Positions 1 to 64,000 of a DNA stretch of 64,000 nucleotides are shown here, piece by piece. This DNA comes from an uncultured Anaerolinea sp. (GTDB lineage Bacteria; Chloroflexota; Anaerolineae; Anaerolineales; UBA4823). The notes beneath the pieces were generated by a model. It ran no database searches and was not told the DNA's origin. It saw nothing but the letters and a program-made list of their open reading frames with translations. The position numbers were made by a program, and so were the translations under genes. The stretch spans positions 74,133 through 138,132 of the forward strand of contig CAZHFU010000002.1 of assembly GCA_964531975.1 (NCBI GenBank). The letters are read 5' to 3'. The first letter of the stretch is position 1. Every line of letters starts with the position of its first letter.

Positions 1-1968
1 GCGCGCCGCGCGGATAGTGGTGGTTTCGCGCGCATCTTCCAGGGCATATAACAACGCCGCCAGCGCCTGGCTGGTTTCATCGTGCAGCTCGCGGGCGATG
101 CGTTTCCGCTCATCTTCTTGGGCGTTAAGCGCTTTCTTGAACAGTTCGCCGCGCATGTGTTCTTTTTGCTGCACCTCGGCGTATAAACGCGCATTTTCGA
201 TGGCGACCGCAATCTGGCTGCCCATGGCGGTCAACAATTCTTGTTCTTCAGGGGCATACTCGTGCGCTTCATGTGTGCCCACGCACATGCTGCCCAGCAC
301 AATTCCCTTAGCCGTCAGCGGCACATGCACCAGGGTGTGAATATCCTCGCTCTGCAAAGAGCGGGCGCGTTTACCGCGGTAGCGACTTAAATCCGGCACA
401 ACCACCAAATGCCCATGATCCATCATTCCGCCGCACGACCCATCTAACATGCCGAATTCCGAGGCGTAAGCCGCCGCCTCAGCCGAGAGGCCCTGGCAAA
501 CCATCAAGCGCAGCGAACTGGAAAAGTCATCGGCCAGGAAAAGCGCCCCCACATCCACGCTGGTTAAGCGCAGCACCGCCTCGAGCGAACGCTCCAGAAT
601 GTCTTGCAAGTTGAGCGATTGATTGGCTGTAACCGCAATGGCGTTGAGAGTGGAAAGCTGCTGGTTGCGGCGCAGCACCAGGTCGCGCGCCTGCTGAGCC
701 TTCTGTTCCGCCGCAACCGCCTGTTGGGTGCGTTCTTGCACACGTTGATCCAGATCGCGGTTCAACGCCTGCACTTCATCCATCGCCGATTGTAAGCGCA
801 TCCGCATCGCCTCAAAGCTTTCGGCCAGGGCGCCAACTTCATCGCGCCGCCTGCGCCGCCCGCCCGGCAAAATGCCGGAAGATAACTCTTCCATGGGGGT
901 GGTGTAATCGCCCTCCGAAATGCGATGTGCGGCTGCTTGCAGCATTTGCACGGGGCGAATCACGCTTTCCGTCGTCACCCACACCATCAGCAGCGCCCCG
1001 GCAATCGTCGCCAGGCCGAGCAGCAAGGTTTGAAACAGCAGCCGGTTTACCGGAGTAACCAGGTCGCTGGCTTTCTGGCGCACCACCACCCCCCACGGCG
1101 CCATTTGGAGCGGGGCGAAAGCGATCACCTCATCGCCGCCTTCAGCGGCGTCGCCGGCGGCGCAGCCAATGCACATCTGCACCGAAGGCTGCGTGGACAG
1201 AAACAAGTCGGCCGCGTTGGGGTCAGGACGGCTGTTGCGGCGCATATAGCCGGGCTGTGAGCTGAATAGCAGCCGCCCATCCTGCTCCACCAGGTCGATC
1301 CGCCCCGACCCGCCGAAATCGAGCATATTAGTGAAAGGCGCCCATTCCCCCCCGCTAAAATCAATGACCGCCGCCAACCAACCCGCCTGGCGACCCAGGT
1401 CATCCAGCACCGGCGTAGCAATCGCCGCCCAGGGTTCATCGGGCGAAGTCAGGGTAATGGAGGGCGGCGTGGCGTCGCCGGCCCCGGCCGGTTGGCGCGA
1501 GATCGCCAGGCTCCCCCACTCAACCGGCAAATCGCTGCGCCCCACCTGGAACAAGGGTTTGCCTTGCATATCCAGCAAATACAGGCTTTGACCCACATTA
1601 GAAAACTGGCTGTAGGCATCTTCCAAAGCCGCCTGAGTATCGGCCGGAAGGGTTTCTGCTGTGGTGAAAATGTGTCGCTGGGCGGCATGCTCCAAGATAC
1701 GATCCACCTGGCGCAGGTTAGCGTCTAAGATGGCGGCGCTCAACCGCGCCAGGTGCATGCGTTCGGTTAATATTTGCCGGCTGGATTGGCGCGCCTGGCT
1801 AATGCCCAAAAACATAAACACCAAAATCAGCGCCACAACGCCCACTTCCACCAGCAAACTCATCTTGGCGCGCAGACCCAGGTTAATCCAGCGTTGTTCT
1901 AAGATGCGCCGGCCCATGGTCTGGACATGTGAGCGCCAAGTATTCCATTTAGTTGGGGGTCTCGTCAT
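1..1968 (-). CDS. Sensor histidine kinase, C-terminus cut by window edge (TM - extracytoplasmic region - TM - HAMP - GAF - HisKA_3)
   Basis: Absent from the ORF track because its stop lies outside the window. Manual minus-strand translation from the ATG at 1966-1968 gives MTRPPTKWNTWRSHVQTMGRRILEQRW...MSLLVEVGVVALILVFMFLGI (TM). Further on it gives IRPVQMLQAAAHRISEGDY (HAMP-like). At the left edge it gives IARELHDETSQALAALLYALEDA (HisKA_3 H-box). The frame is open over all 656 codons. Confidence 0.85.
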   Translation of the reverse strand, partial: MTRPPTKWNTWRSHVQTMGRRILEQRWINLGLRAKMSLLVEVGVVALILVFMFLGISQARQSSRQILTERMHLARLSAAILDANLRQVDRILEHAAQRHIFTTAETLPADTQAALEDAYSQFSNVGQSLYLLDMQGKPLFQVGRSDLPVEWGSLAISRQPAGAGDATPPSITLTSPDEPWAAIATPVLDDLGRQAGWLAAVIDFSGGEWAPFTNMLDFGGSGRIDLVEQDGRLLFSSQPGYMRRNSRPDPNAADLFLSTQPSVQMCIGCAAGDAAEGGDEVIAFAPLQMAPWGVVVRQKASDLVTPVNRLLFQTLLLGLATIAGALLMVWVTTESVIRPVQMLQAAAHRISEGDYTTPMEELSSGILPGGRRRRRDEVGALAESFEAMRMRLQSAMDEVQALNRDLDQRVQERTQQAVAAEQKAQQARDLVLRRNQQLSTLNAIAVTANQSLNLQDILERSLEAVLRLTSVDVGALFLADDFSSSLRLMVCQGLSAEAAAYASEFGMLDGSCGGMMDHGHLVVVPDLSRYRGKRARSLQSEDIHTLVHVPLTAKGIVLGSMCVGTHEAHEYAPEEQELLTAMGSQIAVAIENARLYAEVQQKEHMRGELFKKALNAQEDERKRIARELHDETSQALAALLYALEDARETTTIRAAR

Positions 1969-1986
1969 AGTTCGTATACCTGGAGG

Positions 1987-3102
1987 CTAACGCTTGCGCC
2001 TCGATGCAAGCTGCGTTTGCGAGGCGCTTTCCGATTTAACCGGCGGCCACGTGCAAGCGCGAACTTTGCCACAATATTTACACTTACCATCGGCCAATAG
2101 TTCTTCAAACACGCCGTCAAACTCGCCCATCGACTCATACCATTCGAAGGTGCGCCCAATCGTCACCCGCAAAGGGGTATTAGGCATTTTAAAGAGATTG
2201 CGGGCCTTAGAACCGTCAAAATAAAACATCTGCGCCTCCAGGCGCAAGCGCGCCCCAGTCAGGGGAACCGGGCCGCTGCTTTGCGGCTGGAGCATATCCG
2301 TCAAACCGGCCGCCAGGGCCACCTGCCAGCGCGGCATTACCTTAAGCTTCATCCCACAGCCCACCACATCGGCGATGGTCTGATACAGCTGGCGGTAGGT
2401 CAGGTTATCGCCCGCCAAGATATAGCGCTCGCCCACCTGGCCCTTGAGGGCGGCTTCAATGTGCCCTTGGGCGGCGTCGCAAATGGGGATGATATTTACG
2501 CCCCCTGGCGGAATAAGCGGAGGCATGCAGTGTTTCGCCACCTCCACCACCATACCGCTGGAAACCTTGCGGACATCGCGCGGGCCAATCACCGTCGTTG
2601 GGCAGACGATGACCGCCGGTAAGCCGCGCTGTCGCGCCATTTCCAGTACAATTTCTTCCGACTGAAATTTGCTGTAGCCATACACAAACTGATCGGGGCG
2701 CACATTAAACCGGTAACTTTCATCCACCATGCTGTTGGGGTGCATGCCCAAGGCGGCGGTGGAACTGGTGTGCACCACTTTTGGCACACCCGCCTGCAGC
2801 GCGGCTTCCATTACATGCCGTGTGCCCTCAATGTTAACCTCATTCATGCGGTCTACGCCTTGCCGCCAATAGTCCACCACGCCGGCGGCATGGAAAAGCG
2901 CGTCAACCCCGGCCATGGCCGGCGGCAAGCTTTCCGGAGCCAACACATCGCCTTCCACAAATTCAAACGGGCCGCCTTCCAGCAGAATGGGGTTTGCGCC
3001 TGGGCGCGCCAGGATGCGCACGCGCCACCCCCGCTCAACCAGGCGCAAGGCAATGTTTGAGCCAATAAAGCCCGTGCCGCCGGTTACAAGCGCTTGCGCC
3101 AT
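1987..3102 (-). CDS. NAD-dependent epimerase/dehydratase (extended SDR family)
   Basis: The N-terminus MAQALVTGGTGFIGSNIALRLVERG carries the Rossmann GxxGxxG motif, and a YxxxK-type motif (YGYSK) is present. The C-terminal tail has CKYC. The gene overlaps the upstream gene by 19 nt, which suggests co-transcription. Confidence 0.85.
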   Translation of the reverse strand: MAQALVTGGTGFIGSNIALRLVERGWRVRILARPGANPILLEGGPFEFVEGDVLAPESLPPAMAGVDALFHAAGVVDYWRQGVDRMNEVNIEGTRHVMEAALQAGVPKVVHTSSTAALGMHPNSMVDESYRFNVRPDQFVYGYSKFQSEEIVLEMARQRGLPAVIVCPTTVIGPRDVRKVSSGMVVEVAKHCMPPLIPPGGVNIIPICDAAQGHIEAALKGQVGERYILAGDNLTYRQLYQTIADVVGCGMKLKVMPRWQVALAAGLTDMLQPQSSGPVPLTGARLRLEAQMFYFDGSKARNLFKMPNTPLRVTIGRTFEWYESMGEFDGVFEELLADGKCKYCGKVRACTWPPVKSESASQTQLASRRKR

Positions 3103-5399
3103 TGCACCACTGCCTGGGCCAACCCCTGGCCGGTGTGGGGTTCGGCGATCATATCAACGCGCAGCCCGCGTTTGCGCGCCGCCTGGGCGGTGGTGGGGCC
3201 AATGCAGGCCAGCGCGCAGCTGCGCAGCGCCTCCAGGGCCTCGTTCTCTCCACGCGCCTCTGCCAGCATATGCACCAGCCCGTCTAAACCTGAGGGACTA
3301 AATAAGGTGATCACATCCACCTGCCCATCCCACAAGGGTTGCAAGCGGTGGGCGGCGGCTTGCGCCGGCACGGTGCGATACGCTGTCACCGCCTGCACCA
3401 CGGCGCCCCTGGCTTGCATCGCCTCGATCAACTCTGGTGGGGCGATATCGGAACGCGGGATCAAGATGCGCTGACCCCGCAAATCGCCCACTTCATTCAC
3501 CCAGTCCAAGCCGGTAAATTGGCTGGGGACAAAATCGGGGCGCAGATGGTACGCCGCCAGCGCCTCCGCCGTCACCGGCCCCACCACCCCCAAACGCACC
3601 CCGCCAAGCAAGCGCACATCGGCGAATTGCTCCAGCTGCTCGAAGAAGGCCGCGACGGCATGGGCGCTGGAGAAGAAGAGCCAATCGAAGGCGTGGTGTG
3701 CCAAACTCTCCACCGCGGCTTGCAGCGGAGCCGCATCCAGCGGCGGGGCCAGGCGCGTGGTGGGCAAATCCAGCACCTGCGCCCCCAGGCGTTGCAGGGT
3801 GGTCTCAAAATCGTCGCGGCGGGGGGCCTGTTCGGGGCGGGTATGCAAGATGCGCAGCCCGAACAGCGGGCGTACGCGCACATCATCGTACCATTGCAGT
3901 TGGGCGCGCAAAGCCGCCGCCGGCCCCACCACGGTAATCGCCGGGGAGGCCACATCCCGCGCCAGGCAGGCGATATCGCCCAGCGCGCCGCTCACCACCT
4001 GCTGCTGCGGGGTGGTTCCGTTGGCGATCACCGCCGCCGGGGTATCCGCCGGCACGCCTTGTTCGAGCAAACGCTGCACAATCACCGGCAGGTTTTGCAC
4101 ACCCATCAAAAACACGCGCGTATCGGCTACCGCCTCCAGCCCGTCCGGCCCATCTTGAGAGCGATGCCCGGTGATCACCGCAAAGCTGCCGGCCAGGCCG
4201 CGCTGCGTGACGGGGATACCGGCATAGGCTGGTACGGCGATGGCGCTGGTGACCCCTGGAACCACCTCGAAGGGGGCGTGTACGGCGGCCAGGGCCAGGG
4301 CTTCTTCGCCGCCGCGGCCAAACACAAATGGGTCGCCGCCCTTCAGCCGGGCCACACGCTTGCCCAGGCGGGCCTGTTCCACTAATATCTGATTGATCCG
4401 CGCCTGCGGCACAGGATGATGATCGGGCTGCTTGCCCACATCGATCAGCTCCACATCGGGCCGGCACAAGGCCAACAGGCTGGGGTTCGCCAGGCGGTCG
4501 AACACCACCACATCGGCTTGCTGCAAGGCTTCCGCCCCGCGCAAGGTCAGCAGGCCGGGGTCGCCGGGGCCGGCCCCGATGAGCGAGACGAAACCCAATG
4601 GCGCGTCTTCTAGAGCTTGCGCTTGCTCAATCAAAAGAGCCGCCCGGCGGTCAGCGTCATTTGTCGAGCGATCTAAAGCCGGCGCAAGCTCGTGGTTTGT
4701 GGCCGCCCTGGCCGCCGGCGCGTTAGATGAAGCGCCGCTTTGAGGGGCGCCGCCTGGTGGAGCGCCAGCCTCCAGCATGGCCTGGGCGCGGCGCTGGGCC
4801 TCTTCCGGGCCGCAGCGCTCAATCACCTCCAGCAAATCCGAATCGACCAGGCGCAGCGCGGCTTGCAAACGCGCCTCGCCGGGCGCATAGCGCTGCTTGA
4901 GCACCGGGCGCAGCGTTTCTAACAACGCCGCCAGCTCACCGTAAGCCGGCGAGAGCCACGCTTCCAGACGCTCACGCAGCCGCCGCGCTAAGGCCGGGCT
5001 GGCCCCGCCGGTGGAAATCGCCAGCGCCACCGGGCCGCGCCGGATCAGCGCCGGCAAGATAAAATTACTGTGTTCGGGGTCGTCTACCACGTTCACCAGG
5101 CAGCCGCGCTGCACCGCCTCGGCATAAACCGCCTGGTTCACCTGCGGGTCATCGGTGGCCGAGATCACCACCCACGCCCCGGCCAGGTCGCCCGGTTGAT
5201 AAGGCCGCTGGATGCAGGCCAGGCCGGGCTGGGCCTGGGCAAGGCGGTCAAATTCTGCGTTAAATTCGGGGCTAATCACCAACACCGACCCGCCCGCATC
5301 GAGCAGCGCCTCAGCTTTGCGCAGGGCAATTTGCCCCCCGCCAATCACCACCGCCTGGCGCTGCCCTAACCCGACTAAGCAAATGGAATAAGTCTGCAT
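3084..5399 (-). CDS. Triple-domain tetrapyrrole enzyme: precorrin-2 dehydrogenase/ferrochelatase-like (SirC/CysG-N) + uroporphyrinogen-III C-methyltransferase (CobA/SirA) + uroporphyrinogen-III synthase (HemD)
   Basis: Residues ~1-210 contain VVIGGGQIALRKAEALLDAGGSVLVISPEF (CysG N-terminal Rossmann). A low-complexity A/P/G linker spans ~210-265. Residues ~268-510 contain VSLIGAGPGDPGLLTLRGAEALQQADVVVFDRL and GGDPFVFGRGGEE (SUMT motifs). Residues ~520-771 are HemD-like (RILHTRP...LDWLFFSSAHAV...IGPTTAQAA). Confidence 0.85.
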   Translation of the reverse strand: MQTYSICLVGLGQRQAVVIGGGQIALRKAEALLDAGGSVLVISPEFNAEFDRLAQAQPGLACIQRPYQPGDLAGAWVVISATDDPQVNQAVYAEAVQRGCLVNVVDDPEHSNFILPALIRRGPVALAISTGGASPALARRLRERLEAWLSPAYGELAALLETLRPVLKQRYAPGEARLQAALRLVDSDLLEVIERCGPEEAQRRAQAMLEAGAPPGGAPQSGASSNAPAARAATNHELAPALDRSTNDADRRAALLIEQAQALEDAPLGFVSLIGAGPGDPGLLTLRGAEALQQADVVVFDRLANPSLLALCRPDVELIDVGKQPDHHPVPQARINQILVEQARLGKRVARLKGGDPFVFGRGGEEALALAAVHAPFEVVPGVTSAIAVPAYAGIPVTQRGLAGSFAVITGHRSQDGPDGLEAVADTRVFLMGVQNLPVIVQRLLEQGVPADTPAAVIANGTTPQQQVVSGALGDIACLARDVASPAITVVGPAAALRAQLQWYDDVRVRPLFGLRILHTRPEQAPRRDDFETTLQRLGAQVLDLPTTRLAPPLDAAPLQAAVESLAHHAFDWLFFSSAHAVAAFFEQLEQFADVRLLGGVRLGVVGPVTAEALAAYHLRPDFVPSQFTGLDWVNEVGDLRGQRILIPRSDIAPPELIEAMQARGAVVQAVTAYRTVPAQAAAHRLQPLWDGQVDVITLFSPSGLDGLVHMLAEARGENEALEALRSCALACIGPTTAQAARKRGLRVDMIAEPHTGQGLAQAVVQWRKRL

Positions 5400-5522
5400 G
5401 TTACACTTTTACCACCCCATAGACCTGGCGTCAATGGAGGCAATTAAGTAATCCCACTGGCGATAGGTGGGAGAAATCCGCCTCAATAATTCGAAGAAAA
5501 GAGAAGTTAATCAACCAAATTA

Positions 5523-5531
5523 TGCTATAAT
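5523..5531 (+). promoter_or_regulatory. Extended -10 promoter-like element (TGcTATAAT)
   Basis: The sequence tatgcTATAATag sits in an A/T-rich intergenic region about 360 nt upstream of the 5891 CDS. No matching -35 was checked convincingly. Confidence 0.3.
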
Positions 5532-5890
5532 AGTTTAGATCAGCTTAAGGTGCTGCATACCGGCAAGCGTAATCTCGCACAAGCGATCTACCCACAGATC
5601 GCATTGACCAGAAATTGGGGACACTACGATGGGGAGAATATTCGATCTACCAGGTGTCTTATAGATTCGCAACACTTTTAACGATAACCTTTGGATTGGA
5701 TTCTTCTGAGATATTTAGTGTTGTGGCAGACCCAAGGGTAAACCGGTGAAGCCCTTATCCCGACTTCACGCTCGAAATATTTAGATGGTGTTGGATAAGC
5801 ATTTATGCGGTGAGGAAGTTTTTGTGTGAATGCACACCAATAAGTCCGTCTCGTTTTTTCGTCTGATGTAATTTTAAGGAGGAGTTTCCG

Positions 5891-7825
5891 ATGAGATACA
5901 AAAGCATCAACATTTTAGCCAGTGTGTTTATTTTGATTGCGCTGGCGGCGACGTTGTTTATAACCGTCCCACACGCTAAAGCGGCAGCCTACACTTCAAC
6001 GCAAGCCGGAGCCTGGACCGATACAGCCACCTGGGGCAACAGCGGGCCTCCGGGTGCTGGAGACACAGTGTCCATCGGTCACGCGGTGACGAACGGCAGT
6101 GGAACCATCGCCAACCTGACGATTACTACGGGCGGCAGCCTGCAATTGGGCGGCAACCTCACCGTCACCGCCACAGGCGGTAATATCCTCGATCTCGCCG
6201 GTAATATTGACCTCAACGGTTACACCATGGAGCTTTCCGGCGACGGTGGCAATATCCAGGTTTGCGGGGCGCGCACGGTCAGCGGCGGCGCCGGCTCTAA
6301 CTTCCTGATGACTTCTACTCACCAAACCACAAAGACCGTCGTCAGCGCAAGTTGTGGCAGCGATGGATTAACTTTTGGTAATACTGTTCAAGTTGAAGTC
6401 AAATCAGTCACCTGGAATTTTAGCTGGTTTAACCCCGGCAGCGGATTGACGACCATCAATGGCACATTAAGAGTTTCCTCGGGTGGCGTCGTCGTTACCA
6501 ACAGTCCACTTTATGGCAGCAGCTCAACCTTGGAATATGGGGGCACCTCGCAAACTAAAAATGTCGGGACCGAATGGGCAGCTGGCTCATCCGGGGCGGG
6601 GGTGCCTCAAAATGTGGTATTGGAGCCTGGGACGTTAGCTTTAACTCTCTTAAATGATGGCGCTAGAACCGTCCTGGGTAACTTTACCATGAATGGCGGT
6701 AATATCCTGACCCTGGGGGGTGCTGATGCTGCTGACCTGCATATTAAGGGTAATTGGATCAATAACGGCGGCTCATTGAACGGAACAGGCTATATCAATG
6801 GCGTAGTTTTCTCCGGAACCAGCTTGCAAACCATTGGAGGCAGCGGCAATACCACTTTCGTGAATCTTAAAATCGACAATCCCAACGATGTTAAGCTCCT
6901 AATCACCGCCCTGTTATCGAGAAAACTAACGATGCTCCAGGGCAATTTGGATCTTGACATATGGGACTTGACCATTACTGAAATTGGTTCGATAACCAAT
7001 TCTCCGCCAAGCAGCGATCGGATGATTATCGCCGACCAAGGGAGACTCTGTAAAATATTTACGGGCTCAGGTTCTTACACATTTACTTTCCCGATCGGGG
7101 ATAACAGCGGGCCTTCCAATACGGAAGATTATTCGCCATTCCGCTTGTACTTGCCAGATACAAATTACGATACATATAAAGCCTGTGTCAAGGTTATTGA
7201 CGACAAGCATCCGGTTTTCGATCCCACCTATTATCCCAACTACCTGACGCGTTATTGGAAAGTCACCAAAGAGGGCGGTACACCAGAGGAGACTAACTTT
7301 ACCGGCGTCTTTACCTATGTGCCTGGCGATATCGTTGGCACTGAAACAGATATCTACAGCACCCGCTATAACTTCAATATACCGGATTATCAATTTTATG
7401 CCAAGGTTGATGATACCAACAACGAAGTTAAGGTAACTGATGTCAGTATGCTCAGTGAAGGGGACTATACTGGTCTAGGCGCTAATCCCTCAGCTGTCAC
7501 TATGACCGATATGAGCACGTTCTCCGCCCCCGGTGCGTTATGGGTGCGCTGGACGACCGCCCAGGAACAGGACACTTCCGGCTTCAACGTCTACCGCGCC
7601 GCCTCTCCCGATGGCGTACGCAGCCTGCTCACCCCCAGCCCGATCCCAAGCCAGGCGCCGGGCGGGCTAACCGGAGCCAGCTACGAGTTCGCCGACAGCA
7701 CCGCGCAGCCGGGCATAACTTACTATTACTGGATCGAAACGGTGGAATCCACGGGCAGCGCCTGGTCTCAATCGCTGCAAGGTTTGCTGAATTACTATAT
7801 CCTCCTACCGGTGATCAAGAGGTAA
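5891..7825 (+). CDS. Secreted G/T/N-rich repeat protein (beta-helix-like N-terminal half; Ig/FN3-like C-terminal module), function unknown
   Basis: A strong SD (aaggagg) lies 7 nt upstream. The signal peptide reads MRYKSINILASVFILIALAATLFITVPHAKAAA. The N-terminal half has repeated GG/GN/T-rich segments. The C-terminal region reads FNVYRAASPDG...ITYYYWIETVESTGS and ends in a short hydrophobic-basic tail, LLNYYILLPVIKR. The gene is visibly more A/T-rich than its flanks. Confidence 0.7.
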   Translation: MRYKSINILASVFILIALAATLFITVPHAKAAAYTSTQAGAWTDTATWGNSGPPGAGDTVSIGHAVTNGSGTIANLTITTGGSLQLGGNLTVTATGGNILDLAGNIDLNGYTMELSGDGGNIQVCGARTVSGGAGSNFLMTSTHQTTKTVVSASCGSDGLTFGNTVQVEVKSVTWNFSWFNPGSGLTTINGTLRVSSGGVVVTNSPLYGSSSTLEYGGTSQTKNVGTEWAAGSSGAGVPQNVVLEPGTLALTLLNDGARTVLGNFTMNGGNILTLGGADAADLHIKGNWINNGGSLNGTGYINGVVFSGTSLQTIGGSGNTTFVNLKIDNPNDVKLLITALLSRKLTMLQGNLDLDIWDLTITEIGSITNSPPSSDRMIIADQGRLCKIFTGSGSYTFTFPIGDNSGPSNTEDYSPFRLYLPDTNYDTYKACVKVIDDKHPVFDPTYYPNYLTRYWKVTKEGGTPEETNFTGVFTYVPGDIVGTETDIYSTRYNFNIPDYQFYAKVDDTNNEVKVTDVSMLSEGDYTGLGANPSAVTMTDMSTFSAPGALWVRWTTAQEQDTSGFNVYRAASPDGVRSLLTPSPIPSQAPGGLTGASYEFADSTAQPGITYYYWIETVESTGSAWSQSLQGLLNYYILLPVIKR

Positions 7826-8018
7826 GGAAGGGAACGAAGCTTTCAGGCAGCCTGCCTATTGACCTGCCAGGCCGGGGCGGCTTAAGCAATAGGATGCGTG
7901 ATCAGGCCGTCGAGCACGCATCCTACCGGCAGCCCTTGATCTAGCTGACCTGGCGCGGCGGCTTGCGCCGGCGGTGCGGCGGCCTGGATAAGATGCAGGC
8001 ATGGTCTTCTGCTAAACT

Positions 8019-8056
8019 CGATGCCCGCTGTATGGCGGGCATCGGGCGTTTTGTTG
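8019..8056 (+). terminator. Rho-independent terminator candidate
   Basis: The stem is cgatgcccgc / gcgggcatcg with loop tgtatg, followed by ggcgttttgttg. Confidence 0.5.
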
Positions 8057-8216
8057 CGCGCGCAACCCCGGCCATCAGTTAAAACTATGGCGATGACCCC
8101 CAACCCCCGGAGCCAAGGCGATTGAAGGTCTTGCCATGCTCCTGGGACTGCGCTGCAGTTAAGGCATCCCTTACAAAGCCCAAATTTCCGCTCTGGTGAG
8201 ATAAAAATTGGGTACA

Positions 8217-9128
8217 ATGCATGGCATGGAAAAAATAATTTTTGCCACCCGGCCCTCAGCGTTAGCCCGTTGGCAAACCGCCTATGTAATCCAGGCGCTG
8301 AGCGCGCTGCACCGCGGGCTGACCTGCGAAGAGCGCATCATCACCACGCAGGGCGACAAAGACCTGGCCACGCCCCTGCCCCAAATGGGCGGAAAAGGCG
8401 TCTTTACCCAGGAATTGGAGCAAGCGCTGCGTGACGGTCGGGTGCAGGCGGCGGTGCATTCGCTCAAAGACCTGCCCGTAGAAGACGCCCCCGGCCTGAC
8501 CACGGCCTGCATTCCGCCGCGCGGCGAAGCGCAGGATGTGCTGATTTCACGCGACGGTTACACCCTCGACACCCTGCCCCAAGGCGCCCGCCTGGGCACG
8601 TCCAGCGTGCGCCGGGCGGCGCAGCTTCTGCACCTGCGCCCCGATCTGTCCATCCAAGACCTGCGCGGCAATGTCGCTACCCGCCTGCGCAAAGCCTTAG
8701 CCGGCGAGTACGACGCGATTGTGCTGGCGGCGGCCGGGCTTAGCCGCCTGGGGCTGCTGGAGCACGTCACCCAGCGGCTGCCCGTGGAGGCCATGCTGCC
8801 GGCTCCGGGGCAAGGCGCCCTGGCGGTGCAGTGCCTGTCTGGCAATGAAGCCGTGCTAACCCTGCTGGCGGCCCTGGACGACCTGCCCACGCGGCGCTGC
8901 GTGACCGCTGAGCGTGCCTTTCTTCAGGGGTTGGGGGGCGGCTGCGCCGCGCCGGTGGCGGCCTTAGCGCGCACCGATCCGCGATCACATCATATATTCT
9001 TACAAGGCCGTCTGCTCTCACCTGGCGGACGCCGTTCGATCACCGTGACGGGCGCCGGCCCTGATCCGCTGGAATTAGGCCGCCGCCTGGCCGCCAAGGC
9101 GCTCGCTCAGGAAGCCGCCCAGGCGTAG
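8217..9128 (+). CDS. hemC: Hydroxymethylbilane synthase (porphobilinogen deaminase)
   Basis: Recognised motifs are IIFATRPSALARWQT, TTQGDK, GGKGVFTQELEQAL, AVHSLKDLP, GTSSVRR, RGNVATRL and GGGCAAPVAA. The start is ambiguous between TTG 8208, ATG 8217 and ATG 8226. Confidence 0.93.
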   Translation: MHGMEKIIFATRPSALARWQTAYVIQALSALHRGLTCEERIITTQGDKDLATPLPQMGGKGVFTQELEQALRDGRVQAAVHSLKDLPVEDAPGLTTACIPPRGEAQDVLISRDGYTLDTLPQGARLGTSSVRRAAQLLHLRPDLSIQDLRGNVATRLRKALAGEYDAIVLAAAGLSRLGLLEHVTQRLPVEAMLPAPGQGALAVQCLSGNEAVLTLLAALDDLPTRRCVTAERAFLQGLGGGCAAPVAALARTDPRSHHIFLQGRLLSPGGRRSITVTGAGPDPLELGRRLAAKALAQEAAQA

Positions 9129-9167
9129 CCGGGCGTCTCCGGGCGGGCGCGATGCCGGGCCGCAGCA

Positions 9168-9398
9168 GCGCCTTGCACAGCCGCGCCTTGCACAGCAAGC
9201 GCCTTGCACAGCCGCGCCTTGCACAGCAAGCGCCTTGCACAGCAGCGCCTTGCACAGCAAGCGCCTTGCACAGCAGCGCCTTGCACAGCAAGCGCCCTGC
9301 ACAGCAAGCGCCTTGCACAGCAGCGCCTTGCACAGCAGCGCCTTGCACAGCAAGCGCCCTGCACAGCAGCGCCTTGCACAGCAGCGCCTTGCACAGCC
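9168..9398. repeat. Tandem repeat, 15 copies of GCGCC(T/C)TGCACAG separated by 2- or 3-nt spacers (unit 15/16 bp)
   Basis: Counted directly: core copies start at 9168, 9183, 9199, 9214, 9230, 9245, 9261, 9276, 9292, 9308, 9323, 9338, 9354, 9369 and 9384. Spacers are cc, ca or caa. All six frames are open across it only because the unit contains no stop codon. Confidence 0.95.
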
Positions 9399-9582
9399 GC
9401 CTTTGGCGGCGTCTGGCCCGCGCCAGACCGGCATATCGCTCGTTGCAGCCTGGCCTTGCGCAGCCAGGCGCAGCTTGGCGCAGCTTGGCGCAGCCAAGCA
9501 CTGGCAAGCGGCCTCAAGCTTCGCCGGCCTCTGGCTTTCAGGCTGCACGCCAATGAGAACGCTTCACTCAGGAGGACGCCAC

Positions 9583-10593
9583 ATGGACGATTTTGTCAAA
9601 CGACCGCGCCGCTTGCGCTTAACCCCCACCCTGCGCCGGATGGTGCGGGAAACAGAAATTAACCCGGCTGATTTTATTCTGCCTATTTTTGTACGCCATG
9701 GGCGCGCCGTGCAAGCCGAAATCGCGTCTATGCCCGGCGTGTACCAATGGTCGGTAGACCTTTTGCCCGGGCTGGCCCGCCAGGCGCGCAGCCTGGGCAT
9801 TCCGGCGCTGCTGCTGTTTGGCATCCCCGCCGTCAAAGATGCGGCCGGCAGCGAAAACTTCGCCCCCGATGGCATAATCCAGCAGGCCCTCCGCGCCATC
9901 AAAGACGCCGTACCGGAGCTGGCGCTGATCACCGATATCTGCTGCTGTGAGTACACCGATCATGGGCACTGCGGCTTGCTTAACCTTGGCCCGCAGCGCG
10001 ACCTCCGCCTGCCGGAAGGCTACCTGCTCAACGACGCCACCCTGGAGGTGCTGGGCCGGGTGGCGGTGAGCCATGCCCAGGCTGGGGCCGATATCGCCGC
10101 CCCCAGCGGCATGATCGACGGGATGGTCTCGGCGATCCGCCGCGCCTTAGACGCCGAAGGCTACGCCCATCTGCCGGTCATGTCGTATGCGGTTAAGTAC
10201 GCCTCCGGTTTCTATGGCCCGTTTCGCGACGCCGCCCAATCGCCCCCCCAATTTGGCGACCGCAAATCGCATCAGATGGACCCCGCCAACGCCCGTGAGG
10301 CGCTCAAAGAAGCCGCCCTGGATATTGAGCAAGGCGCGGATATGCTGATCGTCAAACCCGGCCTGCCCTACCTGGACGTGCTGTACCGCGTCCACCAGGC
10401 CTTTCCGCAAACGCCCCTGGCGGCGTATAACGTGAGCGGCGAATACAGCATGCTCAAAGCCGCCGCGGCCAACGGCTGGCTGGACGAACGCACCGTGATC
10501 TTGGAAAGCCTGACCGCGCTCAAACGCGCCGGCGCTGATTTGCTGATCACCTATCACGCGCTCGAAGCCGCCCAATGGCTGCAATCGGCCTGA
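9583..10593 (+). CDS. hemB: Porphobilinogen synthase (delta-aminolevulinic acid dehydratase), Zn-type
   Basis: The SD ggagga at 9571-9576 precedes the ATG at 9583. The N-terminus MDDFVKRPRRLRLTPTLRRMVRE is canonical. The Cys-rich metal site reads DICCCEYTDHGHCG, and the active-site region VKPGLPYLD is present. The track start at 9235 reads through the tandem repeat and is rejected. Confidence 0.93.
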   Translation: MDDFVKRPRRLRLTPTLRRMVRETEINPADFILPIFVRHGRAVQAEIASMPGVYQWSVDLLPGLARQARSLGIPALLLFGIPAVKDAAGSENFAPDGIIQQALRAIKDAVPELALITDICCCEYTDHGHCGLLNLGPQRDLRLPEGYLLNDATLEVLGRVAVSHAQAGADIAAPSGMIDGMVSAIRRALDAEGYAHLPVMSYAVKYASGFYGPFRDAAQSPPQFGDRKSHQMDPANAREALKEAALDIEQGADMLIVKPGLPYLDVLYRVHQAFPQTPLAAYNVSGEYSMLKAAAANGWLDERTVILESLTALKRAGADLLITYHALEAAQWLQSA

Positions 10594-10622
10594 GCCGATC
10601 TCGCGGCGCTGTCTGCTTGAGT

Positions 10623-11288
10623 TTAGTCTTTGCGGTAATCGATATGGGCGATGCCGTGGCGAATGGCGTACAGCACCGCCTGGGTGCGATTGGATAAATC
10701 TAATTTCGCCAGGATATTGGTGACATGGGTGCGCACGGTGCGTTCGCTTAGCACCAATTCATTGGCAATGTCTTGATTGGTCTTACCCAGGGCCATCTGT
10801 TGAAGAATTTCCACTTCGCGTTCGGTCAGGTCTTCCCTATGCGGCTCTTCCGCCGGTTCATCTTGCCACTCGGCCATCAGCTTACGGGCAATGTCTGGGC
10901 CAAGGATGGCCTTGCCGATATACGCATCGCGGATCGCCCCAATCAACTCATCCGATGAAGTATCTTTCATCAAATAGCCCATCGCCCCGGCCTTGATGGC
11001 CGAGTAGACCTGATGGTTTTCAGCGAAGCTGGTCAAAACCAGAATGCGCGCCTGCGCGCAAACCTTATGAATCTCGCGCGCCGCTTGTACGCCGTCCATG
11101 AGCGGCATCACCAGGTCGAGCAGCACCACGTCCGGCTTCGTCTGCTGGGCCAAACCAATCGCCTCCACCCCATTAGCCGCCGAACCAACCACCTGCATCC
11201 CGTCTTCCGCCGCCAGCAAGGCGTTCAACCCGTCGCGCACTACGGCGTGGTCGTCAACAATCAGGATCTTAATGATTCTGAGGGTCAT
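10623..11288 (-). CDS. Response regulator, NarL/LuxR family (REC + HTH_LuxR)
   Basis: The receiver domain shows ILIVDDHAVVRDGL...DVVLLDLVMP. The C-terminus reads LTEREVEILQQMALGKTNQDIANELVLSERTVRTHVTNIL. Confidence 0.92.
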   Translation of the reverse strand: MTLRIIKILIVDDHAVVRDGLNALLAAEDGMQVVGSAANGVEAIGLAQQTKPDVVLLDLVMPLMDGVQAAREIHKVCAQARILVLTSFAENHQVYSAIKAGAMGYLMKDTSSDELIGAIRDAYIGKAILGPDIARKLMAEWQDEPAEEPHREDLTEREVEILQQMALGKTNQDIANELVLSERTVRTHVTNILAKLDLSNRTQAVLYAIRHGIAHIDYRKD

Positions 11289-13974
11289 TGCTCCTCCGGT
11301 TAGCTACATAAGGCAGGGTGACAACCACGCGCGCGCCTTCCCCTGGCCGGGAAATCACCTCCGCCCGCCCTCCTAAGGCGGCGGCGCGCTCATGAATGTT
11401 CGAAAGACCCATCCCCCCCTGGCGGGCGGCCGTTTCAGGGTCAAAGCCGCGGCCATCGTCGCTAATTTCCAGGTACAGCGCCGCCGGCTCGCCGCGCAGG
11501 GTGACGGTGACCGCCCCGGCCTGGGCGTGCTTGAGGATATTATTGAGCGCCTCTTCAGCGATGCGATACAGCGCCATCGCCACCGGGCGCTCCAGGCCGG
11601 GCAGGTTCTCGCGCACCAGGCGCACATTCACCCCGGTGCGCTTTTCCACCGCGTTCAGGCGGCGCTCCAACGCCTGGGCCAGGCCCTCATCCAATTCGTT
11701 GGAAGGGCGCAGTTCGTATACCAACAGGCGCATTTCTTTCAGGGCTTGCTGCGCGGCCTGTTCGATGCGCTGCAAATGCTGCTCGGCCAGTGGGCGTTGA
11801 TCATTACGCAGCACCTTAAGCGCCGCCCCCGAAAACAACACCTGGCTGTAGAGCAGCTGCGTTACCGAGTCGTGCAGCTCACGCGCCAGGCGCTGGCGCT
11901 CTTGCACCACCGCGGCCAGCTCGGCTTGTTTCACCAGGCGCGCCCGTTCAATCACCCCGCCAATCTGATCGGCAATCGTAGAGAATAAGGTCACATCTTC
12001 AATCGAATAATCTTGGATCGTGCGAGCAAACAGGCTGAGAACCCCCAAAGGGCGGCCCTTGGCGCGTATGGATGCGCCCAGGAAAGCCGGGCGATTGCGG
12101 CGCGCCACAGCCTTCAAGGCCTCGGGGGCCTCCGGCTGGGCGGCTAAATCGGCCACCATCACCGGTTCATTGCTGCGCAAAAGCATGCGCCAAAACGCCT
12201 GGCCGGCGGGCTGCTGCTCCAGGGCGGGCAGGTCTTCGGGGGCCAGGCCGTTTTGGGCCGCCAATCCCAGGGCGGTCAGGCTGTCGTCCAAGAAATGCAC
12301 CGCCCCGCCGCTGCCTTGTAACGCCGCCACGGCCACGTACAGCACATCTTCGAGCACCGCCAATTCGTTGCCCGGCTGCGAAGCCAGGTTGTTGATGTGA
12401 TACAGCGTGGAAAGATGCTGGGTGCGCAGCTCCACCTGGCGCTCCAGGCCCTCCAACACCATCGCCCGGCGCAGCGCCATCGAGGCGATCTCAGCCACGG
12501 TTTGAAATAAGCGTAGATTTTGGGCGGTGAACTTGCGCCGCGCTTCAAAGGCGAACAACATCACCGCAAACACCGCCTGGTCGGATCGTAAAGGGATGGC
12601 CGCCGCTGATTGCGCTCCGGCAAGCGCCAGGCGGTAAAATTCCACCCTGGGCGGCAGACGCAGCGCGCCGACCTCGGAAGCGCTCACCTGGCCGCTTTCC
12701 ATCACCTGCCACAACCAATGTTCGCCGCGCGGCAAGCTTAGCCCCAGCAGATAGGGGCCGCTGCCGGCCTGCACCACCAGGCTTTGACCGCCCACGTTGG
12801 GCGCCAACAGGGCCCCATGCGCCGCCCCCAAAAAGCGCGTCAGCTGCTCCACCACGGCGTGCAGGGTATCTTCGTCGCGCTCCGCCTGCCCCAAGGCGGA
12901 GGCAATCGTGGTTAGCCCCTCTAATTCTTCGCTGCGGCGCTGCCACTGCTCGCCGCGCAGCATCCGGGCCAACACCAATGCGGCCTGTTCGGCAAAGGCA
13001 GATATAGTTTCTACATCATCGGAGGAGAAGGCGTTGGGTTCAAGCGCCCCTAATGAAATAAAGCCCAACATTTCCCCTTCGGCCAACAGCGGCGCGCCCA
13101 GCCAGCCGCGCACATCGTGCAGGTCGGGCCACTGGGCAAAGCGGGCGTCGTTTTGAGCGTCGGCGGCGATAATGGGGTGGGCGGCCATGCGCATTTCGGC
13201 CACCAATGGGTCGTTTTCGGGGAACACCGTCGGCGCAGCCTGGCGCTGCTCCGCGCCGGTTGGACTGTAACGCCGATTTTCATCCACCAAAAACAAGCCG
13301 GCGCGGTCATACTGGATCAGGTTGTGCAAATGCACCAGCAAAACTTCCAACGAGCCTTGCAAATCGTTGGCCGCCGCCAAAGCAATCAACATATCGGCCA
13401 TCACTTCGGTTTGGCGGCGGCGGCGGTGCTCGGCCTGGCGCAAGCGGCTTTCCTGAACGGCCACGGCCAAGGAATCAGCCGCTTCTTCGGCCATTTGGGC
13501 GTGTTCGGGTTGGAAAACCGCCGGCGCGCCGGCGGCCAGTTCCAGCAGGCCAATCGGCTGCCGGCTGTTGTGCAGCGGCGCGGCCAGGTAGGCGCGCAGG
13601 CCAGGGAGACGCCACGCCGGCGCAGCCTGCCCGGCCGGCAGGGCGGTGACATCGGGCACAATCACCGCCTGCCCCGCCGCCGTGTGATTGAGATAACCCG
13701 TGCATTCTTCCAGCGAAAGCTCACCCCCACCCGCTGGACTGGTCTGGCCGCCTGAGAGCGCGGTTTGCACATGTGCGGCGGCCACTTCAACCCGCTCTCC
13801 GTTAAATATAAGCACCCGACCGGCGCTAAAGTTGGGAATCAATGCTCCCATCCCTTCCAGCGCCTGCCGGGCGATTTCTTCAATAGATCGATTTGCCAGG
13901 ATGCTGCGATCAATCTCGTGCAGAATTTGCAGTCGCTGCAAATTCCGCCGCAAAAGGTGCTCCACCGATGACAT
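11269..13974 (-). CDS. Multi-GAF sensor histidine kinase (HisKA_3 + HATPase_c), cytoplasmic
   Basis: There is no N-terminal TM segment. Several GAF-like blocks are present. The H-box reads RLARELHDSVTQLLYS, and the ATPase boxes read EEALNNILKHA and DDGRGFD...GGMGLSNIHERA. The gene overlaps the regulator gene by 20 nt. Confidence 0.9.
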   Translation of the reverse strand: MSSVEHLLRRNLQRLQILHEIDRSILANRSIEEIARQALEGMGALIPNFSAGRVLIFNGERVEVAAAHVQTALSGGQTSPAGGGELSLEECTGYLNHTAAGQAVIVPDVTALPAGQAAPAWRLPGLRAYLAAPLHNSRQPIGLLELAAGAPAVFQPEHAQMAEEAADSLAVAVQESRLRQAEHRRRRQTEVMADMLIALAAANDLQGSLEVLLVHLHNLIQYDRAGLFLVDENRRYSPTGAEQRQAAPTVFPENDPLVAEMRMAAHPIIAADAQNDARFAQWPDLHDVRGWLGAPLLAEGEMLGFISLGALEPNAFSSDDVETISAFAEQAALVLARMLRGEQWQRRSEELEGLTTIASALGQAERDEDTLHAVVEQLTRFLGAAHGALLAPNVGGQSLVVQAGSGPYLLGLSLPRGEHWLWQVMESGQVSASEVGALRLPPRVEFYRLALAGAQSAAAIPLRSDQAVFAVMLFAFEARRKFTAQNLRLFQTVAEIASMALRRAMVLEGLERQVELRTQHLSTLYHINNLASQPGNELAVLEDVLYVAVAALQGSGGAVHFLDDSLTALGLAAQNGLAPEDLPALEQQPAGQAFWRMLLRSNEPVMVADLAAQPEAPEALKAVARRNRPAFLGASIRAKGRPLGVLSLFARTIQDYSIEDVTLFSTIADQIGGVIERARLVKQAELAAVVQERQRLARELHDSVTQLLYSQVLFSGAALKVLRNDQRPLAEQHLQRIEQAAQQALKEMRLLVYELRPSNELDEGLAQALERRLNAVEKRTGVNVRLVRENLPGLERPVAMALYRIAEEALNNILKHAQAGAVTVTLRGEPAALYLEISDDGRGFDPETAARQGGMGLSNIHERAAALGGRAEVISRPGEGARVVVTLPYVANRRSNDPQNH

Positions 13975-14468
13975 TAATCAGCCGCCGCGGTTTCGGGGGT
14001 TTCCTTTTGTCCGTCGCGCTTGTGCAGCTTGCCTTTAACCGGCTGCGAGCCATCATCATCCTGGCGCTCTTCAGCCCGCTCAGCGGCCTCCAGGTCGGCG
14101 GCTTGCTGGGCTTTGCGCACCTTGCGGTAGGCCGGGCTATACACCACCACCGCCTCCACAAAGACCTGGCGCATACGCGGGGTGCGATCCAGGCTGCCAT
14201 CCATCACCTGGTCGAGTTGGAAGCCCAGGCTGCGGGCGTATTCGTCGAGCGCATGGTGGAAATCGGAGGCTTCGGATTCGCTCAAATCGGCCAACCAATG
14301 CTTGAAATCGGCCGGCCACCAGCGCGCCGCCGGGCCAAGCGCCCACTGCCGAAAGGCGTCGCGCCGGCGCAATGCCGACCACACCCGCCGGGGCAGCCCC
14401 CCAAACCGCCCGATGGCTAGCAAGTAGCCTAACGCCGCAGATAATATTGCCAGGGTGAGCAGGTACAT
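13974..14468 (-). CDS. Hypothetical membrane-anchored protein (one N-terminal TM, acidic/basic tail)
   Basis: The ORF encodes 164 aa with N-terminal TM MYLLTLAILSAALGYLLAI. The last base of its stop codon coincides with the first base of the kinase start at 13974. I recognise no family. Confidence 0.55.
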   Translation of the reverse strand: MYLLTLAILSAALGYLLAIGRFGGLPRRVWSALRRRDAFRQWALGPAARWWPADFKHWLADLSESEASDFHHALDEYARSLGFQLDQVMDGSLDRTPRMRQVFVEAVVVYSPAYRKVRKAQQAADLEAAERAEERQDDDGSQPVKGKLHKRDGQKETPETAAAD

Positions 14469-14474
14469 GGGCGC

Positions 14475-14552
14475 TTACGCTGCCTTATTGCGCCTGGCAA
14501 TAAAGTACCCCAAAACTAACGAAAGCACAAGCAAGATAACCAGTGAAAGCAT
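14475..14552 (-). CDS. Candidate 25-aa single-TM micropeptide
   Basis: Manual translation gives MLSLVILLVLSLVLGYFIARRNKAA followed by a stop. It is preceded by gaggtgg (SD-like) and ends 7 nt before the 164-aa ORF start. It is too short for the ORF track. Confidence 0.25.
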   Translation of the reverse strand: MLSLVILLVLSLVLGYFIARRNKAA

Positions 14553-14686
14553 ATGCCACCTCATTCAGCTTGGATAATATTAGTCTTGATTATAACATAA
14601 CGTGAACCGTATCTCACCGCGCCTGCCGGGTCTGCATCCGCCGCCGGCGCTGCCAGGCAGTATGGTACTTATTATATGAAAAACCC

Positions 14687-14715
14687 TTGACCAGACGGAG
14701 AACACAGGCTAAAAT
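14687..14715 (+). promoter_or_regulatory. Sigma-70-like promoter (TTGACC - 17 nt - TAAAAT) directly abutting the ffh start
   Basis: The -35 ttgacc is at 14687-14692 and the -10 taaaat at 14710-14715, with a 17-nt spacer. The GTG start at 14724 lies only 8 nt after the -10, and there is no SD. Confidence 0.45.
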
Positions 14716-14723
14716 TCTAAGCC

Positions 14724-16049
14724 GTGTTTGAGAACTTAACGCAACGCCTCGATGATGTATTTAAAGGCCTACGCCGCCGCGGAAAACTTTCCGAGTCGGA
14801 CGTAGACGCTGCTATGCGCGAAGTGCGCCTGGCTTTATTAGAAGCCGACGTAAACTATGGCGTGGTGAAAGACTTTGTGGCGCGTGTGCGCGAACGCTCG
14901 GTGGGGGCCGAAGTCTCCAAGGCGCTCAACCCCGGCCAACAGGTGGTTAAGATCGTCAACGAAGAGTTAATCGCCACGCTAGGCCAGGCCGAACGCCTCG
15001 ACCTGAGCGGCCCACGCCCTCGGACGATTATGCTGGTGGGTTTGCAAGGCGCAGGCAAGACCACCATGGCCGGCAAGCTGGCCCGCCTGCTGCGCTCGCA
15101 AGGCGAGCGGGTGATGTTGGTGGCCTGCGACCCCTACCGCCCCGCCGCGGTGCTGCAGTTGGAAACCCTGGGCGAGAAACTCAACGTGCCCGTGGTCTTC
15201 GAGCCAGGCGTTCCCCCTCCGCAGTTAGCCGCCAAGGCGCTGGATCAGGCCGCTAAGGGCGGCTACACCACGATTATTCTCGACACCGCCGGCCGCTCGC
15301 AGCTCGATAGCAGCCTGATGGACGAGCTGCACGCCATTCAAACCCAGGTGTCGCCCATAGAAATTTTGTTGGTGGTCGATTCCATGATCGGCCAAGAGGC
15401 CGTCAACGTTGCCAAGGGTTTCCGCGAATCCATTGCCATAACCGGCTTAATCTTGACCAAGATCGACGGCGACGCGCGCGGCGGCGCGGCCATCTCCATC
15501 CGCGCTGTTACCGGTGTGCCGATTAAGTATCTGGGCGTAGGCGAAGCCCTGGACGCCATCGAGACCTACGATCCGGGGCGGTTGGCCGGGCGCATCCTCG
15601 GCATGGGCGATATTTTAGGCCTGATCGAACGCGCTGAGCAAGCCTACGACGAGAAGACCGCCCGCGCCGATGCCGAAAAGCTGATGACCGGCGAGTTCAA
15701 CCTCGAAGATTTCGCCAACCAACTGCGCCAGCTCAAGAAAATGGGGCCTTTGGGTCAACTGTTGGAAATGCTGCCCGGCGGCATGGGGCAAATGGCGCGC
15801 CAGATCAACCCACAAGACGCCGAGAAACAGTTTCAGCTCACCGAAGCCATCATCAATTCGATGACGCGCCAGGAACGGCGCAACCCCGATGTGCTTAACG
15901 CCTCCCGCCGCCGGCGCATCGCCGCCGGTTCTGGTACGCAAGTGCAAGATGTTAACCGCTTGCTGAAGCAATTTCGTGAGGCGCAAAAACTCTTCAAGCA
16001 GCTTAAGAAGAGTGGAATGCGCGGTTTACCGCGTATGTTTGGACGATAA
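14724..16049 (+). CDS. ffh: Signal recognition particle protein Ffh
   Basis: The N-terminus MFENLTQRLDDVFKGLRRRGKLSE is canonical. The GTPase motifs are GLQGAGKTT, DTAGR and TKIDGDARGG. The M-domain is Met-rich (LLEMLPGGMGQM). Confidence 0.95.
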   Translation: MFENLTQRLDDVFKGLRRRGKLSESDVDAAMREVRLALLEADVNYGVVKDFVARVRERSVGAEVSKALNPGQQVVKIVNEELIATLGQAERLDLSGPRPRTIMLVGLQGAGKTTMAGKLARLLRSQGERVMLVACDPYRPAAVLQLETLGEKLNVPVVFEPGVPPPQLAAKALDQAAKGGYTTIILDTAGRSQLDSSLMDELHAIQTQVSPIEILLVVDSMIGQEAVNVAKGFRESIAITGLILTKIDGDARGGAAISIRAVTGVPIKYLGVGEALDAIETYDPGRLAGRILGMGDILGLIERAEQAYDEKTARADAEKLMTGEFNLEDFANQLRQLKKMGPLGQLLEMLPGGMGQMARQINPQDAEKQFQLTEAIINSMTRQERRNPDVLNASRRRRIAAGSGTQVQDVNRLLKQFREAQKLFKQLKKSGMRGLPRMFGR

Positions 16050-16227
16050 ACCGCCCCCAATCGTGCGGCATTATCGCTTATAATTAAGTTTTGCCCGGCT
16101 ATCCGCCGTCTTGCCAACGGCGACAAGCGAGAAAAGCGCTCCTTCCGCTCCCCTCAACGCTTGCACCACGGCAGTTGCAGGATAGTCGATTAATCTGTAT
16201 ATGAGAACGTGAAGGAGACTAACAAAC

Positions 16228-16587
16228 ATGGTACGTATTCGTCTACGCCGCGTGGGTTCCAAAGGCCAACCCAGCTACCGCGTGATCGCCGCCGATAAAG
16301 AAGCGCCCCGCGATGGCCGCTTCCTCGAGATCTTAGGCCATTATAACCCTCGCACCGAACCCGCCACCATTCAGCTGCACGAAGACCGCATCTATGACTG
16401 GCTCAACCGGGGCGCGCAGCCCAGCGAATCGGCTGCGGCTGTGTTCCGCTCGGCCGGCCTGCTGGATCGTTACGCTCGCCACAAACAGGGCGAAGCCCTG
16501 GAAACCTTGCTGGCTGAAGCAAAAGCCGCAGACGCCGCCCGCAACATCAACCCCAAGACCGAACGCGTGGGTGGAGCGAAGGCTTAA
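16228..16587 (+). CDS. rpsP: 30S ribosomal protein S16 (with C-terminal extension)
   Basis: The N-terminus reads MVRIRLRRVGSKGQPSYRVIAADKEAPRDGRFLEILGHYNP. The SD gaaggag lies upstream. Confidence 0.95.
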   Translation: MVRIRLRRVGSKGQPSYRVIAADKEAPRDGRFLEILGHYNPRTEPATIQLHEDRIYDWLNRGAQPSESAAAVFRSAGLLDRYARHKQGEALETLLAEAKAADAARNINPKTERVGGAKA

Positions 16588-16600
16588 TTATCAATACCTT

Positions 16601-16639
16601 TTTAGATGGTTGGGCGGCGGTATCGCCCAACCATCTAAA
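16601..16639 (+). other. Perfect 16-bp inverted repeat (hairpin) between rpsP and the KH-domain gene
   Basis: The arms are tttagatggttgggcg and cgcccaaccatctaaa with a 7-nt loop. There is no U-tract. The hairpin ends 4 nt before the ggagg SD of the next gene. Confidence 0.6.
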
Positions 16640-16653
16640 ATATGGAGGCTTTC

Positions 16654-16890
16654 ATGCAGGAATTGGTCGAGTATATCGCCCGCTCTCTGGTAGACGACCC
16701 CACCCAGGTTAAAGTGACCCAAATGCGGCGTGGGGCGCAGGTTATTTTAAGCCTGCACGTCTCAAAAGAAGATATGGGGCGCATCATCGGCAAAAGCGGC
16801 CGCGTTGCGGGGTCAATCCGCACCCTGCTGCGAGTGGCGGCTGTTAAAGAGGGTAAGCGCGCAATCTTAGATATTGTTGAGCCAGATTGA
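16654..16890 (+). CDS. KH-domain RNA-binding protein (YlqC/UPF0109 family)
   Basis: The sequence contains VSKEDMGRIIGKSGRVAGSIRTLL (GxxG KH motif). Its position between rpsP and rimM is conserved. ATG 16654 has a ggagg SD 5 nt upstream, so I prefer it to the track start at 16642. Confidence 0.85.
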   Translation: MQELVEYIARSLVDDPTQVKVTQMRRGAQVILSLHVSKEDMGRIIGKSGRVAGSIRTLLRVAAVKEGKRAILDIVEPD

Positions 16891-16906
16891 CCCACAGGCC
16901 ATTATC

Positions 16907-17482
16907 ATGAGCAGCTCCGGTCAGTTTCGCACCCCTCCCCCGAAACCCAACCAGGCAGGCTCCCCCTCGGAAGGTGGGCCTGCCTATTTGGTGGTAGGTA
17001 AATTACGCCACGCCCACGGCCTTAAAGGCGAAATCCTTATGGAAGTGATTACCGACTTTCCAGAACGGATTCAGCCAAACGTGCGCTTTTTTGTTGGCGA
17101 CGCCCTGTCGCCGGTAACGCTGCGCTCCCGACGTCCGCACGGGCAGGGTTTGCTGTTGGCATTCTACGGTTACGACACCCCCGAAACGGTGGGAGAGCTG
17201 CGCAACCAATTTTTGTATGTGCCCACCGCCAACCGTCCGAAGCTGCCCGAAGGCGATTACTATCATCACCAACTGCTCGATCTGGCGGTGATAGATGAGA
17301 GCGGGCGCACCTTGGGCCGCATCAATGAGATTTTAACCACCCCGGCAAACGATGTCTATGTGGTGCGCCGTCCGGAAGGCGCCGATCTGCTGCTGCCCGC
17401 CATCGAAAGTGTGGTGCTGCGAGTGGATCTAGATAAGGGCGAAATGCACATCCACCTGCTGCCGGGTTTGTTAGACGAATAA
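16907..17482 (+). CDS. rimM: 16S rRNA processing protein RimM
   Basis: The sequence YLVVGKLRHAHGLKGEILMEVITDFPER is followed by a PRC-barrel-like C-terminus, and the gene follows rpsP-KH as expected. The start is ambiguous between TTG 16874 and ATG 16907. Confidence 0.85.
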   Translation: MSSSGQFRTPPPKPNQAGSPSEGGPAYLVVGKLRHAHGLKGEILMEVITDFPERIQPNVRFFVGDALSPVTLRSRRPHGQGLLLAFYGYDTPETVGELRNQFLYVPTANRPKLPEGDYYHHQLLDLAVIDESGRTLGRINEILTTPANDVYVVRRPEGADLLLPAIESVVLRVDLDKGEMHIHLLPGLLDE

Positions 17483-17503
17483 GCGCCAGATAGTATTTCA
17501 TTA

Positions 17504-18628
17504 ATGACTCCAAACGCCCCCTTCTTCTGGGTAGCTCTCAATTTGGTGAAAGGCATTGGCGCAGCGCGGATGCGTATGCTGTTAGATGCCTTTGGCGATG
17601 CCGAGAGCGCCTGGCAAGCCACGCCCTCCGCCCTGATCGAGGCCGGGCTAACCCCCCGCCTGGCGCAGGCCATCGTGGAAACCCGCCAATCCGGCCAGGC
17701 CGAAGCCGCCTGGCAAGCGTTAACCCGTCACAACATCCAGGCGCTCATCCTGGAGGATGCGGCTTACCCCGCCCGCCTGAAAGAAATTACCAACGCTCCG
17801 CCGGTAATTTATGTACGCGGGCGGTTAGAAGCCGCCGACGACCTGGCGATTAGCCTGGTGGGCACACGCCGCCCCACGCCTTACGGGCGGCAAGCCGCCG
17901 AGCAGCTCAGCCGGGAATTGACCGGCAGCGGCTTGACCATCGTTAGCGGGCTGGCGCGCGGCGTGGACGCCGTGGCGCACCAGGCCGCCATCAACGCCGG
18001 TGGGCGCACCCTGGCCGTGTTAGGCAGCGGGGTTGACCAAATTTATCCGCCGGAACATCGCCGCCTGGCCGAGAATATCGCCGAGCATGGCGCCGTGCTG
18101 AGCGACTATCCTCCCGGCACACCGCCAGATGCGGCCAATTTTCCACCCCGCAACCGCATCATCTCCGGCCTTTCACTTGGGGTGATTGTGGTGGAAGCCG
18201 GGGAAAAAAGCGGCGCATTGATTACCGCGCATTTCGCCTTCCAACAAGGTCGCTCGGTGTTTGCCGTGCCTGGGCCGATCAACTCCCCCATGAGCCGCGG
18301 CGCAAACTTACTCATTCAAAACGGAGGGCAAATTCTGCTCAGCGCCAACGACGCCCTCGCTGCCCTCCATATTCAAAAGGCGGGGATGCACACCCAAGCC
18401 CGCAGCGCCCTCCCTGGCGATGCTCTGGAAGCGCAGCTTTACAACCTGCTGGGGCGCCAACCCGTGCATGTGGACGAATTAAGCCGGCTTGCCAATTTGC
18501 CCATCGCCCAGGTTTCGGCCACGCTCACCATGTTAGAGCTTAAGGGGCTGGCCCGCCAGGTGGGCGGGATGCACTACGTGGCGATTGGCGAACAGGGTGG
18601 GCAATACACTCTTTCAGGAGATCAGTAA
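17504..18628 (+). CDS. dprA: DNA-processing protein DprA (Smf)
   Basis: The sequence reads LVGTRRPTPYGRQAA...IVSGLARGVDAVAHQAA...TLAVLGSGVDQIYP...PPRNRIISGLS...VVEAGEKSGALITA. Confidence 0.88.
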   Translation: MTPNAPFFWVALNLVKGIGAARMRMLLDAFGDAESAWQATPSALIEAGLTPRLAQAIVETRQSGQAEAAWQALTRHNIQALILEDAAYPARLKEITNAPPVIYVRGRLEAADDLAISLVGTRRPTPYGRQAAEQLSRELTGSGLTIVSGLARGVDAVAHQAAINAGGRTLAVLGSGVDQIYPPEHRRLAENIAEHGAVLSDYPPGTPPDAANFPPRNRIISGLSLGVIVVEAGEKSGALITAHFAFQQGRSVFAVPGPINSPMSRGANLLIQNGGQILLSANDALAALHIQKAGMHTQARSALPGDALEAQLYNLLGRQPVHVDELSRLANLPIAQVSATLTMLELKGLARQVGGMHYVAIGEQGGQYTLSGDQ

Positions 18629-18633
18629 ACCTC

Positions 18634-19722
18634 ATGCTCGATCACTATTACGCGGTGATTATGGCGGGCGGGGGCGGCACGCGCTTATGGCCGCTGTCGC
18701 GTCAGAAACGCCCCAAGCAGATGCTTAACCTGTTCGAAGGCCGCACCCTGTTTCAAGCCTCGGTGCAGCGGCTTTACGGCGTCTTTCCGCCTAAACGCAT
18801 CTTTGTTGTCACCATCGAAGAGCAGGCTCCCGCCCTGCAGGCCCAAAGCCCCGAAATTCCCAAGGACAACTTCCTGATCGAGCCATCGCCACGCGGCACG
18901 GCCTCGGTGGTGGGTTTAGCCGCCGCCGTTTTACACGACCGCGACCCGCAGGCCATTATGGCGGTTGTGACCGCCGATCACTACATCGAAAACGAAGACC
19001 TGTACAGCCACCTGCTGGAAACCACCTACCAGCTTGCCAAAGAAGACTGGCTGGTGACCCTGGGCGTGGAACCCACCTACCCGGCCACCGGCTTTGGCTA
19101 CATCAAGATGGGCCAGGCCGTCGGTCAGTATGACAGCTTTCAGGTTAACCGGGTGGATCACTTCGTAGAAAAACCCTTGCTCGAAAAAGCCACCCAAATG
19201 GTGCAAGCCGGGCAGTATGTATGGAATTCTGGGATGTTCTTTTGGAAGGCCGAACGCATTTTAGCCGAAATCGAACACCAAATGCCCCATCTTTCCGCCG
19301 GTCTGAAACGCATCCAGGCCGCCGCCCCTCCCTTCGACCGCCTTCAGGTGATGAACGAAGTGTGGGATGGTTTGCAGAGCGAATCAATCGATTATGGCAT
19401 TATGGAAAAGGCCAACCACGAAGTGGTGGTTCACGCCTCCGGCCTGGGCTGGAACGATGTGGGCACGTGGGAATCGCTCTTTGAGGTGTTGGAAGGCGAC
19501 CAGGACGGCAACATCATTATGGGCGGCGATCATATAGGCCTGGACACCTCGCAAACATTGGTGTATATGCAAGAAGAGCACCGTCTGATTGTCACCATCG
19601 GGGTGAAAGACCTGGTGTTGGTGGATACCGGCGATGTTTTACTGGTGTGTAATAAAAGCGATTCCCAGCGTGTGCGGCAGATCGTCGCTCAGCTGAGGGA
19701 GCGCGGCAAGCATTATCTTTAG
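18634..19722 (+). CDS. Mannose-1-phosphate guanylyltransferase (nucleotidyltransferase only, no PMI domain)
   Basis: The N-terminus YAVIMAGGGGTRLWPLSRQKRPKQ and the motifs FGYI and VEKP are consistent with ManC-type NTP-sugar transferases. Confidence 0.82.
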   Translation: MLDHYYAVIMAGGGGTRLWPLSRQKRPKQMLNLFEGRTLFQASVQRLYGVFPPKRIFVVTIEEQAPALQAQSPEIPKDNFLIEPSPRGTASVVGLAAAVLHDRDPQAIMAVVTADHYIENEDLYSHLLETTYQLAKEDWLVTLGVEPTYPATGFGYIKMGQAVGQYDSFQVNRVDHFVEKPLLEKATQMVQAGQYVWNSGMFFWKAERILAEIEHQMPHLSAGLKRIQAAAPPFDRLQVMNEVWDGLQSESIDYGIMEKANHEVVVHASGLGWNDVGTWESLFEVLEGDQDGNIIMGGDHIGLDTSQTLVYMQEEHRLIVTIGVKDLVLVDTGDVLLVCNKSDSQRVRQIVAQLRERGKHYL

Positions 19723-19778
19723 AATTAATCGTCGCCCTGGGCGACTTATAAGTAAGGCAGCAATACTGGAGGTTTATA

Positions 19779-22091
<2,313 letters not shown>

Positions 22092-22215
22092 ATCTTGCAT
22101 TAACAAACAGTGTTGCATTTTTTGCCACATTGGTCTAAAATAGAACCTGCAGGCGAATGCCTGCGGTCCCTCGGCATAAAATGGACGCGAAGCCACCGAT
22201 TAGGGAGTGAAAAAG

Positions 22216-23289
22216 ATGGAACAACTGCGAGCTTATACACGCAACCCGCTTGTGACGATCGCCGCCGGCGTAATCGTTGGACTTTTATTGGGCCTGCTAA
22301 TCGGCTGGGTGATCTGGCCGGTGGAATGGCAAAACGCCGGCCCTTCGTCTCTGAGCCAGGAATGGCGCGTCGATTACTTGCGCATGGCAATTAGAGATTT
22401 CGCTGCTACCGGCAATGTGGCGGAGGCGCAAGATCGCTATAAAGGCCTGGGCAATACCGCTCAACAAACCATGCAGGAAATCATCCAAAACAAAGAGGAA
22501 GCCGACCAAAACGCCATTATCGCTTTTAACGATGTGGTAGGCGGTTCCGGCCTGGCCGCCGGCCCCTCAGAAACCACCGCTGCCGTCGAACCAGGGGCCG
22601 CCATTTCGTCCCCCTACCCCGGAGAAAGCCTGCCCGGCGCTGCTACGGCCACTCCAGATGGGGCTGATGCGCCCAAAAAGACCAGCTCGCTGCTGGTTAT
22701 TTTCCTGGTGTGCCTGGTGCTGCTCGGCGTGGGAGGCGCGGCGTTTTGGTACTTCTTCCTGCGCAACCGCTTTACCGGCGGAACGGGTGAACCTACCGCC
22801 GCTCAGCAAGCTATCGCCGCCCGGCGCAGCGCCTCCGTTACCGATTATTCCGAGAGCGGCGAACGGCCTATCGCCCAGTTCATGGCCTCTTACCAGTTAG
22901 GCGATGATCTGTTCGACGACTCATTCAGCATTCCCCCTGGCAGCGATGAGTTCTTAGGAGAATGCGGCGTGAGCATCAGCGAGCATATCGGCGTAGGAGA
23001 TCCAAAGAAGGTGACCGCCTTCGAAGTGTGGCTGTTTGATAAGGACGATATTCAAACCGTCACCAAGGTGATCATGTCGTCGTACGCCTTTAACGATCAA
23101 GAAATGTGCCAGCGCCTGGCAGTGAAGGGCGAATTGGTGGAAGCGCTTCCCAATACTGAATTCGAGCTTGAGACCCAATCGCTGCGCATGGTGGCCCGCG
23201 TCAATGAGATGGAATACGGCGAGAGCGCCATGCCAGGTGAAAGCTACTTCAACCGCTTTTTGCTCGAACTGGCAATCTTCGCCAAATAG
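22216..23289 (+). CDS. Hypothetical two-TM membrane protein
   Basis: The TM segments are LVTIAAGVIVGLLLGLLIGWVIW and LLVIFLVCLVLLGVGGAAFWYFF. I recognise no family. ATG 22216 follows a gggag SD, while the track start GTG 22207 overlaps it. Confidence 0.6.
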   Translation: MEQLRAYTRNPLVTIAAGVIVGLLLGLLIGWVIWPVEWQNAGPSSLSQEWRVDYLRMAIRDFAATGNVAEAQDRYKGLGNTAQQTMQEIIQNKEEADQNAIIAFNDVVGGSGLAAGPSETTAAVEPGAAISSPYPGESLPGAATATPDGADAPKKTSSLLVIFLVCLVLLGVGGAAFWYFFLRNRFTGGTGEPTAAQQAIAARRSASVTDYSESGERPIAQFMASYQLGDDLFDDSFSIPPGSDEFLGECGVSISEHIGVGDPKKVTAFEVWLFDKDDIQTVTKVIMSSYAFNDQEMCQRLAVKGELVEALPNTEFELETQSLRMVARVNEMEYGESAMPGESYFNRFLLELAIFAK

Positions 23290-23315
23290 AGACAGGTCGG
23301 TTTTTCAAAACTAAA

Positions 23316-23358
23316 GGGGCCGTCTGAAATGTGAATTTTCAGACGGCCCCTTGTTTTT
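23316..23358. terminator. Bidirectional rho-independent terminator between convergent genes
   Basis: The stem is ggggccgtctgaaa / tttcagacggcccc. It is flanked by aaa on the left and ttgttttt on the right. Confidence 0.75.
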
Positions 23359-23415
23359 AAGTCGCCAATCGGCTTTTCAACACCGTGCGGCTTAACCGAT
23401 TTCAGGCGAGAGGAG

Positions 23416-23886
23416 TTATTCGATCTTCAGAACCTTCAAACGCAGCATTCCGCCCGGGGTTTCAGCTTCCACCACATCGCCCGGGCGCGCCCCCATAAGG
23501 GCGCTGCCAATGGGCGATTCATTCGAAATTTTGCCCTGGCGTGGATCGGCCTCTTTCGCGCCCACCATGTAAAAGGTCTCAGGTTCGTAGTCTTCTTCTT
23601 GCACAGTCACCGTGGCCCCCACCTCCACCTTATCGTAGTGCTGTCCCGCGCCGCCTTGCACCACAATGGCGTTACCCAAGATGTATTCCAGCTCTTGGAT
23701 ACGCCCCTCTAGAAAACCCTGGTCTTCTTTTGCCTTGTGATAATCGGCGTTTTCCGAAAGGTCGCCCATTTGGATGGCGTCACGCAAGCGCAAAGCAATC
23801 TGATCGCGCTGCGGCCCTTTAAGGTCTTCCAATTCGGCGCGCAGCTTGACCTCCCCTTCGGCTGTAAGATAGATTGGATCAGGCAT
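23416..23886 (-). CDS. greA: Transcription elongation factor GreA
   Basis: The sequence reads LTAEGEVKLRAELEDLKG...GDLSENADYHKAKEDQ...SPIGSALMGARPGDVV. Confidence 0.93.
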   Translation of the reverse strand: MPDPIYLTAEGEVKLRAELEDLKGPQRDQIALRLRDAIQMGDLSENADYHKAKEDQGFLEGRIQELEYILGNAIVVQGGAGQHYDKVEVGATVTVQEEDYEPETFYMVGAKEADPRQGKISNESPIGSALMGARPGDVVEAETPGGMLRLKVLKIE

Positions 23887-23902
23887 AATTAAGCTTCACC
23901 TC

Positions 23903-25057
23903 TCAAGTTTTCGCGGTTGCATCGAATAACTTCTCGTGTTCTTCAATCGCAAACCGATCCGTCATCCCGGCCAGGTAATCGCAAATGGTGCGTTCTAACC
24001 CAAAGTGATCGATCTGCTCCTGCACATGGCCGGGCAGCATCGTGGGTTCGGATTGAAAGGCATTGAACAAATCGGAAAGGATCTGCTCGGCTTTAACTTG
24101 CATACGCACCACGCGATAGTGTCGATATAACTTATTGTATAAGAAATCTTTCAACTGGCGATTGCGACGGTGCATATCTTCGCTAAAGCCAATCACGTTA
24201 TAAGGCAAACGCTGTAACTCTTCCACCGATTTGACATTGCTATCGCGCAAGCGTGCGTTAGTAGTTTGGATCAAATCGGTCACCTCCAGGCCAATTAAAC
24301 GGCGAATCAGGCGGTGGCGGGTCAAGTCGTCCAGGCGGCCCTGCCGGGGCACGCCCACGCTCTCTAACAGAATTTCCCACAGCGTCATGCCCTCCAGCAT
24401 CCCCGGCGTGAGCATGCCCGAGCGTAACCCGTCGTCCAGGTCATGCGCGGTGTAAGCCAGTTCATCGGCCACATTGGCAATCTGCGCCTCGAGGTTACCG
24501 CGCAGATCGGGGTTGTAGTCCGAAGCATCGGAAATATCATATTCCGACTCGTGCTTGACAATCCCTTCGCGAGCCTCCCAGGTCAGATTAAGACCGGGAA
24601 AGTCGGGATACCGCCGCTCTAACACGGTAACAATGCGCAGTGACTGCTTGTTATGGTCGAAGCCGCCGTGATCTTTCATCAGGCGCGCCAAGGCCACCTC
24701 ACCGGAATGTCCGAAAGCGCTGTGACCCAAGTCGTGCGCCAGGCAGATGGTCTCCACCAAATCTTCATTCGCGCCCAGGGCACGTGCAAAAGTACGCCCA
24801 ATTTGGGATACTTCGAGGGTATGCGTCAGGCGAGTGCGATAATAATCGCCCTCGTAATTGATAAACACCTGAGTCTTGTATTCCAAACGGCGAAAAGCCG
24901 TGGTATGCAAGATGCGGTCCCGGTCGCGCTGGAAGGCGGTGCGGTATTCCGGCTCGTCTTCCGGGTGGGCGCGCCCCTTTGAAAGCCGGCTTTTACAGCC
25001 ATAAGGGGCCAGGGACTGATCCTCGATTGCTTCGAGCTGGTCGCGACTGAAGTACAT
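23903..25057 (-). CDS. dGTPase-like deoxynucleoside triphosphate triphosphohydrolase (HD domain)
   Basis: The sequence reads FQRDRDRILHTTAFRRLEYKTQVF...RTRLTHTLEV...AHDLGHSAFGH and ends in a DYLAGMTD C-terminal motif. ATG 25057 lies 2 nt after the ahcY stop. The track start 25078 (TTG) is the alternative. Confidence 0.88.
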   Translation of the reverse strand: MYFSRDQLEAIEDQSLAPYGCKSRLSKGRAHPEDEPEYRTAFQRDRDRILHTTAFRRLEYKTQVFINYEGDYYRTRLTHTLEVSQIGRTFARALGANEDLVETICLAHDLGHSAFGHSGEVALARLMKDHGGFDHNKQSLRIVTVLERRYPDFPGLNLTWEAREGIVKHESEYDISDASDYNPDLRGNLEAQIANVADELAYTAHDLDDGLRSGMLTPGMLEGMTLWEILLESVGVPRQGRLDDLTRHRLIRRLIGLEVTDLIQTTNARLRDSNVKSVEELQRLPYNVIGFSEDMHRRNRQLKDFLYNKLYRHYRVVRMQVKAEQILSDLFNAFQSEPTMLPGHVQEQIDHFGLERTICDYLAGMTDRFAIEEHEKLFDATAKT

Positions 25058-25059
25058 GG

Positions 25060-26319
<1,260 letters not shown>

Positions 26320-26404
26320 CTACTCTACTCCATTGTTGGATTATGTATTCTAATGCAAAACAAGCCAGGCGTTTCCCGCCCGGATAAAAGAAATTTGCTT
26401 TGCT

Positions 26405-27355
26405 TTACCAATTGATCTCTTCCCCGTAAACCAAGAAATAGCGCGCCTTAAACTGTTCTATGGTAAAAGAATGGCCTTGAGGTCCGCGCTGCTCAAGACA
26501 ATAGGTGGCCGCCAGGGCGCCCATGCGGCCACAGGTTAGCATTGGTAGGCCGCGGCTGTAACCGGTCAGGAAGCCGCCGCGGAAGGCGTCTCCCACGCCG
26601 GTAGGATCAACGATCTGCTGCGCGGGAGCCACGGGTATATCCACCCGGCCCTGGGAGGTGTAAATCGATGCTCCGTCTTCGCCGCGTGTTACCACCACAA
26701 AGCCGTTGGCCTGGCGAGTGAGCACATCCTCGGCTGTTTGGCCGGTCATCTTTTGCACCAAGGCATATTCGTAATCGTTAACGAAAAGCGCTTGCGCGCC
26801 TTCCATGCCGGCGGCCAGTTCTTCACCGCTCATGCGCACAATTTGCTGGCTGGGGTCATAAAAGTAAGGTAAGCCCAACTGGGCGCATTCCCGCACATAT
26901 CGCTCCATCGCGCCGGGGTCGTTAGGCGAAATCATCACCACGTCCGGTAGATTGCCCACCAGTTCGGTCAGCGATAGCTGCGCGGCGTAGGCCATGGCCC
27001 CGGGGTAGAAGCTGGCAATTTGCGAATTGGCCTGGTCGGTGCTAACAAAAAATGAGGCGGTGAAGACGCCCGGAATAACCCGCGCTCCACTGGTATCAAC
27101 GCCTTTGTCATCTAAGTATAAACGATATTCCTCGAAATCTTCTCCCACTGCAGCCCACAAACGCGGGCGTTCACCTAATAAAGCTAAAGTATAGGCGATG
27201 TTAGGCGCAATACCACCGCGTAAGCGCGTCATCGAATCGACTAAGAACGACAGGCTAAGAGATTCGATCCGCTCAGGCAAAATGTGATCCCGGAATAAAC
27301 CGGGGAATGTCATTAAGTAGTCATAGGCTACTGAACCAGTGAGTAAAATGTTCAT
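26405..27355 (-). CDS. PfkB-family carbohydrate/nucleoside kinase (adenosine-kinase-like by context)
   Basis: The N-terminus reads MNILLTGSVAYDYL. The C-terminal motif is DPTGVGDAFRGGF (the PfkB DTxGAGD signature). The gene lies immediately upstream of ahcY. The start could instead be 27406. Confidence 0.8.
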   Translation of the reverse strand: MNILLTGSVAYDYLMTFPGLFRDHILPERIESLSLSFLVDSMTRLRGGIAPNIAYTLALLGERPRLWAAVGEDFEEYRLYLDDKGVDTSGARVIPGVFTASFFVSTDQANSQIASFYPGAMAYAAQLSLTELVGNLPDVVMISPNDPGAMERYVRECAQLGLPYFYDPSQQIVRMSGEELAAGMEGAQALFVNDYEYALVQKMTGQTAEDVLTRQANGFVVVTRGEDGASIYTSQGRVDIPVAPAQQIVDPTGVGDAFRGGFLTGYSRGLPMLTCGRMGALAATYCLEQRGPQGHSFTIEQFKARYFLVYGEEINW

Positions 27356-27479
27356 GATGATCCATTCCGCGCCAGACCCGAAGGTCAAGCTGCACCTTCG
27401 GGTCAATATAGTTTACCCGCAAACAATCATTTTACCTTAAGTTGCCGCAAAAATCGGAAATCTACCGCGGAAAACCCGC

Positions 27480-28442
27480 TCAGTCATTTGCCCATACCTG
27501 CCAACGCAGCGGTTTGCCTTGCAAAGCGTTTAAAACCTCGTTAGCAATATCCAGCCCGGCGCGGTCTTGGGCCTCTTTGGTCTGCGCCCCGATATGGGGG
27601 GTGGCGATCACCCGTGGGTGCATGGCGATGCTGTCTGGCTGCGGCGGTTCCTGCACGAACACATCCAGCGCCGCCCCGGCCAATGCCCCCGAATCGAGGG
27701 CCGCGCGCAGCGCCTGCTCATTCACCACCCCGCCACGCGCAGTGCAAACCAGGTAGGCGCCCGGCTTCATCATCCCAATCTGCTCGGCGCCCAAATAATC
27801 GCGCGTTTCTTCGGTTAGCGGCAAGTGCAGCGAGACATAATCGCTCTCTTTCAGCACCTGCTCAAAGCTGCGCGCCTGCGCCCCGCGGCGTTCAATTTCA
27901 TCGGGAGCACAAGCAGGGTTGTAAGCGATCACATGCATGCCAAAGGCGGCCGCCAGCTGCGTTACGTATGTCCCTATCCGGCCGATCCCCAATATGCCCA
28001 GGGTCTTTCCCGATAGCTCCGTGCCCATGAAGGCGCTCTTTTCCCACTTACCGGCTTTCATCGATGCATCGGCCATGGTAATACGCCGCGCCAGGGCTAG
28101 CATCAGCCCCAGGGTTTCCTCTCCCACGGCGGCGGTGGCCGCTAAGGGGCTGTTAACCACCGTTACGCCCCTTCTCACCGCCGCGGCCACGTTGATATTA
28201 TCCACCCCCACCCCGGCTCGCCCGATGACTTTTAGTTTATCTCCGGCAGATTCCAAGGTTTGTGCGGTCACTTTGGTGCGCGAACGCACAATCAAAGCGT
28301 CAAATTCGGGCAGCGCCTGGTTTAACTCCTCGGCGGTAATCTTTGGGTTGGTTACCAACTCCGCACAGGTGGATAACACATCTAAACCGGCCTTTGAAAG
28401 GCCGTCGGAAACGAGAATCTTAAAACTCATGGCTTCACCCAT
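27480..28442 (-). CDS. D-isomer-specific 2-hydroxyacid dehydrogenase (short SerA-like 3-phosphoglycerate dehydrogenase)
   Basis: The NAD site reads GKTLGILGIGRIGTYV. The catalytic region reads LVCTARGGVVNE...HPRVIATPHIGA. The gene is adjacent to and overlaps serC. The start may instead be ATG 28430. Confidence 0.82.
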   Translation of the reverse strand: MGEAMSFKILVSDGLSKAGLDVLSTCAELVTNPKITAEELNQALPEFDALIVRSRTKVTAQTLESAGDKLKVIGRAGVGVDNINVAAAVRRGVTVVNSPLAATAAVGEETLGLMLALARRITMADASMKAGKWEKSAFMGTELSGKTLGILGIGRIGTYVTQLAAAFGMHVIAYNPACAPDEIERRGAQARSFEQVLKESDYVSLHLPLTEETRDYLGAEQIGMMKPGAYLVCTARGGVVNEQALRAALDSGALAGAALDVFVQEPPQPDSIAMHPRVIATPHIGAQTKEAQDRAGLDIANEVLNALQGKPLRWQVWAND

Positions 28443-29535
28443 TCACGCGCTGGAATGCTTGCATAAAATCGGCCAGGGCCTGCACACCTTCAATCGGCAT
28501 GGCGTTATAGATAGAGGCGCGCATCCCACCCACCGAGCGATGACCCTTAAGCCCCGATAGCCCCTGGGCGCCGGCTTCCTTAGCGAACTGCGCTTCCAGC
28601 TCTTCAGTGGGCAAGCGGAAGGTGACGTTCATCACAGAACGGCTGCCGGGTTCGGCATGCCCGCGGTAGAAGCCACCGCTCAGATCGATGGCGCGATACA
28701 CCAGGTTGGCCTTTTCCTGGTTGCGACGCTGCATCGCCTCCAGCCCGCCTAAGGCGAGCACCCACTTGACCACCAGACCAACAATATAGATGGCAAAGGT
28801 GGGTGGGGTGTTATACATCGAATTGCTTTCCGCCAGAGCGCGGTAATCTAACATCACGGGTAAGTTGGCCGGGGTGCGCTCCAGCAAATCCTGGCGAACC
28901 ACCACAATCGTCACGCCCGCCGGGCCGGCGTTCTTTTGCGCGCCGGCATAGATCAAACCGTACCTGGAAACATCAAGTGGCCGGCTAATGAAGTCCGACG
29001 ACATATCGCACACCAACGGTACACCTTGCGGTGCGGGGGGTTCAGCAGCGAACTGCACCCCATGAATGGTTTCGTTGGAGGTGAAATGTAAGTAAGCCGC
29101 CTGGGGGTCAAAGGAAGATGGGCTGTAACCGGGCACACGATCAAAGTTCGTCGCCTCTGAAGATGCGGCAACACGAACATTGCCCAGTTTGCGGGCTTCC
29201 TTAATCGCTCCTTTGCTCCATGTGCCGTTCAAAATGTAATCCGCCGACTGATCCTTCGGCAGGAAGTTCATCGGCAGCATGGCAAATTGCAGGGTGGCCC
29301 CGCCCTGCAAGAATAAAATCTTATAATCGGACGGAATATCCATCAAGCGGCGCAGGTCGCTGTCGATTTGCTGCATCACTCCTTCAAAAGTTTTCGAACG
29401 ATGGCTCATTTCCATCAGCGACATACCCGTACCGCCATAATCCAGCAGCTCGGCTTGCACCTGTTGCAACACTGGGAGGGGCAGGGTGGCCGGCCCGGCG
29501 CTAAAATTGAATATACGTTTGGGTTCAGTTTCCAT
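28435..29535 (-). CDS. serC: Phosphoserine aminotransferase
   Basis: The sequence reads IFNFSAGPATLPLPVLQQ...MEMSHRS..F...QGGATLQF...NETIHGV...YAGAQKNAGPAGVT...GHRSVGGMRASIYNAMP. The SD aaggagag precedes ATG 29535. Confidence 0.92.
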   Translation of the reverse strand: METEPKRIFNFSAGPATLPLPVLQQVQAELLDYGGTGMSLMEMSHRSKTFEGVMQQIDSDLRRLMDIPSDYKILFLQGGATLQFAMLPMNFLPKDQSADYILNGTWSKGAIKEARKLGNVRVAASSEATNFDRVPGYSPSSFDPQAAYLHFTSNETIHGVQFAAEPPAPQGVPLVCDMSSDFISRPLDVSRYGLIYAGAQKNAGPAGVTIVVVRQDLLERTPANLPVMLDYRALAESNSMYNTPPTFAIYIVGLVVKWVLALGGLEAMQRRNQEKANLVYRAIDLSGGFYRGHAEPGSRSVMNVTFRLPTEELEAQFAKEAGAQGLSGLKGHRSVGGMRASIYNAMPIEGVQALADFMQAFQRVNG

Positions 29536-29621
29536 TCCAGATTCTCTCCTTAGGTGGAATTGTATCATTTGTCGCAAATTTTACCGCCCCCAAAAAGCAA
29601 AATATAACCGCAGCTAAAGAG

Positions 29622-29655
29622 CGGAGGGCGCTGCGTTTCGCCACGCAGCGCCCTC
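29622..29655 (-). terminator. Hairpin downstream of the SDR gene (terminator candidate)
   Basis: The 14-bp stem is ggagggcgctgcgt / acgcagcgccctcc with loop ttcgcc. The U-tract on the minus strand is weak (ctcttt). Confidence 0.4.
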
Positions 29656-29699
29656 CAATGTTACTCACCAACCTGATCTAACGCGCCGCACTGCGCGTC

Positions 29700-30572
29700 T
29701 CAGGCGTTCACAATATCCCCCCCATTAGGATGCAGCACCTGTCCAGTAAAATAAGCGCCATCGCTGCTCGCCAGGAATACATAGCTAGGAGCCACCTCTT
29801 CCGGCTCACCTGCTCGCCCCAAAGCCGTATCAGATCCAAAAGTAGATACCTTCTTCGCGTCAAAAGTCGAGGGAATGAGCGGCGTCCAAATTGGCCCTGG
29901 CGCCACGGCGTTAACACGGATCTTCTTCTGGGCCAACTGTAACGCCAGCGAGCGCGTAAACGCCACAATGGCCCCTTTGGTGGCCGAATAATCAACCAGG
30001 GTGGGGTTGCCCCGGTAAGCCGTTACCGATGCCGTGTTAATGATGGCGTCTCCCTCCTTAAGATACTCCAAAGCCGCCTTGGTCAAATAGAACTGAGAGA
30101 AAATATTGGTGCGGAAGGTGCGCTCCAACTGCTCACGAGTTACATCTTGCAGGCTGTCTTGCGGGTGCTGCTCGGCGGCGTTGTTTACCAGGATGTTGAG
30201 CATGCCGAGCTGCCGGATAGTTTCATCCACCACTTCTTTGCAAAAGTCTTCGTCGCCCACATCGCCGGAAAATAAAATCACCCGACGGCCTTCTTTTTCC
30301 ACCAGGCGCGCAGCCTCTTGGGCATCGTTATGCTCATCCAGGTAAACAATGGCGATATCGGCCCCTTCTCGAGCGAAGAGGATCGCCACCGCACGGCCTA
30401 TGCCGCTATCGCCGCCGGTAATCAGCGCCACCTTGCCTTTCAGCTTTCCGCTGCCCCGGTAGCCCTCGTTTTCCGACTGTGGGCGGGGGCGCATCTTCGA
30501 TTCGATGCCGGGCTGCTGCGACTGCGTTTGCGCAGGGCGTTGGGGTTCCGGTTGTTTGTTAGACTGTGCCAT
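29700..30572 (-). CDS. SDR-family oxidoreductase (YhdF/YdaD general-stress-protein-like)
   Basis: The Q/P-rich N-terminus is followed by GKVALITGGDSGIGRAVA, NNAA and YSATKGA. The aggag SD precedes ATG 30572. Confidence 0.88.
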   Translation of the reverse strand: MAQSNKQPEPQRPAQTQSQQPGIESKMRPRPQSENEGYRGSGKLKGKVALITGGDSGIGRAVAILFAREGADIAIVYLDEHNDAQEAARLVEKEGRRVILFSGDVGDEDFCKEVVDETIRQLGMLNILVNNAAEQHPQDSLQDVTREQLERTFRTNIFSQFYLTKAALEYLKEGDAIINTASVTAYRGNPTLVDYSATKGAIVAFTRSLALQLAQKKIRVNAVAPGPIWTPLIPSTFDAKKVSTFGSDTALGRAGEPEEVAPSYVFLASSDGAYFTGQVLHPNGGDIVNA

Positions 30573-30641
30573 ACATAACTCCTGACTGATTGAAATCCGC
30601 GCTGTGACAAGCTTGATCTTTCTCACCACACCGCGGATAGC

Positions 30642-31901
30642 TTACTGCTTCGACTTGAGAAACGAGAAGTGCACCAGTGTGCCCACCACAAGCGCCCCTA
30701 ACCAAGAGATCGCCAACGGCGCGGCCACCTCCTGCACCAGCGACTTCTGCTCATTGCCGGACGATAAATTGTACTTGACTGAACTGGGCGCAACCGGCGG
30801 CAAATCCACATTCTGTAAGCGAGCGTCTTTGCTTTTCACTTCCAAGATCGCCCCCTGCGCCGACATATAAGGGACAGCATCGCTGTAGGTTTGCGCCGCC
30901 ACGGCGGCCGCCATCGGGGCAACATTCAACGCTGGGACCCCCTTAGGCGCACTGGCCGATGGTGAAGGGGATTCATCCCGTCGGGTCATTCCCTGGCGGG
31001 CGCGATCCAACTCCGTCAAAATCACCGCGTTGTCATCCGGGTGTATCCCTTGTCCATAGCGCGTGGCATAAACTTGGGTAAATTCAGCCCCCAGGAATAA
31101 AATCTGCGCCGAGTAATAAATCCACACCAGGATGATCATTAAGGAACCGGCCGCGCCATAGGATGAGTTGATGCTGCTGCGGCCTAAGTACGTAGCAATC
31201 GCTATCTTACCAATGGTAAATAGAAAGGCCGTCACAGCCGCTCCCAACCATACATCCTTCCAGGCCATTTGCGCGTCCGGCAGAATCTTAAACATCAGCG
31301 CAAACATCAAGGTAATTACCGCAAAAGAAATTACAAAATTGAGCAGACTCATCACTGCATCCGGGAAGGGCAGCAGGCTGTTCATATATTTGCCCATCGC
31401 TTCCAGCACGGCGCTAACCACTAGCGAAACCAGCAGCATGAAGCCAATCCCTAACACCATAGTAAAGGAGATAAAACGATCCACCACCTGGCGTTTAATG
31501 GTTTCTCCCAAGCCCTTGGCCGGTTTTAGTTTCACCTCCCAGATGGTATTAAGCGAGTCCTGTAAGGCTCCAAACACGCCCAGCGCGCCGAAAAGCAGCG
31601 TTACAGCTCCCACCACCGTCGCCATAATGCCGGTTTGCGGTCGAGTGGCAGAGGTCACGACTAAATCCTGAATAAATTTGCGCCCTTCCTCGCCCACTAA
31701 GTTCTGTAGTTGAAACATCAGCTCGCCTTGCACAACCGTCCCTCGTCCAATCAAACCGGCTAAAGCAATTACTACCACCAGCAGAGGAACCAACGAAAAA
31801 ATAGTGTAATATGCCAGGGAAGCCGCCAGGCGAGCTGCGCGGTCATCACTCCACTCTGCGAATGTCTCCTTCAATAAAGCGCCAAAATCTTTCAACTTCA
31901 T
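30642..31901 (-). CDS. YihY/BrkB-family membrane protein
   Basis: The sequence reads FAEWSDDRAARLAASLAYYTIFSLVPLL, followed by multiple TM segments and then SYGAAGSLMIILVWIYYSAQILFLGAEFT. Confidence 0.85.
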   Translation of the reverse strand: MKLKDFGALLKETFAEWSDDRAARLAASLAYYTIFSLVPLLVVVIALAGLIGRGTVVQGELMFQLQNLVGEEGRKFIQDLVVTSATRPQTGIMATVVGAVTLLFGALGVFGALQDSLNTIWEVKLKPAKGLGETIKRQVVDRFISFTMVLGIGFMLLVSLVVSAVLEAMGKYMNSLLPFPDAVMSLLNFVISFAVITLMFALMFKILPDAQMAWKDVWLGAAVTAFLFTIGKIAIATYLGRSSINSSYGAAGSLMIILVWIYYSAQILFLGAEFTQVYATRYGQGIHPDDNAVILTELDRARQGMTRRDESPSPSASAPKGVPALNVAPMAAAVAAQTYSDAVPYMSAQGAILEVKSKDARLQNVDLPPVAPSSVKYNLSSGNEQKSLVQEVAAPLAISWLGALVVGTLVHFSFLKSKQ

Positions 31902-31958
31902 GTTTGTCCCTTTCTATTCATATGCCTCCATCGGCGGTGAATGATGCGAGGCCCTCCT

Positions 31959-32369
31959 CTACTCATTTGATTCGGCGGGCAGAGGCTGCTTCTCCCCGTG
32001 TATACGATGCTGCTGTTGATACTTCTCTCGTAAAAGGCGAAACTCTTCACTCAGGCTGTTAAGTTCATCTTCCGAAAGGTTCTCCAAGTCCACCAGGTCG
32101 GTGCGGGCGCCTTTCACCCCTCGGATCAGCTCATCCAGCTTGAGGTGTAAAGCCTTGGCATCGCGATTTTGGGTGTTTTGAATTAAGAAAACCATCAGGA
32201 ATGTGATGATAGTCGTCCCGGTGTTAATCACCAGCTGCCATGTATCGGAAAAATCGAAAAACGGGCCGCTTACCAACCAGATCACAATCGTAAGCACCGC
32301 CAAAATAAACATCCATGGCGACCCCATGGCTTCAGATACCTTAGCGGAAAATCGGCGGAAAGTATCCAT
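31959..32369 (-). CDS. Low-affinity iron permease-family membrane protein
   Basis: The sequence reads GSPWMFILAVLTIVIWLVSGPFFDFSDTWQLVINTGTTIITFLMVFLIQNTQNRDAKALHLKLDELI. Confidence 0.78.
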   Translation of the reverse strand: MDTFRRFSAKVSEAMGSPWMFILAVLTIVIWLVSGPFFDFSDTWQLVINTGTTIITFLMVFLIQNTQNRDAKALHLKLDELIRGVKGARTDLVDLENLSEDELNSLSEEFRLLREKYQQQHRIHGEKQPLPAESNE

Positions 32370-32405
32370 ATACGCCTCTAAACTTGACCATTCTCTAAAT
32401 AGTGG

Positions 32406-32963
32406 TTACGCTGCGCTGGGAGCAGCAAAGCCGTTCCACCCCGATTTTCGCCATTCGTTGACGCGGCGCTTTAGATCTACCGGCTGATTATGATTGATGA
32501 TCGCCACGGCTTCCGCGGCGCGGTAGTCCGGCGCCTTGACCAGAATCAGAGTGCTCCCCTGGCGAACGCCTTCGGCATAATAATGGGCCCGCTCTTCGGG
32601 AACCCCCATCGAGATTAGCGCCCCAAGCAGCCCGCCTGAAAGGCTGCGGCCCACCCCGCTGAACTTACGGCTGGCCTGGATGTTCAATTCAGCCGCTAAT
32701 GGTCCGCCCACTTGCACCAAACCGATCCCCGCTACATTCATCACCTCAAAATCAGTCGAACCGAACAATGGCGCAGCCACCGGCAGCGATTGTAAGAAAA
32801 TATTATTTTCCGCCCATTCCGGCTGCACCGGTAAGCTAACCACCTCGCTGTGAGGGGTCACAAAACTAATATTGCCGACCTGAAATTCGTTATCGATCAA
32901 TTCTTGCATACTCTGCTGCGCCGCGATTGGGTCATCGTGCAAAGCAATAATTGTTTTAGCCAT
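32406..32963 (-). CDS. Hypothetical protein, YflT/general-stress-like N-terminal domain
   Basis: The N-terminus IIALHDDPIAAQQSMQELIDNEFQVGNISFV resembles the YflT-type domain. A Gly-rich segment (GGLLGALISMG) is present. The assignment is weak. Confidence 0.5.
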   Translation of the reverse strand: MAKTIIALHDDPIAAQQSMQELIDNEFQVGNISFVTPHSEVVSLPVQPEWAENNIFLQSLPVAAPLFGSTDFEVMNVAGIGLVQVGGPLAAELNIQASRKFSGVGRSLSGGLLGALISMGVPEERAHYYAEGVRQGSTLILVKAPDYRAAEAVAIINHNQPVDLKRRVNEWRKSGWNGFAAPSAA

Positions 32964-33213
32964 TAGAACCTCTCTATCCTGCGATCATCATTGTTATCGC
33001 CTGCTTGCTAAACGTCCCTCTTAGGCGGTGTATACATGAAGTATAAACGCCTCATCACCCGCCTACAATCAGGTGTTTTCCTATGCGCCAGTAGGGCTTT
33101 CCCCTAGAAGGCCTGGCTTAATTGACAACCCCCGGAGTGTCGATCCCCGGGGGCTGTCTCACCCATCCGTACCCAACAAAAAGGAGAAGAAGTTATCTAA
33201 CAAAAGCTGCCCG

Positions 33214-33396
33214 CTAAAACAAGGCCGAGAACCCTAACACGGCGACCAGCACCAGTACAATTGCAATAACAACAAAAAGACCAAATAATCCCTTGCCCAC
33301 CACAGCCGAGGTGGATGATAAGCTACGCAAACCCAGCGCACCCGCCACAATCGCCACAATAAATGCAATCGCGCCCCATACCAATAAATTGCTCAT
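33214..33396 (-). CDS. UPF0391/DUF1328 small membrane protein
   Basis: The 60-aa product has two TM segments and reads MSNLLVWGAIAFIVAIVAGALG...LFVVIAIVLVLVAVLG. Confidence 0.78.
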   Translation of the reverse strand: MSNLLVWGAIAFIVAIVAGALGLRSLSSTSAVVGKGLFGLFVVIAIVLVLVAVLGFSALF

Positions 33397-33474
33397 CTGT
33401 TCCCTCCAAATGTTAGCAGTCTAACCGCTAACCTATTCTAAGCATACCAAGACCCTTGCCGGATGAGAATAAGA

Positions 33475-33563
33475 AAATATTCCAAACGAATGTGGGAGAA
33501 ACGCCCACGTCCACCTTTTCGGCCTGGCCGATGGCAAATATTCCAAACGAATGTGGGAGAAAC
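33475..33563. repeat. Two perfect 28-bp direct repeats (AAATATTCCAAACGAATGTGGGAGAAAC) separated by a 33-bp unique spacer
   Basis: The copies at 33475-33502 and 33536-33563 were read directly. They lie in the divergent intergenic region between the DUF1328 gene and the antiporter gene. Confidence 0.9.
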
Positions 33564-33626
33564 CCTTAGGTGTAGGAATATCTTCAAAAATAGACTTTGG
33601 GAGCAAGATGATGTTACAATTTTTGC

Positions 33627-35105
33627 ATGAGCGTTGCTGTGGAACTGGGCTTTTTGTTAATCGCCGGCATGTTATTGCTAAGCGTAGTCGCCAGCCAAGT
33701 CTCGGATCGCATCGGCGTCCCTGCACTGCTGCTATTCCTGGCGCTAGGCATGTTGGCTGGCACGGATGGCCTGGGGATCGTGGACTTTAACAACCCCGGC
33801 CTGGCACAGAGCGTGGGCCTGTTTGCCCTTTCAATTATTCTTTTCTCCGGCGGACTGGACGCCGAATGGAAAAGCATCCGTAAGGTAATTAAAGAAGCCC
33901 TCACCCTGGCAACGGTGGGGGTGTTTATTACCGCTGCGCTCATGGGCGTGGCGGTTCACTATATTATTGGAATGCCCTGGCTTGAGGCGATGCTGCTAGG
34001 GGCAATCGTTTCATCCACCGACGCGGCAGCCGTGTTCGCCATGCTGCGCTCGCAGGGTGTGCGCCTCGCCGGCAATCTCAGCCCACTGCTAGAAGCCGAA
34101 TCGGGAAGCAACGATCCCATGGCGGTTTTCCTCACCATTGGCCTGATTCAACTCATCCTTTCTCCCGATAAAACCCCCCTGGCCCTAATAGGGTTGTTCG
34201 TCCAGCAGATGGTAATTGGTGGGCTGTTCGGTCTGATAATGGGTCGTTTATTTTTATACTTTATCAATCGGCTGCGCCTGGGTTACGATGGTCTGTACCC
34301 GGTGCTAATGCTTGGATCGATTTTACTGACCTTTGCTCTGCCTTCCTTGCTAGGCGGCAGCGGTATCCTGGCTGTTTATCTGCTTGGCCTGATTTTAGGC
34401 AGCCAAGACTTCCGCCATAAGCGCGGCATATCGCGTTTCTACGATGGCTTAGCCTGGCTTTCCCAGATCGTAATGTTCTTTACCCTGGGGCTGCTGGTCA
34501 ATCCTTCCGAATTGCCGCCCATCGCCATCCCAGGGTTGGCGTTAGCGGGCATCCTGATGTTTGTAGCTCGCCCAATCAGTGTATGGATCAGCCTGATACC
34601 CTTCCACTTAAGCGCACGCGAGAAGACCTTAGTATCTTGGGTTGGGCTGCGCGGCGCGGTTCCCATTATCCTGGCAACCTACCCAAGCCTTTCAGGGCTA
34701 GACCCCCACGGCATTATCTTTCATGTGGTTCTGTTTGTCGTGCTCACCTCGGTGCTGATCCAGGGGTCATCGCTGACCTTGGCGGCGCGCTGGCTCAAAG
34801 TGGATGACCCGAACGAACCGGAACCAAAGTTTCCGGTGGAGTTAGCCACTCTGCGGGGTTGGCATGGCGAACTGCGTGAGGTGGTCGTGCAGGCGCATTC
34901 ACCCCTGGTGGGTCTCCAGGTACGCGAAATCGGCCTGCCGCAAGATTACCTGGTGGTATTAATCGCCCGCAACGATGAGTTCCTCATTCCTCACGGCGAC
35001 ATCATCTTGCAAGCCAACGACCGTCTCCTAGGCCTGGCGCAACCAGAGACGCATCAAGAAGTAGATCAAATGGTGGGGTTGGAAGGTCAAAGCCTCTCAG
35101 TGTAA
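33627..35105 (+). CDS. K+/H+ (cation/proton) antiporter, CPA1 NhaP-type with C-terminal RCK_C/TrkA_C domain
   Basis: The protein has about 12 TM segments. Recognised sequences are GVPALLLFLALGMLAG, ESGSNDPMAVFLT and a C-terminal VGLQVREIGLPQDYLVVLIARNDEFLIPHGDIILQANDRL. Confidence 0.88.
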   Translation: MSVAVELGFLLIAGMLLLSVVASQVSDRIGVPALLLFLALGMLAGTDGLGIVDFNNPGLAQSVGLFALSIILFSGGLDAEWKSIRKVIKEALTLATVGVFITAALMGVAVHYIIGMPWLEAMLLGAIVSSTDAAAVFAMLRSQGVRLAGNLSPLLEAESGSNDPMAVFLTIGLIQLILSPDKTPLALIGLFVQQMVIGGLFGLIMGRLFLYFINRLRLGYDGLYPVLMLGSILLTFALPSLLGGSGILAVYLLGLILGSQDFRHKRGISRFYDGLAWLSQIVMFFTLGLLVNPSELPPIAIPGLALAGILMFVARPISVWISLIPFHLSAREKTLVSWVGLRGAVPIILATYPSLSGLDPHGIIFHVVLFVVLTSVLIQGSSLTLAARWLKVDDPNEPEPKFPVELATLRGWHGELREVVVQAHSPLVGLQVREIGLPQDYLVVLIARNDEFLIPHGDIILQANDRLLGLAQPETHQEVDQMVGLEGQSLSV

Positions 35106-35122
35106 GGATGCGAGGGAGGACG

Positions 35123-35150
35123 AAAAAGCCGGTCGAGTGACCGGCTTTTT
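35123..35150. terminator. Rho-independent terminator (symmetric A/T tracts)
   Basis: The stem is aaaaagccggtc / gaccggcttttt with loop gagt. Confidence 0.75.
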
Positions 35151-35193
35151 CCCCGGATAGGGAGATCAATCGCCATAAATGGCTGGATATGTG

Positions 35194-35266
35194 TGCCTCA
35201 GGCAGGAGTCGAACCCGCAACCGTCTGATTCGAAGTCAGGCGCTCTATCCATTGAGCTACTGAGGC
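35194..35266 (-). tRNA. tRNA-Arg (anticodon UCG), no encoded CCA
   Basis: Manual cloverleaf folding gives acceptor GCCTCAG/CTGAGGC plus discriminator A, D-arm GCTC-AATGGATA-GAGC, anticodon loop CTTCGAA (U33, TCG, A37) and T-arm GCGGG-TTCGACT-CCTGC. Confidence 0.9.
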
Positions 35267-35324
35267 GATCCCTAGCATTTTACACGCAAACAGCGCACTT
35301 AGGCAAGCTATTTACCCGGTTTTA

Positions 35325-36878
35325 CTAGGGCAGGTTGTAGAAGTCATACACATTGGTCGCGATATTGGAAATCATCGCCGAATCGTTATCCCACATAATT
35401 TGCTCTGGGTGGTAAATGAACACCACCAAAACATAATTCCCACCTGGGGTGTAAATAATGCCGGCGTCTTCGACCGTTTTAATCACCTCGTTTACCGAGG
35501 TCCAACCATGTTTATGGGCAATCCGGGTGCCTTCCGGCAGACCGGCGGTGAGCAGCATAGGGAGCCGGTTTTTAACCAGGTAATCAATCATCTCCTGGCA
35601 GGTTTGCTGATTAAACTTCCCTGGAAACACCGCTGGCAGCGCCCCGCCCCCATTTTGTGCGCATAAATAAATATCCTCCAGCAGCATGCCAATATCGGCG
35701 GGGGTAGTTTGGCTGTATTGATCTGGGTCAGTGTTGATATCGGTGCGCTGATTGGCCGGAGTTTCAATTATCGCCAGCAGCGGCGAACCAAAGGTAAAAT
35801 AGCCCGCCAAAAAGGTGTTATTCAAACCGAGCGCCTTCATATCTTCAGACACTTCCAGCGGAGCGCGGCCCTTGGTCATCACCCGATCCATCAACCAGTC
35901 GGCGGCTTCATTGCCCGATTTGTCAATCATATCTCCCAGGAGCTTAAGCGTCTCCTCATCCACCGATTCAGAGAAACGACGCATCGCCGCCACCATAATC
36001 GGAACTTTAATGATGCTCGAAGCCGTAAAAGCAATATCCGGGGTCACCGGCACTTCTTCCCCCTGCCGGTAAGCAAAGTGAATCTCGTTAGCGGTCTGCA
36101 AATCTTTGAGGAATACGCCCGTCAAACCATCAAAACCAGACGATTGAATGGTCTGCTTGATGATAACTTCTAGATTCTGAAACACGGGTTTACCCGGCTG
36201 CACACTTTGCAGCGGCAAATCGATAGAGCGGTCATCCAACGAATATAAGCCCGCTTCAATCAGCGGCAAAGCCCCGTCAATATTCAGCGCACTGCCAGGT
36301 TTGCCCGGTTCAAAGCTCGCCCCTCCCGGCGCAGGCATCGATGGAATGGCGGGTTGATCGTAGCGCGCCGCAACATCACTCAAAAAAGCCCGCAAACGTG
36401 CTTCCGAATAGGTGGCGTCGATGGGCACTTCGGTTGGGAAGGTGGTGCGGCCCCACAAATAATCCCAAAAGTCTTGCCAGAACTGCTTCTGCGAGCGTTC
36501 CATACGCGCCACAGTCATCATGCTTTCCGTTTTTAATTGGAAATCAATCATGGTGGGGTAGAGCAAGATTTGCGCGTCGTTATAACGCAGCTCAAGCGGG
36601 GTGGAATACATTGCCACAACCCGCTGGGCCGCCTGGGCCGAATTAAGACCGCCTACGGGCACACCCGCCACAGCCAGGCCGGCAGGCAGGTAAGAACGAA
36701 TGCGACTAAAGACCACTAACTGCCAGGCGGTTAGCACAAAAGCGCCAAATAATATTCCTAACGATAAAAATCTGAGTATGGATCCGCGTCTTCTCACGAT
36801 AAACCTCAATCTGAGAAAACAATCATACCATAAATTCAGCCGCCGCATGGCGGCCCGCATTCTCGCAACGCAGGCCAA
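35325..36878 (-). CDS. Membrane-anchored serine hydrolase, class-A beta-lactamase/PBP-like fold
   Basis: The N-terminal TM reads FLSLGILFGAFVLTAWQLVVF. The SxxK motif is in ASSIIKVP, the SxN motif in KSGNEAAD, and the K(T/H)G motif in AHKHGWT. The start is uncertain between TTG 36878 and ATG 36860. Confidence 0.78.
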   Translation of the reverse strand: MACVARMRAAMRRLNLWYDCFLRLRFIVRRRGSILRFLSLGILFGAFVLTAWQLVVFSRIRSYLPAGLAVAGVPVGGLNSAQAAQRVVAMYSTPLELRYNDAQILLYPTMIDFQLKTESMMTVARMERSQKQFWQDFWDYLWGRTTFPTEVPIDATYSEARLRAFLSDVAARYDQPAIPSMPAPGGASFEPGKPGSALNIDGALPLIEAGLYSLDDRSIDLPLQSVQPGKPVFQNLEVIIKQTIQSSGFDGLTGVFLKDLQTANEIHFAYRQGEEVPVTPDIAFTASSIIKVPIMVAAMRRFSESVDEETLKLLGDMIDKSGNEAADWLMDRVMTKGRAPLEVSEDMKALGLNNTFLAGYFTFGSPLLAIIETPANQRTDINTDPDQYSQTTPADIGMLLEDIYLCAQNGGGALPAVFPGKFNQQTCQEMIDYLVKNRLPMLLTAGLPEGTRIAHKHGWTSVNEVIKTVEDAGIIYTPGGNYVLVVFIYHPEQIMWDNDSAMISNIATNVYDFYNLP

Positions 36879-36914
36879 GCCACGGTTATAATCGCCGCCC
36901 AGGGTGGGCCGGCG

Positions 36915-39900
36915 CTACCGCGACACCACCATTTTTACCACCTTGCCCTTTTCATTCACGGTCAGGCGGGCGATACACGGGTGCAGGCTGCCGGCGCTGT
37001 CGATCTGACGCCTCAGCGTCACAAGGCTGGGGGCGTTGGCAGCCTGTGTTTCGGCTGCATCCGATCGTCCGTTTTTCTTGTGCTTACCCGGCTTTCCATC
37101 CCTCGCCGCGGCGGAAACCGGGTCAGTCTCCGCCCCGCCACAAATAGGCCGTGCGCCTGTGTAAGTCAGGCGAGCATCCTGCATTCCCGGCAGGTAGCGC
37201 GCCGTCACCCGCTTCACCTCCGCCGCCACTTCGGGTGGCAGGGGCGCGCCTGGCCCGGCCGCCGGCGGGCAATCGTTGACAATCCGCAGCGGCGCTAAGG
37301 GGCGTTCGGTGTAGCGAACGCTCTTCGGCAGCGGGCGGTTCCATTCGAGACTTGCCAATGGGTCTCCATACAAAACGAAAGCGATCAGGGTTTTCTGATC
37401 CTCGCCATCTAAAAAGCCTTGGCGACCGGTCATCTCAACGTTGTAGAGCAGCTTGGCGCGGCGCAGCGCCTCCCCCACTGGCTGCCCCTCTCGCAAACCA
37501 CGCCAAAACAGCTGACCCAGCAAGTCGGCGGCTGCCAACGGAGGTTCCACCGAGCCATACGCCGTGCAGGTGGCCCCCACCACCGCCAGCGCGCCGTTTT
37601 GCAAAAAACGTAAGGCGATGGCGTCATCGGGCGTACGGTTTTCGATTGACAGACCAAAACACGCCTCGCTAAAGATGATCTGCGGACGCTCGTTATGCGC
37701 ATCCACAGTGTCGAGGTCTTGCGGGCGCAACGCCACCGGGTTCTCTGGCGCATCGCGGCCTTCTTGCGGATGGCGATGACCATACCATTCCGCCTTGTTC
37801 ATCACCCCATGCAGATTAAAATAGGCCAGCCGCCCCTGCATCGGCGGGGTATGGTTAAGCGGACCATCTGTCTGCCCCTCTCCCACCCCCAACGGAGGCG
37901 AAACTAAAAGGCGCTGCTTCTCCGGCATCTCCGCGTAGACCAATTCGGCGGAGCGCTTCCAGATCGCCGCCGAGTAACCCAATGCGTGCGGGCCGCGCCG
38001 CTGCGCACCACGCCGCCGCCAGGCCTGCTTAAGCCAGGCCGCCAGACGCAGCCTCCACCCCTGTGGGCGGGTCGGGCGAGCGTGGCTTAACCGGATGCGC
38101 TCCAAGCTCTCTACCAGCAAATGAGGATCTTTACCCGCTCCGCCTGGCAGCCGCCCCACCGGCCATTCCGGCGAAAAATAGTTTTCATCATTGGCGGCAT
38201 ATGGGTTATCCGAGGCCACGTCCACATCCAGGTCATCGGTGGGGTTAGGCAGATGATGAAACGGCACAATCTCCGGACCGCCCACAATCAACAGCGCCCC
38301 CAGGCGTTCCCCATGCCCACCCAGCGCCAGGTCGAGGTCGCGCAAAAACAATTTGATATCCCACGGATCGCCAGAGCGCACCGGCGTCAGCCCCAGAGGC
38401 CGTAAAGATTGGGCGTCGTCGGCCAACACCAGTCGCGCCCCCCAGCGCGGCAGGCAGGCCACAGCTTGCACCAACCCCGCCATGGCGCTCTCCACCTTTG
38501 CCGCCTCCTCACCGTACACCTCCACAAGTTTGCCGTGCAGCGAAAAGACCACGTAAATCGGATACCGGCCATCCATATCGCCAATCGGCAGCTGCTTAAA
38601 CTTACGCGCCAGCCGGTTGATTTCCGCCGCGGCTGCCCGCAAATCGGGGTCTGCCGGTTTCGGCGGCAGCCCTTTGGGCGGCGCGATCCGGCGCGCAGGC
38701 GGGGGGAACCCCTCCCCCTGGTGAGCGTCATTTGCAGATGGGCCAGGCAGACCAGCCACATCGGCCTTAGACTGGTGGGAGGCAGCCGCCAAGCGCCCCG
38801 GGGCAGAGCCGGCGTGGGCTGGTTGAGCGCTGCCCGCAGACGAAGCGGGCGTTATGCCGCCTCCGCCGGTAGGAGCACAGTCCGGCGCTCCACCAGGTAT
38901 TTTACCGGCTTCAGGCTGCGGCGGGGTGCTGCTCCAGATGCGCCGGCCCCGCGCGCCAACTTGCGTTGCGCCGTCGAGCAAGCCCGGCGCAAGCCCTGGC
39001 GCTATCTCTACAAGCTCATCACCCTTAAGCGGCTCCGTCATCGTCGGAGCGGGGCGGGGAGCGCGAGGGAGAGCGGCAGGTTGAGTGGCCCAGTCGCCTG
39101 GCATACCACCCCCACCGGCGGGCGGCGTGGGCTGTTCGATGGGCGAACGCGCACCGAGGCCAGCCGCCTGCGCATCTTCTCGCCCTGGGGCGGCCCCGGC
39201 CGGCGGCGCAGGATGGTCGAGCGCCGCAGCCTGAACCGGCGCTTCCGTTGCCGCCGCGTCAAATGTCCTGCCCGCCTCCAGGCGGTTCCATCCTAACACT
39301 GCCGCCACAGCCGCCGGCGGCATGGCAGGCAGCCCCAGGCTCACCTCATCCGACCACAGAGCCGTGTAGGGGTGCACACAGCCCCACAAGCGGTGCGCAA
39401 CCTGTGCCCCCAGGTCGCGCACCGCGGCCTGGTGCAGCAGCGCTACCCCCTCATCCGACTGCTCGCCTTCAGCCAGCCAACGCCCCAACCACAGCATCAC
39501 CGGCAGGCAGTCCGGCCAGCGGTGGTGATATTTAGCCGCCACTGCAATTTCCGCCGCCATTCCATCCGTATCTTCGCCCAGGGCGGCCCCCTGCAACGCC
39601 AGCCATTGTAAATGCAGCGCCGCGGCCAAAGGCTGCTCGACCTCCGAGCGATAGGCGGCTAAAAACCAGCTGGTGTGCTGAAGAATCTGTTCAATGCGCT
39701 GCTCTTCGCCGGCCGCTTCCACCTGGTCGAGCCGACGGCGCGCCTCGCCCACCAGGCGGCTCCAAGCCGGCATCTCTGCGGCTTCGCCCGTGCCGGTGAG
39801 GGCCGCACGCCAGGCCTGGGCGAAGGGGTCTTCCTGCCCCGTGGCCGCGGCCAGGGCCAACAACCCATCTACCGCACCCACATAGGCCGGGTCGGCGCGC

Positions 39901-40103
39901 AACAGTCCCTGCAGCACCGGCGCAGCTTGCGCAAAGCGTTTCTCGCCCAACAACGCTTTTCCGTAAAGCAGGCTCACCGCCAAATCGCCGGGAAAATGGC
40001 CCAGCCAGTGCTGTGCGGCCTGGCGCACATACCCATAAGCCCCGGCGGTCAACCCGGCTTCCAAAACCCGCAGATATTCTTGGCGATCGAGACGTGTTTT
40101 CAT
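36915..40103 (-). CDS. TPR-like N-terminal domain + P/A/G-rich linker + clan-CD cysteine-peptidase-like domain (C25/gingipain-like)
   Basis: The 1062-aa protein has a helical repeat N-terminus and a ~200-aa low-complexity middle. The C-terminal half contains ALLIVGGPEIVPFHHLP...ASDNPYA, AYFNLHGVMNKAEWYGH (candidate catalytic His-Gly) and IIFSEACFG (candidate catalytic Cys). Its start overlaps the upstream stop (ATGA). Confidence 0.72.
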   Translation of the reverse strand: MKTRLDRQEYLRVLEAGLTAGAYGYVRQAAQHWLGHFPGDLAVSLLYGKALLGEKRFAQAAPVLQGLLRADPAYVGAVDGLLALAAATGQEDPFAQAWRAALTGTGEAAEMPAWSRLVGEARRRLDQVEAAGEEQRIEQILQHTSWFLAAYRSEVEQPLAAALHLQWLALQGAALGEDTDGMAAEIAVAAKYHHRWPDCLPVMLWLGRWLAEGEQSDEGVALLHQAAVRDLGAQVAHRLWGCVHPYTALWSDEVSLGLPAMPPAAVAAVLGWNRLEAGRTFDAAATEAPVQAAALDHPAPPAGAAPGREDAQAAGLGARSPIEQPTPPAGGGGMPGDWATQPAALPRAPRPAPTMTEPLKGDELVEIAPGLAPGLLDGATQVGARGRRIWSSTPPQPEAGKIPGGAPDCAPTGGGGITPASSAGSAQPAHAGSAPGRLAAASHQSKADVAGLPGPSANDAHQGEGFPPPARRIAPPKGLPPKPADPDLRAAAAEINRLARKFKQLPIGDMDGRYPIYVVFSLHGKLVEVYGEEAAKVESAMAGLVQAVACLPRWGARLVLADDAQSLRPLGLTPVRSGDPWDIKLFLRDLDLALGGHGERLGALLIVGGPEIVPFHHLPNPTDDLDVDVASDNPYAANDENYFSPEWPVGRLPGGAGKDPHLLVESLERIRLSHARPTRPQGWRLRLAAWLKQAWRRRGAQRRGPHALGYSAAIWKRSAELVYAEMPEKQRLLVSPPLGVGEGQTDGPLNHTPPMQGRLAYFNLHGVMNKAEWYGHRHPQEGRDAPENPVALRPQDLDTVDAHNERPQIIFSEACFGLSIENRTPDDAIALRFLQNGALAVVGATCTAYGSVEPPLAAADLLGQLFWRGLREGQPVGEALRRAKLLYNVEMTGRQGFLDGEDQKTLIAFVLYGDPLASLEWNRPLPKSVRYTERPLAPLRIVNDCPPAAGPGAPLPPEVAAEVKRVTARYLPGMQDARLTYTGARPICGGAETDPVSAAARDGKPGKHKKNGRSDAAETQAANAPSLVTLRRQIDSAGSLHPCIARLTVNEKGKVVKMVVSR

Positions 40104-43100
40104 AATTTGCTACCATGGACAATAACCAAACCCATCACAGCCCCCAACAAGCGGCGAATGCTTACCTCGTCCGGGGCCAACTGAACCGCCCGGCGCAGCA
40201 TCGCCTCCGCAGCCAGGTAATCTTTACTATCTTTTAGCACCAGCCCGGCCTGGTAATACGGGCGGTAATCCCCCGGAGAAACACTCATCGCCTTTTGAAA
40301 GACCTTTAGCGCCGATTTATACTGCCGCCGTTCCTGGTAGGCGCGACCCAACTCCATCAACATTTCCGGGTTGGATGGGGCCAGGTTAGAGGCTTCACTG
40401 AGGTGTTGAATCGCCTGGTCAAGCTGTCCACTCGCGCGCATCTGCATCCCAATCAAGGCGTGCAGCCCGGCGCGCCGCTCTGGAGTGAGGTTATTATGCT
40501 CATCTTGGAGCGCCTGGCGGGCGGTTTGTACTGCGGCGTCGTTCTCACCCGCCTCCAGAAGCCAGTTTGCCAGATCGGCGGCGATATCCGTGCGCTGGGG
40601 GTTTTGTTCAGCCAAGGCCTGTAAACCAGGCAAGGCGGCTTCCAGCCCCTGGGCGCGGCGCTGCACATTAGCCCGCTCCAGCTGCAGCGTTAAAGGGTCT
40701 GAACTGCTCAGCAGGGCGTGATCCAACACTTTAAGCGCCTCCAACGGTCGGTCCAAAGCCTCCAGGGCCTGGGCGGCCAGGTGCAGCGCCTCGCTGTGTT
40801 CGGGTTGCAATCGCAGCACCGCCTGGGCCTTGCTCAACGCGCCGCGAGGATTATTGCTCTGCATGGCAATCCGCCCGCGCAGCAGCAGCGCATCAGTCGG
40901 CTCGTTTAAGGCGGCAATCGCTTTATCGGCGCTCAAGGCGGCGGCTTCCCACAAGCTGGCGGCTGCCTGCGCCTGGGCGAGAGCTAACCAGCCCGGCCCG
41001 CTTTCCGGTTGTAGATGAACCGCTTGCTCCAGCGCCGTAATAGCGCGCGCAATTTGACCCTTCTCAATGTAGATTCGTCCCATCCCCAAGTGATTTTGCG
41101 CCTCTTGAGGATCGAGGGCGACGGCTTGCTGCAGATGCTGCATGGCCTTCGCATGGTCGGGCAGTCCTATAGCCTGCTGCTTGCTCTGATAAAGCTGGGC
41201 GGCCAGGCTTTGCCAGCGCGGCTCATCCGGCCAAATTGCCAGGGCCTGCCCAATCGCCGTCAGCGCCGCCTCCATCGCCTGGCAGGCCAACGCTAAGCGG
41301 GCTGTCAAGAAATGCAGCATGGCAATATTGGGCCAATCTGGGGCGGCGTTTTCCACGCAGCTACGGGCGTCGGTCAAGGCCTGGCGAGGATCGGGCTGGG
41401 CAAGCGCTTTTTGCACGCCCACCAGGGCATGGGCGCGCACATCGCGGCCATCAGCGGCGGGCGTCCAGGCAATTTGCAAACACTGCAGCGCCAACGCCGG
41501 CCGCCCTGCGCCGCGATAGGCCGCCATCAAGGCGGCCAGCGCCGCCGAATCTGGCGTCGTCGCCCGCAATAACCCCTCCAAAACCCCGGCCGTTGACACC
41601 GACGGCGTAAAAGCCGCCCGCCCACGCCCCATCCATAGCGCCAAAGTTTGCCGACAGGCATCGGTGAGTTGCGTAACCGCGGGGGTTTCCTGATACACAG
41701 CCGGCATCCCCAACAAACCCGCCGCCTGCCCAAAGGCGTTTTCCATCTCCTGGCGCTGCGCTTCGCTAATCGCCGCCGCCCCAGGAGCGTGACGAGTGAC
41801 ATCCACATCCTGGCACAGGCGTTGGGCCTCAGCCTTGAGGGTTAATAGCTGGGCGCGCTTGAAATACGCCAGTGGGGTTTCGGGGATCATTTCAATCAGC
41901 CGATCCACCACCGACAGGGCGTCATCGAACATGCGGCTCTCGATAAGCGCCTGCGCCACCCCCAAGAATGAAGCGATGTAATCCGCTTTGGTAGATGGGG
42001 GGACGGTAGGCGTCTGTTCCAGGCGCATGCGTGTAATCGCGTTGCGGGCCGCGCGACAGCGGCGATCGCGCTCATCAAGATCGATCACGCGGTTACGCAA
42101 GCGCGCTTCTGCAGCATGCGTGCGCGGATGGGTGTTATCCAACGCCCGCAGTTCAGCAACGGCTTCGGCGGCCAGCGCATCATCCCCCACATCCAAAGCT
42201 AACTCAGCCCGGCGCGCCACGTGTTGAAAATCGTGATAAGCCGGCGAATCAGCCGGCGCGCCGGACAGCAGTTGTTCCAGAGCCAGGCGCGGGCGCAAAG
42301 TGTCTGCGGCCAGGTCTGCGGCCAACAGATGCAGCGAGCTGCGCAGAGCCGGGTCGCTGTGGGGGACGAGATGTTCAACGCCGCGCATCGCTTGCTCAAA
42401 CGCTTCGGGCAAACGCGCCGACTGGCGCAGCGTATCGGCCAGGCGGTAGCGCAGCCGTGGATCGTGCGGCGCACGGCCAGCCGCTTCGCTCAGGCTGTCC
42501 AGAGCGTCTTGACGGCGACCGGCAGCCTGCAACAAGTCGGCCTTGCGAACATGCAGCGCAGCCTGTTCATCGTCAACCCCCAGCGCCTGGTCGATGGCCT
42601 GCAAGGCGGCGGCTGCATCTCCGGCCATCTCGTGGGCCAGGGAAAGCTGGGCGAGCAGTTGCGCCCGCGCCGCCGGTTGAGTGGCTTCGGCCTCTGGAGC
42701 ACGGCTTGCCAGGGCCTGGTAGAGGCGCACCGCCGCGGGGCCTTCTCCGCATTGCAAGGCTGCCTCCGCGCCCTTCTTTAGCGTCTCCCCGGAAAGCTGC
42801 TCCACTGGCAAATCTGCGGAAGCCAGCCGCCGGAAAGATTGCGTGGCGCGGGTCAAATCGCCGGCCTCCAGGTGGGAAAGCCCCAGGCGAAGCAGCAAAT
42901 CGCCGCGTTTGGGTGCATATCGCCCCGCCTGGGTGAGCGCCTGTTGCAGGGTGCGCTGCACCGCGTCCAGGTGAACGCCGGGCACAGCGCGCAAACGGTC
43001 GGCGTGATCCGCCAACCAAACCAGGTTCTCGACATTTTCAGGCTGTAAGCGTAAGTTTTCCTGGGCGGCTTGCAGCGATTCAGGAGCCAGGCCACACGCC

Positions 43101-45691
43101 AGGTAGGCCTCCGCCAGGCTGCGGTGCAGATCGGCATTATCAGGCTGCGCCTGAACCGCATCTTTGAGGGCGGCGGCGGCCATTTCGGGCTGATCGAGGC
43201 CCAGGGCGGCCTTACCAAGCCCCGTCGCCAGGCGTATGCGCAAGCCGGCCGCCTGGTTAGCGGGTTCATCTAAAGCCTGCCGAAACGAGTGCATGGCTTT
43301 ACTGGTTTCACCCACGGCTGCGTAGGCTTCGGACAGCAAAACGAGCGCCTCGCCCCGCGTTTCACCGTTCACATTGGCATGATGGGCCTGGGTGAGCCAT
43401 TCCAGGTGCGGCAAAGCCTGCCGCGCCGCCGGAGCGGTTTGCGGTGAACGCATCAGCGCTCGCGCCAGTTCCAGGCGGGGCTGCGCCGCCTCTGGCTGCC
43501 AGGCAACCACCTGCTCGAGCAAGGGCGCGGCCTCATCCAGTCGATCCAGGCCAAGGCGAGTTTGCGCGACGGCATAAGCCAACTCGGCAGCCAGGGCAGC
43601 GGGCAAAGCCTCTTGCGCCATGGGGGCCGCAAAGGCCGGTTCTAACACGGCCTGGGCTTCTTCCAAAAGGCCCATGCGCAGCAAGGTTTGCCCCAGGCGC
43701 AGCGGTGTGCGGCCATTGCAACCCAACTTTGCCGCCGTTCTAAAGCATTGCAGCGCCTGGGGCATAGATCCCTGCCGTTGGTAGGCCTCACCCAAAACCA
43801 GGTGAAATTCGCCCTCTTGCGGCATCGCCTGGATAGCCTGCTGAAGGGTCTTGACTGTCTGCTCCGGCTGATCCAGGTGAACGATGGCCTGCACAAGCCC
43901 ACGCCATAGGTCGGGCTGGTCCGGCGCCAGGCGAGCGGCGTGTTCAAAATGCAGGGCTGCGCCGGCGTCGTCTCCGGCGGCCTGGGCGAGGCGCGCCAAT
44001 GCCTGGTGTGCATCCAGGTCGTTGGGGGCCAACGCCAGCGCCTGGCGGCTTGCCGCCGCCAATGGGCTGCCTTGGCCGGCATGCTGGGCACAGACCATCA
44101 TGGCATGCAGCTCGTCCAGGGTGGGATGAGGGTTCTCGGCCAATGCCTGAGAGCGTTCTTCCAACGCGGCCGCCCACTCATCTTGGGCTTCCAGGGCCTG
44201 CACCATCAAGCCGTGCAGCGCCCGAATCGCATCTTCGTCCGCCGGCTGCTGTAAACCCAGCCCGGCAAGCGCCGTGCATGCGTCACCCAAAGCGGCTTCT
44301 ACTTCGCCCAAGGTAAACGCGGTTTGAGCCGCCTGGCGCAGTAAGATCGGGTCAAGCGGGTAGACCTCCAACCCCAAGCGGGCGGCTCGTAAGCTCTCTT
44401 TCGCTAACCCTTCATCGCTTAACAATTGCACCAGCGCGCGATACTCGTCCAGCGCCAGTTCGCACCCCTGCGCATCTAACACGTGCACGGTTTGAGCAGC
44501 CTGACTGGCGGCCTCTTTATGATTATCTAAGCGCGCTGCCACCTGCGCCCACGCCAGAGTCAGGGTGGGATGATGATCGCCATCGGCCTGGCGGCGTTCC
44601 AAATAAGCGCGGGCGTCCATGGCCCGGTCGGCTTGCAGCAAAGCGCCTACCAGCCCGGCCACGAAGGGGTGTTCATCGGGGGCCATATGGAGGGCCTGCC
44701 TCCAGGCTTCCAGGCTGGTCTCTTGCGCTGTATCGTTCCAATCTTCATCGTGCGGGCCATGCGCCATCGAAACCGCCTGTGCGAACAGCGCCAGCAGATG
44801 GCCGCGCAGACGGCTCATCTCGCGCAGCGATTCGGCCAAGAGCGGCATGGCGGTGTCCAGGTCGGCGGCCAATTGATACGTCTGCGCCAGGCGCAGCGAT
44901 CCCGCCAGGCTATAGAACTGCTCGCCCAGGTCCGCGGAGGCGGTCTCCGGGCGGGGAGCCGCCCACACCGCCGCCTGATCGGCCAAAAACCGCTTCGCCA
45001 GGCGCTGTGATTGTGAGGGGCGGTGCAGCGCCAATTCGCGCAGCACTGCCAGCCCGTGCGCCGGCGGCAGGTCGCCAAGCAGGGCGTTGACCTGTTCGTA
45101 CAGCGCCTCTTCGGGCTGCGGTTGGCACAGCAGCGCATGCACGGCCAACATCGGGCCGGCGCGGCCATCGGTTTGCACCAGGGCGCGCAAGAAGCGACCG
45201 GCGTCGGGCAGCAAGCCGTAAGCAATCGCCGCACAGCACAATCCTTGCGCCCCAACCAGCGGTGCGCTGTGCAGCGCCTCCCGCCAACTAGCGCCAGCGC
45301 GGTAGCTTTCGCGCAAGCGCAGCGCTTGCCAGGCAGCGGCGCGCAGCGTTTCGAGGGCGTTATCACTCGCAGATCCCCCCTGGCGTGGGCCAGGCTGCTC
45401 AAGTTCAGCTTTAGCGCCGTTCACCCAGGCCTGCCAGGCTTCCGGCAAAGCTTCTAATGGCGCGGCTTGTAATTGCGCCGGCGATAATGGGCTGTCTAGC
45501 GCCAGCAATGCCAGGGCGGCAGGCCCCCAACCGGTGCTGTGCGGCGGACGGCCCAACGCTTGCGCTCCCAGCCGGCTGCCATCCAGCGCCTCCCAAATCA
45601 GCTTATCTTGCCGCAAAGCAGCCAGCGTGTAGACCCATTCTTGCCCCGTCAATCGGGTTTTCAATGCCATAACCAGAGGGGTTTGTTTCAT
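40100..45691 (-). CDS. Giant tetratricopeptide-repeat protein (~1863 aa)
   Basis: The protein is helical A/L/Q-rich throughout, with dozens of TPR-like units (for example AYQERRQYKSALKVFQKAMSVSPGDYRPYYQAGLVL). I prefer the start at ATG 45691 (MKQTPLVMALK), which shares one base with the upstream stop (TGATG). The track start at 45991 would overlap a better membrane-protein ORF. Confidence 0.8.
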   Translation of the reverse strand: MKQTPLVMALKTRLTGQEWVYTLAALRQDKLIWEALDGSRLGAQALGRPPHSTGWGPAALALLALDSPLSPAQLQAAPLEALPEAWQAWVNGAKAELEQPGPRQGGSASDNALETLRAAAWQALRLRESYRAGASWREALHSAPLVGAQGLCCAAIAYGLLPDAGRFLRALVQTDGRAGPMLAVHALLCQPQPEEALYEQVNALLGDLPPAHGLAVLRELALHRPSQSQRLAKRFLADQAAVWAAPRPETASADLGEQFYSLAGSLRLAQTYQLAADLDTAMPLLAESLREMSRLRGHLLALFAQAVSMAHGPHDEDWNDTAQETSLEAWRQALHMAPDEHPFVAGLVGALLQADRAMDARAYLERRQADGDHHPTLTLAWAQVAARLDNHKEAASQAAQTVHVLDAQGCELALDEYRALVQLLSDEGLAKESLRAARLGLEVYPLDPILLRQAAQTAFTLGEVEAALGDACTALAGLGLQQPADEDAIRALHGLMVQALEAQDEWAAALEERSQALAENPHPTLDELHAMMVCAQHAGQGSPLAAASRQALALAPNDLDAHQALARLAQAAGDDAGAALHFEHAARLAPDQPDLWRGLVQAIVHLDQPEQTVKTLQQAIQAMPQEGEFHLVLGEAYQRQGSMPQALQCFRTAAKLGCNGRTPLRLGQTLLRMGLLEEAQAVLEPAFAAPMAQEALPAALAAELAYAVAQTRLGLDRLDEAAPLLEQVVAWQPEAAQPRLELARALMRSPQTAPAARQALPHLEWLTQAHHANVNGETRGEALVLLSEAYAAVGETSKAMHSFRQALDEPANQAAGLRIRLATGLGKAALGLDQPEMAAAALKDAVQAQPDNADLHRSLAEAYLACGLAPESLQAAQENLRLQPENVENLVWLADHADRLRAVPGVHLDAVQRTLQQALTQAGRYAPKRGDLLLRLGLSHLEAGDLTRATQSFRRLASADLPVEQLSGETLKKGAEAALQCGEGPAAVRLYQALASRAPEAEATQPAARAQLLAQLSLAHEMAGDAAAALQAIDQALGVDDEQAALHVRKADLLQAAGRRQDALDSLSEAAGRAPHDPRLRYRLADTLRQSARLPEAFEQAMRGVEHLVPHSDPALRSSLHLLAADLAADTLRPRLALEQLLSGAPADSPAYHDFQHVARRAELALDVGDDALAAEAVAELRALDNTHPRTHAAEARLRNRVIDLDERDRRCRAARNAITRMRLEQTPTVPPSTKADYIASFLGVAQALIESRMFDDALSVVDRLIEMIPETPLAYFKRAQLLTLKAEAQRLCQDVDVTRHAPGAAAISEAQRQEMENAFGQAAGLLGMPAVYQETPAVTQLTDACRQTLALWMGRGRAAFTPSVSTAGVLEGLLRATTPDSAALAALMAAYRGAGRPALALQCLQIAWTPAADGRDVRAHALVGVQKALAQPDPRQALTDARSCVENAAPDWPNIAMLHFLTARLALACQAMEAALTAIGQALAIWPDEPRWQSLAAQLYQSKQQAIGLPDHAKAMQHLQQAVALDPQEAQNHLGMGRIYIEKGQIARAITALEQAVHLQPESGPGWLALAQAQAAASLWEAAALSADKAIAALNEPTDALLLRGRIAMQSNNPRGALSKAQAVLRLQPEHSEALHLAAQALEALDRPLEALKVLDHALLSSSDPLTLQLERANVQRRAQGLEAALPGLQALAEQNPQRTDIAADLANWLLEAGENDAAVQTARQALQDEHNNLTPERRAGLHALIGMQMRASGQLDQAIQHLSEASNLAPSNPEMLMELGRAYQERRQYKSALKVFQKAMSVSPGDYRPYYQAGLVLKDSKDYLAAEAMLRRAVQLAPDEVSIRRLLGAVMGLVIVHGSKL

Positions 45692-46020
45692 CACTGCACC
45701 TGAAAGAGTACCATGGCAAAATATACCGAGGCGGCCATCATTAATAGGCCAAAAATGCACAAGGTGATGCCCACACCGCGCTTCGTATTTACCAGCTGGT
45801 TCATCGCATCCACCAGGGTTGAGGCGTTCCCCACAATGCCGGAAAGGTCTTCCACCAGGCCCTTCTGCGCCAGGCGCGCCGTATAGTTCGCCAGGGTTTG
45901 GATATCGGCCCCGGCTGTCCGCAGGGTTAAGACCCAAATCCCTATCATAAATGTGAAAAGCCCGGCCAAAAAGAATCCGCTGTCGAGCCAAACAAATAAA
46001 TTCGCTGCTGTAGGCATCAT
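45691..46020 (-). CDS. Hypothetical two-TM membrane protein (109 aa)
   Basis: The product reads MMPTAANLFVWLDSGFFLAGLFTFMIGIWVL, then a ~50-aa helical loop, then VGITLCIFGLLMMAASVYFAMVLF. A ggagg SD lies 9 nt upstream of ATG 46020. Confidence 0.6.
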   Translation of the reverse strand: MMPTAANLFVWLDSGFFLAGLFTFMIGIWVLTLRTAGADIQTLANYTARLAQKGLVEDLSGIVGNASTLVDAMNQLVNTKRGVGITLCIFGLLMMAASVYFAMVLFQVQ

Positions 46021-46025
46021 GCCTT

Positions 46026-46844
46026 CTACCTCCATAGGGGTGATAAGGTTGGGAACTGGCAGTTTAGCCCGCCGTTGCCGATTATTTCTTGCCAGGTCTG
46101 CTGAAAATAGGTCTGGCTCATATCGGTCACCGCGGTATTTAGCCACAACCCGGCCATTAGATTGGGATCGGCTGCTGCAAAGGATCGCTCCCAATCGCGG
46201 CACAGGCCATCTAGAACTTGCGCCTGGCGTATGCGGGCTTCTCCCGCCGGCGTGACGGTGGTTAAACCCGCCAGGAGCTGATCGGGCATGACAGCCACGC
46301 CGTTTAACGGCGCACCGCCGGTCAGGTGCAGCAAACCGCTAAGCGAAGCGCGATCTAAAATCAAATACTGGTTCCAAAGCAGATTTTTACTATCAAGGGC
46401 GTTGATGAAGGCCGGGTCGGCCTGACTGCGTGGCGACCATCGAAAGCCGGCGTCCAGTTCGTCTGGGGTCTGGGCGCTTTGCGCAGAAGGCAGCAGAGGG
46501 AAAAAAGAAACCTCATTATCTTGTTGGCTGCGCACAATGAGCCACAAGCCTTCCAGGCGAGCGCCGTCTTCTAACCGCTCTACCCAGCCTAAAACAATAT
46601 TTTCCTGTTCATTGTTACCAAAAAACGCCGCGGGCGTGCCCACCACCGGCGCAGCAGGCGGGGGATTGGAGGGGTTGGGGGAGTGGGAAGCGGTTATGGT
46701 AAGAATGCCAAAAAGGATCACCACCGCGCTGAGCACAACGACAATCGGCCCACTAGAGGTTGTGCGGATATATTGGATGGCATCATCGAGCGCCACCCAA
46801 AGGGCAATCTCAAAGCGATTTAAAATAGTGTTGATTGTCACCAT
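46026..46844 (-). CDS. Hypothetical membrane-anchored protein (272 aa, one TM, extracytoplasmic domain)
   Basis: The TM segment reads PIVVVLSAVVILFGILTITA and is followed by a P-rich segment and a globular domain. I recognise no family with confidence. Confidence 0.6.
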   Translation of the reverse strand: MVTINTILNRFEIALWVALDDAIQYIRTTSSGPIVVVLSAVVILFGILTITASHSPNPSNPPPAAPVVGTPAAFFGNNEQENIVLGWVERLEDGARLEGLWLIVRSQQDNEVSFFPLLPSAQSAQTPDELDAGFRWSPRSQADPAFINALDSKNLLWNQYLILDRASLSGLLHLTGGAPLNGVAVMPDQLLAGLTTVTPAGEARIRQAQVLDGLCRDWERSFAAADPNLMAGLWLNTAVTDMSQTYFQQTWQEIIGNGGLNCQFPTLSPLWR

Positions 46845-46856
46845 AACCTCCGAATT

Positions 46857-47123
46857 CTAGCGCGACGAGCTAATTTTAAGTATCTTGCCCTGCCGGTCTA
46901 CCAGGACGCGCACCACGATGGGAATCGCCGTCCGATCGGACGCGGCAGCCTGGCCCTTATAGATCATTAAATATGCGGGTTGACTGCCTGAAGCCCCCCT
47001 ACCCGCCCCTAAAAGCGCCGCCGTAAACGCCCGATAAGATTGGATGCGGGGGCGCTTGCCGGCCAAAATTGGAAAACGGCGATAAATTTCCTGGTTAACA
47101 GAAGCAAGCATTTGTGTTTTCAT
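46857..47123 (-). CDS. Hypothetical small protein (88 aa)
   Basis: The ORF starts 3 nt after the ftsZ stop and ends 12 nt before the next start. I recognise no motif. Confidence 0.5.
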   Translation of the reverse strand: MKTQMLASVNQEIYRRFPILAGKRPRIQSYRAFTAALLGAGRGASGSQPAYLMIYKGQAAASDRTAIPIVVRVLVDRQGKILKISSSR

Positions 47124-47126
47124 CTA

Positions 47127-48464
47127 TCACCGCCGGCGTATATAAGTGGGGATGTTCAGGTCGGAGCGAGACGGCGAGTTAGCGCCCTGCAGGCCATGCG
47201 CGCCGCCCGCCAGCGCGTCCGGCGCAGTCACAGCCACCGCCGGTGAAGCCACTTGCACATCCACCGGCGCTTCTACCTGCGAGCGCGGCGACTGCAAAGC
47301 CGAGACGCCGTGCGATGAACCGGCGGGCGCATCCACCGGCGACCCCGCCCGCCCTTCCAGTCGCCCCGGCAGGCGCGCCGCCGCCGCGCCGCCAGCAGCA
47401 TCGCGCTCCCCGCCCGGCGAGGCCTTCGCCGGTTTGACCGCGAACAGCGCGTCGCTCAGGCTTGGCTTCCCCAAGCCGGTCACTAACAAAATCACCTGGG
47501 CGCGGTCTTCCATGCGTTCGTCGTTGGTTAGCCCAAAGAACAATTCCACCTCGTCTCCGGTGAGTTCTTGCAATCCGCTAAGGGCTTCCTGCACCTCAAA
47601 CAGGGCCAGGTCGCTCCCGCCGGTGAAGTTGACGATGATCCCGCCCGCGCCGCTCAAGTCCACCCGATCCAACATGGGGTGATTCAAGGCCTGCTGCACG
47701 GCCTGGATGGTCTTATTCTCACCCTGGCCTTGCCCAATCGCCATCAGCGCCCCGCCGCCCATTAACAGGATGCGCCGGATGTGGGCGAAGTCGATATTAA
47801 TCAGGCCGGTCTCGGCGATCAACTCGGTGATGCCCTGAACCGCCTGGCGCAGCGCGTCGTCGGCCAACTGGAAGGCCAGCTGCAAAGGCAGGGCGGACGA
47901 GGCATCGGTGTTAAGGCGGTCGTTAGAGATCGTCACCACGGTATGCGCATGACGGCGCAAATTCGCCAGCCCCTCATCGGCGGTGTGCTTGCGGTGGGCC
48001 ATCTCAAATTCGAAAGGCGTGGTAACAACGCCAACCACAACCGCGCCGAGCGAGCGGGCGATTTCAGCGGCCACTGGAATGGCGCCGGTTCCGCTGCCGC
48101 CGCCCATACCGGCGGTGAGAAAGACGATATCAGCGCCACTCAGAGCGGCTTTGATCGCTTCCCGGCTTTCTTCAGCCGCGGCCCGACCGCGCTGGGGGTT
48201 GCCGCCGGCCCCATGCCCCCCAGTAACCTTTGGTCCCAATAAAATGCGTGTGGGGGCCGAGTTAAGTTTAAGCGCCTGAATATCGGTATTGGCCGCGATG
48301 AACTCCACGCCGCCCATTTGCAGCGCCATCATCCGTTCCACTGCATTGCAGCCGCCCCCGCCCAGGCCTAACACTTTCATCACGGGCCGCAGGGGCTGCC
48401 CGGCTTCGCAAGGCACGGAAGATGAACAAGATTTGACAGGCTCAGGGCTAGAAATAGAATTCAT
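47127..48464 (-). CDS. ftsZ: Cell division protein FtsZ (divergent signature motifs, long P/A linker)
   Basis: The sequence reads KVLGLGGGGCNAVERMM...GVEFIAANTDIQAL...GHGAGGNPQRGRAAAEES...GADIVFLTAGMGGGSGTGAIPVAAEIA...VVTTPFEFE. The C-terminal peptide is DLNIPTYIRRR. An aggagag SD precedes ATG 48464. Confidence 0.92.
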   Translation of the reverse strand: MNSISSPEPVKSCSSSVPCEAGQPLRPVMKVLGLGGGGCNAVERMMALQMGGVEFIAANTDIQALKLNSAPTRILLGPKVTGGHGAGGNPQRGRAAAEESREAIKAALSGADIVFLTAGMGGGSGTGAIPVAAEIARSLGAVVVGVVTTPFEFEMAHRKHTADEGLANLRRHAHTVVTISNDRLNTDASSALPLQLAFQLADDALRQAVQGITELIAETGLINIDFAHIRRILLMGGGALMAIGQGQGENKTIQAVQQALNHPMLDRVDLSGAGGIIVNFTGGSDLALFEVQEALSGLQELTGDEVELFFGLTNDERMEDRAQVILLVTGLGKPSLSDALFAVKPAKASPGGERDAAGGAAAARLPGRLEGRAGSPVDAPAGSSHGVSALQSPRSQVEAPVDVQVASPAVAVTAPDALAGGAHGLQGANSPSRSDLNIPTYIRRR

Positions 48465-48522
48465 TCAAAACTCTCCTGGTTACATGACTACTGGCAAAAC
48501 CATTTGCCGGTGTGGGGAACAG

Positions 48523-50184
48523 TTAATCCGTTGCAAAAAACGTGCCATCATCCAATATCCGGTCCACCTGGCAGCCGGATTGGCGCAGCATCTCGATAGC
48601 CTCCGGCGAGATGGCCCCATCCCCGCCCACCACCGTCACCCGGGCGGCATGCTGCGCCTCGGCTAAAGAAAAACCAATCGTGGGATGAGAGACGCTCAAC
48701 ATTGGTTCGATGAGCGCCAGGTCCCAATTTGCAGCGCCCCAGGCATATAGGGGCAGCAGAATGTAATGGGAAATCGCAGCCCGGCCGCCGGCCCGCATTT
48801 CAACCGGCGGAGCAGCGAGCGGCGCAGGCGCGGGGGTCGCCGCGGGGGTCGCCGCGGGGGTCGCCGCGGGGGGCGCGGGCTTTGGCGTGGGGGGCGCCGC
48901 GGGGGGCGCGGGCTGTGCGGTGGCCGCCAACTCAACCGCCCGACCTCGGCTATGCGCAGGGCTTCCGCACTCCAGGCCCGCTGCGCCTCGGTTATCCATC
49001 CGCTCTCCCCATTTCTCCGCTTCCACCCCGGCGCCACGCTCCGGCGGCCAGGTTATGTCATCCCAGCTTTCTAGTAAAACCGGCCACAGCCGCCACCCCA
49101 CAGGCCCGGCTTCCCCCGCCCCGCCGCCAACCAATCCCCGCCCTCGGTCGGGCGCGGCCGAGGTTTGCGCATCCTCAGCCGCCCGAGACGCGCCTTGCCG
49201 TACCTGGTTAGCCACCCATTGGCGCAGCGCACCGGCCGCCGGCAGTGGTTCTTCGCCCGGCGTAAACCAGGCCTGCGCCGACCAGGGATCCTCCGCCTCG
49301 GCGGCTAGCAGCCAAAAGTTGCACGCTAACACCGGCGCATCCAGCCGCGGCACGCCCACTTGCTCCCCGGCCAGGCTGCGCGCCAGCGTCTGATGCACCT
49401 GGGCATGCCGCAATCGCTCCGCCAGGGATAGGCCCGCTCGCGGCCCCTCCGGCATACGTTTTCCGGCCCGCAGCAGCAGCACCGGCGGGGCGAAGCCCAA
49501 TTCCTCTTGCGCAATGCTGCTGTACCAATCGGCAATATGAAAACCACGCTGGTCTTGACAGCCCGACGGACTGCTGCACGACCGGTAGGGGCGAGCTTGC
49601 GGCCAGCGCCCCGGCCCGCCCGCCCCCCAATCCAGCCCGGCGGGGTTCACCCAGGCATCGGCGCTCAACGCCAAATTGGTGAGCAGCTCCGGCTCGGCCT
49701 GGCGGCGCAGCACTTTCAGCGCCCGCCGCAAAAAGGCCAAATCCCAATAATCGCCCCCCGGCTCTAGCGGCGGCAGCACCGGACGGATGCCATACGCATG
49801 CGAGAGACGCGCCAGGGGCAAAAAGCTGTCCACAAATCGCTCCACCAGGTCGCCCTGCGCCCACGCGCCGCCCCAAGCACTGCGCAGGTTAGGGTGATCG
49901 AACCAGGCGATATAGCGCACTCCCCAATCGGCATAGGCGCGCACCAGGGGATGTAATTCTTGAATTGTTTGCCCCATTACAAGTTGGGAAAAATGCAGTA
50001 CCGGTTGGATGCCCGCCTGCCTCAGACCCGCGATAAACTCTTCGGGGATGGCGCGTTGGTTAGGGGCCGCCAGGGTCAACCAAGACGCCCCCAGCCCGGT
50101 TAATACCGGCAGCCAGGCATCTAAATCACTACTGCGATAGTGATGAGAATCTGCAAAATAATGAAATCCCAGGCGTTCAAACAT
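48523..50184 (-). CDS. Hypothetical protein, N-terminal TIM-barrel/glycoside-hydrolase-like region, P/A/T-rich linker, small C-terminal domain
   Basis: The 553-aa ORF has a gaggag SD. The N-terminus reads GFHYFADSHHYRSSDLDAWLPVLTGLGASWLTL...YIAWFDHPN. The linker reads PAPPAAPPTPKPAPPAATPAATPAATPAPAP. The family assignment is only an impression. Confidence 0.65.
   Translation of the reverse strand: MFERLGFHYFADSHHYRSSDLDAWLPVLTGLGASWLTLAAPNQRAIPEEFIAGLRQAGIQPVLHFSQLVMGQTIQELHPLVRAYADWGVRYIAWFDHPNLRSAWGGAWAQGDLVERFVDSFLPLARLSHAYGIRPVLPPLEPGGDYWDLAFLRRALKVLRRQAEPELLTNLALSADAWVNPAGLDWGAGGPGRWPQARPYRSCSSPSGCQDQRGFHIADWYSSIAQEELGFAPPVLLLRAGKRMPEGPRAGLSLAERLRHAQVHQTLARSLAGEQVGVPRLDAPVLACNFWLLAAEAEDPWSAQAWFTPGEEPLPAAGALRQWVANQVRQGASRAAEDAQTSAAPDRGRGLVGGGAGEAGPVGWRLWPVLLESWDDITWPPERGAGVEAEKWGERMDNRGAAGLECGSPAHSRGRAVELAATAQPAPPAAPPTPKPAPPAATPAATPAATPAPAPLAAPPVEMRAGGRAAISHYILLPLYAWGAANWDLALIEPMLSVSHPTIGFSLAEAQHAARVTVVGGDGAISPEAIEMLRQSGCQVDRILDDGTFFATD
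48832..48914. repeat. Short GC-rich tandem repeats inside the P/A/T linker coding region
   Basis: The unit gggggtcgccgc occurs 3 times in tandem at 48832-48867. The unit cgccgcggggggcgcgggct occurs twice, at 48862-48881 and 48895-48914. Confidence 0.7.
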
Positions 50185-50363
50185 AAGTCGCTCCTCGCTG
50201 CATACCTGTGTGCAAGAAATCTGCCAAACCTGGGAAAGGCGTTAATTTTCCTCCTACCTCGCGCCAACGCAATTCATACACCCCGACGGTAGAATAGCGG
50301 TGAATTAACGGTACAATAGACCTGTGGACGCCCCTCCAGGTATAAACAGTATGGAGAATAGTA

Positions 50364-51200
50364 ATGATGACTTCTAGCTTTATTGTGGATGTAACAGAAG
50401 CCGATTTTGAATATGAAGTGATCGCCTTTTCGCAGGAAGCCCCGGTGGTGGTGGACTTCTGGGCGGAATGGTGCGGTCCGTGCAAGATGATTGGCCCCGT
50501 GTTGGAAAAGCTCGCCATTGAAGCCCAAGGCGGCTTCCGCCTGGCGAAGGTCAACGTAGATGAGAACCCGCGCCTGGCCGTGCGCTTTGGGGTTACCGGT
50601 ATCCCCGCTGTGAAAGCTTTTCGCAATCAGCAGATTGTGGCCGAATTTGCCGGGGTGCGCCCCGAACCGGCTTTGCGGGAGTTTGTGCAAGCCCTGGCCC
50701 CCACGCAAGCCGACCTGGCCCTGGAAAAAGGCTTTAGCCTGCTCGATCAACAGCAGGCCGCCCAGGCTGCAAACGCTTTCCGCGAGGCGCTGGCCGCAGT
50801 ACCTGGAAAACCCGAAGCCCTGCTCGGCCTGAGCCGGGCGTTGCTGCTGCAAGGAGGCAGCCCAGAGGCCCTTTCAATCCTCCAGCGCTTTCCTCCAAGC
50901 CGCTCCTACAATTCGGCCCAAATACTCCTACCCCTGGCCCAGGCATTGCAAGGTCTCACCCAAGGCGACCCGTTCAGCGGTGAAGACCCGCTTGACCCCG
51001 CCTACGAAAACGCCCTGCGCCTGGTAAGGCGTGGCAATTTTGAGGCCGCCATGGATGGCTTGCTCGACATTTTGCGCGAGAACAAACGCTACCGCGACGG
51101 CCTGGCGCGCAAGGTGATGCTGGGGCTGCTCGAAACACTTGGCGAAGGCAGCCCGGTCACCCGCAGCTACCGCAGCGAACTGGCCCTGGTGCTGTTCTAA
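50364..51200 (+). CDS. Thioredoxin-domain protein with TPR-like C-terminal domain (YbbN/CnoX-like)
   Basis: The sequence VVDFWAEWCGPCKMIGPVLEKLA carries an intact CGPC site, followed by a helical C-terminal half. The gene is divergent from the ftsZ operon. Confidence 0.88.
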   Translation: MMTSSFIVDVTEADFEYEVIAFSQEAPVVVDFWAEWCGPCKMIGPVLEKLAIEAQGGFRLAKVNVDENPRLAVRFGVTGIPAVKAFRNQQIVAEFAGVRPEPALREFVQALAPTQADLALEKGFSLLDQQQAAQAANAFREALAAVPGKPEALLGLSRALLLQGGSPEALSILQRFPPSRSYNSAQILLPLAQALQGLTQGDPFSGEDPLDPAYENALRLVRRGNFEAAMDGLLDILRENKRYRDGLARKVMLGLLETLGEGSPVTRSYRSELALVLF

Positions 51201-51213
51201 AAGCTCTTTATTG

Positions 51214-51255
51214 AGCAGCTGCCCAAAAGATAATCTTGGGCAGCTGCTTGTTTTA
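51214..51255 (+). terminator. Rho-independent terminator
   Basis: The stem is agcagctgccca / tgggcagctgct with an 11-nt loop, followed by tgtttta. Confidence 0.7.
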
Positions 51256-51341
51256 TCCACGCCGCCCAATGAGTTTATCTCTTGCTCAGCCGAGCGCGGT
51301 CATCTTGAGCCTGCTCTTGGAGCCACCCCTCTGGATAACCT

Positions 51342-53426
51342 ATGCGAAAAAAAACCTCTCTCATTTTATTAGTAATCGCATGGCTGCTCTCAACCACCGT
51401 CCCTATACCCGCCCAACGCTTAACTTTTAACCCCGGCTACCCGCGCCTCGGAATGTGGTGGCCGAATGTGTACACTCAGCCGGCGGCGCAAATTGCCCGC
51501 TATGATTACGTGGTGTACGACGAAAGCCAGGCCGCCGAGGCCGGGCAGGTGAAGGCGCTCAACCCGAATGCGCTGGCGCTCAACAGCACTAACGCTTGCG
51601 AGCTGCCCTTTGACGATTCCGAGCCAGCCGGGCAGAACGGCAACGCCGCCGTCAGCGCCATCCCGCCCGAATGGTTCCTTACCCAAGTGGGAACCACCCT
51701 CAAGACCGCCGTCAACGCCACCCAAACCACGTTCAGCTTGAACGCTGTGACGGTGAGCGGCGGCGGTCAGAGTTACGATCTGTTTGTCCCCGGCGAGGCG
51801 GCGCTGATTGGCTGGGAGAGCGTCAAGGTAAAGTCGGTCAATAAGGCCGCCAAGACGATCACAGTGCAGCGCGGCTACGTGCGCCCGGCTTCCTCCCACC
51901 CGGCTGGAACGCGTATCGCCGCCCACGTCACCTTCTGGCCGGGTTCATGGCTGCTAAACTTAAGCGTCCAATCTCCCAAAGCCACTATCGACCCCCGCAT
52001 CGGCCCCGAAAATTGGGCTGAGTTTCACGCCCGAACCGACGCCCACTTGCTGAATAACGCCGTGTGGGATGGTGTGCTGATCGACCGCGCCGACCCCGAT
52101 CAAAGCTGGCTGGTGGGCGAGGCCTCCACCGCCCGCACACTCGACCCCAACCAGTCCAACACTCTGCCCAACGACAACTACGCCGCCTTCGACGCCGGCT
52201 GGAACATCGGTTTACGCGCCTACGAAAGCGAACTGCGCCGCCTGGTCGGACCGGATAAAATCCTCTACGTCAATTGGGGCATGACCAACTACGACTTGCT
52301 AAACGGCAACAACTACGAAGGGTTCCCGCAAGATGACGGCTGGTCTTACAGCTACCCCTGGAGCCAGACCGTCTTCGGCCCGGTGGAAAAGGGCAGTTAT
52401 TTTGAATGGATGGAGCAGGCGCGCCGGCCCAACTTAACCACCATCCAAACCTACGAAGATGACAGCGGCCCAGACCCCTCCGGCGACGGGACTTACGATA
52501 ACCCCTGTGCGCAGCCTGGTTTCGTTCCCAATTACCGCAAGATGCGCTTTGGCCTGGCTTCAGCCCTGCTTAACGACGGTTTCTTCAGCTACGAGATCAA
52601 CACCAACGGGCATGGGTGGTTGTGTTTGCTGTGGTTCGATGAATATGATAACGCCGGGCAGGGGCGCGGCTACTTGGGCGCGCCCCTGGCGCCCGCGCAG
52701 CGCGCCGTGGGTCCGCTCCCCACCCCAAACCTGACCGTGGGCGGCGATATGGAAAACCAGGCCAACCTGGATAACTGGAATTTTTGGACCGAAACCGGCT
52801 ACGCCGGAGCGACAAGCATCGACGCCGCCACCCACGCCGTCGGGACGGCCTCCCTGCGAATAGACATTACCCAAGCAGCCGGGGTGGACTGGCAGGCGGC
52901 GCTGGCCTATGAGCCGGCAGCCCTCACCGCCGGGCAGGATTACACCCTATCGTTTTGGGCGAAGGCGCAGGCAGAGCGGCCCATCAGCGCCTGGGCGCAG
53001 CGCAACAACCCACCCTGGGATACATGGTTGAATTTCGGGAGTTTCGAACTGACCACCCAGTGGCGGCGTTATGAGGTCTCGGTTCCCTCCACCGGCAGCG
53101 ACGCAGTGGCGGCCTTGCAGTTCGGCTTCGGGCAAACCACCGGCAGCGTGTGGCTGGACGATATTCACCTACAACAAGGCAGTCGTGAGATATGGCGGCG
53201 AGATTTTACCAACGGCCTGGCGTTGGTGAACGCCAGCTCCCTCCCCCAAACCGTATCCCTGGAGGGCTGGTACATAAGAATTCGCGGAACCCAAGATCCA
53301 ACCGTCAACCACGGCGGACTGACCAACCAGGTCGTGCTGCCGTCGCATGACGGGCTCATTCTGCTGCGCTACACCGGGGCGGTGCGGCAAATCTTTCTGC
53401 CGCTGGCGCGAAAGCTTGGCCGATGA
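51342..53426 (+). CDS. Secreted protein: putative glycoside-hydrolase-like N-terminal domain + CBM4/9-like carbohydrate-binding module
   Basis: The signal peptide reads MRKKTSLILLVIAWLLSTTVPIPAQR. The C-terminal ~170 aa, GGDMENQANLDNWNFWTE...GTASLRIDI...WQAAL...YTLSFWAKA...RYEVS, matches the pattern of CBM_4_9 jelly-roll modules. The catalytic family is not established. Confidence 0.6.
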   Translation: MRKKTSLILLVIAWLLSTTVPIPAQRLTFNPGYPRLGMWWPNVYTQPAAQIARYDYVVYDESQAAEAGQVKALNPNALALNSTNACELPFDDSEPAGQNGNAAVSAIPPEWFLTQVGTTLKTAVNATQTTFSLNAVTVSGGGQSYDLFVPGEAALIGWESVKVKSVNKAAKTITVQRGYVRPASSHPAGTRIAAHVTFWPGSWLLNLSVQSPKATIDPRIGPENWAEFHARTDAHLLNNAVWDGVLIDRADPDQSWLVGEASTARTLDPNQSNTLPNDNYAAFDAGWNIGLRAYESELRRLVGPDKILYVNWGMTNYDLLNGNNYEGFPQDDGWSYSYPWSQTVFGPVEKGSYFEWMEQARRPNLTTIQTYEDDSGPDPSGDGTYDNPCAQPGFVPNYRKMRFGLASALLNDGFFSYEINTNGHGWLCLLWFDEYDNAGQGRGYLGAPLAPAQRAVGPLPTPNLTVGGDMENQANLDNWNFWTETGYAGATSIDAATHAVGTASLRIDITQAAGVDWQAALAYEPAALTAGQDYTLSFWAKAQAERPISAWAQRNNPPWDTWLNFGSFELTTQWRRYEVSVPSTGSDAVAALQFGFGQTTGSVWLDDIHLQQGSREIWRRDFTNGLALVNASSLPQTVSLEGWYIRIRGTQDPTVNHGGLTNQVVLPSHDGLILLRYTGAVRQIFLPLARKLGR

Positions 53427-53519
53427 GTGCTTGCCTGGATTCTTGGATATTCCCGGCCGCTGCTCGAAGCTCAAGCAATTGGAATTCGGCCCCCAGGCGT
53501 GTTGTATAATGAGGCCGTT

Positions 53520-54200
53520 ATGACCCCCTACACCTACGAGTACCCCCGCCCCGCCGTGACGGTTGACATTGTGATCTTCACGCTGCGCGACAACCGCTTG
53601 CAGGCGCTGTTGGTGCAGCGCGCCCGCCCGCCATTCGAGGGACAGTATGCTCTGCCGGGCGGTTTTGTGGAGATGGACGAATCGCTGGAAGCCGCCGCTT
53701 TACGTGAGCTGGCCGAAGAGACCGGCGTTCAAGGAGCCTATTTAGAGCAGCTCTACACCTATGGCGATGTGGGTCGCGACCCGCGCGGGCGCACGGTGAG
53801 CGTGGCCTACTTCGCCCTCATTCCATCCGACGCGCCCCTACACAGCGGCAGCGACGCCCGCCAGGCGCGCTGGGCGCCCATCGACGCCCTGCCCGCACTG
53901 GCCTTCGATCACGATCAGATTGTGGCCTACGCCTTGCGCCGCCTGCGCTACAAGCTAGAATATACCGCCGCTTGTTTTGAACTGCTGCCCGAAGTATTTA
54001 GCCTTACGGAATTGCAGCACACTTATGAAATCATCTTGGGCGAGAATATCGATAAGCGCAATTTCCGGCGGCGCATCCTGGCGACGGGCGTCATCGAGCC
54101 AACCGCTCAGCGCCGCAGCGGCGATGGCCGGCCCGCCCAGCTCTACCGCTACCGCCCCAACGCTGTCGCTGAAGTTAAGGCCCGGCGGCTGTTCCCCTAG
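53520..54200 (+). CDS. Nudix-domain protein with C-terminal winged-helix domain (NrtR-like regulator)
   Basis: The Nudix box reads GGFVEMDESLEAAALRELAEETGV. The C-terminal region reads FDHDQIVAYALRRLRYKLEYT...FSLTELQHTYEIILGENIDKRNFRRRI. ATG 53520 gives the canonical N-terminus, whereas the track start 53427 abuts the upstream stop. Confidence 0.78.
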   Translation: MTPYTYEYPRPAVTVDIVIFTLRDNRLQALLVQRARPPFEGQYALPGGFVEMDESLEAAALRELAEETGVQGAYLEQLYTYGDVGRDPRGRTVSVAYFALIPSDAPLHSGSDARQARWAPIDALPALAFDHDQIVAYALRRLRYKLEYTAACFELLPEVFSLTELQHTYEIILGENIDKRNFRRRILATGVIEPTAQRRSGDGRPAQLYRYRPNAVAEVKARRLFP

Positions 54201-54213
54201 CACCAGGGCGCTT

Positions 54214-54256
54214 AAACGACAACCGGCTTCAGTACGCTGAAGCCGGTTGTCGTTTT
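54214..54256 (+). terminator. Rho-independent terminator
   Basis: The 19-bp stem is aaacgacaaccggcttcag / ctgaagccggttgtcgttt with loop tacg. A T-run forms part of the 3' arm. Confidence 0.8.
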
Positions 54257-54496
54257 ATGATCCAAAATTGCAGCGCCCCACCATGCCGTGTGCTGCGTAG
54301 TTTTGAACCTGCCTTCGCAGGTTGGGAACCCGCCTCTTAGGATCCGCCTTGACTAAAGCCTTTCGGCCGCCTATCGCGTCACCGGGGGAAGATTGGGCCC
54401 CTATTAGTGAGTGTTGGCTCAAAACCTGGGGTGCGGCATCACGCGCACAGCAGGGGTAACATTCTTATACCATAAAAGGGGGGGCGCGGGAAGACT

Positions 54497-54544
54497 TTAC
54501 AGATTAGAAAAAATTGAAAGCGGCTGCCCACATCGCGCCCGGCA
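54497..54544 (-). terminator. Rho-independent terminator for asnS
   Basis: On the minus strand the hairpin gaaaagcggctgcc...ggcagccgctttc is followed by aattttttct. It lies about 100 nt downstream of the asnS stop. Confidence 0.7.
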
Positions 54545-54645
54545 GCCGCTTTTCATCAGTTCCTCACCTGCTCACCGGAACGCATCTGCGCCCCACAAAC
54601 GTGATCTCCCATTCCATGTCTCCAGGCTCGCCAATGCCGCCACGC

Positions 54646-55989
54646 CTACGGATAGACGCGCTTGATAGTGCGTGGGAAGGCGATGGTCTCGCGGATATGC
54701 TGGATGCCGGTTAACCAGGTGACCAGGCGCTCTACCCCTAGCCCAAAGCCGGAGTGCGGCACACTGCCATATTTGCGCAGCTCCAGATACCATTCGAACG
54801 ACTGGCGCGGCAAGTTATGCTCTTCCAGGCGCTTGAGCAGCAAATCGTAATCCGAGATGCGCTCCGAACCGCCGATGATTTCTCCATAGCCTTCGGGGGC
54901 CAGCAGATCGACGCTCTTACACACCTCCGGGCGACCCGGCCACGGTTCCATGTAGAAAGCCTTGACCGCGGTGGGGTAGCCGTAAACGAACACAGGTTTA
55001 TCGAAGCGCGCTGTGAGGGCGGTTTCGTGCGGCGCGCCGAAATCCATGCCCCATTCAATCGCCAGCAGTTCTTTTTGTTCGGGGTCGTCGGTTTCAGAGC
55101 GGATTTGCTCCAGCATCTTCAGGGCATCATCGTAAGATACGCGCGGAAACGGCGGGGTTACGCGCGCCAATTTCTCCTCGTCGCGCCCCAGCGATTTAAG
55201 CTCCGGCCCGCAGTCGCGCAGCACTCGCTGCACAATGTGACTGATGAACTGCTCCTCGATTTCAATCATCCCATCCAGGTCGCAGAAAGCAATTTCCGGT
55301 TCCACCATCCAGAACTCGGTCAGGTGGCGGCGGGTCTTAGATTTTTCGGCGCGGAAGGTGGGGCCGAAACAGTACACCTTACCAAAAGCAAAGATGTTAG
55401 CTTCGTTGTAGAGCTGGCCGCTTTGGGCCAGGTAGGCTTCGCCCTCGTCAAAGTAGGGCGTGCCGAACAGCGTAGTCGTCCCTTCACAGGCCGCCGGGGT
55501 GAGGATGGGCGTATCCATGTGGGTGAAGCCGTTATCGTTGAGCCATTCCCGAATGGCGGCAATCGCCGCCGAACGCACCTTGAGGATCGCCCACTGGCTG
55601 GGCATACGCATCCACAGGTGACGATGGTCGAGGGCGAAATCTACGCCATGCTCTTTGAGCGCCATGGGGTAATCTTCCGCCGCCATCTGAACCACCTCGA
55701 AATGGGTGATGCCCACCTCGAACCCGCCCGGAATGCCTGGAGCGCGGCTATCGGCGCGCACTTTACCGGTGATAATCACCGAGGACTCTTGGGTGACATG
55801 GCTGGCAGTGTTGAACTCTTCGGGGAGCAGATCGTTTTTAAAAGCCACGCACTGCGCAAAGCCGGAGCCATCTCGCACCAACAGAAAAACCAGCTTGCCC
55901 TTATCGGTGCGGTTGTAAACCCAACCACGCACTACCACTTCCTGGTCTACGTACTGGGCAATATCTTTGATTTGAATGATCTGTGCCAT
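54646..55989 (-). CDS. asnS: Asparagine--tRNA ligase
   Basis: The N-terminal OB-fold reads VVVRGWVYNRTDKGKLVFLLVRDGSG. The class IIb motifs are FRAEKSKTRRHLTEFWMVEPEIAF and GFGLGVERLV, and the C-terminus is AFPRTIKRVYP. Confidence 0.92.
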   Translation of the reverse strand: MAQIIQIKDIAQYVDQEVVVRGWVYNRTDKGKLVFLLVRDGSGFAQCVAFKNDLLPEEFNTASHVTQESSVIITGKVRADSRAPGIPGGFEVGITHFEVVQMAAEDYPMALKEHGVDFALDHRHLWMRMPSQWAILKVRSAAIAAIREWLNDNGFTHMDTPILTPAACEGTTTLFGTPYFDEGEAYLAQSGQLYNEANIFAFGKVYCFGPTFRAEKSKTRRHLTEFWMVEPEIAFCDLDGMIEIEEQFISHIVQRVLRDCGPELKSLGRDEEKLARVTPPFPRVSYDDALKMLEQIRSETDDPEQKELLAIEWGMDFGAPHETALTARFDKPVFVYGYPTAVKAFYMEPWPGRPEVCKSVDLLAPEGYGEIIGGSERISDYDLLLKRLEEHNLPRQSFEWYLELRKYGSVPHSGFGLGVERLVTWLTGIQHIRETIAFPRTIKRVYP

Positions 55990-56066
55990 AATATCTCCTC
56001 TTAGCTGCTCTGCGGAGAGGACGGCGAAAACGCCGCCCTGCTCCCAATCAAGCGCGCCGGTATGAT

Positions 56067-57839
56067 CTATTCTACTATCTTAATATGCAGTTCTTGCAGC
56101 TGCTTCGGTTCCGCCGGCGAGGGGGCGTCGGCCATCACATCGCGGCCCATCTGGTTCTTGGGGAAGGCGATCACCTCGCGGATATTCGGTTCGCCGGCCA
56201 GGATCATGCACACGCGGTCAATGCCGGGGGCGATGCCGCCGTGCGGGGGCGTACCATATTCGAAGGCTTCCAGCATATGCCCAAAGCGCTCCTGGGCCAC
56301 CTCGTGCTCCAGGCCAATCAGGGCGAACACCTTCTCTTGTAATTGGCGTTTGTGAATACGAATTGATCCGCCGCCCACTTCATAATTATTCAGCACCAGG
56401 TCATACTGTTGGCCGCGGGCTTTGCCGGGATCGCTATCCAACAGGGGCAAATCTTCGGTCATGGGGGAGGTAAACAGGTGATGGCTGGGGTCCCAACGCT
56501 GTTCATCTTCATTCCAGGCAAAAAGGGGAAAGTCGATGACCCAGCAAAAAGCCAGCACGTTGGGGTCTGCCAGGTGCAGGCGTTCGCCTAATAGCACCCG
56601 CAGCCGCCCCAACACCTCAAATACCAGGGCGGGGCGAGAGTCAGCCACGATTAGGAGCAAGTCGCCCGGTTCGGCTTCCAGGCGCTGTTCGATGTTCGCC
56701 GCCACCTGAGCGGGTAAGAACCTGGCGAACGAAGAGCGGGCCTCGCCGCCGTCTTTAGGCAGAGCATGCCAGGCCAGGCCCTTGGCCCCAAACTTCTTGA
56801 CATACTCGGTTAGCTCGTCAATCTGCTTCCGGCTGTAATCGGCGCAGCCCTTCGCGTTGAGGCCGCGCACATGCCCGCCTTCGGCCAGAGCGGCGTCGAA
56901 GACCTTGAAGCCGCCGCCTTGCACCACCGGGCTGAGGTCTTTTAGCTCCAGCCCAAAGCGCAAATCGGGGTTGTCTTTCCCAAAACGTTCCAGGGCCTCG
57001 TCATAGGTCAGGCGCGGCCACGGGCTGGATAGTAAGCGCTTTTCGGGCGTCACCTCTTTAACTAACTGGGTGAACATGCCTTCGGCCAGGGCCATAATAT
57101 CTTCGCGCTCAATGAAAGACATCTCGATATCAAGCTGGGTAAACTCCGGCTGCCGGTCGCCGCGCTGGTCTTCATCGCGGAAGCAGCGCGCAATCTGGAA
57201 GTATCGCTCGACCCCCGCCACCATCAGCAGCTGCTTAAGCTGTTGGGGAGATTGCGGCAGAGCATAGAATTGGCCGGGGTGAACGCGCGAAGGAACCAGG
57301 TAGTCGCGGGCGCCTTCGGGGGTGGTTTTGAATAAGATCGGCGTTTCCACTTCGATAAAACCGCGCTCGGCCAGATAGTTGCGGATAAAACGGACCACCC
57401 GATGGCGCAGCTCCAGGTTGTGGCGCATACGCTCCCGCCGCAGGTCAAGGTAACGATAGCGCAGACGGGTGTTTTCGTCGGGTTCTTCTTCCTTATTGAT
57501 GGAAAAAGGAGGAGTTTTAGCCTGGTTGAGAACCACCACCTTGCTAACCGCCACTTCGATCTCACCGGTGGGCATATTGGGGTTCTCTGCGCCGGCCTGG
57601 CGCGGGCGCACCACCCCTTCAAGCTGCACCACCCACTCCGGGCGCAGAGCGTCCATGTCGGCGCGCACATTTTCGGGGGTGTCGTCATCGGCCACCACCT
57701 GCACTAAGCCATAGCGGTCGCGCAAATCTAAGAACGCCACGCCGCCATGATCGCGGCGGCGATGCACCCACCCCGCCAATTGCACAGCCTGGCCGACCTG
57801 CTGACGGCGCAGTTCTCCGCAGGTGTGTGATTTATACAT
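56067..57839 (-). CDS. aspS: Aspartate--tRNA ligase (bacterial type with GAD insertion)
   Basis: The sequence reads [75 protein letters not shown] and [12 protein letters not shown]. The SD aggaggag precedes ATG 57839. Confidence 0.95.
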
Positions 57840-57855
57840 AACTCTCCTCCTATAG

Positions 57856-57893
57856 AAAAAAATCGCCCTACGCAAGCTGCTGCGTCGGGCGAT
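57856..57893 (-). promoter_or_regulatory. Intrinsic terminator hairpin + U7 tract inside the aspS 5' leader (attenuator)
   Basis: On the minus-strand RNA, the hairpin aucgcccgacgcag-cagc-uugcguagggcgau is followed by seven U, which end 5 nt before the aggaggag SD. An upstream segment cugcgucgggcg (57951-57940) is perfectly complementary to the 5' arm. Confidence 0.6.
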
Positions 57894-58035
57894 TGGTTTT
57901 TAAGGCTAAGGACTAACGAACCGGTAGCCCTTGCCCCACCGCCCGACGCAGTGAATTATTATCGTTGGCGTTACCATCAACGAGGTTCACTTCACAGCCG
58001 GCGCGGGGGTTTGAGATTGCTACCATTAGCGGTGC

Positions 58036-58044
58036 ATTATAGCA
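58036..58044 (-). promoter_or_regulatory. Extended -10 promoter (TGcTATAAT) for the aspS leader
   Basis: The minus strand reads atcaTGcTATAATgc. It starts about 15 nt after the stop of the XRE-cupin gene. Confidence 0.45.
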
Positions 58045-58058
58045 TGATTTTTAATGGT

Positions 58059-58736
58059 TTAATATTGATCTTCCAAGTCCATCGCTTCGGCCCGGTCGAT
58101 AATTTCTTCCTGAGTGCGGGGGTTTTTTCGTCCCGAAGCAATATGAAATTCGGATGGGCGCTCGCCCGGTTCGAAGCCGGCCAAGACGACCAACAGCTGC
58201 GCCGGCACACTGCCGGCGTTACGCCATTTGTGCTGGTATTGGGCCGAGAACAACAGCGTGTCGCCCTGGTTTAGGAGGAATTTTTCGTGTTCCACTTCAT
58301 ATTCCACCTGTCCGTTAAGGCACATCACAAACTCATTACCAGAATGGATCATGCCAAACGGGCCGCTGCCGCAGTTCAGATCGAGCTGCAAAAGAAACGG
58401 CTCCATCGACCCGCTGAAGGTCTCACCGCCCAGCCCCTCCCACTGCCCTTGCGGAAGGGCCACCTGCTTGCGCTCGGCGGCGCGCCGGAAGACAATCGCC
58501 TGACGCGGCGGCTCTAATCGGAAGAAGGCCGTAATGGGCACCTCTAAGGCTTCAGCCAGTTTATGGAGCGTGCTAACCGAAGGGGAAGTTCGGCCGCGTT
58601 CGATCATACTCAGGGCGTTGGTTGATAGCGCGCTGCTGCGCGCCAGGGCGCGCATTGATTTGCCCCGTTCGGTGCGCAGTTGGCGCAGCCGCATCCCAAC
58701 ATCTAACGTCAGGACCTCGTTCGTGAATATATCCAT
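58059..58736 (-). CDS. XRE-family transcriptional regulator with C-terminal cupin domain
   Basis: The HTH domain reads LRQLRTERGKSMRALARSSALSTNALSMIERGRTSPSVSTLHKLAEAL. The cupin domain reads HSGNEFVMCLNGQVEYEV...GDTLLF...HKWRN. Confidence 0.85.
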   Translation of the reverse strand: MDIFTNEVLTLDVGMRLRQLRTERGKSMRALARSSALSTNALSMIERGRTSPSVSTLHKLAEALEVPITAFFRLEPPRQAIVFRRAAERKQVALPQGQWEGLGGETFSGSMEPFLLQLDLNCGSGPFGMIHSGNEFVMCLNGQVEYEVEHEKFLLNQGDTLLFSAQYQHKWRNAGSVPAQLLVVLAGFEPGERPSEFHIASGRKNPRTQEEIIDRAEAMDLEDQY

Positions 58737-58913
58737 TCGACCTCCAAATTGATTGCCCGATTAGTGACATGAAAGTACAAGCATTATACACAATGTTTGC
58801 AAAAAAGTATATTAGTAGACAAAAAAGATGAAGCCGCCTACCGCATGCCAGATCGGATGCTGTCCGAAAAGGCGCTAAACCCGGCAAGCGTTCACGCCGC
58901 AGCTTCCCCAGTT

Positions 58914-59325
58914 TCATCCGTGGCCCGGCCGCGCACCGTCGGGGTCGTAGGCAGAGACCATGCGCCGGACTATATCCGCCATTGGCTGCGGCGGGGCGGG
59001 CCAATGAGGCGCTCACAATTGCATGGGCCGCCGGATCGAGCGGAACCCAGGCGTTCAGATCGAGTTAGCCGGGCGCAGTTGCCTTTACCCCACATCGTTA
59101 AACAATGGCATGATAGGGCGGCTCAGGCGGGCGATAAGCTGGTTGGCTCCTTCGCCGCGCCGGGCGATCCCAGGCGGCGCGTGCGGCGGGGCGTGCACGG
59201 CAGCCCAAGAGATAGGTCTTCGCGGTCAATCGCTCGCCCACATCCGGCGCGATACCCAGAGACACGGCAAACCGGGCCGGGTGGTTTTGCGCCAGGGCGG
59301 CGAAATCATCGAGCAGGCGGGGGCT
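58914..59325 (-). pseudogene. Possible decayed gene remnant (frameshifted fragments)
   Basis: No credible long ORF exists here. Minus-strand translation gives protein-like stretches in three different frames: LLDDFAALAQNHPARFAVSLGIAPDVGERLTAKTYLLGC, GIARRGEGANQLIARLSRPIMPLFNDVG and MADIVRRMVSAYDPDGARPGHG. The listed 197-aa plus-strand ORF is Arg/Pro-rich and looks like shadow noise. Confidence 0.25.
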
Positions 59326-59453
59326 TTATCTTTATAATCCACGGAGAGGAGGCGCGACGGAAAATTTCATCCCCGCTAATCAATAGATGAGACCGCGCGG
59401 CAGTCCAACCCATCAAGGCCTGTCGCGCCCCCGGCGGATGGGGAGGGGTTGCA

Positions 59454-59483
59454 TTGACAATTAGTTTATCAAGGGTCTATAAT
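59454..59483 (+). promoter_or_regulatory. Consensus sigma-70-like promoter (TTGACA - 18 nt - TATAAT) upstream of the ABC operon
   Basis: The -35 ttgaca is at 59454-59459 and the -10 tataat at 59478-59483. A second tataat at 59496-59501 ends 1 nt before the ATG. Confidence 0.55.
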
Positions 59484-59502
59484 CGCGAGGCAGCCTATAA
59501 TT

Positions 59503-60225
59503 ATGAACAACGTCTATTCTCCCACCAGCTCCCCGGAGCCATCCGATTGGTTAATCAACATGCAGCAAGGGGTGAAAGTTTATCCCACCGCCGCCGGCCC
59601 GCTCACCGCCCTTAAAGGCATTACCCTGCAGGTGCGCCGCGGCGCATTCGTGGCGATCTCAGGTAAATCGGGAGCGGGCAAAACCACCCTGATTAATATG
59701 CTCAGTGGGGTAGATCATCTCACCTCCGGTGAAGTGTGGGTGAATGGCGCGCCGCTGCATACGTTGGGTGAAGACGCCCTGGCTAGCTGGCGCGGGGCTA
59801 ACCTGGGCATTATCTACCAATCTTTTTACCTGATGCCAAGCTTGTCGATCATTGATAATGTAATGCTGCCGGTGGATCTGGCCGGGCGCTTCGAGCGCCG
59901 CCGCACACCGCAAGAAGCCCTGGCGCTGCTGCGCCAGGTGGGCCTGGAAGACCACGCCTATAAGCTGCCTTCCGAAATATCGGGCGGACAGCAGCAGCGC
60001 GTGGCCGTGGCCCGCGCCCTGGCAAACGACCCCCCCCTGCTCCTGGCCGATGAACCCACCGGGCGGCTGGATAGCGCCAACGCCGAAAATATCTTCCAAA
60101 TATTTTTAGCCCTGGTGGAACGCGGCAAAACCATCCTGATGGTGACCCACGACGAGAATTTAGCCCAACGCCTCCCCCGCCGCCTGATCCTGGTGGACGG
60201 CGAGATCAGCGAGGCGTTCCCATGA
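59503..60225 (+). CDS. ABC transporter ATP-binding protein (MacB/LolD-type), paralog 1
   Basis: The motifs are Walker A GKSGAGKTT, Q-loop, signature ISGGQQQRVAVARAL, Walker B LLLADEPTGRLD and H-loop MVTHD. Confidence 0.92.
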   Translation: MNNVYSPTSSPEPSDWLINMQQGVKVYPTAAGPLTALKGITLQVRRGAFVAISGKSGAGKTTLINMLSGVDHLTSGEVWVNGAPLHTLGEDALASWRGANLGIIYQSFYLMPSLSIIDNVMLPVDLAGRFERRRTPQEALALLRQVGLEDHAYKLPSEISGGQQQRVAVARALANDPPLLLADEPTGRLDSANAENIFQIFLALVERGKTILMVTHDENLAQRLPRRLILVDGEISEAFP

Positions 60226-60944
60226 CGACCGCAGCCCCTCCCCCGGCCCCGGCGCTGATTCAAATGCAGGCTATCGTCAAGCTCTTCAAGACCCCCGCCG
60301 GTGAATTTCCCGCCCTGCGCGGCGTAACCACCAGCTTTTACCGCGGCGAGTTCGTGAGCGTGGTCGGTAAGTCGGGCAGCGGCAAATCCACCCTGGTTAA
60401 CATGCTTACCGGCATTGACCGGCCCACTTCTGGCTCGGTGTGCATCGAAAACGTGTGCATTCAAAACATGAGCGAAAGCCAAATGTCGGCCTGGCGGGGG
60501 CGCAACCTGGGGATTGTATTTCAGTTTTACCAGCTGCTGCCGATGATGTCGGTGCTGGAAAACGTGCTCCTCCCAATGGAATTCTCCAATCTCATTCCCC
60601 TGGCCGAAAGAGAAGGGCGCGCCCGCGCCCTGCTGGGCCTGGTGGGGCTAGAAAGCGCCGCCGATAAGCTGCCCGGGGCCATTTCGGGCGGGCAGCAGCA
60701 AAGCGCCGCGATCGCGCGCGCCCTGGCGAACGACCCGCCCATCTTAGTGGCCGATGAACCCACCGGCAACCTCGACAGCCGCACCGCCGAGCAGGTGGTC
60801 GATATTTTCTGCGACCTGGTTCAGCAAGGCAAAACCATTGTGATGGTGACCCACGACCCCACCCTGGCGCAGCGCACCACACGCTCCCTGGTTATTGCCG
60901 ATGGCCTATTGATCTCCGATACCCGCAGCGAGCCCTCCGCGTGA
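60222..60944 (+). CDS. ABC transporter ATP-binding protein (MacB/LolD-type), paralog 2
   Basis: The motifs are Walker [10 protein letters not shown], signature [15 protein letters not shown], Walker [13 protein letters not shown] and H-loop MVTHD. The gene has 4-nt ATGA overlaps with both neighbours. Confidence 0.92.
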
Positions 60945-63370
60945 ACCGACCTCGCTTCCACAAGGTGCTGCACGATCTGTACGGCAACTGGGCGCGCTCA
61001 CTGCTGGTGGTGGCCTCGATTGCCGTGGGACTGCTATCTGTGGGCATCATCGTCATCCTGCGCATCATTATTACCGATGACATGGTGACGGGCTACCGCA
61101 GCGTCAACCCGGCCGTCATCCAGGTTAACAGCCTGGTCCCTTTCAAAGACGATTTGGTGAAGCATATCGCCCGTGCGCCTGGGGTCGCCCAGGTGGAGGG
61201 GATGCGCATCTTCGCCTCACGCTTACAGACCGCCCCCGACACCTGGACGGCGATTGATATGCACACCGCGCCGGATTTCGACCAGCGCCAGGTGAGCCGG
61301 CGCATCCCCATCGCCGGCAAGTGGCCCCCCGGCGATAAAGAGATCGTCATCGAACAGTTTAAGCTGCCCGAAACCCACGCCGCCCTGGGCGATTTTGTGA
61401 CCATCGAGACCGCCCAGGGGGAGCTGCGCCGGCTGCGCCTGGTGGGGGTGGTGACCGATCAAACCGTGGGCGCTTTCAACCGGGGGCCGGGCTTCTTTTT
61501 AGCGCCGGTGCAAGGCTACATTACCCCCGCGACGGCTGAATGGCTGGGCGAACCTCTGCCCTATCGCTACAACACGCTTTACCTCACCATCCCCGATAGT
61601 CCCGCTGGAGCAGCGGATAATGAAAACAACATTCGCGCCACTGCCTACCGGGTGCGCGACGAGATGGAAAAGATCAACGTACCCATCTCGCACATCGAAA
61701 TTAACGGGCGCAGTAACCATCCCAACCGCCCATATATGGAGGCGCTGACCGGCATTTTGTTCCTGCTGGGCTTTCTGGCGGTCTTTTTGAGCGGGTTCTT
61801 AATTACCAATACCTTGCAAGCCATCGTACAGCAGCAAATTCAACAGATCGGCATTCTCAAAACGCTCGGAGCGCGCAAGTCGCAAATTGTAGTGCTGTAT
61901 ATGGCGCTCATTCTGATGTTCGGACTGGCGGGGGCCTTGATTGCCATCCCCCTGGCGCAGCAAATATCGTTCCAACGCCTGGGCCAATTAACCGCCTCCG
62001 TGAATGTGCACTACCGCGGGGCGCGGCTGGTTCCCCAGGCCATCCTGATCCAGGCTTTCTTAGCAATCATCGTCCCCCAGGTGGCCGCCCTATTTCCTAT
62101 CTTGCAGGGGGCGCAACTGAGCGTGAGCGAAGCGCTGATCGGCATTCGCCAAAGCGGAAAAAGCCGGCGCAGCCGGTTCGACCAGCACATAACCCGCCTC
62201 AAGTTATTTTCGCTTTCCACCCTGCTCTCCATTCGCAACACGTTTCGCCGCACCGGAAGGCTGGCGCTCACCCTGGTGACCCTTTCGTTAGGCGGGGCGA
62301 TCTTCATCGCCACCTTCAACATCCAGGCTTCGATGGATGAGCAGGTAAAGCTGGTTAGCCGTTACTTTCTGGCCGATGTCAACATCACGCTGACCAGCCC
62401 GCGGCGCATACTCGAAGTACAGCGCCTGTTGGGCGATGTTCCCGGCGTGGGCTACGTGGAGGGTTGGGCGGCGGGGCGGGGCGAAATGGTGCTGCCCGAT
62501 AACAGCGCCGGCCCGCCCATCCAGCTGCTCGGCCCACCCGCCAACACCCGCCTGGTAGAACCCCAGGTGCTTAAGGGGCGCTGGGTGCAGCCCGGCGATG
62601 TTTACGCGATCGCCCTCAATGAGCGTTTCTTATTGGATTACCCGCAATATCAGGTGGGCGGCGTCATCCCACTGCGCATCAACGGCAAAGACCGGCTGTG
62701 GACGATTGTCGGTTTCTTCCAATTGGCCGGGAAGAACAGCAGCCTGATTGGCTATACCCACTACGACTCACTCTCCGCCGCCTCTGGTCAGCTCGGCCAG
62801 GCTTTCACCTATCGCGTTGTCGCCGATCAACCCGACCTCTCCGCCGACGCTCAGCGCGCCTTGGGCATTGCCATCGAAAAGCGCCTCAAAGCCGCGGGCG
62901 TGCACGCCGCCGACCTCACTACCGGCAATTTCATCGCCGGCAACGCCGCCCAAGGATTCTCCATCTTAAACGGTTTCTTGCTGTTCCTCGCCACCCTCAC
63001 CGCTATCGTGGGCAGCATCGGCCTGGCCGGTTCGATGAGCCTGAACGTGATGGAACGCACCCGTGAAATTGGCGTACTGCGCGCCATCGGAGCCACCAAC
63101 CGCATCCTGGCGCGCCTGGTGATTTCCGAGGGCGTTTTGGTGGGCGGGATGAGCTGGGTGATTGCCGCCCTGGCGGCCATCCCAATCAGCAAGGTGCTTT
63201 CCGACAGCGTGAGCTATGCCATTTTCGGCAACCCCACCACGCTTCAACTTACCCCCACCGGCTTCTTGTTATGGTTGGGGGCCGTGCTGCTGCTGTCGAT
63301 CTTAGCCGGCGTCATCCCCGCCCGCAGCGCGGCGCAGCTGACGATTCGCGAGGTGTTGGCCTATGAGTAA
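60941..63370 (+). CDS. ABC transporter permease with two FtsX/MacB-type halves (each: TM - extracytoplasmic domain - 3 TM)
   Basis: The 809-aa protein has FtsX-like blocks: IGILKTLGARKSQIVVLYMALILMFGLAGALIAIPLA in the first half and IGVLRAIGATNRILARLVISEGVLVGGMSWVIAALAAIPIS in the second. Confidence 0.88.
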   Translation: MNRPRFHKVLHDLYGNWARSLLVVASIAVGLLSVGIIVILRIIITDDMVTGYRSVNPAVIQVNSLVPFKDDLVKHIARAPGVAQVEGMRIFASRLQTAPDTWTAIDMHTAPDFDQRQVSRRIPIAGKWPPGDKEIVIEQFKLPETHAALGDFVTIETAQGELRRLRLVGVVTDQTVGAFNRGPGFFLAPVQGYITPATAEWLGEPLPYRYNTLYLTIPDSPAGAADNENNIRATAYRVRDEMEKINVPISHIEINGRSNHPNRPYMEALTGILFLLGFLAVFLSGFLITNTLQAIVQQQIQQIGILKTLGARKSQIVVLYMALILMFGLAGALIAIPLAQQISFQRLGQLTASVNVHYRGARLVPQAILIQAFLAIIVPQVAALFPILQGAQLSVSEALIGIRQSGKSRRSRFDQHITRLKLFSLSTLLSIRNTFRRTGRLALTLVTLSLGGAIFIATFNIQASMDEQVKLVSRYFLADVNITLTSPRRILEVQRLLGDVPGVGYVEGWAAGRGEMVLPDNSAGPPIQLLGPPANTRLVEPQVLKGRWVQPGDVYAIALNERFLLDYPQYQVGGVIPLRINGKDRLWTIVGFFQLAGKNSSLIGYTHYDSLSAASGQLGQAFTYRVVADQPDLSADAQRALGIAIEKRLKAAGVHAADLTTGNFIAGNAAQGFSILNGFLLFLATLTAIVGSIGLAGSMSLNVMERTREIGVLRAIGATNRILARLVISEGVLVGGMSWVIAALAAIPISKVLSDSVSYAIFGNPTTLQLTPTGFLLWLGAVLLLSILAGVIPARSAAQLTIREVLAYE

Positions 63371-63488
63371 CCGGCCTAAACGCTGCGCTCCGCAAGAGAA
63401 AGCGGCGCACTTTAGTCGTCTCGCGCCGCCACCGTCTTCCGGGGCTGGTTCCCTGCGAGAGGAACGAAAATAATCGCCAATTCAGGGT

Positions 63489-63494
63489 TATAAT
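63489..63494 (+). promoter_or_regulatory. -10-like TATAAT 8 nt upstream of the kinase ATG (possible leaderless transcript)
   Basis: The sequence reads gggtTATAATcgttaatcATG, with no SD between the box and the start. Confidence 0.3.
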
Positions 63495-63502
63495 CGTTAA
63501 TC

Positions 63503-64000
63503 ATGACAGACGCGCCCCCGCCGGACTTGCAACAACGCATACAAGACCTGGAACGTCAACTGCTCGATGCCCAGGCGCAGCGCGACGCCGCCATCCAAGA
63601 AATGGAAGATCTGGCGCGGTTCATTTCACATGATCTCCGCGCCCCACTGCGCGGCATCGATGGATACAGCCAGGCCCTGGCGCAAGATTACGAAGCCGCC
63701 CTCGACACCCTGGGGAAAGCCTACCTGGGTTTCATTCGCGATTCGAGCCGCTCGGCTTCGCTCATCATCGACCGGCTGCTCACCTATACGCGCACCTTGC
63801 GCGCCCCGTTCAACCCGGAAGAGGTGGATGTGAGCGCCCTGGGCTGCCAAATCGCCACCCGACTACAGGCTTCGCAGCCTGAACGCCAGGCTGCTTTCGA
63901 GATCGCCCCCGACCTGATGCTGTTCGCCGATCCAAAGATGACTGCCACCCTGCTCGACGAGCTGCTTTGCAACGCCTGGAAGTTCACCAACCGCACCCCC
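63503..64000 (+). CDS. Cytoplasmic histidine kinase (coiled coil + HisKA + start of HATPase_c), truncated by window edge
   Basis: Absent from the ORF track because there is no stop in the window. Manual translation gives MTDAPPPDLQQRIQDLERQLLDAQAQRDAAIQEMEDLARFISHDLRAPLRGIDGYSQAL (H-box), and later LLDELLCNAWKFTNRTP (N-box). Confidence 0.85.
   Translation, partial: MTDAPPPDLQQRIQDLERQLLDAQAQRDAAIQEMEDLARFISHDLRAPLRGIDGYSQALAQDYEAALDTLGKAYLGFIRDSSRSASLIIDRLLTYTRTLRAPFNPEEVDVSALGCQIATRLQASQPERQAAFEIAPDLMLFADPKMTATLLDELLCNAWKFTNRTP

Follow-up and report, generated by a model that had tools for sequence, protein, structure and literature searches.

The window, a stretch of 64,000 nt of a short-read MAG (95 contigs, 4.29 Mb, 58% GC), carries the adjacent and co-directional genes hemC and hemB within a tetrapyrrole gene cluster. 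The two genes are separated by a gap of 454 bp, measured from the hemC stop codon to the ATG of hemB, and this gap holds a tandem repeat array followed by several short hairpins and a mini-repeat (Table 1). The assignment of the hemB start to position 9583, together with a Shine-Dalgarno (SD) sequence of its own, goes back to the initial annotation of this DNA and is upheld here, as the AGGAGG motif lies 7 nt ahead of the ATG and an RPRRLR motif six residues past the ATG aligns with that of the relatives, whose N-termini vary in length. Neither a sigma-70-like promoter consensus nor an intrinsic terminator consensus was found in 8900-9800.

Table 1. Features of the hemC-hemB region (positions are those of the window).
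Feature	Coordinates	Strand	Basis and remarks
hemC (porphobilinogen deaminase)	8208..9128	+	Pfam PF01379 (2.4e-76) and PF03900; stop codon TAG at 9126-9128
GC-rich unique lead-in, hemC stop to array	9129..9162	+	Contains ATG 9152; single genomic copy
Minisatellite, 15 cores GCGCCYTGCACAG with CC, CA or CAA spacers	9163..9397	+	TRF, pattern search, unit parse
Two adjacent short GC hairpins, CCGCC-TTT-GGCGG (9397-9409) and GTCTGG-CCCGCG-CCAGAC (9411-9428)	9397..9428	+	DNA fold
Third hairpin, GCCTGGC...GCCAGGC	9448..9469	+	Polymorphic, not conserved (run X8)
10-bp mini-repeat GCGCAGC(C/T)(A/T)(G/A)G, ~3.9 copies	9458..9496	+	TRF, sequence
hemB Shine-Dalgarno sequence AGGAGG	9570-9575	+	7 nt before the ATG; sequence
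hemB (delta-aminolevulinic acid dehydratase / porphobilinogen synthase, ALAD)	9583..10593	+	Pfam PF00490 (3.2e-138), residues 6-332

TRF reports a single array, which can be read with a period of 15 (score 388, 15.3 copies, 92% matches) or with a period of 31 (score 412, 7.6 copies, 94% matches), and together with the pattern search it recovers the 15 copies of GCGCC(T/C)TGCACAG, separated by cc, ca or caa, that had been described in this gap. The array is confirmed as a real tandem repeat far beyond chance, with 15 copies of the 13-nt core (9168 to 9396, every one on the plus strand) observed against 0.57 expected and none of 100 dinucleotide shuffles reaching that number. Its copies stand head to tail, its unit falls within the 10-100 bp of a minisatellite (TRF and core count) and its position, between the hemC stop at 9128 and the hemB start at 9583, is a non-coding one. 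The spacers (CC three times, CA six times and CAA six times) give rise to units of 15 or 16 bp, whose order can be written as ACACBCBCC*BBCB*BA (A, CC; B, CA; C, CAA; the asterisk marks a C-variant core, of which there are two, in units 9292 and 9354). The alternation of 15- and 16-bp units is strict over the first eight of them, where the 31-bp dimer proposed as a higher-order unit is indeed seen, and becomes looser beyond, such that a regular alternation does not hold for the array as a whole. Units spaced by CAA also create a 13-bp palindrome, CTTGCACAGCAAG (5-3-5), which occurs six times in the array.

The array is non-coding. This had been argued before from the hemB start and its SD sequence, and it agrees with the drift of the reading frame between units and with the negative codon scores obtained here. 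The array is open in all six frames, an observation that is uninformative because, by our estimate, roughly one in two random units of 16 bp with such a GC content would be free of stops on both strands. Under a log-likelihood model of codon usage that was built from the long ORFs of the genome, hemC and hemB reach +0.30 and +0.37 per codon, respectively, and the six ORFs that cross the array range from -0.20 to -0.35. Because units of 15 and 16 bp are intermixed, the reading frame rotates along the array, and any peptide made from it would cycle through three motifs. Both a coding repeat and an upstream start of hemB are ruled out by codon usage and frame drift.

A more specific coding model would be that of a translated bridge, in which an ORF of 134 codons at 9152-9556 (ATG 9152, TGA 9554-9556) keeps ribosomes on the mRNA through a MIRU-like coupling, and in which a slip of a single 16-bp unit (+1 frame) would shift the frame of ATG 9152 into that of hemB. 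The geometry is suited to such a model, as 24 nt separate the hemC stop from the start of the ORF and 27 nt its end from the hemB ATG, the array is open throughout and the hemB frame runs without a stop from the array to 9583. However, this ORF overlaps neither gene, scores -0.20 per codon, has no SD sequence ahead of its ATG and would yield a frame-rotating, low-complexity peptide, and its open frame is no more than what about every second random unit would provide. We consider a translated bridge extremely unlikely.

The short hairpins and the gcgcagcttg duplication reported downstream of the array are present at 9397-9409, 9411-9428, 9448-9469 and 9458-9496, and the mini-repeat resembles the main unit in sequence (CCTTGCGCAGCC versus CCTTGCACAGCA). 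Among the folded segments only the pair of hairpins at 9397-9428 is conspicuous (DNA fold of -11.9 kcal/mol, z = -2.86); it has no U-tract and is kept in the RNA centroid. The whole hemC-hemB spacer folds with z = -1.82 relative to shuffles and the leader that follows the array (9397-9600) with z = -1.72, slightly better than shuffles. The array itself has z = -0.39 as RNA with a wholly unpaired centroid, and its unit or dimer as single-stranded DNA has z = -0.8 to -1.3, which is not above shuffles; a stable RNA or single-stranded DNA structure of the array was rejected on these values. In a landfill run (X8) the third hairpin has lost its 3' arm, which after the substitutions 9457 T>G, 9465 C>T and 9466 A>T reads as a further copy of GCGCAGCTTGGC; this is repeat homogenisation at the cost of the structure of this hairpin. 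A search of 9129-9582 against Rfam gave no match even at E <= 1, and the only two sub-threshold matches lie inside hemB.

These data bear on the earlier proposal of a structured RNA spacer, and more broadly on a structured or protein-sponging RNA (a leader or an sRNA) that would control hemB translation or mRNA stability. Such an RNA would draw on the probable transcription of the array, on the two tight hairpins behind it and on the slightly better than random fold of the leader. It is nevertheless very unlikely, since the array has an empty centroid, the third hairpin is broken in X8, no Rfam family is represented and homologues that could reveal covariation are absent from genome_contigs and metagenome_contigs.

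The array sequence is unique. In the 4.29-Mb genome the exact core is confined to this locus, and cores with one mismatch are found at ~18 sites, compared to 9.8 ± 10 (maximum 39) for a null of 40 permuted motifs. Outside the array a single one of these sites is non-coding and all others lie inside genes. The palindrome CTTGCACAGCAAG is likewise absent from the rest of the genome, and the unit dimer is absent both from a collection with one genome per species for 185,579 species (genome_contigs) and from JGI metagenome contigs (metagenome_contigs). A dispersed repeat family, for which a search of this and related genomes had been recommended, can thus be rejected, with the exact core at one locus and near-matches at chance level. 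The unique spacer flanks of the array have no second copy in the genome either, and because of this the array is not MITE-like or otherwise part of a mobile element.

The same searches weigh against the suggestion that a regulator of tetrapyrrole genes binds the DNA of the array at its repeated units, a reading that can be extended by the CTTGCACAGCAAG palindromes of the CAA-spaced units and by 31-bp dimers of about three helical turns. Fifteen copies of one motif on the same strand, six of them completing a 5-3-5 palindrome, in a tetrapyrrole gene cluster and with a period close to three helical turns, are what such a regulator might be expected to use. However, the palindrome is confined to the array, cores with up to one mismatch are no more frequent than chance allows and, with a single exception, lie inside genes, no such site is present in the hemC-hemB gaps of relatives, the array follows hemC without a promoter consensus in its vicinity, and the genome has many other arrays that are built from unrelated units. 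A binding-site array is therefore very improbable.

Other classes of short repeats can be compared in the same way. REP/BIME elements occur in hundreds of dispersed copies and as inverted pairs, and iterons are found at replication origins beside a Rep gene. The array resembles both in being a short, GC-rich, intergenic repeat with a small palindrome in its CAA-spaced units; in contrast to them, its motif is confined to a single locus and its copies are all direct. REP/BIME was rejected on this single locus and on the single-stranded DNA fold of the unit, and an iteron set on a motif that is neither enriched outside the locus nor present as a palindrome elsewhere. It is not a CRISPR array, as its units abut with linkers of 2-3 nt; true CRISPR arrays are present elsewhere in the genome (C21 and C58).

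The comparison with relatives places the origin of the array within this lineage. A hemB match was obtained in 13 of 31 related genomes, and in four relatives of the same genus (hemB ~70-73% identical) hemC directly precedes hemB; no relative above 90% identity, which could have dated the expansion, was among them. The gaps between the two genes in these four measure ~21, 44, 58 and 114 bp (from estimated start calls), are AT-richer and are free of the repeat, whereas ~0.8-1 kb separates hemC and hemB in more distant relatives. The array is hence lineage-specific, its orthologous gap being repeat-free in all four congeners, and as these gaps are short, the whole 454-bp spacer, beyond the array alone, is new in the lineage. 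One of the four gaps (G004) holds a 12-mer, TGCACAGCCGCC, that equals the last unit together with the 3' edge of the array (P ~0.015 by shuffling, ~0.06 when allowing for four relatives). This 12-mer is at most suggestive of a possible ancestral seed present as a single copy.

Since the source assembly is built from short reads, the array was also followed in Logan contigs. Its left junction, its right junction or interior pieces were recovered with 0 mismatches in at least seven independent studies, the runs with array pieces being X1-X4 (one study), X5, X6, X8, X9, X11 and X12 (independent biofilm, wastewater, landfill and bioreactor studies) and X10 and X13 (unlabelled study). No empty site, that is, a joint that skips the array, was found among the sampled Logan runs. 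Given this recurrence and the absence of empty sites, the array exists as real DNA and appears to be fixed in the species, being present in every population of it that was sampled. Several independent studies agree exactly in the left junction and in the first four units, and between populations only unit-level variants were seen in the array, such as a T>C unit variant at 9235 in X10 and X13; together with the homogenised mini-repeat of X8, this variant speaks for dynamics of a repeat type. The fixed array, with its constant left end, is thus at least partly stable. The initial annotation had offered a hypervariable minisatellite prone to slippage as one of three possible functions; among the three, the slippage-prone minisatellite alone is in keeping with the unique locus, its absence in relatives and the ~59 other arrays of the genome, and hypervariability finds no support in the identical left end and the unit-level variants.

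The contigs also show where the assembly has to be read with care. Position 9368 is where all Logan contigs with the exact HemB begin, as k=31 assemblies break in the array, and k=31 contigs are incomplete inside it; a look for Nanopore or PacBio runs gave none. The depths of unitigs fit the assembled array only in a rough way: a unitig predicted at 2x was seen at 1.8-2.3x of the baseline, a unitig at 9183-9227 predicted at 1x was seen at 1.2-2.4x, and contigs of X1-X3 leave the unit at 9292 uncovered. The breaks at 9368, the deviating depth of 9183-9227 and the uncovered unit could be taken to mean that the array is a mis-assembly of the short-read MAG, but both junctions and many interior pieces recur without mismatches in independent studies and the 2x unitig behaves as predicted, and we give an artefact next to no credence. 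The copy number of 15 and the order of the units, which come from a short-read MAG, may be heterogeneous; the existence of the array and both of its junctions are independently confirmed.

Further arrays were surveyed in the genome with TRF (score >= 80) and a rough codon-usage gene map (86% coding). Among 139 TRF clusters, 17 are pieces of CRISPRs and ~59 are non-CRISPR intergenic arrays, which are unrelated in unit sequence, have periods between 7 and 228 bp and lie between convergent genes (16), divergent genes (8), co-directional genes (15) or at contig ends (20). The genome is in this sense prone to repeats. A common period that could act as a ruler was rejected, given this range of periods and multiples of 3 at a chance proportion (21 of 59). 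The genome-wide figure of 32 arrays per Mb is inflated by CRISPRs and contig ends. On large contigs the density is 11-19 per Mb, compared to 7.5 per Mb in 400 kb of a same-genus genome, and this modest difference of only ~1.5-2x does not amount to a strong excess of repeats over the congener. Loss of mismatch repair as the reason for a repeat-rich genome was likewise rejected, MutS being intact (982 bits). Chloroflexi have been noted as rich in satellites, with Chloroflexus aurantiacus holding the most satellites among the bacteria of a prokaryotic satellite survey (PMC6749651), a point that we take as a lead, and the array is similar to the satellites of that survey in coming from this phylum.

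Contigs of two sludge metatranscriptomes reach into the array. In X25 the contigs 9093-9196 and 9167-9227 lead from hemC across its stop codon into the array, and in X26 a contig at 9308-9352 lies inside it. The depth of these RNA contigs in the array is ~2-4 (no more than 2-3 for those crossing the hemC stop) and similar to that of hemC and hemB coding contigs in the same runs, with carry-over of DNA being possible. The array is probably co-transcribed, in a passive manner, with hemC and hemB.

If the array is part of the hemC-hemB mRNA, it could act as an attenuator that is tuned by copy number. In such a model the 235 nt of untranslated, C-rich RNA would be a Rho-loading (rut-like) or RNA-decay segment, and its length, set by slippage, would fix the HemC:HemB ratio. 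On its sense strand the array is rich in C and poor in G (C 96, G 61, A 50, T 28; GC skew -0.22), its RNA is untranslated and has no stable structure, no internal promoter consensus precedes hemB, Rho is encoded in the genome (609 bits), and the gap of the relatives is short enough for a coupling of the two genes, as against 454 bp in this species. On the other hand, the 15 co-directional intergenic arrays as a group have no significant C-bias on the sense strand (9 versus 5, p = 0.42) and were rejected as support for rut sites, RNA depth in the array and hemB is about that of hemC with no drop, although these data are very thin, and a stochastic tuning would be of no obvious benefit to a housekeeping gene such as hemB. 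We regard an attenuator as unlikely. A little less credible still is its non-neutral extension, an intercistronic rheostat adjustable by slippage, in which array length sets Rho-dependent polarity or decay and with it the HemC:HemB ratio. If this were true, the gain or loss of 16 or 31 bp would also switch which of three open frames enters hemB, and the fixation of the array in all sampled populations and its conserved 5' end would reflect selection.

Taken as a whole, the array looks like an ordinary one, and a role in regulation or structure finds support in none of the tests. Our preferred reading, which we hold with a probability of roughly three in four, is that of a lineage-specific, non-coding minisatellite of the VNTR type that was born by slippage and has no dedicated regulatory role. 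In this scenario slipped-strand mispairing or unequal recombination would have expanded the array in a formerly short hemC-hemB spacer, with steps of 15/16 bp first and 31-bp dimers later. The array would have no dedicated trans-acting partner and would ride the hemC-hemB mRNA as an untranslated stretch, and hemB would be translated independently from its own strong AGGAGG site. Such an array is likely to be near neutral, and its fixation and partial stability are also compatible with some selective maintenance.

Known systems can be set beside this minisatellite. Intergenic VNTRs and minisatellites of bacteria are the loci used in MLVA typing, copy-number polymorphism between strains being the hallmark of a VNTR, and the array shares with them a head-to-tail arrangement, a non-coding position, a single species-specific locus, imperfect copies and a higher-order structure; it differs from VNTRs in being seemingly fixed in all sampled populations and in its conserved 5' end. 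The contingency repeats of Haemophilus and Neisseria have units of 1-8 bp and lie in ORFs or between -35 and -10 boxes of surface and virulence genes. Like these, the array is a slippage-prone repeat near a gene start, and any frame read across it is shifted when 16 or 31 bp are gained or lost, but its unit is of 15/16 bp and it is intercistronic, ahead of the gene of a housekeeping enzyme. A phase-variable contingency locus was rejected, as the array is outside both ORFs and no promoter-like site is present in 8900-9800.

MIRUs often hold short ORFs that overlap the stop and start codons of the neighbouring genes. They are intergenic tandem repeats between conserved ORFs that are carried on the mRNA, dispersed over ~40-50 loci with units of 40-100 bp (Supply et al. 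1997, in PMC3184786). The array, which is not a MIRU, likewise lies between conserved ORFs and is probably mRNA-borne; in contrast to MIRUs, its unit is of 15/16 bp, it occupies one locus and the ORF that spans it overlaps neither gene and scores as non-coding. In M. tuberculosis, tandem repeats in promoters (dop, lpdA-glpD2 and cysG-efpA) have a phase-variable copy number that is invisible to short reads, and their units, of 54-56 bp in the case of cysG, are promoter duplications that raise transcription (PMC12817950). These are the closest functional analogy in the literature, as they too are imperfect tandem repeats upstream of metabolic genes, with cysG being tetrapyrrole-related; however, the units of the array are of 15/16 bp, it has no promoter consensus and it lies inside an apparent operon.

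In practice, the array can mark this species and might be used for VNTR typing of a widespread Anaerolineales population of wastewater, and it cautions that MAGs from short reads break or collapse at the hemC-hemB site. If it does tune hemB, to which no finding points, it would be a natural case in which repeat length controls the stoichiometry of an operon. It also adds an example of the many intergenic minisatellites that Chloroflexota tolerate, even within an apparent housekeeping operon.

The hemC–hemB gap of the same-genus genome G004 (locus L009) is 114 bp and carries a long inverted repeat (CTTTAGCTGGGAGG...CCCTCAGCTAAAG), between whose arms lies TGCACAGCCGCC. This stretch matches the 3′ end of the window's hemC–hemB array exactly (P ∼0.015, uncorrected) and may represent the ancestral form of the array unit, present in a single copy.

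Downstream of the array, the third hairpin (window 9448–9469) differs in an independent landfill population (sequencing run X8) by the linked changes 9457 T>G, 9465 C>T and 9466 A>T. The three substitutions turn the hairpin arm GCCAGGC into an extra copy of the GCGCAGCTTGGC repeat, a pattern that resembles homogenisation of the small 10-bp repeat by a process akin to gene conversion.

Of the 31 related genomes, only 13 gave a hemB match with the first-look filter (6 of 17 among the high-quality ones), meaning that either ALAD is patchy in the family and order or the filter is missing diverged copies. The start of hemC is ambiguous within window 8208–8230, as the longest ORF begins at TTG 8208 (MGTMHGMEK...), further in-frame ATGs lie at the 4th and 7th codons, and the hemC of relatives aligns from about residue 6–9 onwards. 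Elsewhere in the window a 12-bp repeat, CGCGGGGGTCGC, occurs seven times (48829–48909), in frame within a minus-strand ORF, and probably encodes an amino-acid repeat in a protein linker.

The source genome holds further repeats, including two CRISPR arrays whose repeats differ from each other. A perfect (GAAACGA)x7 heptamer array is identical at four sites, three of which lie ≤ ∼2.5 kb from the first base of their own contig, and this position suggests a multi-copy element breaking the assembly. Several intergenic arrays are made up of related ATCCGYT and CAGCCATCCGCTCAATCCG motifs in both orientations and appear to form a family of composite repeats that is dispersed in the genome. Finally, in contrast to the hemC–hemB unit, which is not dispersed, a 21-bp unit (rotations of GCCCCAGAAGCCGCGNGTGTC) is common to two arrays, so this genome has at least one dispersed minisatellite family.

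Repeat arrays of the source genome
Array	Position	Copies
CRISPR, repeat GTCGCCCCCCGTCCGGGGGCGTGGATTGAAAT	C21:23301-31291	
CRISPR, repeat GTCGTAATACCCTTGCGGGTCTGAGGTAATTCCTAC	C58:507-2296	
GAAACGA	C7:102-150	7
GAAACGA	C69:2372-2420	7
GAAACGA	C71:2296-2344	7
GAAACGA	C31:41755-41803	7
ATCCGYT / CAGCCATCCGCTCAATCCG	C34:28653-28951	
ATCCGYT / CAGCCATCCGCTCAATCCG	C44:24107-24292	
ATCCGYT / CAGCCATCCGCTCAATCCG	C4:174789-175059	
ATCCGYT / CAGCCATCCGCTCAATCCG	C15:74373-74594	
GCCCCAGAAGCCGCGNGTGTC	C47:1-517	25
GCCCCAGAAGCCGCGNGTGTC	C10:106173-106291	5.7

Follow-up and report, generated by a model that had tools for sequence, protein, structure and literature searches.

Gingipains and other clan CD peptidases

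The gingipains RgpB and Kgp of Porphyromonas gingivalis are cysteine peptidases of MEROPS family C25, and provide the closest described counterparts of the protein considered here. In clan CD, which includes the C25 gingipains, caspases and CHAT proteins, the catalytic dyad is carried on a caspase-like fold in the order His-Gly ... Ala-Cys. The C25 peptidases characterized so far come from Bacteroidota, where they are secreted and serve either virulence or a secretion system, and the gingipains possess a signal peptide, a cleavable prodomain, an Ig-like domain and the C-terminal domain of the type IX secretion system (T9SS). That a gingipain-fold enzyme can also take part in cell-biological processing, rather than in nutrition or virulence, is illustrated by PorU, the C25-like sortase of type IX secretion, which is an outer-membrane-associated T9SS component in Bacteroidota.

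Several clan CD peptidases act inside the cell. Separase (MEROPS C50) acts within the cell and is linked to the division cycle; in a single polypeptide it carries a very large helical-repeat scaffold together with pseudo-protease and active protease domains, the protease having two caspase-like subdomains. The Csx29 TPR-CHAT and SAVED-CHAT proteins are likewise intracellular regulated proteases, with TPRs placed N-terminal to a clan CD protease. The structural reference for family C25 is RgpB, in which a central sheet of about 10 strands is divided between an N-terminal subdomain of 4 strands and a caspase-like C-terminal subdomain of 6 (PMC4357240). In RgpB, Asp163 in the S1 pocket, on helix H-alpha-1, gives Arg/Lys specificity, and the gingipain-type dyad is printed as His221/Cys244 in the numbering of a clan CD review.

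Here we describe a gingipain-type protein encoded by an Anaerolineae genome within a three-gene cassette, for which no description was found in the literature searched. The window, that is the whole 64-kb stretch of DNA that was analysed, comes from an uncultured Anaerolinea sp. Anaerolineae are a very abundant and little-studied lineage of filamentous bacteria, and to our knowledge the division machinery of Chloroflexota is largely uncharacterized.

Organization and conservation of the cassette

ORF A (40100..45691, minus strand) encodes a helical-repeat (TPR) protein of 1,863 aa, counted from the ATG at 45691 in a reading frame that spans 40100..45991, and ORF B (36915..40103, minus strand) encodes a protein of 1,062 aa. 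These are the two largest ORFs of the window, the third-largest being 901 aa, and they overlap as an earlier note on this DNA had described, the ORF A stop and the ORF B start sharing ATGA at 40100-40103. The coupling of the two genes proposed in that note goes beyond chance, because the same pair of TPR and C25 genes recurs in about 75 related loci, 27 of which have a 4-base stop/start overlap of the kind seen in the window; the junction is at most 14 nt in most loci, and a giant TPR gene lies directly 5′ of the C25 gene in essentially all loci with sufficient flank. The pair belongs to a larger unit, a third gene having been missed. This gene, S109 (45691..46020, minus strand), encodes 109 aa with two membrane helices joined to a conserved loop of ~50 residues; 63 of 83 loci have it directly 5′ of the giant TPR gene, and the conserved unit thus comprises three genes. 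The gap between S109 and the TPR gene is usually < 80 nt, with a 4-nt overlap in 8 loci. In the window, S109 is preceded by a GGAGG Shine-Dalgarno sequence and its stop codon overlaps the ORF A ATG (TGATG), coupling the two genes translationally. S109, ORF A and ORF B therefore constitute a cassette conserved across Anaerolineae, its synteny reinforced by overlapping or near-abutting stop and start codons.

These counts derive from a search in which the catalytic domain of ORF B alone served as query and yielded 647 homologue matches; full-length ORF B yielded only 7, since the list of candidates filled up with TPR and low-complexity words. The cassette has at least 585 matches in a one-genome-per-species collection. 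The best 80 loci of these were sampled, and all 80 belong to Chloroflexota and, where classified, to named Anaerolineae or their orders. Neighbourhood counts were taken over 83 related Chloroflexota (Anaerolineae) loci. One locus (L003), a truncated second copy amid gene fragments, was uninformative as to context.

The S109 family is narrow: among 1.84 billion proteins only 94 representatives were found, nearly all of ~100-115 aa, and the weakest matches include four multi-hundred-residue proteins (E 4.5e-6 to 1.6e-4) of a multi-stretch, repeat type. The S109 homologues were aligned (alignment A3), the loop carries the motif LAQKG..GLVGNAS..LVRT, and neither Pfam nor NCBIfam gave a match to S109. 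The protein is probably a small membrane hairpin with its conserved loop facing the cytoplasm; this topology, and a contact between S109 and the TPR protein, are guesses from the positive-inside rule and from synteny.

ORF A is matched by 23 TPR-type Pfam families over residues ~500 to 1850, led by TPR_19 (E 1.8e-44) and TPR_14 (E 3e-34) with 21 others, and these several profile matches place it among TPR proteins. Its earlier description as 'all-TPR' is accurate for this region and only approximate for the whole, because the first ~500 residues match no TPR model; no Pfam profile of any kind rose above threshold from residue 1 to ~450-500. ORF A is colinear from end to end with 48 orthologues of 1,700-2,100 aa, and conservation is highest in the final ~120 residues.

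Composition and AF2 models bear out the layout proposed for ORF B, in which a helical-repeat N-terminus is followed by a P/A/G-rich disordered region and a C-terminal domain. Residues 1-272 (39288..40103, minus strand) are modelled, at a pLDDT of ~90, as an N-terminal TPR-like domain in which nearly all of the 14 helices form TPR-like pairs; the TPR_19 match to this segment is weak, and it is counted as TPR on account of its paired helices. The domain is fused to the protease in ~70 loci and is encoded by its own gene in others (L002, L011, L032, L049 and L070). The linker, residues 274-483 (38655..39284, minus strand), is predicted to be disordered (pLDDT ~30), with 42-62% Pro/Ala/Gly across residues ~285-495, and is shorter in most orthologues, whose median ORF is 920 aa as against 1,062 aa here. 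Next come the predicted gingipain-like catalytic domain, residues 514-915 (37359..38564, minus strand), and a conserved C-terminal alpha+beta domain, residues 957-1062 (36918..37235, minus strand), with the consensus YLPGMxDA ... ARLTLDxxGKxVKLVVSR. The C-terminal domain contains helices and is not Ig-like, and in most members it bears a CxGxxHxCP motif, whose His and second Cys are missing from the window protein. Owing to the linker, pTM is low (0.38) for the AF2 model of the entire protein, which is uninformative as to how the TPR domain docks onto the protease.

Fold, family and putative catalytic dyad of ORF B

The AF2 model of the catalytic domain (pLDDT 82.7, pTM 0.80) has four core strands in its N-terminal subdomain (residues 514-521, 555-560, 599-607 and 649-652) and six in its caspase-like subdomain (707-712, 729-735, 759-763, 809-812, 840-844 and 909-913), and these ten strands agree with the subdomain layout of RgpB, as expected of a gingipain-type domain. 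The comparison of folds called for in the earlier note came out in favour of a caspase- or gingipain-like enzyme: the best Foldseek matches in the PDB are Kgp (6i9a/4rbm) and RgpB (1cvr/4ief), with E values of 1.5e-11 to 1.5e-10, ~440 aligned columns and target-normalised TM-scores of 0.52-0.56, followed by SAVED-CHAT, separase and Csx29 TPR-CHAT.

The domain also matches a catalytic family. PF01364 (Peptidase_C25) scores 36.0 bits against ORF B, above the gathering threshold of 23, and 38.4 bits against the domain alone, the alignment covering profile positions 257-373 of 374 only, which is the Cys-containing half; the same profile matches 39 of 55 family members (best E 6e-18). NCBIfam contains no family for ORF B. 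PDB sequence searches returned nothing relevant, whether the query was the family profile or the Cys-containing half (E<=10), so the link to solved structures is through fold comparison alone.

All four motifs quoted for ORF B in the earlier note are present, LLIVGGPEIVPFHHLP at residue 604, SDNPYA at 631, FNLHG at 762 and FSEAC at 811. The putative catalytic His is His765 of FNLHG (codon 37809..37811, minus strand) and the putative catalytic Cys is Cys815 of FSEAC (codon 37659..37661, minus strand), both codons having been checked. In the model, His765 lies at the C-terminal end of strand 759-763 and Cys815 likewise follows the next strand, 809-812. The two are 50 residues apart, and 47-53 across homologues, as compared with 23 for the gingipain-type His221/Cys244. 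Conservation of the two residues, on which the proposal had been made to depend, is family-wide: alignments A1 and A2 (30 and 55 sequences) show no substitution of H765, G766, E813, A814 or C815, and both motifs are found in 126 of 127 fetched homologues. The His-then-Cys order, the position of both residues at consecutive strand ends and their conservation throughout the family are those of clan CD. On this modelled structure ORF B is confirmed as a putative cysteine protease of the gingipain type (MEROPS C25, clan CD), tethered to a TPR domain and with its dyad intact, and it would be expected to have protease activity. The predicted helix 713-723 (consensus GYTAAxWRxAS), equated with the S1 helix of RgpB by secondary-structure order only, contains no conserved Asp or Glu, and for this reason the specificity of ORF B is not predictable.

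ORF B thus shares with the gingipains the PF01364 profile, a catalytic domain of two subdomains with a 4 + 6-strand core sheet, and a His-Gly/Ala-Cys dyad at consecutive strand ends, at an identity of only ~12-13%. It differs from them in lacking the signal peptide, cleavable prodomain, Ig-like domain and T9SS C-terminal domain, in its TPR fusion and giant TPR partner, in its Chloroflexota host and in its apparently cytoplasmic location.

A predicted sigma-54 promoter and the ftsZ-linked gene array

A sigma-54-type -24/-12 promoter element, TGGCACGTTTTTTGC (48533..48547, minus strand), lies 69 nt upstream of the ftsZ ATG, within the last codons of the upstream gene Y553, and is the sole perfect sigma-54 match in the window. 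Of 23 ftsZ-linked loci, 20 have a site at the same position, no more than 250 nt ahead of ftsZ; of 35 loci lacking ftsZ linkage, 27 have one in the 200 nt preceding S109. The background frequency is 0.014 sites per 200 nt. The possibility that the motif is a mere by-product of the Y553 C-terminal peptide DGTxxAT was rejected, because the synonymous third positions that the motif requires are fixed (GGC in 20/20, GCA in 20/20 and NTT in 18/20). A generic scan for sigma-70 promoters and terminators was uninformative, giving promoter-like sites that barely exceed those of shuffled sequences and terminator-like sites that are fewer than in shuffles; no terminator-like site was found outside coding sequence between ftsZ and ORF A. 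The cassette lies behind a predicted sigma-54 promoter nearly everywhere, located upstream either of S109 (directly) or of ftsZ, and in the window a single predicted promoter would serve a putative operon of ftsZ, X272, S109, ORF A, ORF B and BLA517.

The first gene of this putative operon, ftsZ (47127..48464, minus strand), matches Pfam Tubulin and FtsZ_C and NCBIfam TIGR00065 (344 bits, cut-off 295). Two genes that the earlier note had omitted, X272 and S109, separate it from ORF A. X272 (46026..46844, minus strand) encodes 272 aa and has a single membrane helix near its N-terminus, the hydrophobic segment spanning residues 26-56; in 15 loci the interval from ftsZ to S109 holds a weak homologue of it (22-34% identity), and neither X272 nor Y553 belongs to a Pfam or NCBIfam family. 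The last gene, BLA517 (35325..36878, minus strand), starts 36 nt past ORF B and encodes a membrane-anchored protein of the penicillin-binding/class A beta-lactamase fold (PF13354 Beta-lactamase2, E 9e-22, with weak class A matches; N-terminal membrane segment at residues 31-60), a homologue of which is found directly 3′ of the C25 gene in 29 loci. Both X272 and BLA517 are predicted to be membrane-anchored proteins of an envelope type. Downstream of the cassette the neighbours vary from locus to locus and include alaS, ribosomal protein genes and a CHAP-domain gene.

Proposed function and alternative explanations

We lean, with a good deal of reserve, towards a reading in which S109, ORF A and ORF B form a co-translated module, a membrane-associated, TPR-scaffolded protease made under sigma-54 control with a possible target in division or the envelope. 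ORF A would be a giant cytoplasmic TPR solenoid, and ORF B would combine a second TPR module, a flexible linker and a catalytically competent gingipain-type cysteine endopeptidase. The TPR arrays would dock onto the membrane protein S109 and recruit or gate protein substrates, which would be cleaved at the His765/Cys815 site inside the cell, at the membrane, and the module would be produced only upon activation of the sigma-54 promoter. The process targeted here may be cell division or septal envelope remodelling in filamentous bacteria, which is the most likely candidate because the promoter would also drive ftsZ, X272 and the PBP-like BLA517. Complex formation, membrane tethering and a target in division or the envelope are all inferred.

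The linkage to ftsZ that the earlier note had raised is real and recurrent, and falls short of being general: ftsZ lies within 10 kb of the cassette in 29 of 83 loci and is absent in ~54, where the genes ahead of the cassette are either rpoN and a two-component system or unrelated ones. Since about two thirds of the loci are not beside ftsZ, a division role may be lineage-specific or absent. It is accordingly a real possibility, if a less probable one, that the cassette encodes a sigma-54-regulated intracellular protease complex with no part in division, serving a stress, nutrient or developmental response, and that its place behind ftsZ here is a by-product of sharing a sigma-54 promoter. The variable downstream neighbours fit such a role, as does one clade in which the cassette comes after rpoN and the genes for an NtrC-type activator and a PAS sensor kinase, an order that implies signal-dependent rather than cell-cycle expression. 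Loci L001 and L084-L086 have rpoN, a PAS-HisKA kinase gene and such an activator gene immediately upstream; the kinase-activator pair (scored as a pair, without rpoN) is upstream in 10 more loci, and the window itself encodes neither an NtrC-type activator nor a related kinase. Against this role, adjacency to ftsZ crops up repeatedly in the C25 tree, on several distinct branches and with two different gene orders, and the ftsZ-linked clade has division or envelope genes on both sides of the cassette in a tight, same-strand array.

A narrower version of the favoured division or envelope function, which we regard as doubtful, would make the cassette a bacterial functional analogue of separase, an S109-anchored scaffold whose protease cleaves a component of the divisome or septal envelope when triggered through sigma-54. 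The resemblance, a very large helical-repeat scaffold with a protease of two caspase-like subdomains, would be one of architectural analogy, with homology at the level of the clan only. Foldseek matches to human and yeast separase (E 4e-6 to 2e-3, query-normalised TM-score ~0.29) are weaker than those to gingipains, and no C50 Pfam match at E<=0.1 was found in ORF B, nor any among 55 family members. Separase is a single polypeptide, whereas the scaffold of the cassette would be split between the separate ORF A and the tethered TPR domain, and no securin-like partner is known for the cassette. If true, the analogy would have the cassette govern septation, the separation of neighbouring cells or the fragmentation of filaments in multicellular Anaerolineae, with ftsZ itself transcribed here from the same sigma-54 promoter.

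It is unlikely that the C25 domain acts mainly as a self-processing enzyme or as a transpeptidase or ligase, for instance by cutting its own linker or attaching a partner. Clan CD does include transamidases and sortase-like enzymes, and PorU, GPI transamidase and the ligase activity of legumain are precedents for processing and ligation; the dyad is intact, and the long disordered linker sits where gingipains have their cleavable prodomain. Nothing specific speaks for such an activity, however: no conserved cleavage site is apparent, as the linker varies in both length and sequence. Unlike PorU, the cassette is accompanied by neither T9SS genes nor C-terminal-domain signals.

Export of the protease to the cell exterior, with the P/A/G-rich segment as a wall-spanning spacer, appears very unlikely. 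All characterized C25 enzymes are secreted, Pro-rich low-complexity spacers are frequent in surface proteins, and the neighbouring X272 and BLA517 are extracytoplasmic. Yet a crude hydropathy scan found no hydrophobic N-terminus or membrane segment in ORF A or ORF B, upholding the earlier statement that neither protein has a signal peptide; ~73 ORF B orthologues have no signal peptide or membrane helix, and no N-terminal hydrophobic segment was found in them or in the ORF A orthologues. The NCBIfam models of the T9SS C-terminal domain do not match ORF B, the N-terminus of which is modelled as a folded TPR domain, and its 1,863-aa partner also lacks export signals. These observations fit the cytoplasmic location suggested for the pair. 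ORF B is apparently cytoplasmic, non-classical export still being possible.

It is highly improbable that the cassette is a TPR-caspase effector of phage defence or abortive infection, along the lines of Csx29 TPR-CHAT (Craspase) or SAVED-CHAT. Foldseek does match these proteins (E 1e-6 to 1e-2), and the combination of TPRs with a clan CD protease is that of Craspase. Nevertheless, ORF B belongs to Pfam family C25, CHAT models match only 2 of 55 family members, and these weakly (E ~1e-3), and no CRISPR or CBASS partner genes, nor any other defence genes, occur in the inspected neighbourhoods. PADLOC gave no match for ORF B, S109 or their neighbours and a single TPR-level match for ORF A, on which ground the defence reading was rejected. 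Unlike Craspase-type genes, the ORF B gene is vertically conserved in housekeeping contexts in the sampled Anaerolineae loci; it has at least 585 matches, and the 80 loci examined have conserved surroundings on the chromosome (ftsZ, rpoN) and orthologues that are colinear, the reverse of what is seen in defence genes, whose distribution is patchy and mobile. That the C25-like domain is a non-catalytic scaffold, as its low identity to gingipains and the want of a sequence-level PDB match might suggest, is hardly credible for a family in which the His-Gly and Glu-Ala-Cys motifs are invariant, given that pseudoenzymes typically lose catalytic residues.

Possible implications for regulated proteolysis and septation

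What is new in the cassette is a C25 family that is apparently intracellular, and is fused to and co-translated with a TPR scaffold of more than 2,000 residues. With its fixed three-gene architecture, predicted dedicated sigma-54 control and recurrent placement in an ftsZ operon, the cassette offers a concrete way into regulated proteolysis within bacterial cells that departs from the AAA+ protease paradigm. A sigma-54 promoter in front of ftsZ is in itself an unusual regulatory observation, and the membrane-associated, TPR-scaffolded protease proposed here could bear on the control of septation in Chloroflexota.

The ORF A/ORF B pair

All of the genes discussed here are carried on the minus strand of the window, and an ORF scan confirmed that its two largest ORFs are the giant TPR gene (ORF A) and the C25 gene with an N-terminal TPR domain (ORF B). 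ORF A has its stop end at 40100 and a possible ATG at 45691 that would give a protein of 1,863 aa; the longest possible version of the frame is 1,963 aa. ORF B (36915-40103) encodes 1,062 aa, and the ATGA overlap with ORF A described in the earlier note is present in the sequence at 40100-40103.

The same note had described ORF A as composed of TPR repeats throughout. This is borne out for residues ~500-1850, which are matched by 23 TPR-type Pfam families (TPR_19 with an E-value of 1.8e-44), and is approximate for the protein as a whole, since a profile search matched no model in the first 450 residues. NCBIfam matches are at the generic TPR level only and all fall under the curated cut-offs. 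ORF A is colinear with 48 orthologues of 1,700-2,100 aa, with occupancy of 0.77-1.0 along the whole alignment, and the N-terminal stretch is positionally conserved among them despite the absence of a profile match; the best-conserved part is the last ~120 residues. ORF A is therefore, as judged from this alignment, an orthologous scaffold of fixed length and not a drifting repeat array. In related loci the giant TPR gene is sometimes broken into two or three ORFs.

In a full-length model of ORF B, residues 1-272 are a paired-helix solenoid (pLDDT ~90), residues 274-483 are predicted to be disordered (pLDDT ~30), and residues 957-1062 form a separate conserved alpha+beta domain. The disordered region coincides with the proposed P/A/G-rich linker, residues ~285-495 being 42-62% Pro/Ala/Gly. 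The C-terminal domain of most family members (~residues 940-1000; 36918-37235, minus strand, in the window) carries a CxGxxHxCP motif and an upstream Cys, which could form a metal-binding knuckle; ORF B of the window, like the homologues P0010, P0024 and P0032, keeps only the first Cys of the motif, its His and second Cys being absent.

The peptidase domain of ORF B

The Pfam profile Peptidase_C25 (PF01364), a catalytic family, matches ORF B above threshold (36 bits versus 23), in an alignment limited to residues 803-918 (profile positions 257-373 of 374), and it is matched by 39 of 55 family members, with a best E-value of 6e-18. A homology search with the catalytic region returned 647 homologues; the best 120 all had E-values below 1e-106, and the named proteins among these 120 came from Chloroflexota or Anaerolineae MAGs. 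Automated annotation at NCBI has already placed the label "C25 family cysteine peptidase" on some homologues.

The catalytic domain (residues 491-1062) was modelled with AlphaFold2 from a 55-sequence alignment (pLDDT 82.7, pTM 0.80). The top PDB match of the model in Foldseek was gingipain K (6i9a, 4rbm; E-value 1.5e-11), and gingipain R (1cvr, 4ief) also matched, with an E-value of ~1e-10 and ~440 aligned columns. Target-normalised TM-scores against the gingipains were 0.52-0.56, and the next matches were SAVED-CHAT, separase and the Csx29 TPR-CHAT protein, in keeping with a caspase-like fold. The core of the model has ten strands, arranged as four and then six, which agrees with the N-terminal subdomain and the caspase-like C-terminal subdomain of RgpB (PMC4357240). 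All of the motifs listed in the earlier note were located, namely LLIVGGPEIVPFHHLP at residue 604, SDNPYA at 631, FNLHG at 762 (His765) and FSEAC at 811 (Cys815), with 50 residues between His765 and Cys815. In the model, these two residues are placed at the ends of consecutive strands (759-763 and 809-812), as in the clan CD arrangement. Alignments of 30 and 55 sequences show no variation at His765, Gly766, Glu813, Ala814 or Cys815, and both motifs were found in 126 of 127 fetched homologues, mostly with a His-Cys spacing of 47-53 residues. That the domain is a pseudoenzyme is unlikely, since the dyad is invariant.

Neither ORF A nor ORF B has a hydrophobic N-terminus or membrane segment, in line with the lack of a signal peptide remarked on in the earlier note, and none was found in ~73 orthologous C25 ORFs or ~50 TPR giants. 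This absence of export signals makes a secreted protease unlikely, and the ORF B peptidase is probably cytoplasmic. The earlier identification of ORF B as a TPR-tethered clan CD peptidase of the C25 type thus holds, and none of the three outcomes that the note had named as fatal to it (a fold unlike that of caspases, a variable His or Cys, a match to a non-catalytic family) was observed.

By profile, predicted fold and dyad, ORF B is a divergent member of the C25 family outside the gingipains proper, whose signal peptide, prodomain, Ig-like domain and T9SS C-terminal domain are all missing from it. The S1 Asp also seems to be missing: the helix that bears Asp163 in the S1 pocket of RgpB has a putative counterpart in ORF B, assigned by the order of secondary-structure elements, without a conserved acidic residue. 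ORF B had no match of any kind in NCBIfam, the T9SS C-terminal domain included, and no sequence-level match in the PDB was found. It also falls outside the membership criteria of both C50 and CHAT. The architecture of the cassette formed by ORF A, ORF B and the small membrane protein gene S109 is like that of separase, an intracellular protein with a giant helical scaffold and a two-subdomain clan CD protease, and like that of Csx29 TPR-CHAT.

S109 and conservation of the cassette

The earlier note had treated ORF A and ORF B as a pair. Their coupling stands, and the conserved unit also includes a third gene, S109 (45691-46020, minus strand), a 109-aa ORF between X272 (46026-46844, minus strand) and ORF A. 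S109 has a GGAGG Shine-Dalgarno sequence ahead of its start, and its stop overlaps the ORF A start in TGATG. By tblastn, 63 of 83 related loci have S109 immediately before the giant TPR gene, which is nearly every locus with sufficient upstream sequence, irrespective of other neighbours; the gap is usually <80 nt, with a 4-nt overlap in eight loci. HMMER detected only 94 relatives among 1.84 billion representative proteins, nearly all of ~100-115 aa, the four multi-hundred-residue matches at the weakest end being of a multi-stretch, repeat type. S109 has two hydrophobic helices on either side of a ~50-residue loop, and conservation peaks in the loop (LAQKG..GLVGNAS..LVRT), which has basic residues on both sides. 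By the positive-inside rule, these basic flanks should place the loop on the cytoplasmic side, with the TPR proteins.

In the clade where the cassette stands behind an NtrC-type activator, the short S109 5' leader contains an 8-bp inverted repeat (CCTCCTGA...TCAGGAGG; L001, 3658-3715; also L043, L054, L057, L062, L068 and L079). The hairpin (~-11 to -16 kcal/mol) would sequester the Shine-Dalgarno sequence and is a possible translational control element; such a leader is missing from S109 of the window.

A scan of one genome per species gave at least 585 matches, and the best 80 loci were all from Chloroflexota, the named ones being Anaerolineae, Anaerolineales or similar. The C25 gene is preceded by a giant TPR gene in essentially all loci with flanking sequence, with a -4 overlap at the junction in 27 of 75 loci and a distance of ≤14 nt in most. 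In ~70 loci ORF B has its N-terminal TPR domain fused to it, and in L002, L011, L032, L049 and L070 the domain is encoded by a gene of its own; this alternation between split and fused forms supports the cassette as a functional unit. A second, shortened C25 copy of 415 aa (L003, 10001-11247; CP070764.1, at 2.15 Mb) lies on the same complete Chloroflexota MAG chromosome as L047 (3.96 Mb); it is probably a decaying duplicate, as it has no TPR or S109 partners and sits among short gene fragments.

Linkage to ftsZ

The ftsZ gene of the window is a genuine orthologue (TIGR00065, 344 bits) and heads a same-strand array that continues with X272, S109, ORF A, ORF B and BLA517 (35325-36878, minus strand), the last gene of the putative operon. 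No terminator-like sites were found in the intergenic gaps of this array, and the gene after BLA517 is convergent. The proposed association of the pair with ftsZ is borne out by this array and by its recurrence, and does not extend to about two thirds of the loci, where ftsZ is not nearby. The cassette lies within 10 kb of ftsZ in 29 of 83 loci, the linked arrangement occurs on both sides of the midpoint root of a neighbour-joining tree of the C25 domain, and in L080 the order differs, with the cassette upstream of a Y553-like gene and ftsZ; the link is thus recurrent, not universal. Of the 83 loci, 29 have a BLA517 homologue directly behind the C25 gene.

BLA517 has one N-terminal membrane helix, ~250 residues without assignment and a class A beta-lactamase/PBP-like domain. 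The motifs SxxK (SIIK), SGN and KHG, recognized by eye, suggest that it encodes a membrane-anchored enzyme of the peptidoglycan DD-peptidase type and is not a resistance gene. No family could be detected for X272, a bitopic membrane protein that shows weak conservation (22-34% identity) in 15 ftsZ-linked loci, where it stands between ftsZ and S109; its extracytoplasmic part has a vague by-eye likeness to LytR-CpsA-Psr domains, without profile support. The gene before ftsZ, Y553 (48523-50184, minus strand), was matched by neither Pfam nor NCBIfam, and its product includes a Pro/Ala-rich spacer. The C-terminal ~80 residues form a strongly conserved domain (≤69% identity) that ends in ..GCxVERI..DGTxxAT, a motif that by eye resembles cell-wall-binding repeat 2 domains, and that is matched in part by a separate 108-aa gene in L002. 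Elsewhere in the window are two adjoining class II aminoacyl-tRNA synthetase genes of the Asp/Lys/Asn type (54646-57875, minus strand; 447 aa, and 602 aa with a GAD domain), and the remaining genes are housekeeping genes (AdoHcy hydrolase, PfkB kinase, aminotransferase, Na+/H+ exchanger and FtsX-like permease).

Putative sigma-54 control

Of 35 loci without the ftsZ link, 27 have a canonical sigma-54 -24/-12 element, scored as TGGCAC-N5-TTGC with at most one mismatch, in the 200 nt before S109; the background rate is 0.014 sites per 200 nt. Eleven of these loci also have, immediately upstream and in the same orientation, genes for a PAS-HisKA kinase and an NtrC-type sigma-54 activator. The rpoN gene precedes the kinase, the regulator and the S109-TPR-C25 genes on the same strand in L001 (1-3637), L084 (1-3785) and L085 (1-3426), and in L086 (1-2797), where the flank begins within the kinase gene, kinase and regulator lie upstream of the cassette. 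The cassette may be a principal sigma-54 target in these genomes.

Of 23 ftsZ-linked loci, 20 have the element in the 250 nt before ftsZ. The only perfect TGGCAC-N5-TTGC in the 64 kb of the window is at 48533-48547 (minus strand), 69 nt ahead of the ATG of ftsZ and embedded in the last codons of Y553. The synonymous third positions required by the motif are fixed among the 20 loci (GGC in 20/20, GCA in 20/20, NTT in 18/20), which points to selection on the DNA and not on the peptide alone, and ftsZ thus appears to have a sigma-54 promoter. A second sigma-54-like site with one mismatch (TGGCAGATTTCTTGC; 50212-50226, minus strand) lies ~30 nt ahead of Y553, which starts at 50184, and the window contains no gene for an NtrC-type activator.

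Possible function of the cassette

Apart from the C25 label on some homologues, searches of the full-text literature turned up no account of the cassette or S109, nor of its sigma-54 control or the ftsZ linkage. The main alternative to a function in division is that the cassette has a role unrelated to it, and this is favored by the absence of ftsZ from two thirds of the loci and by the clade with a dedicated sensor kinase and activator. For the C25 domain, a transpeptidase or self-processing role is conceivable. A role in defence is unlikely, as PADLOC gave no defence-system match beyond one TPR-level match of ORF A, and in the Chloroflexota (Anaerolineae) loci examined the cassette is a conserved chromosomal feature.

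We consider it probable that ORF B is an active intracellular C25-type protease working with its TPR partner. S109 would anchor or nucleate the giant TPR scaffold at the inner membrane face, a tethering to which we give an even chance. The TPR domain of ORF B would dock on the ORF A scaffold, and the flexible linker would give the C25 domain access to substrates recruited via the TPR arrays. In the lineage of the window, expression of the cassette would be coupled to that of ftsZ and two extracytoplasmic envelope proteins, a coupling that tentatively suggests division or septal envelope remodelling as the process in which the protease may act.
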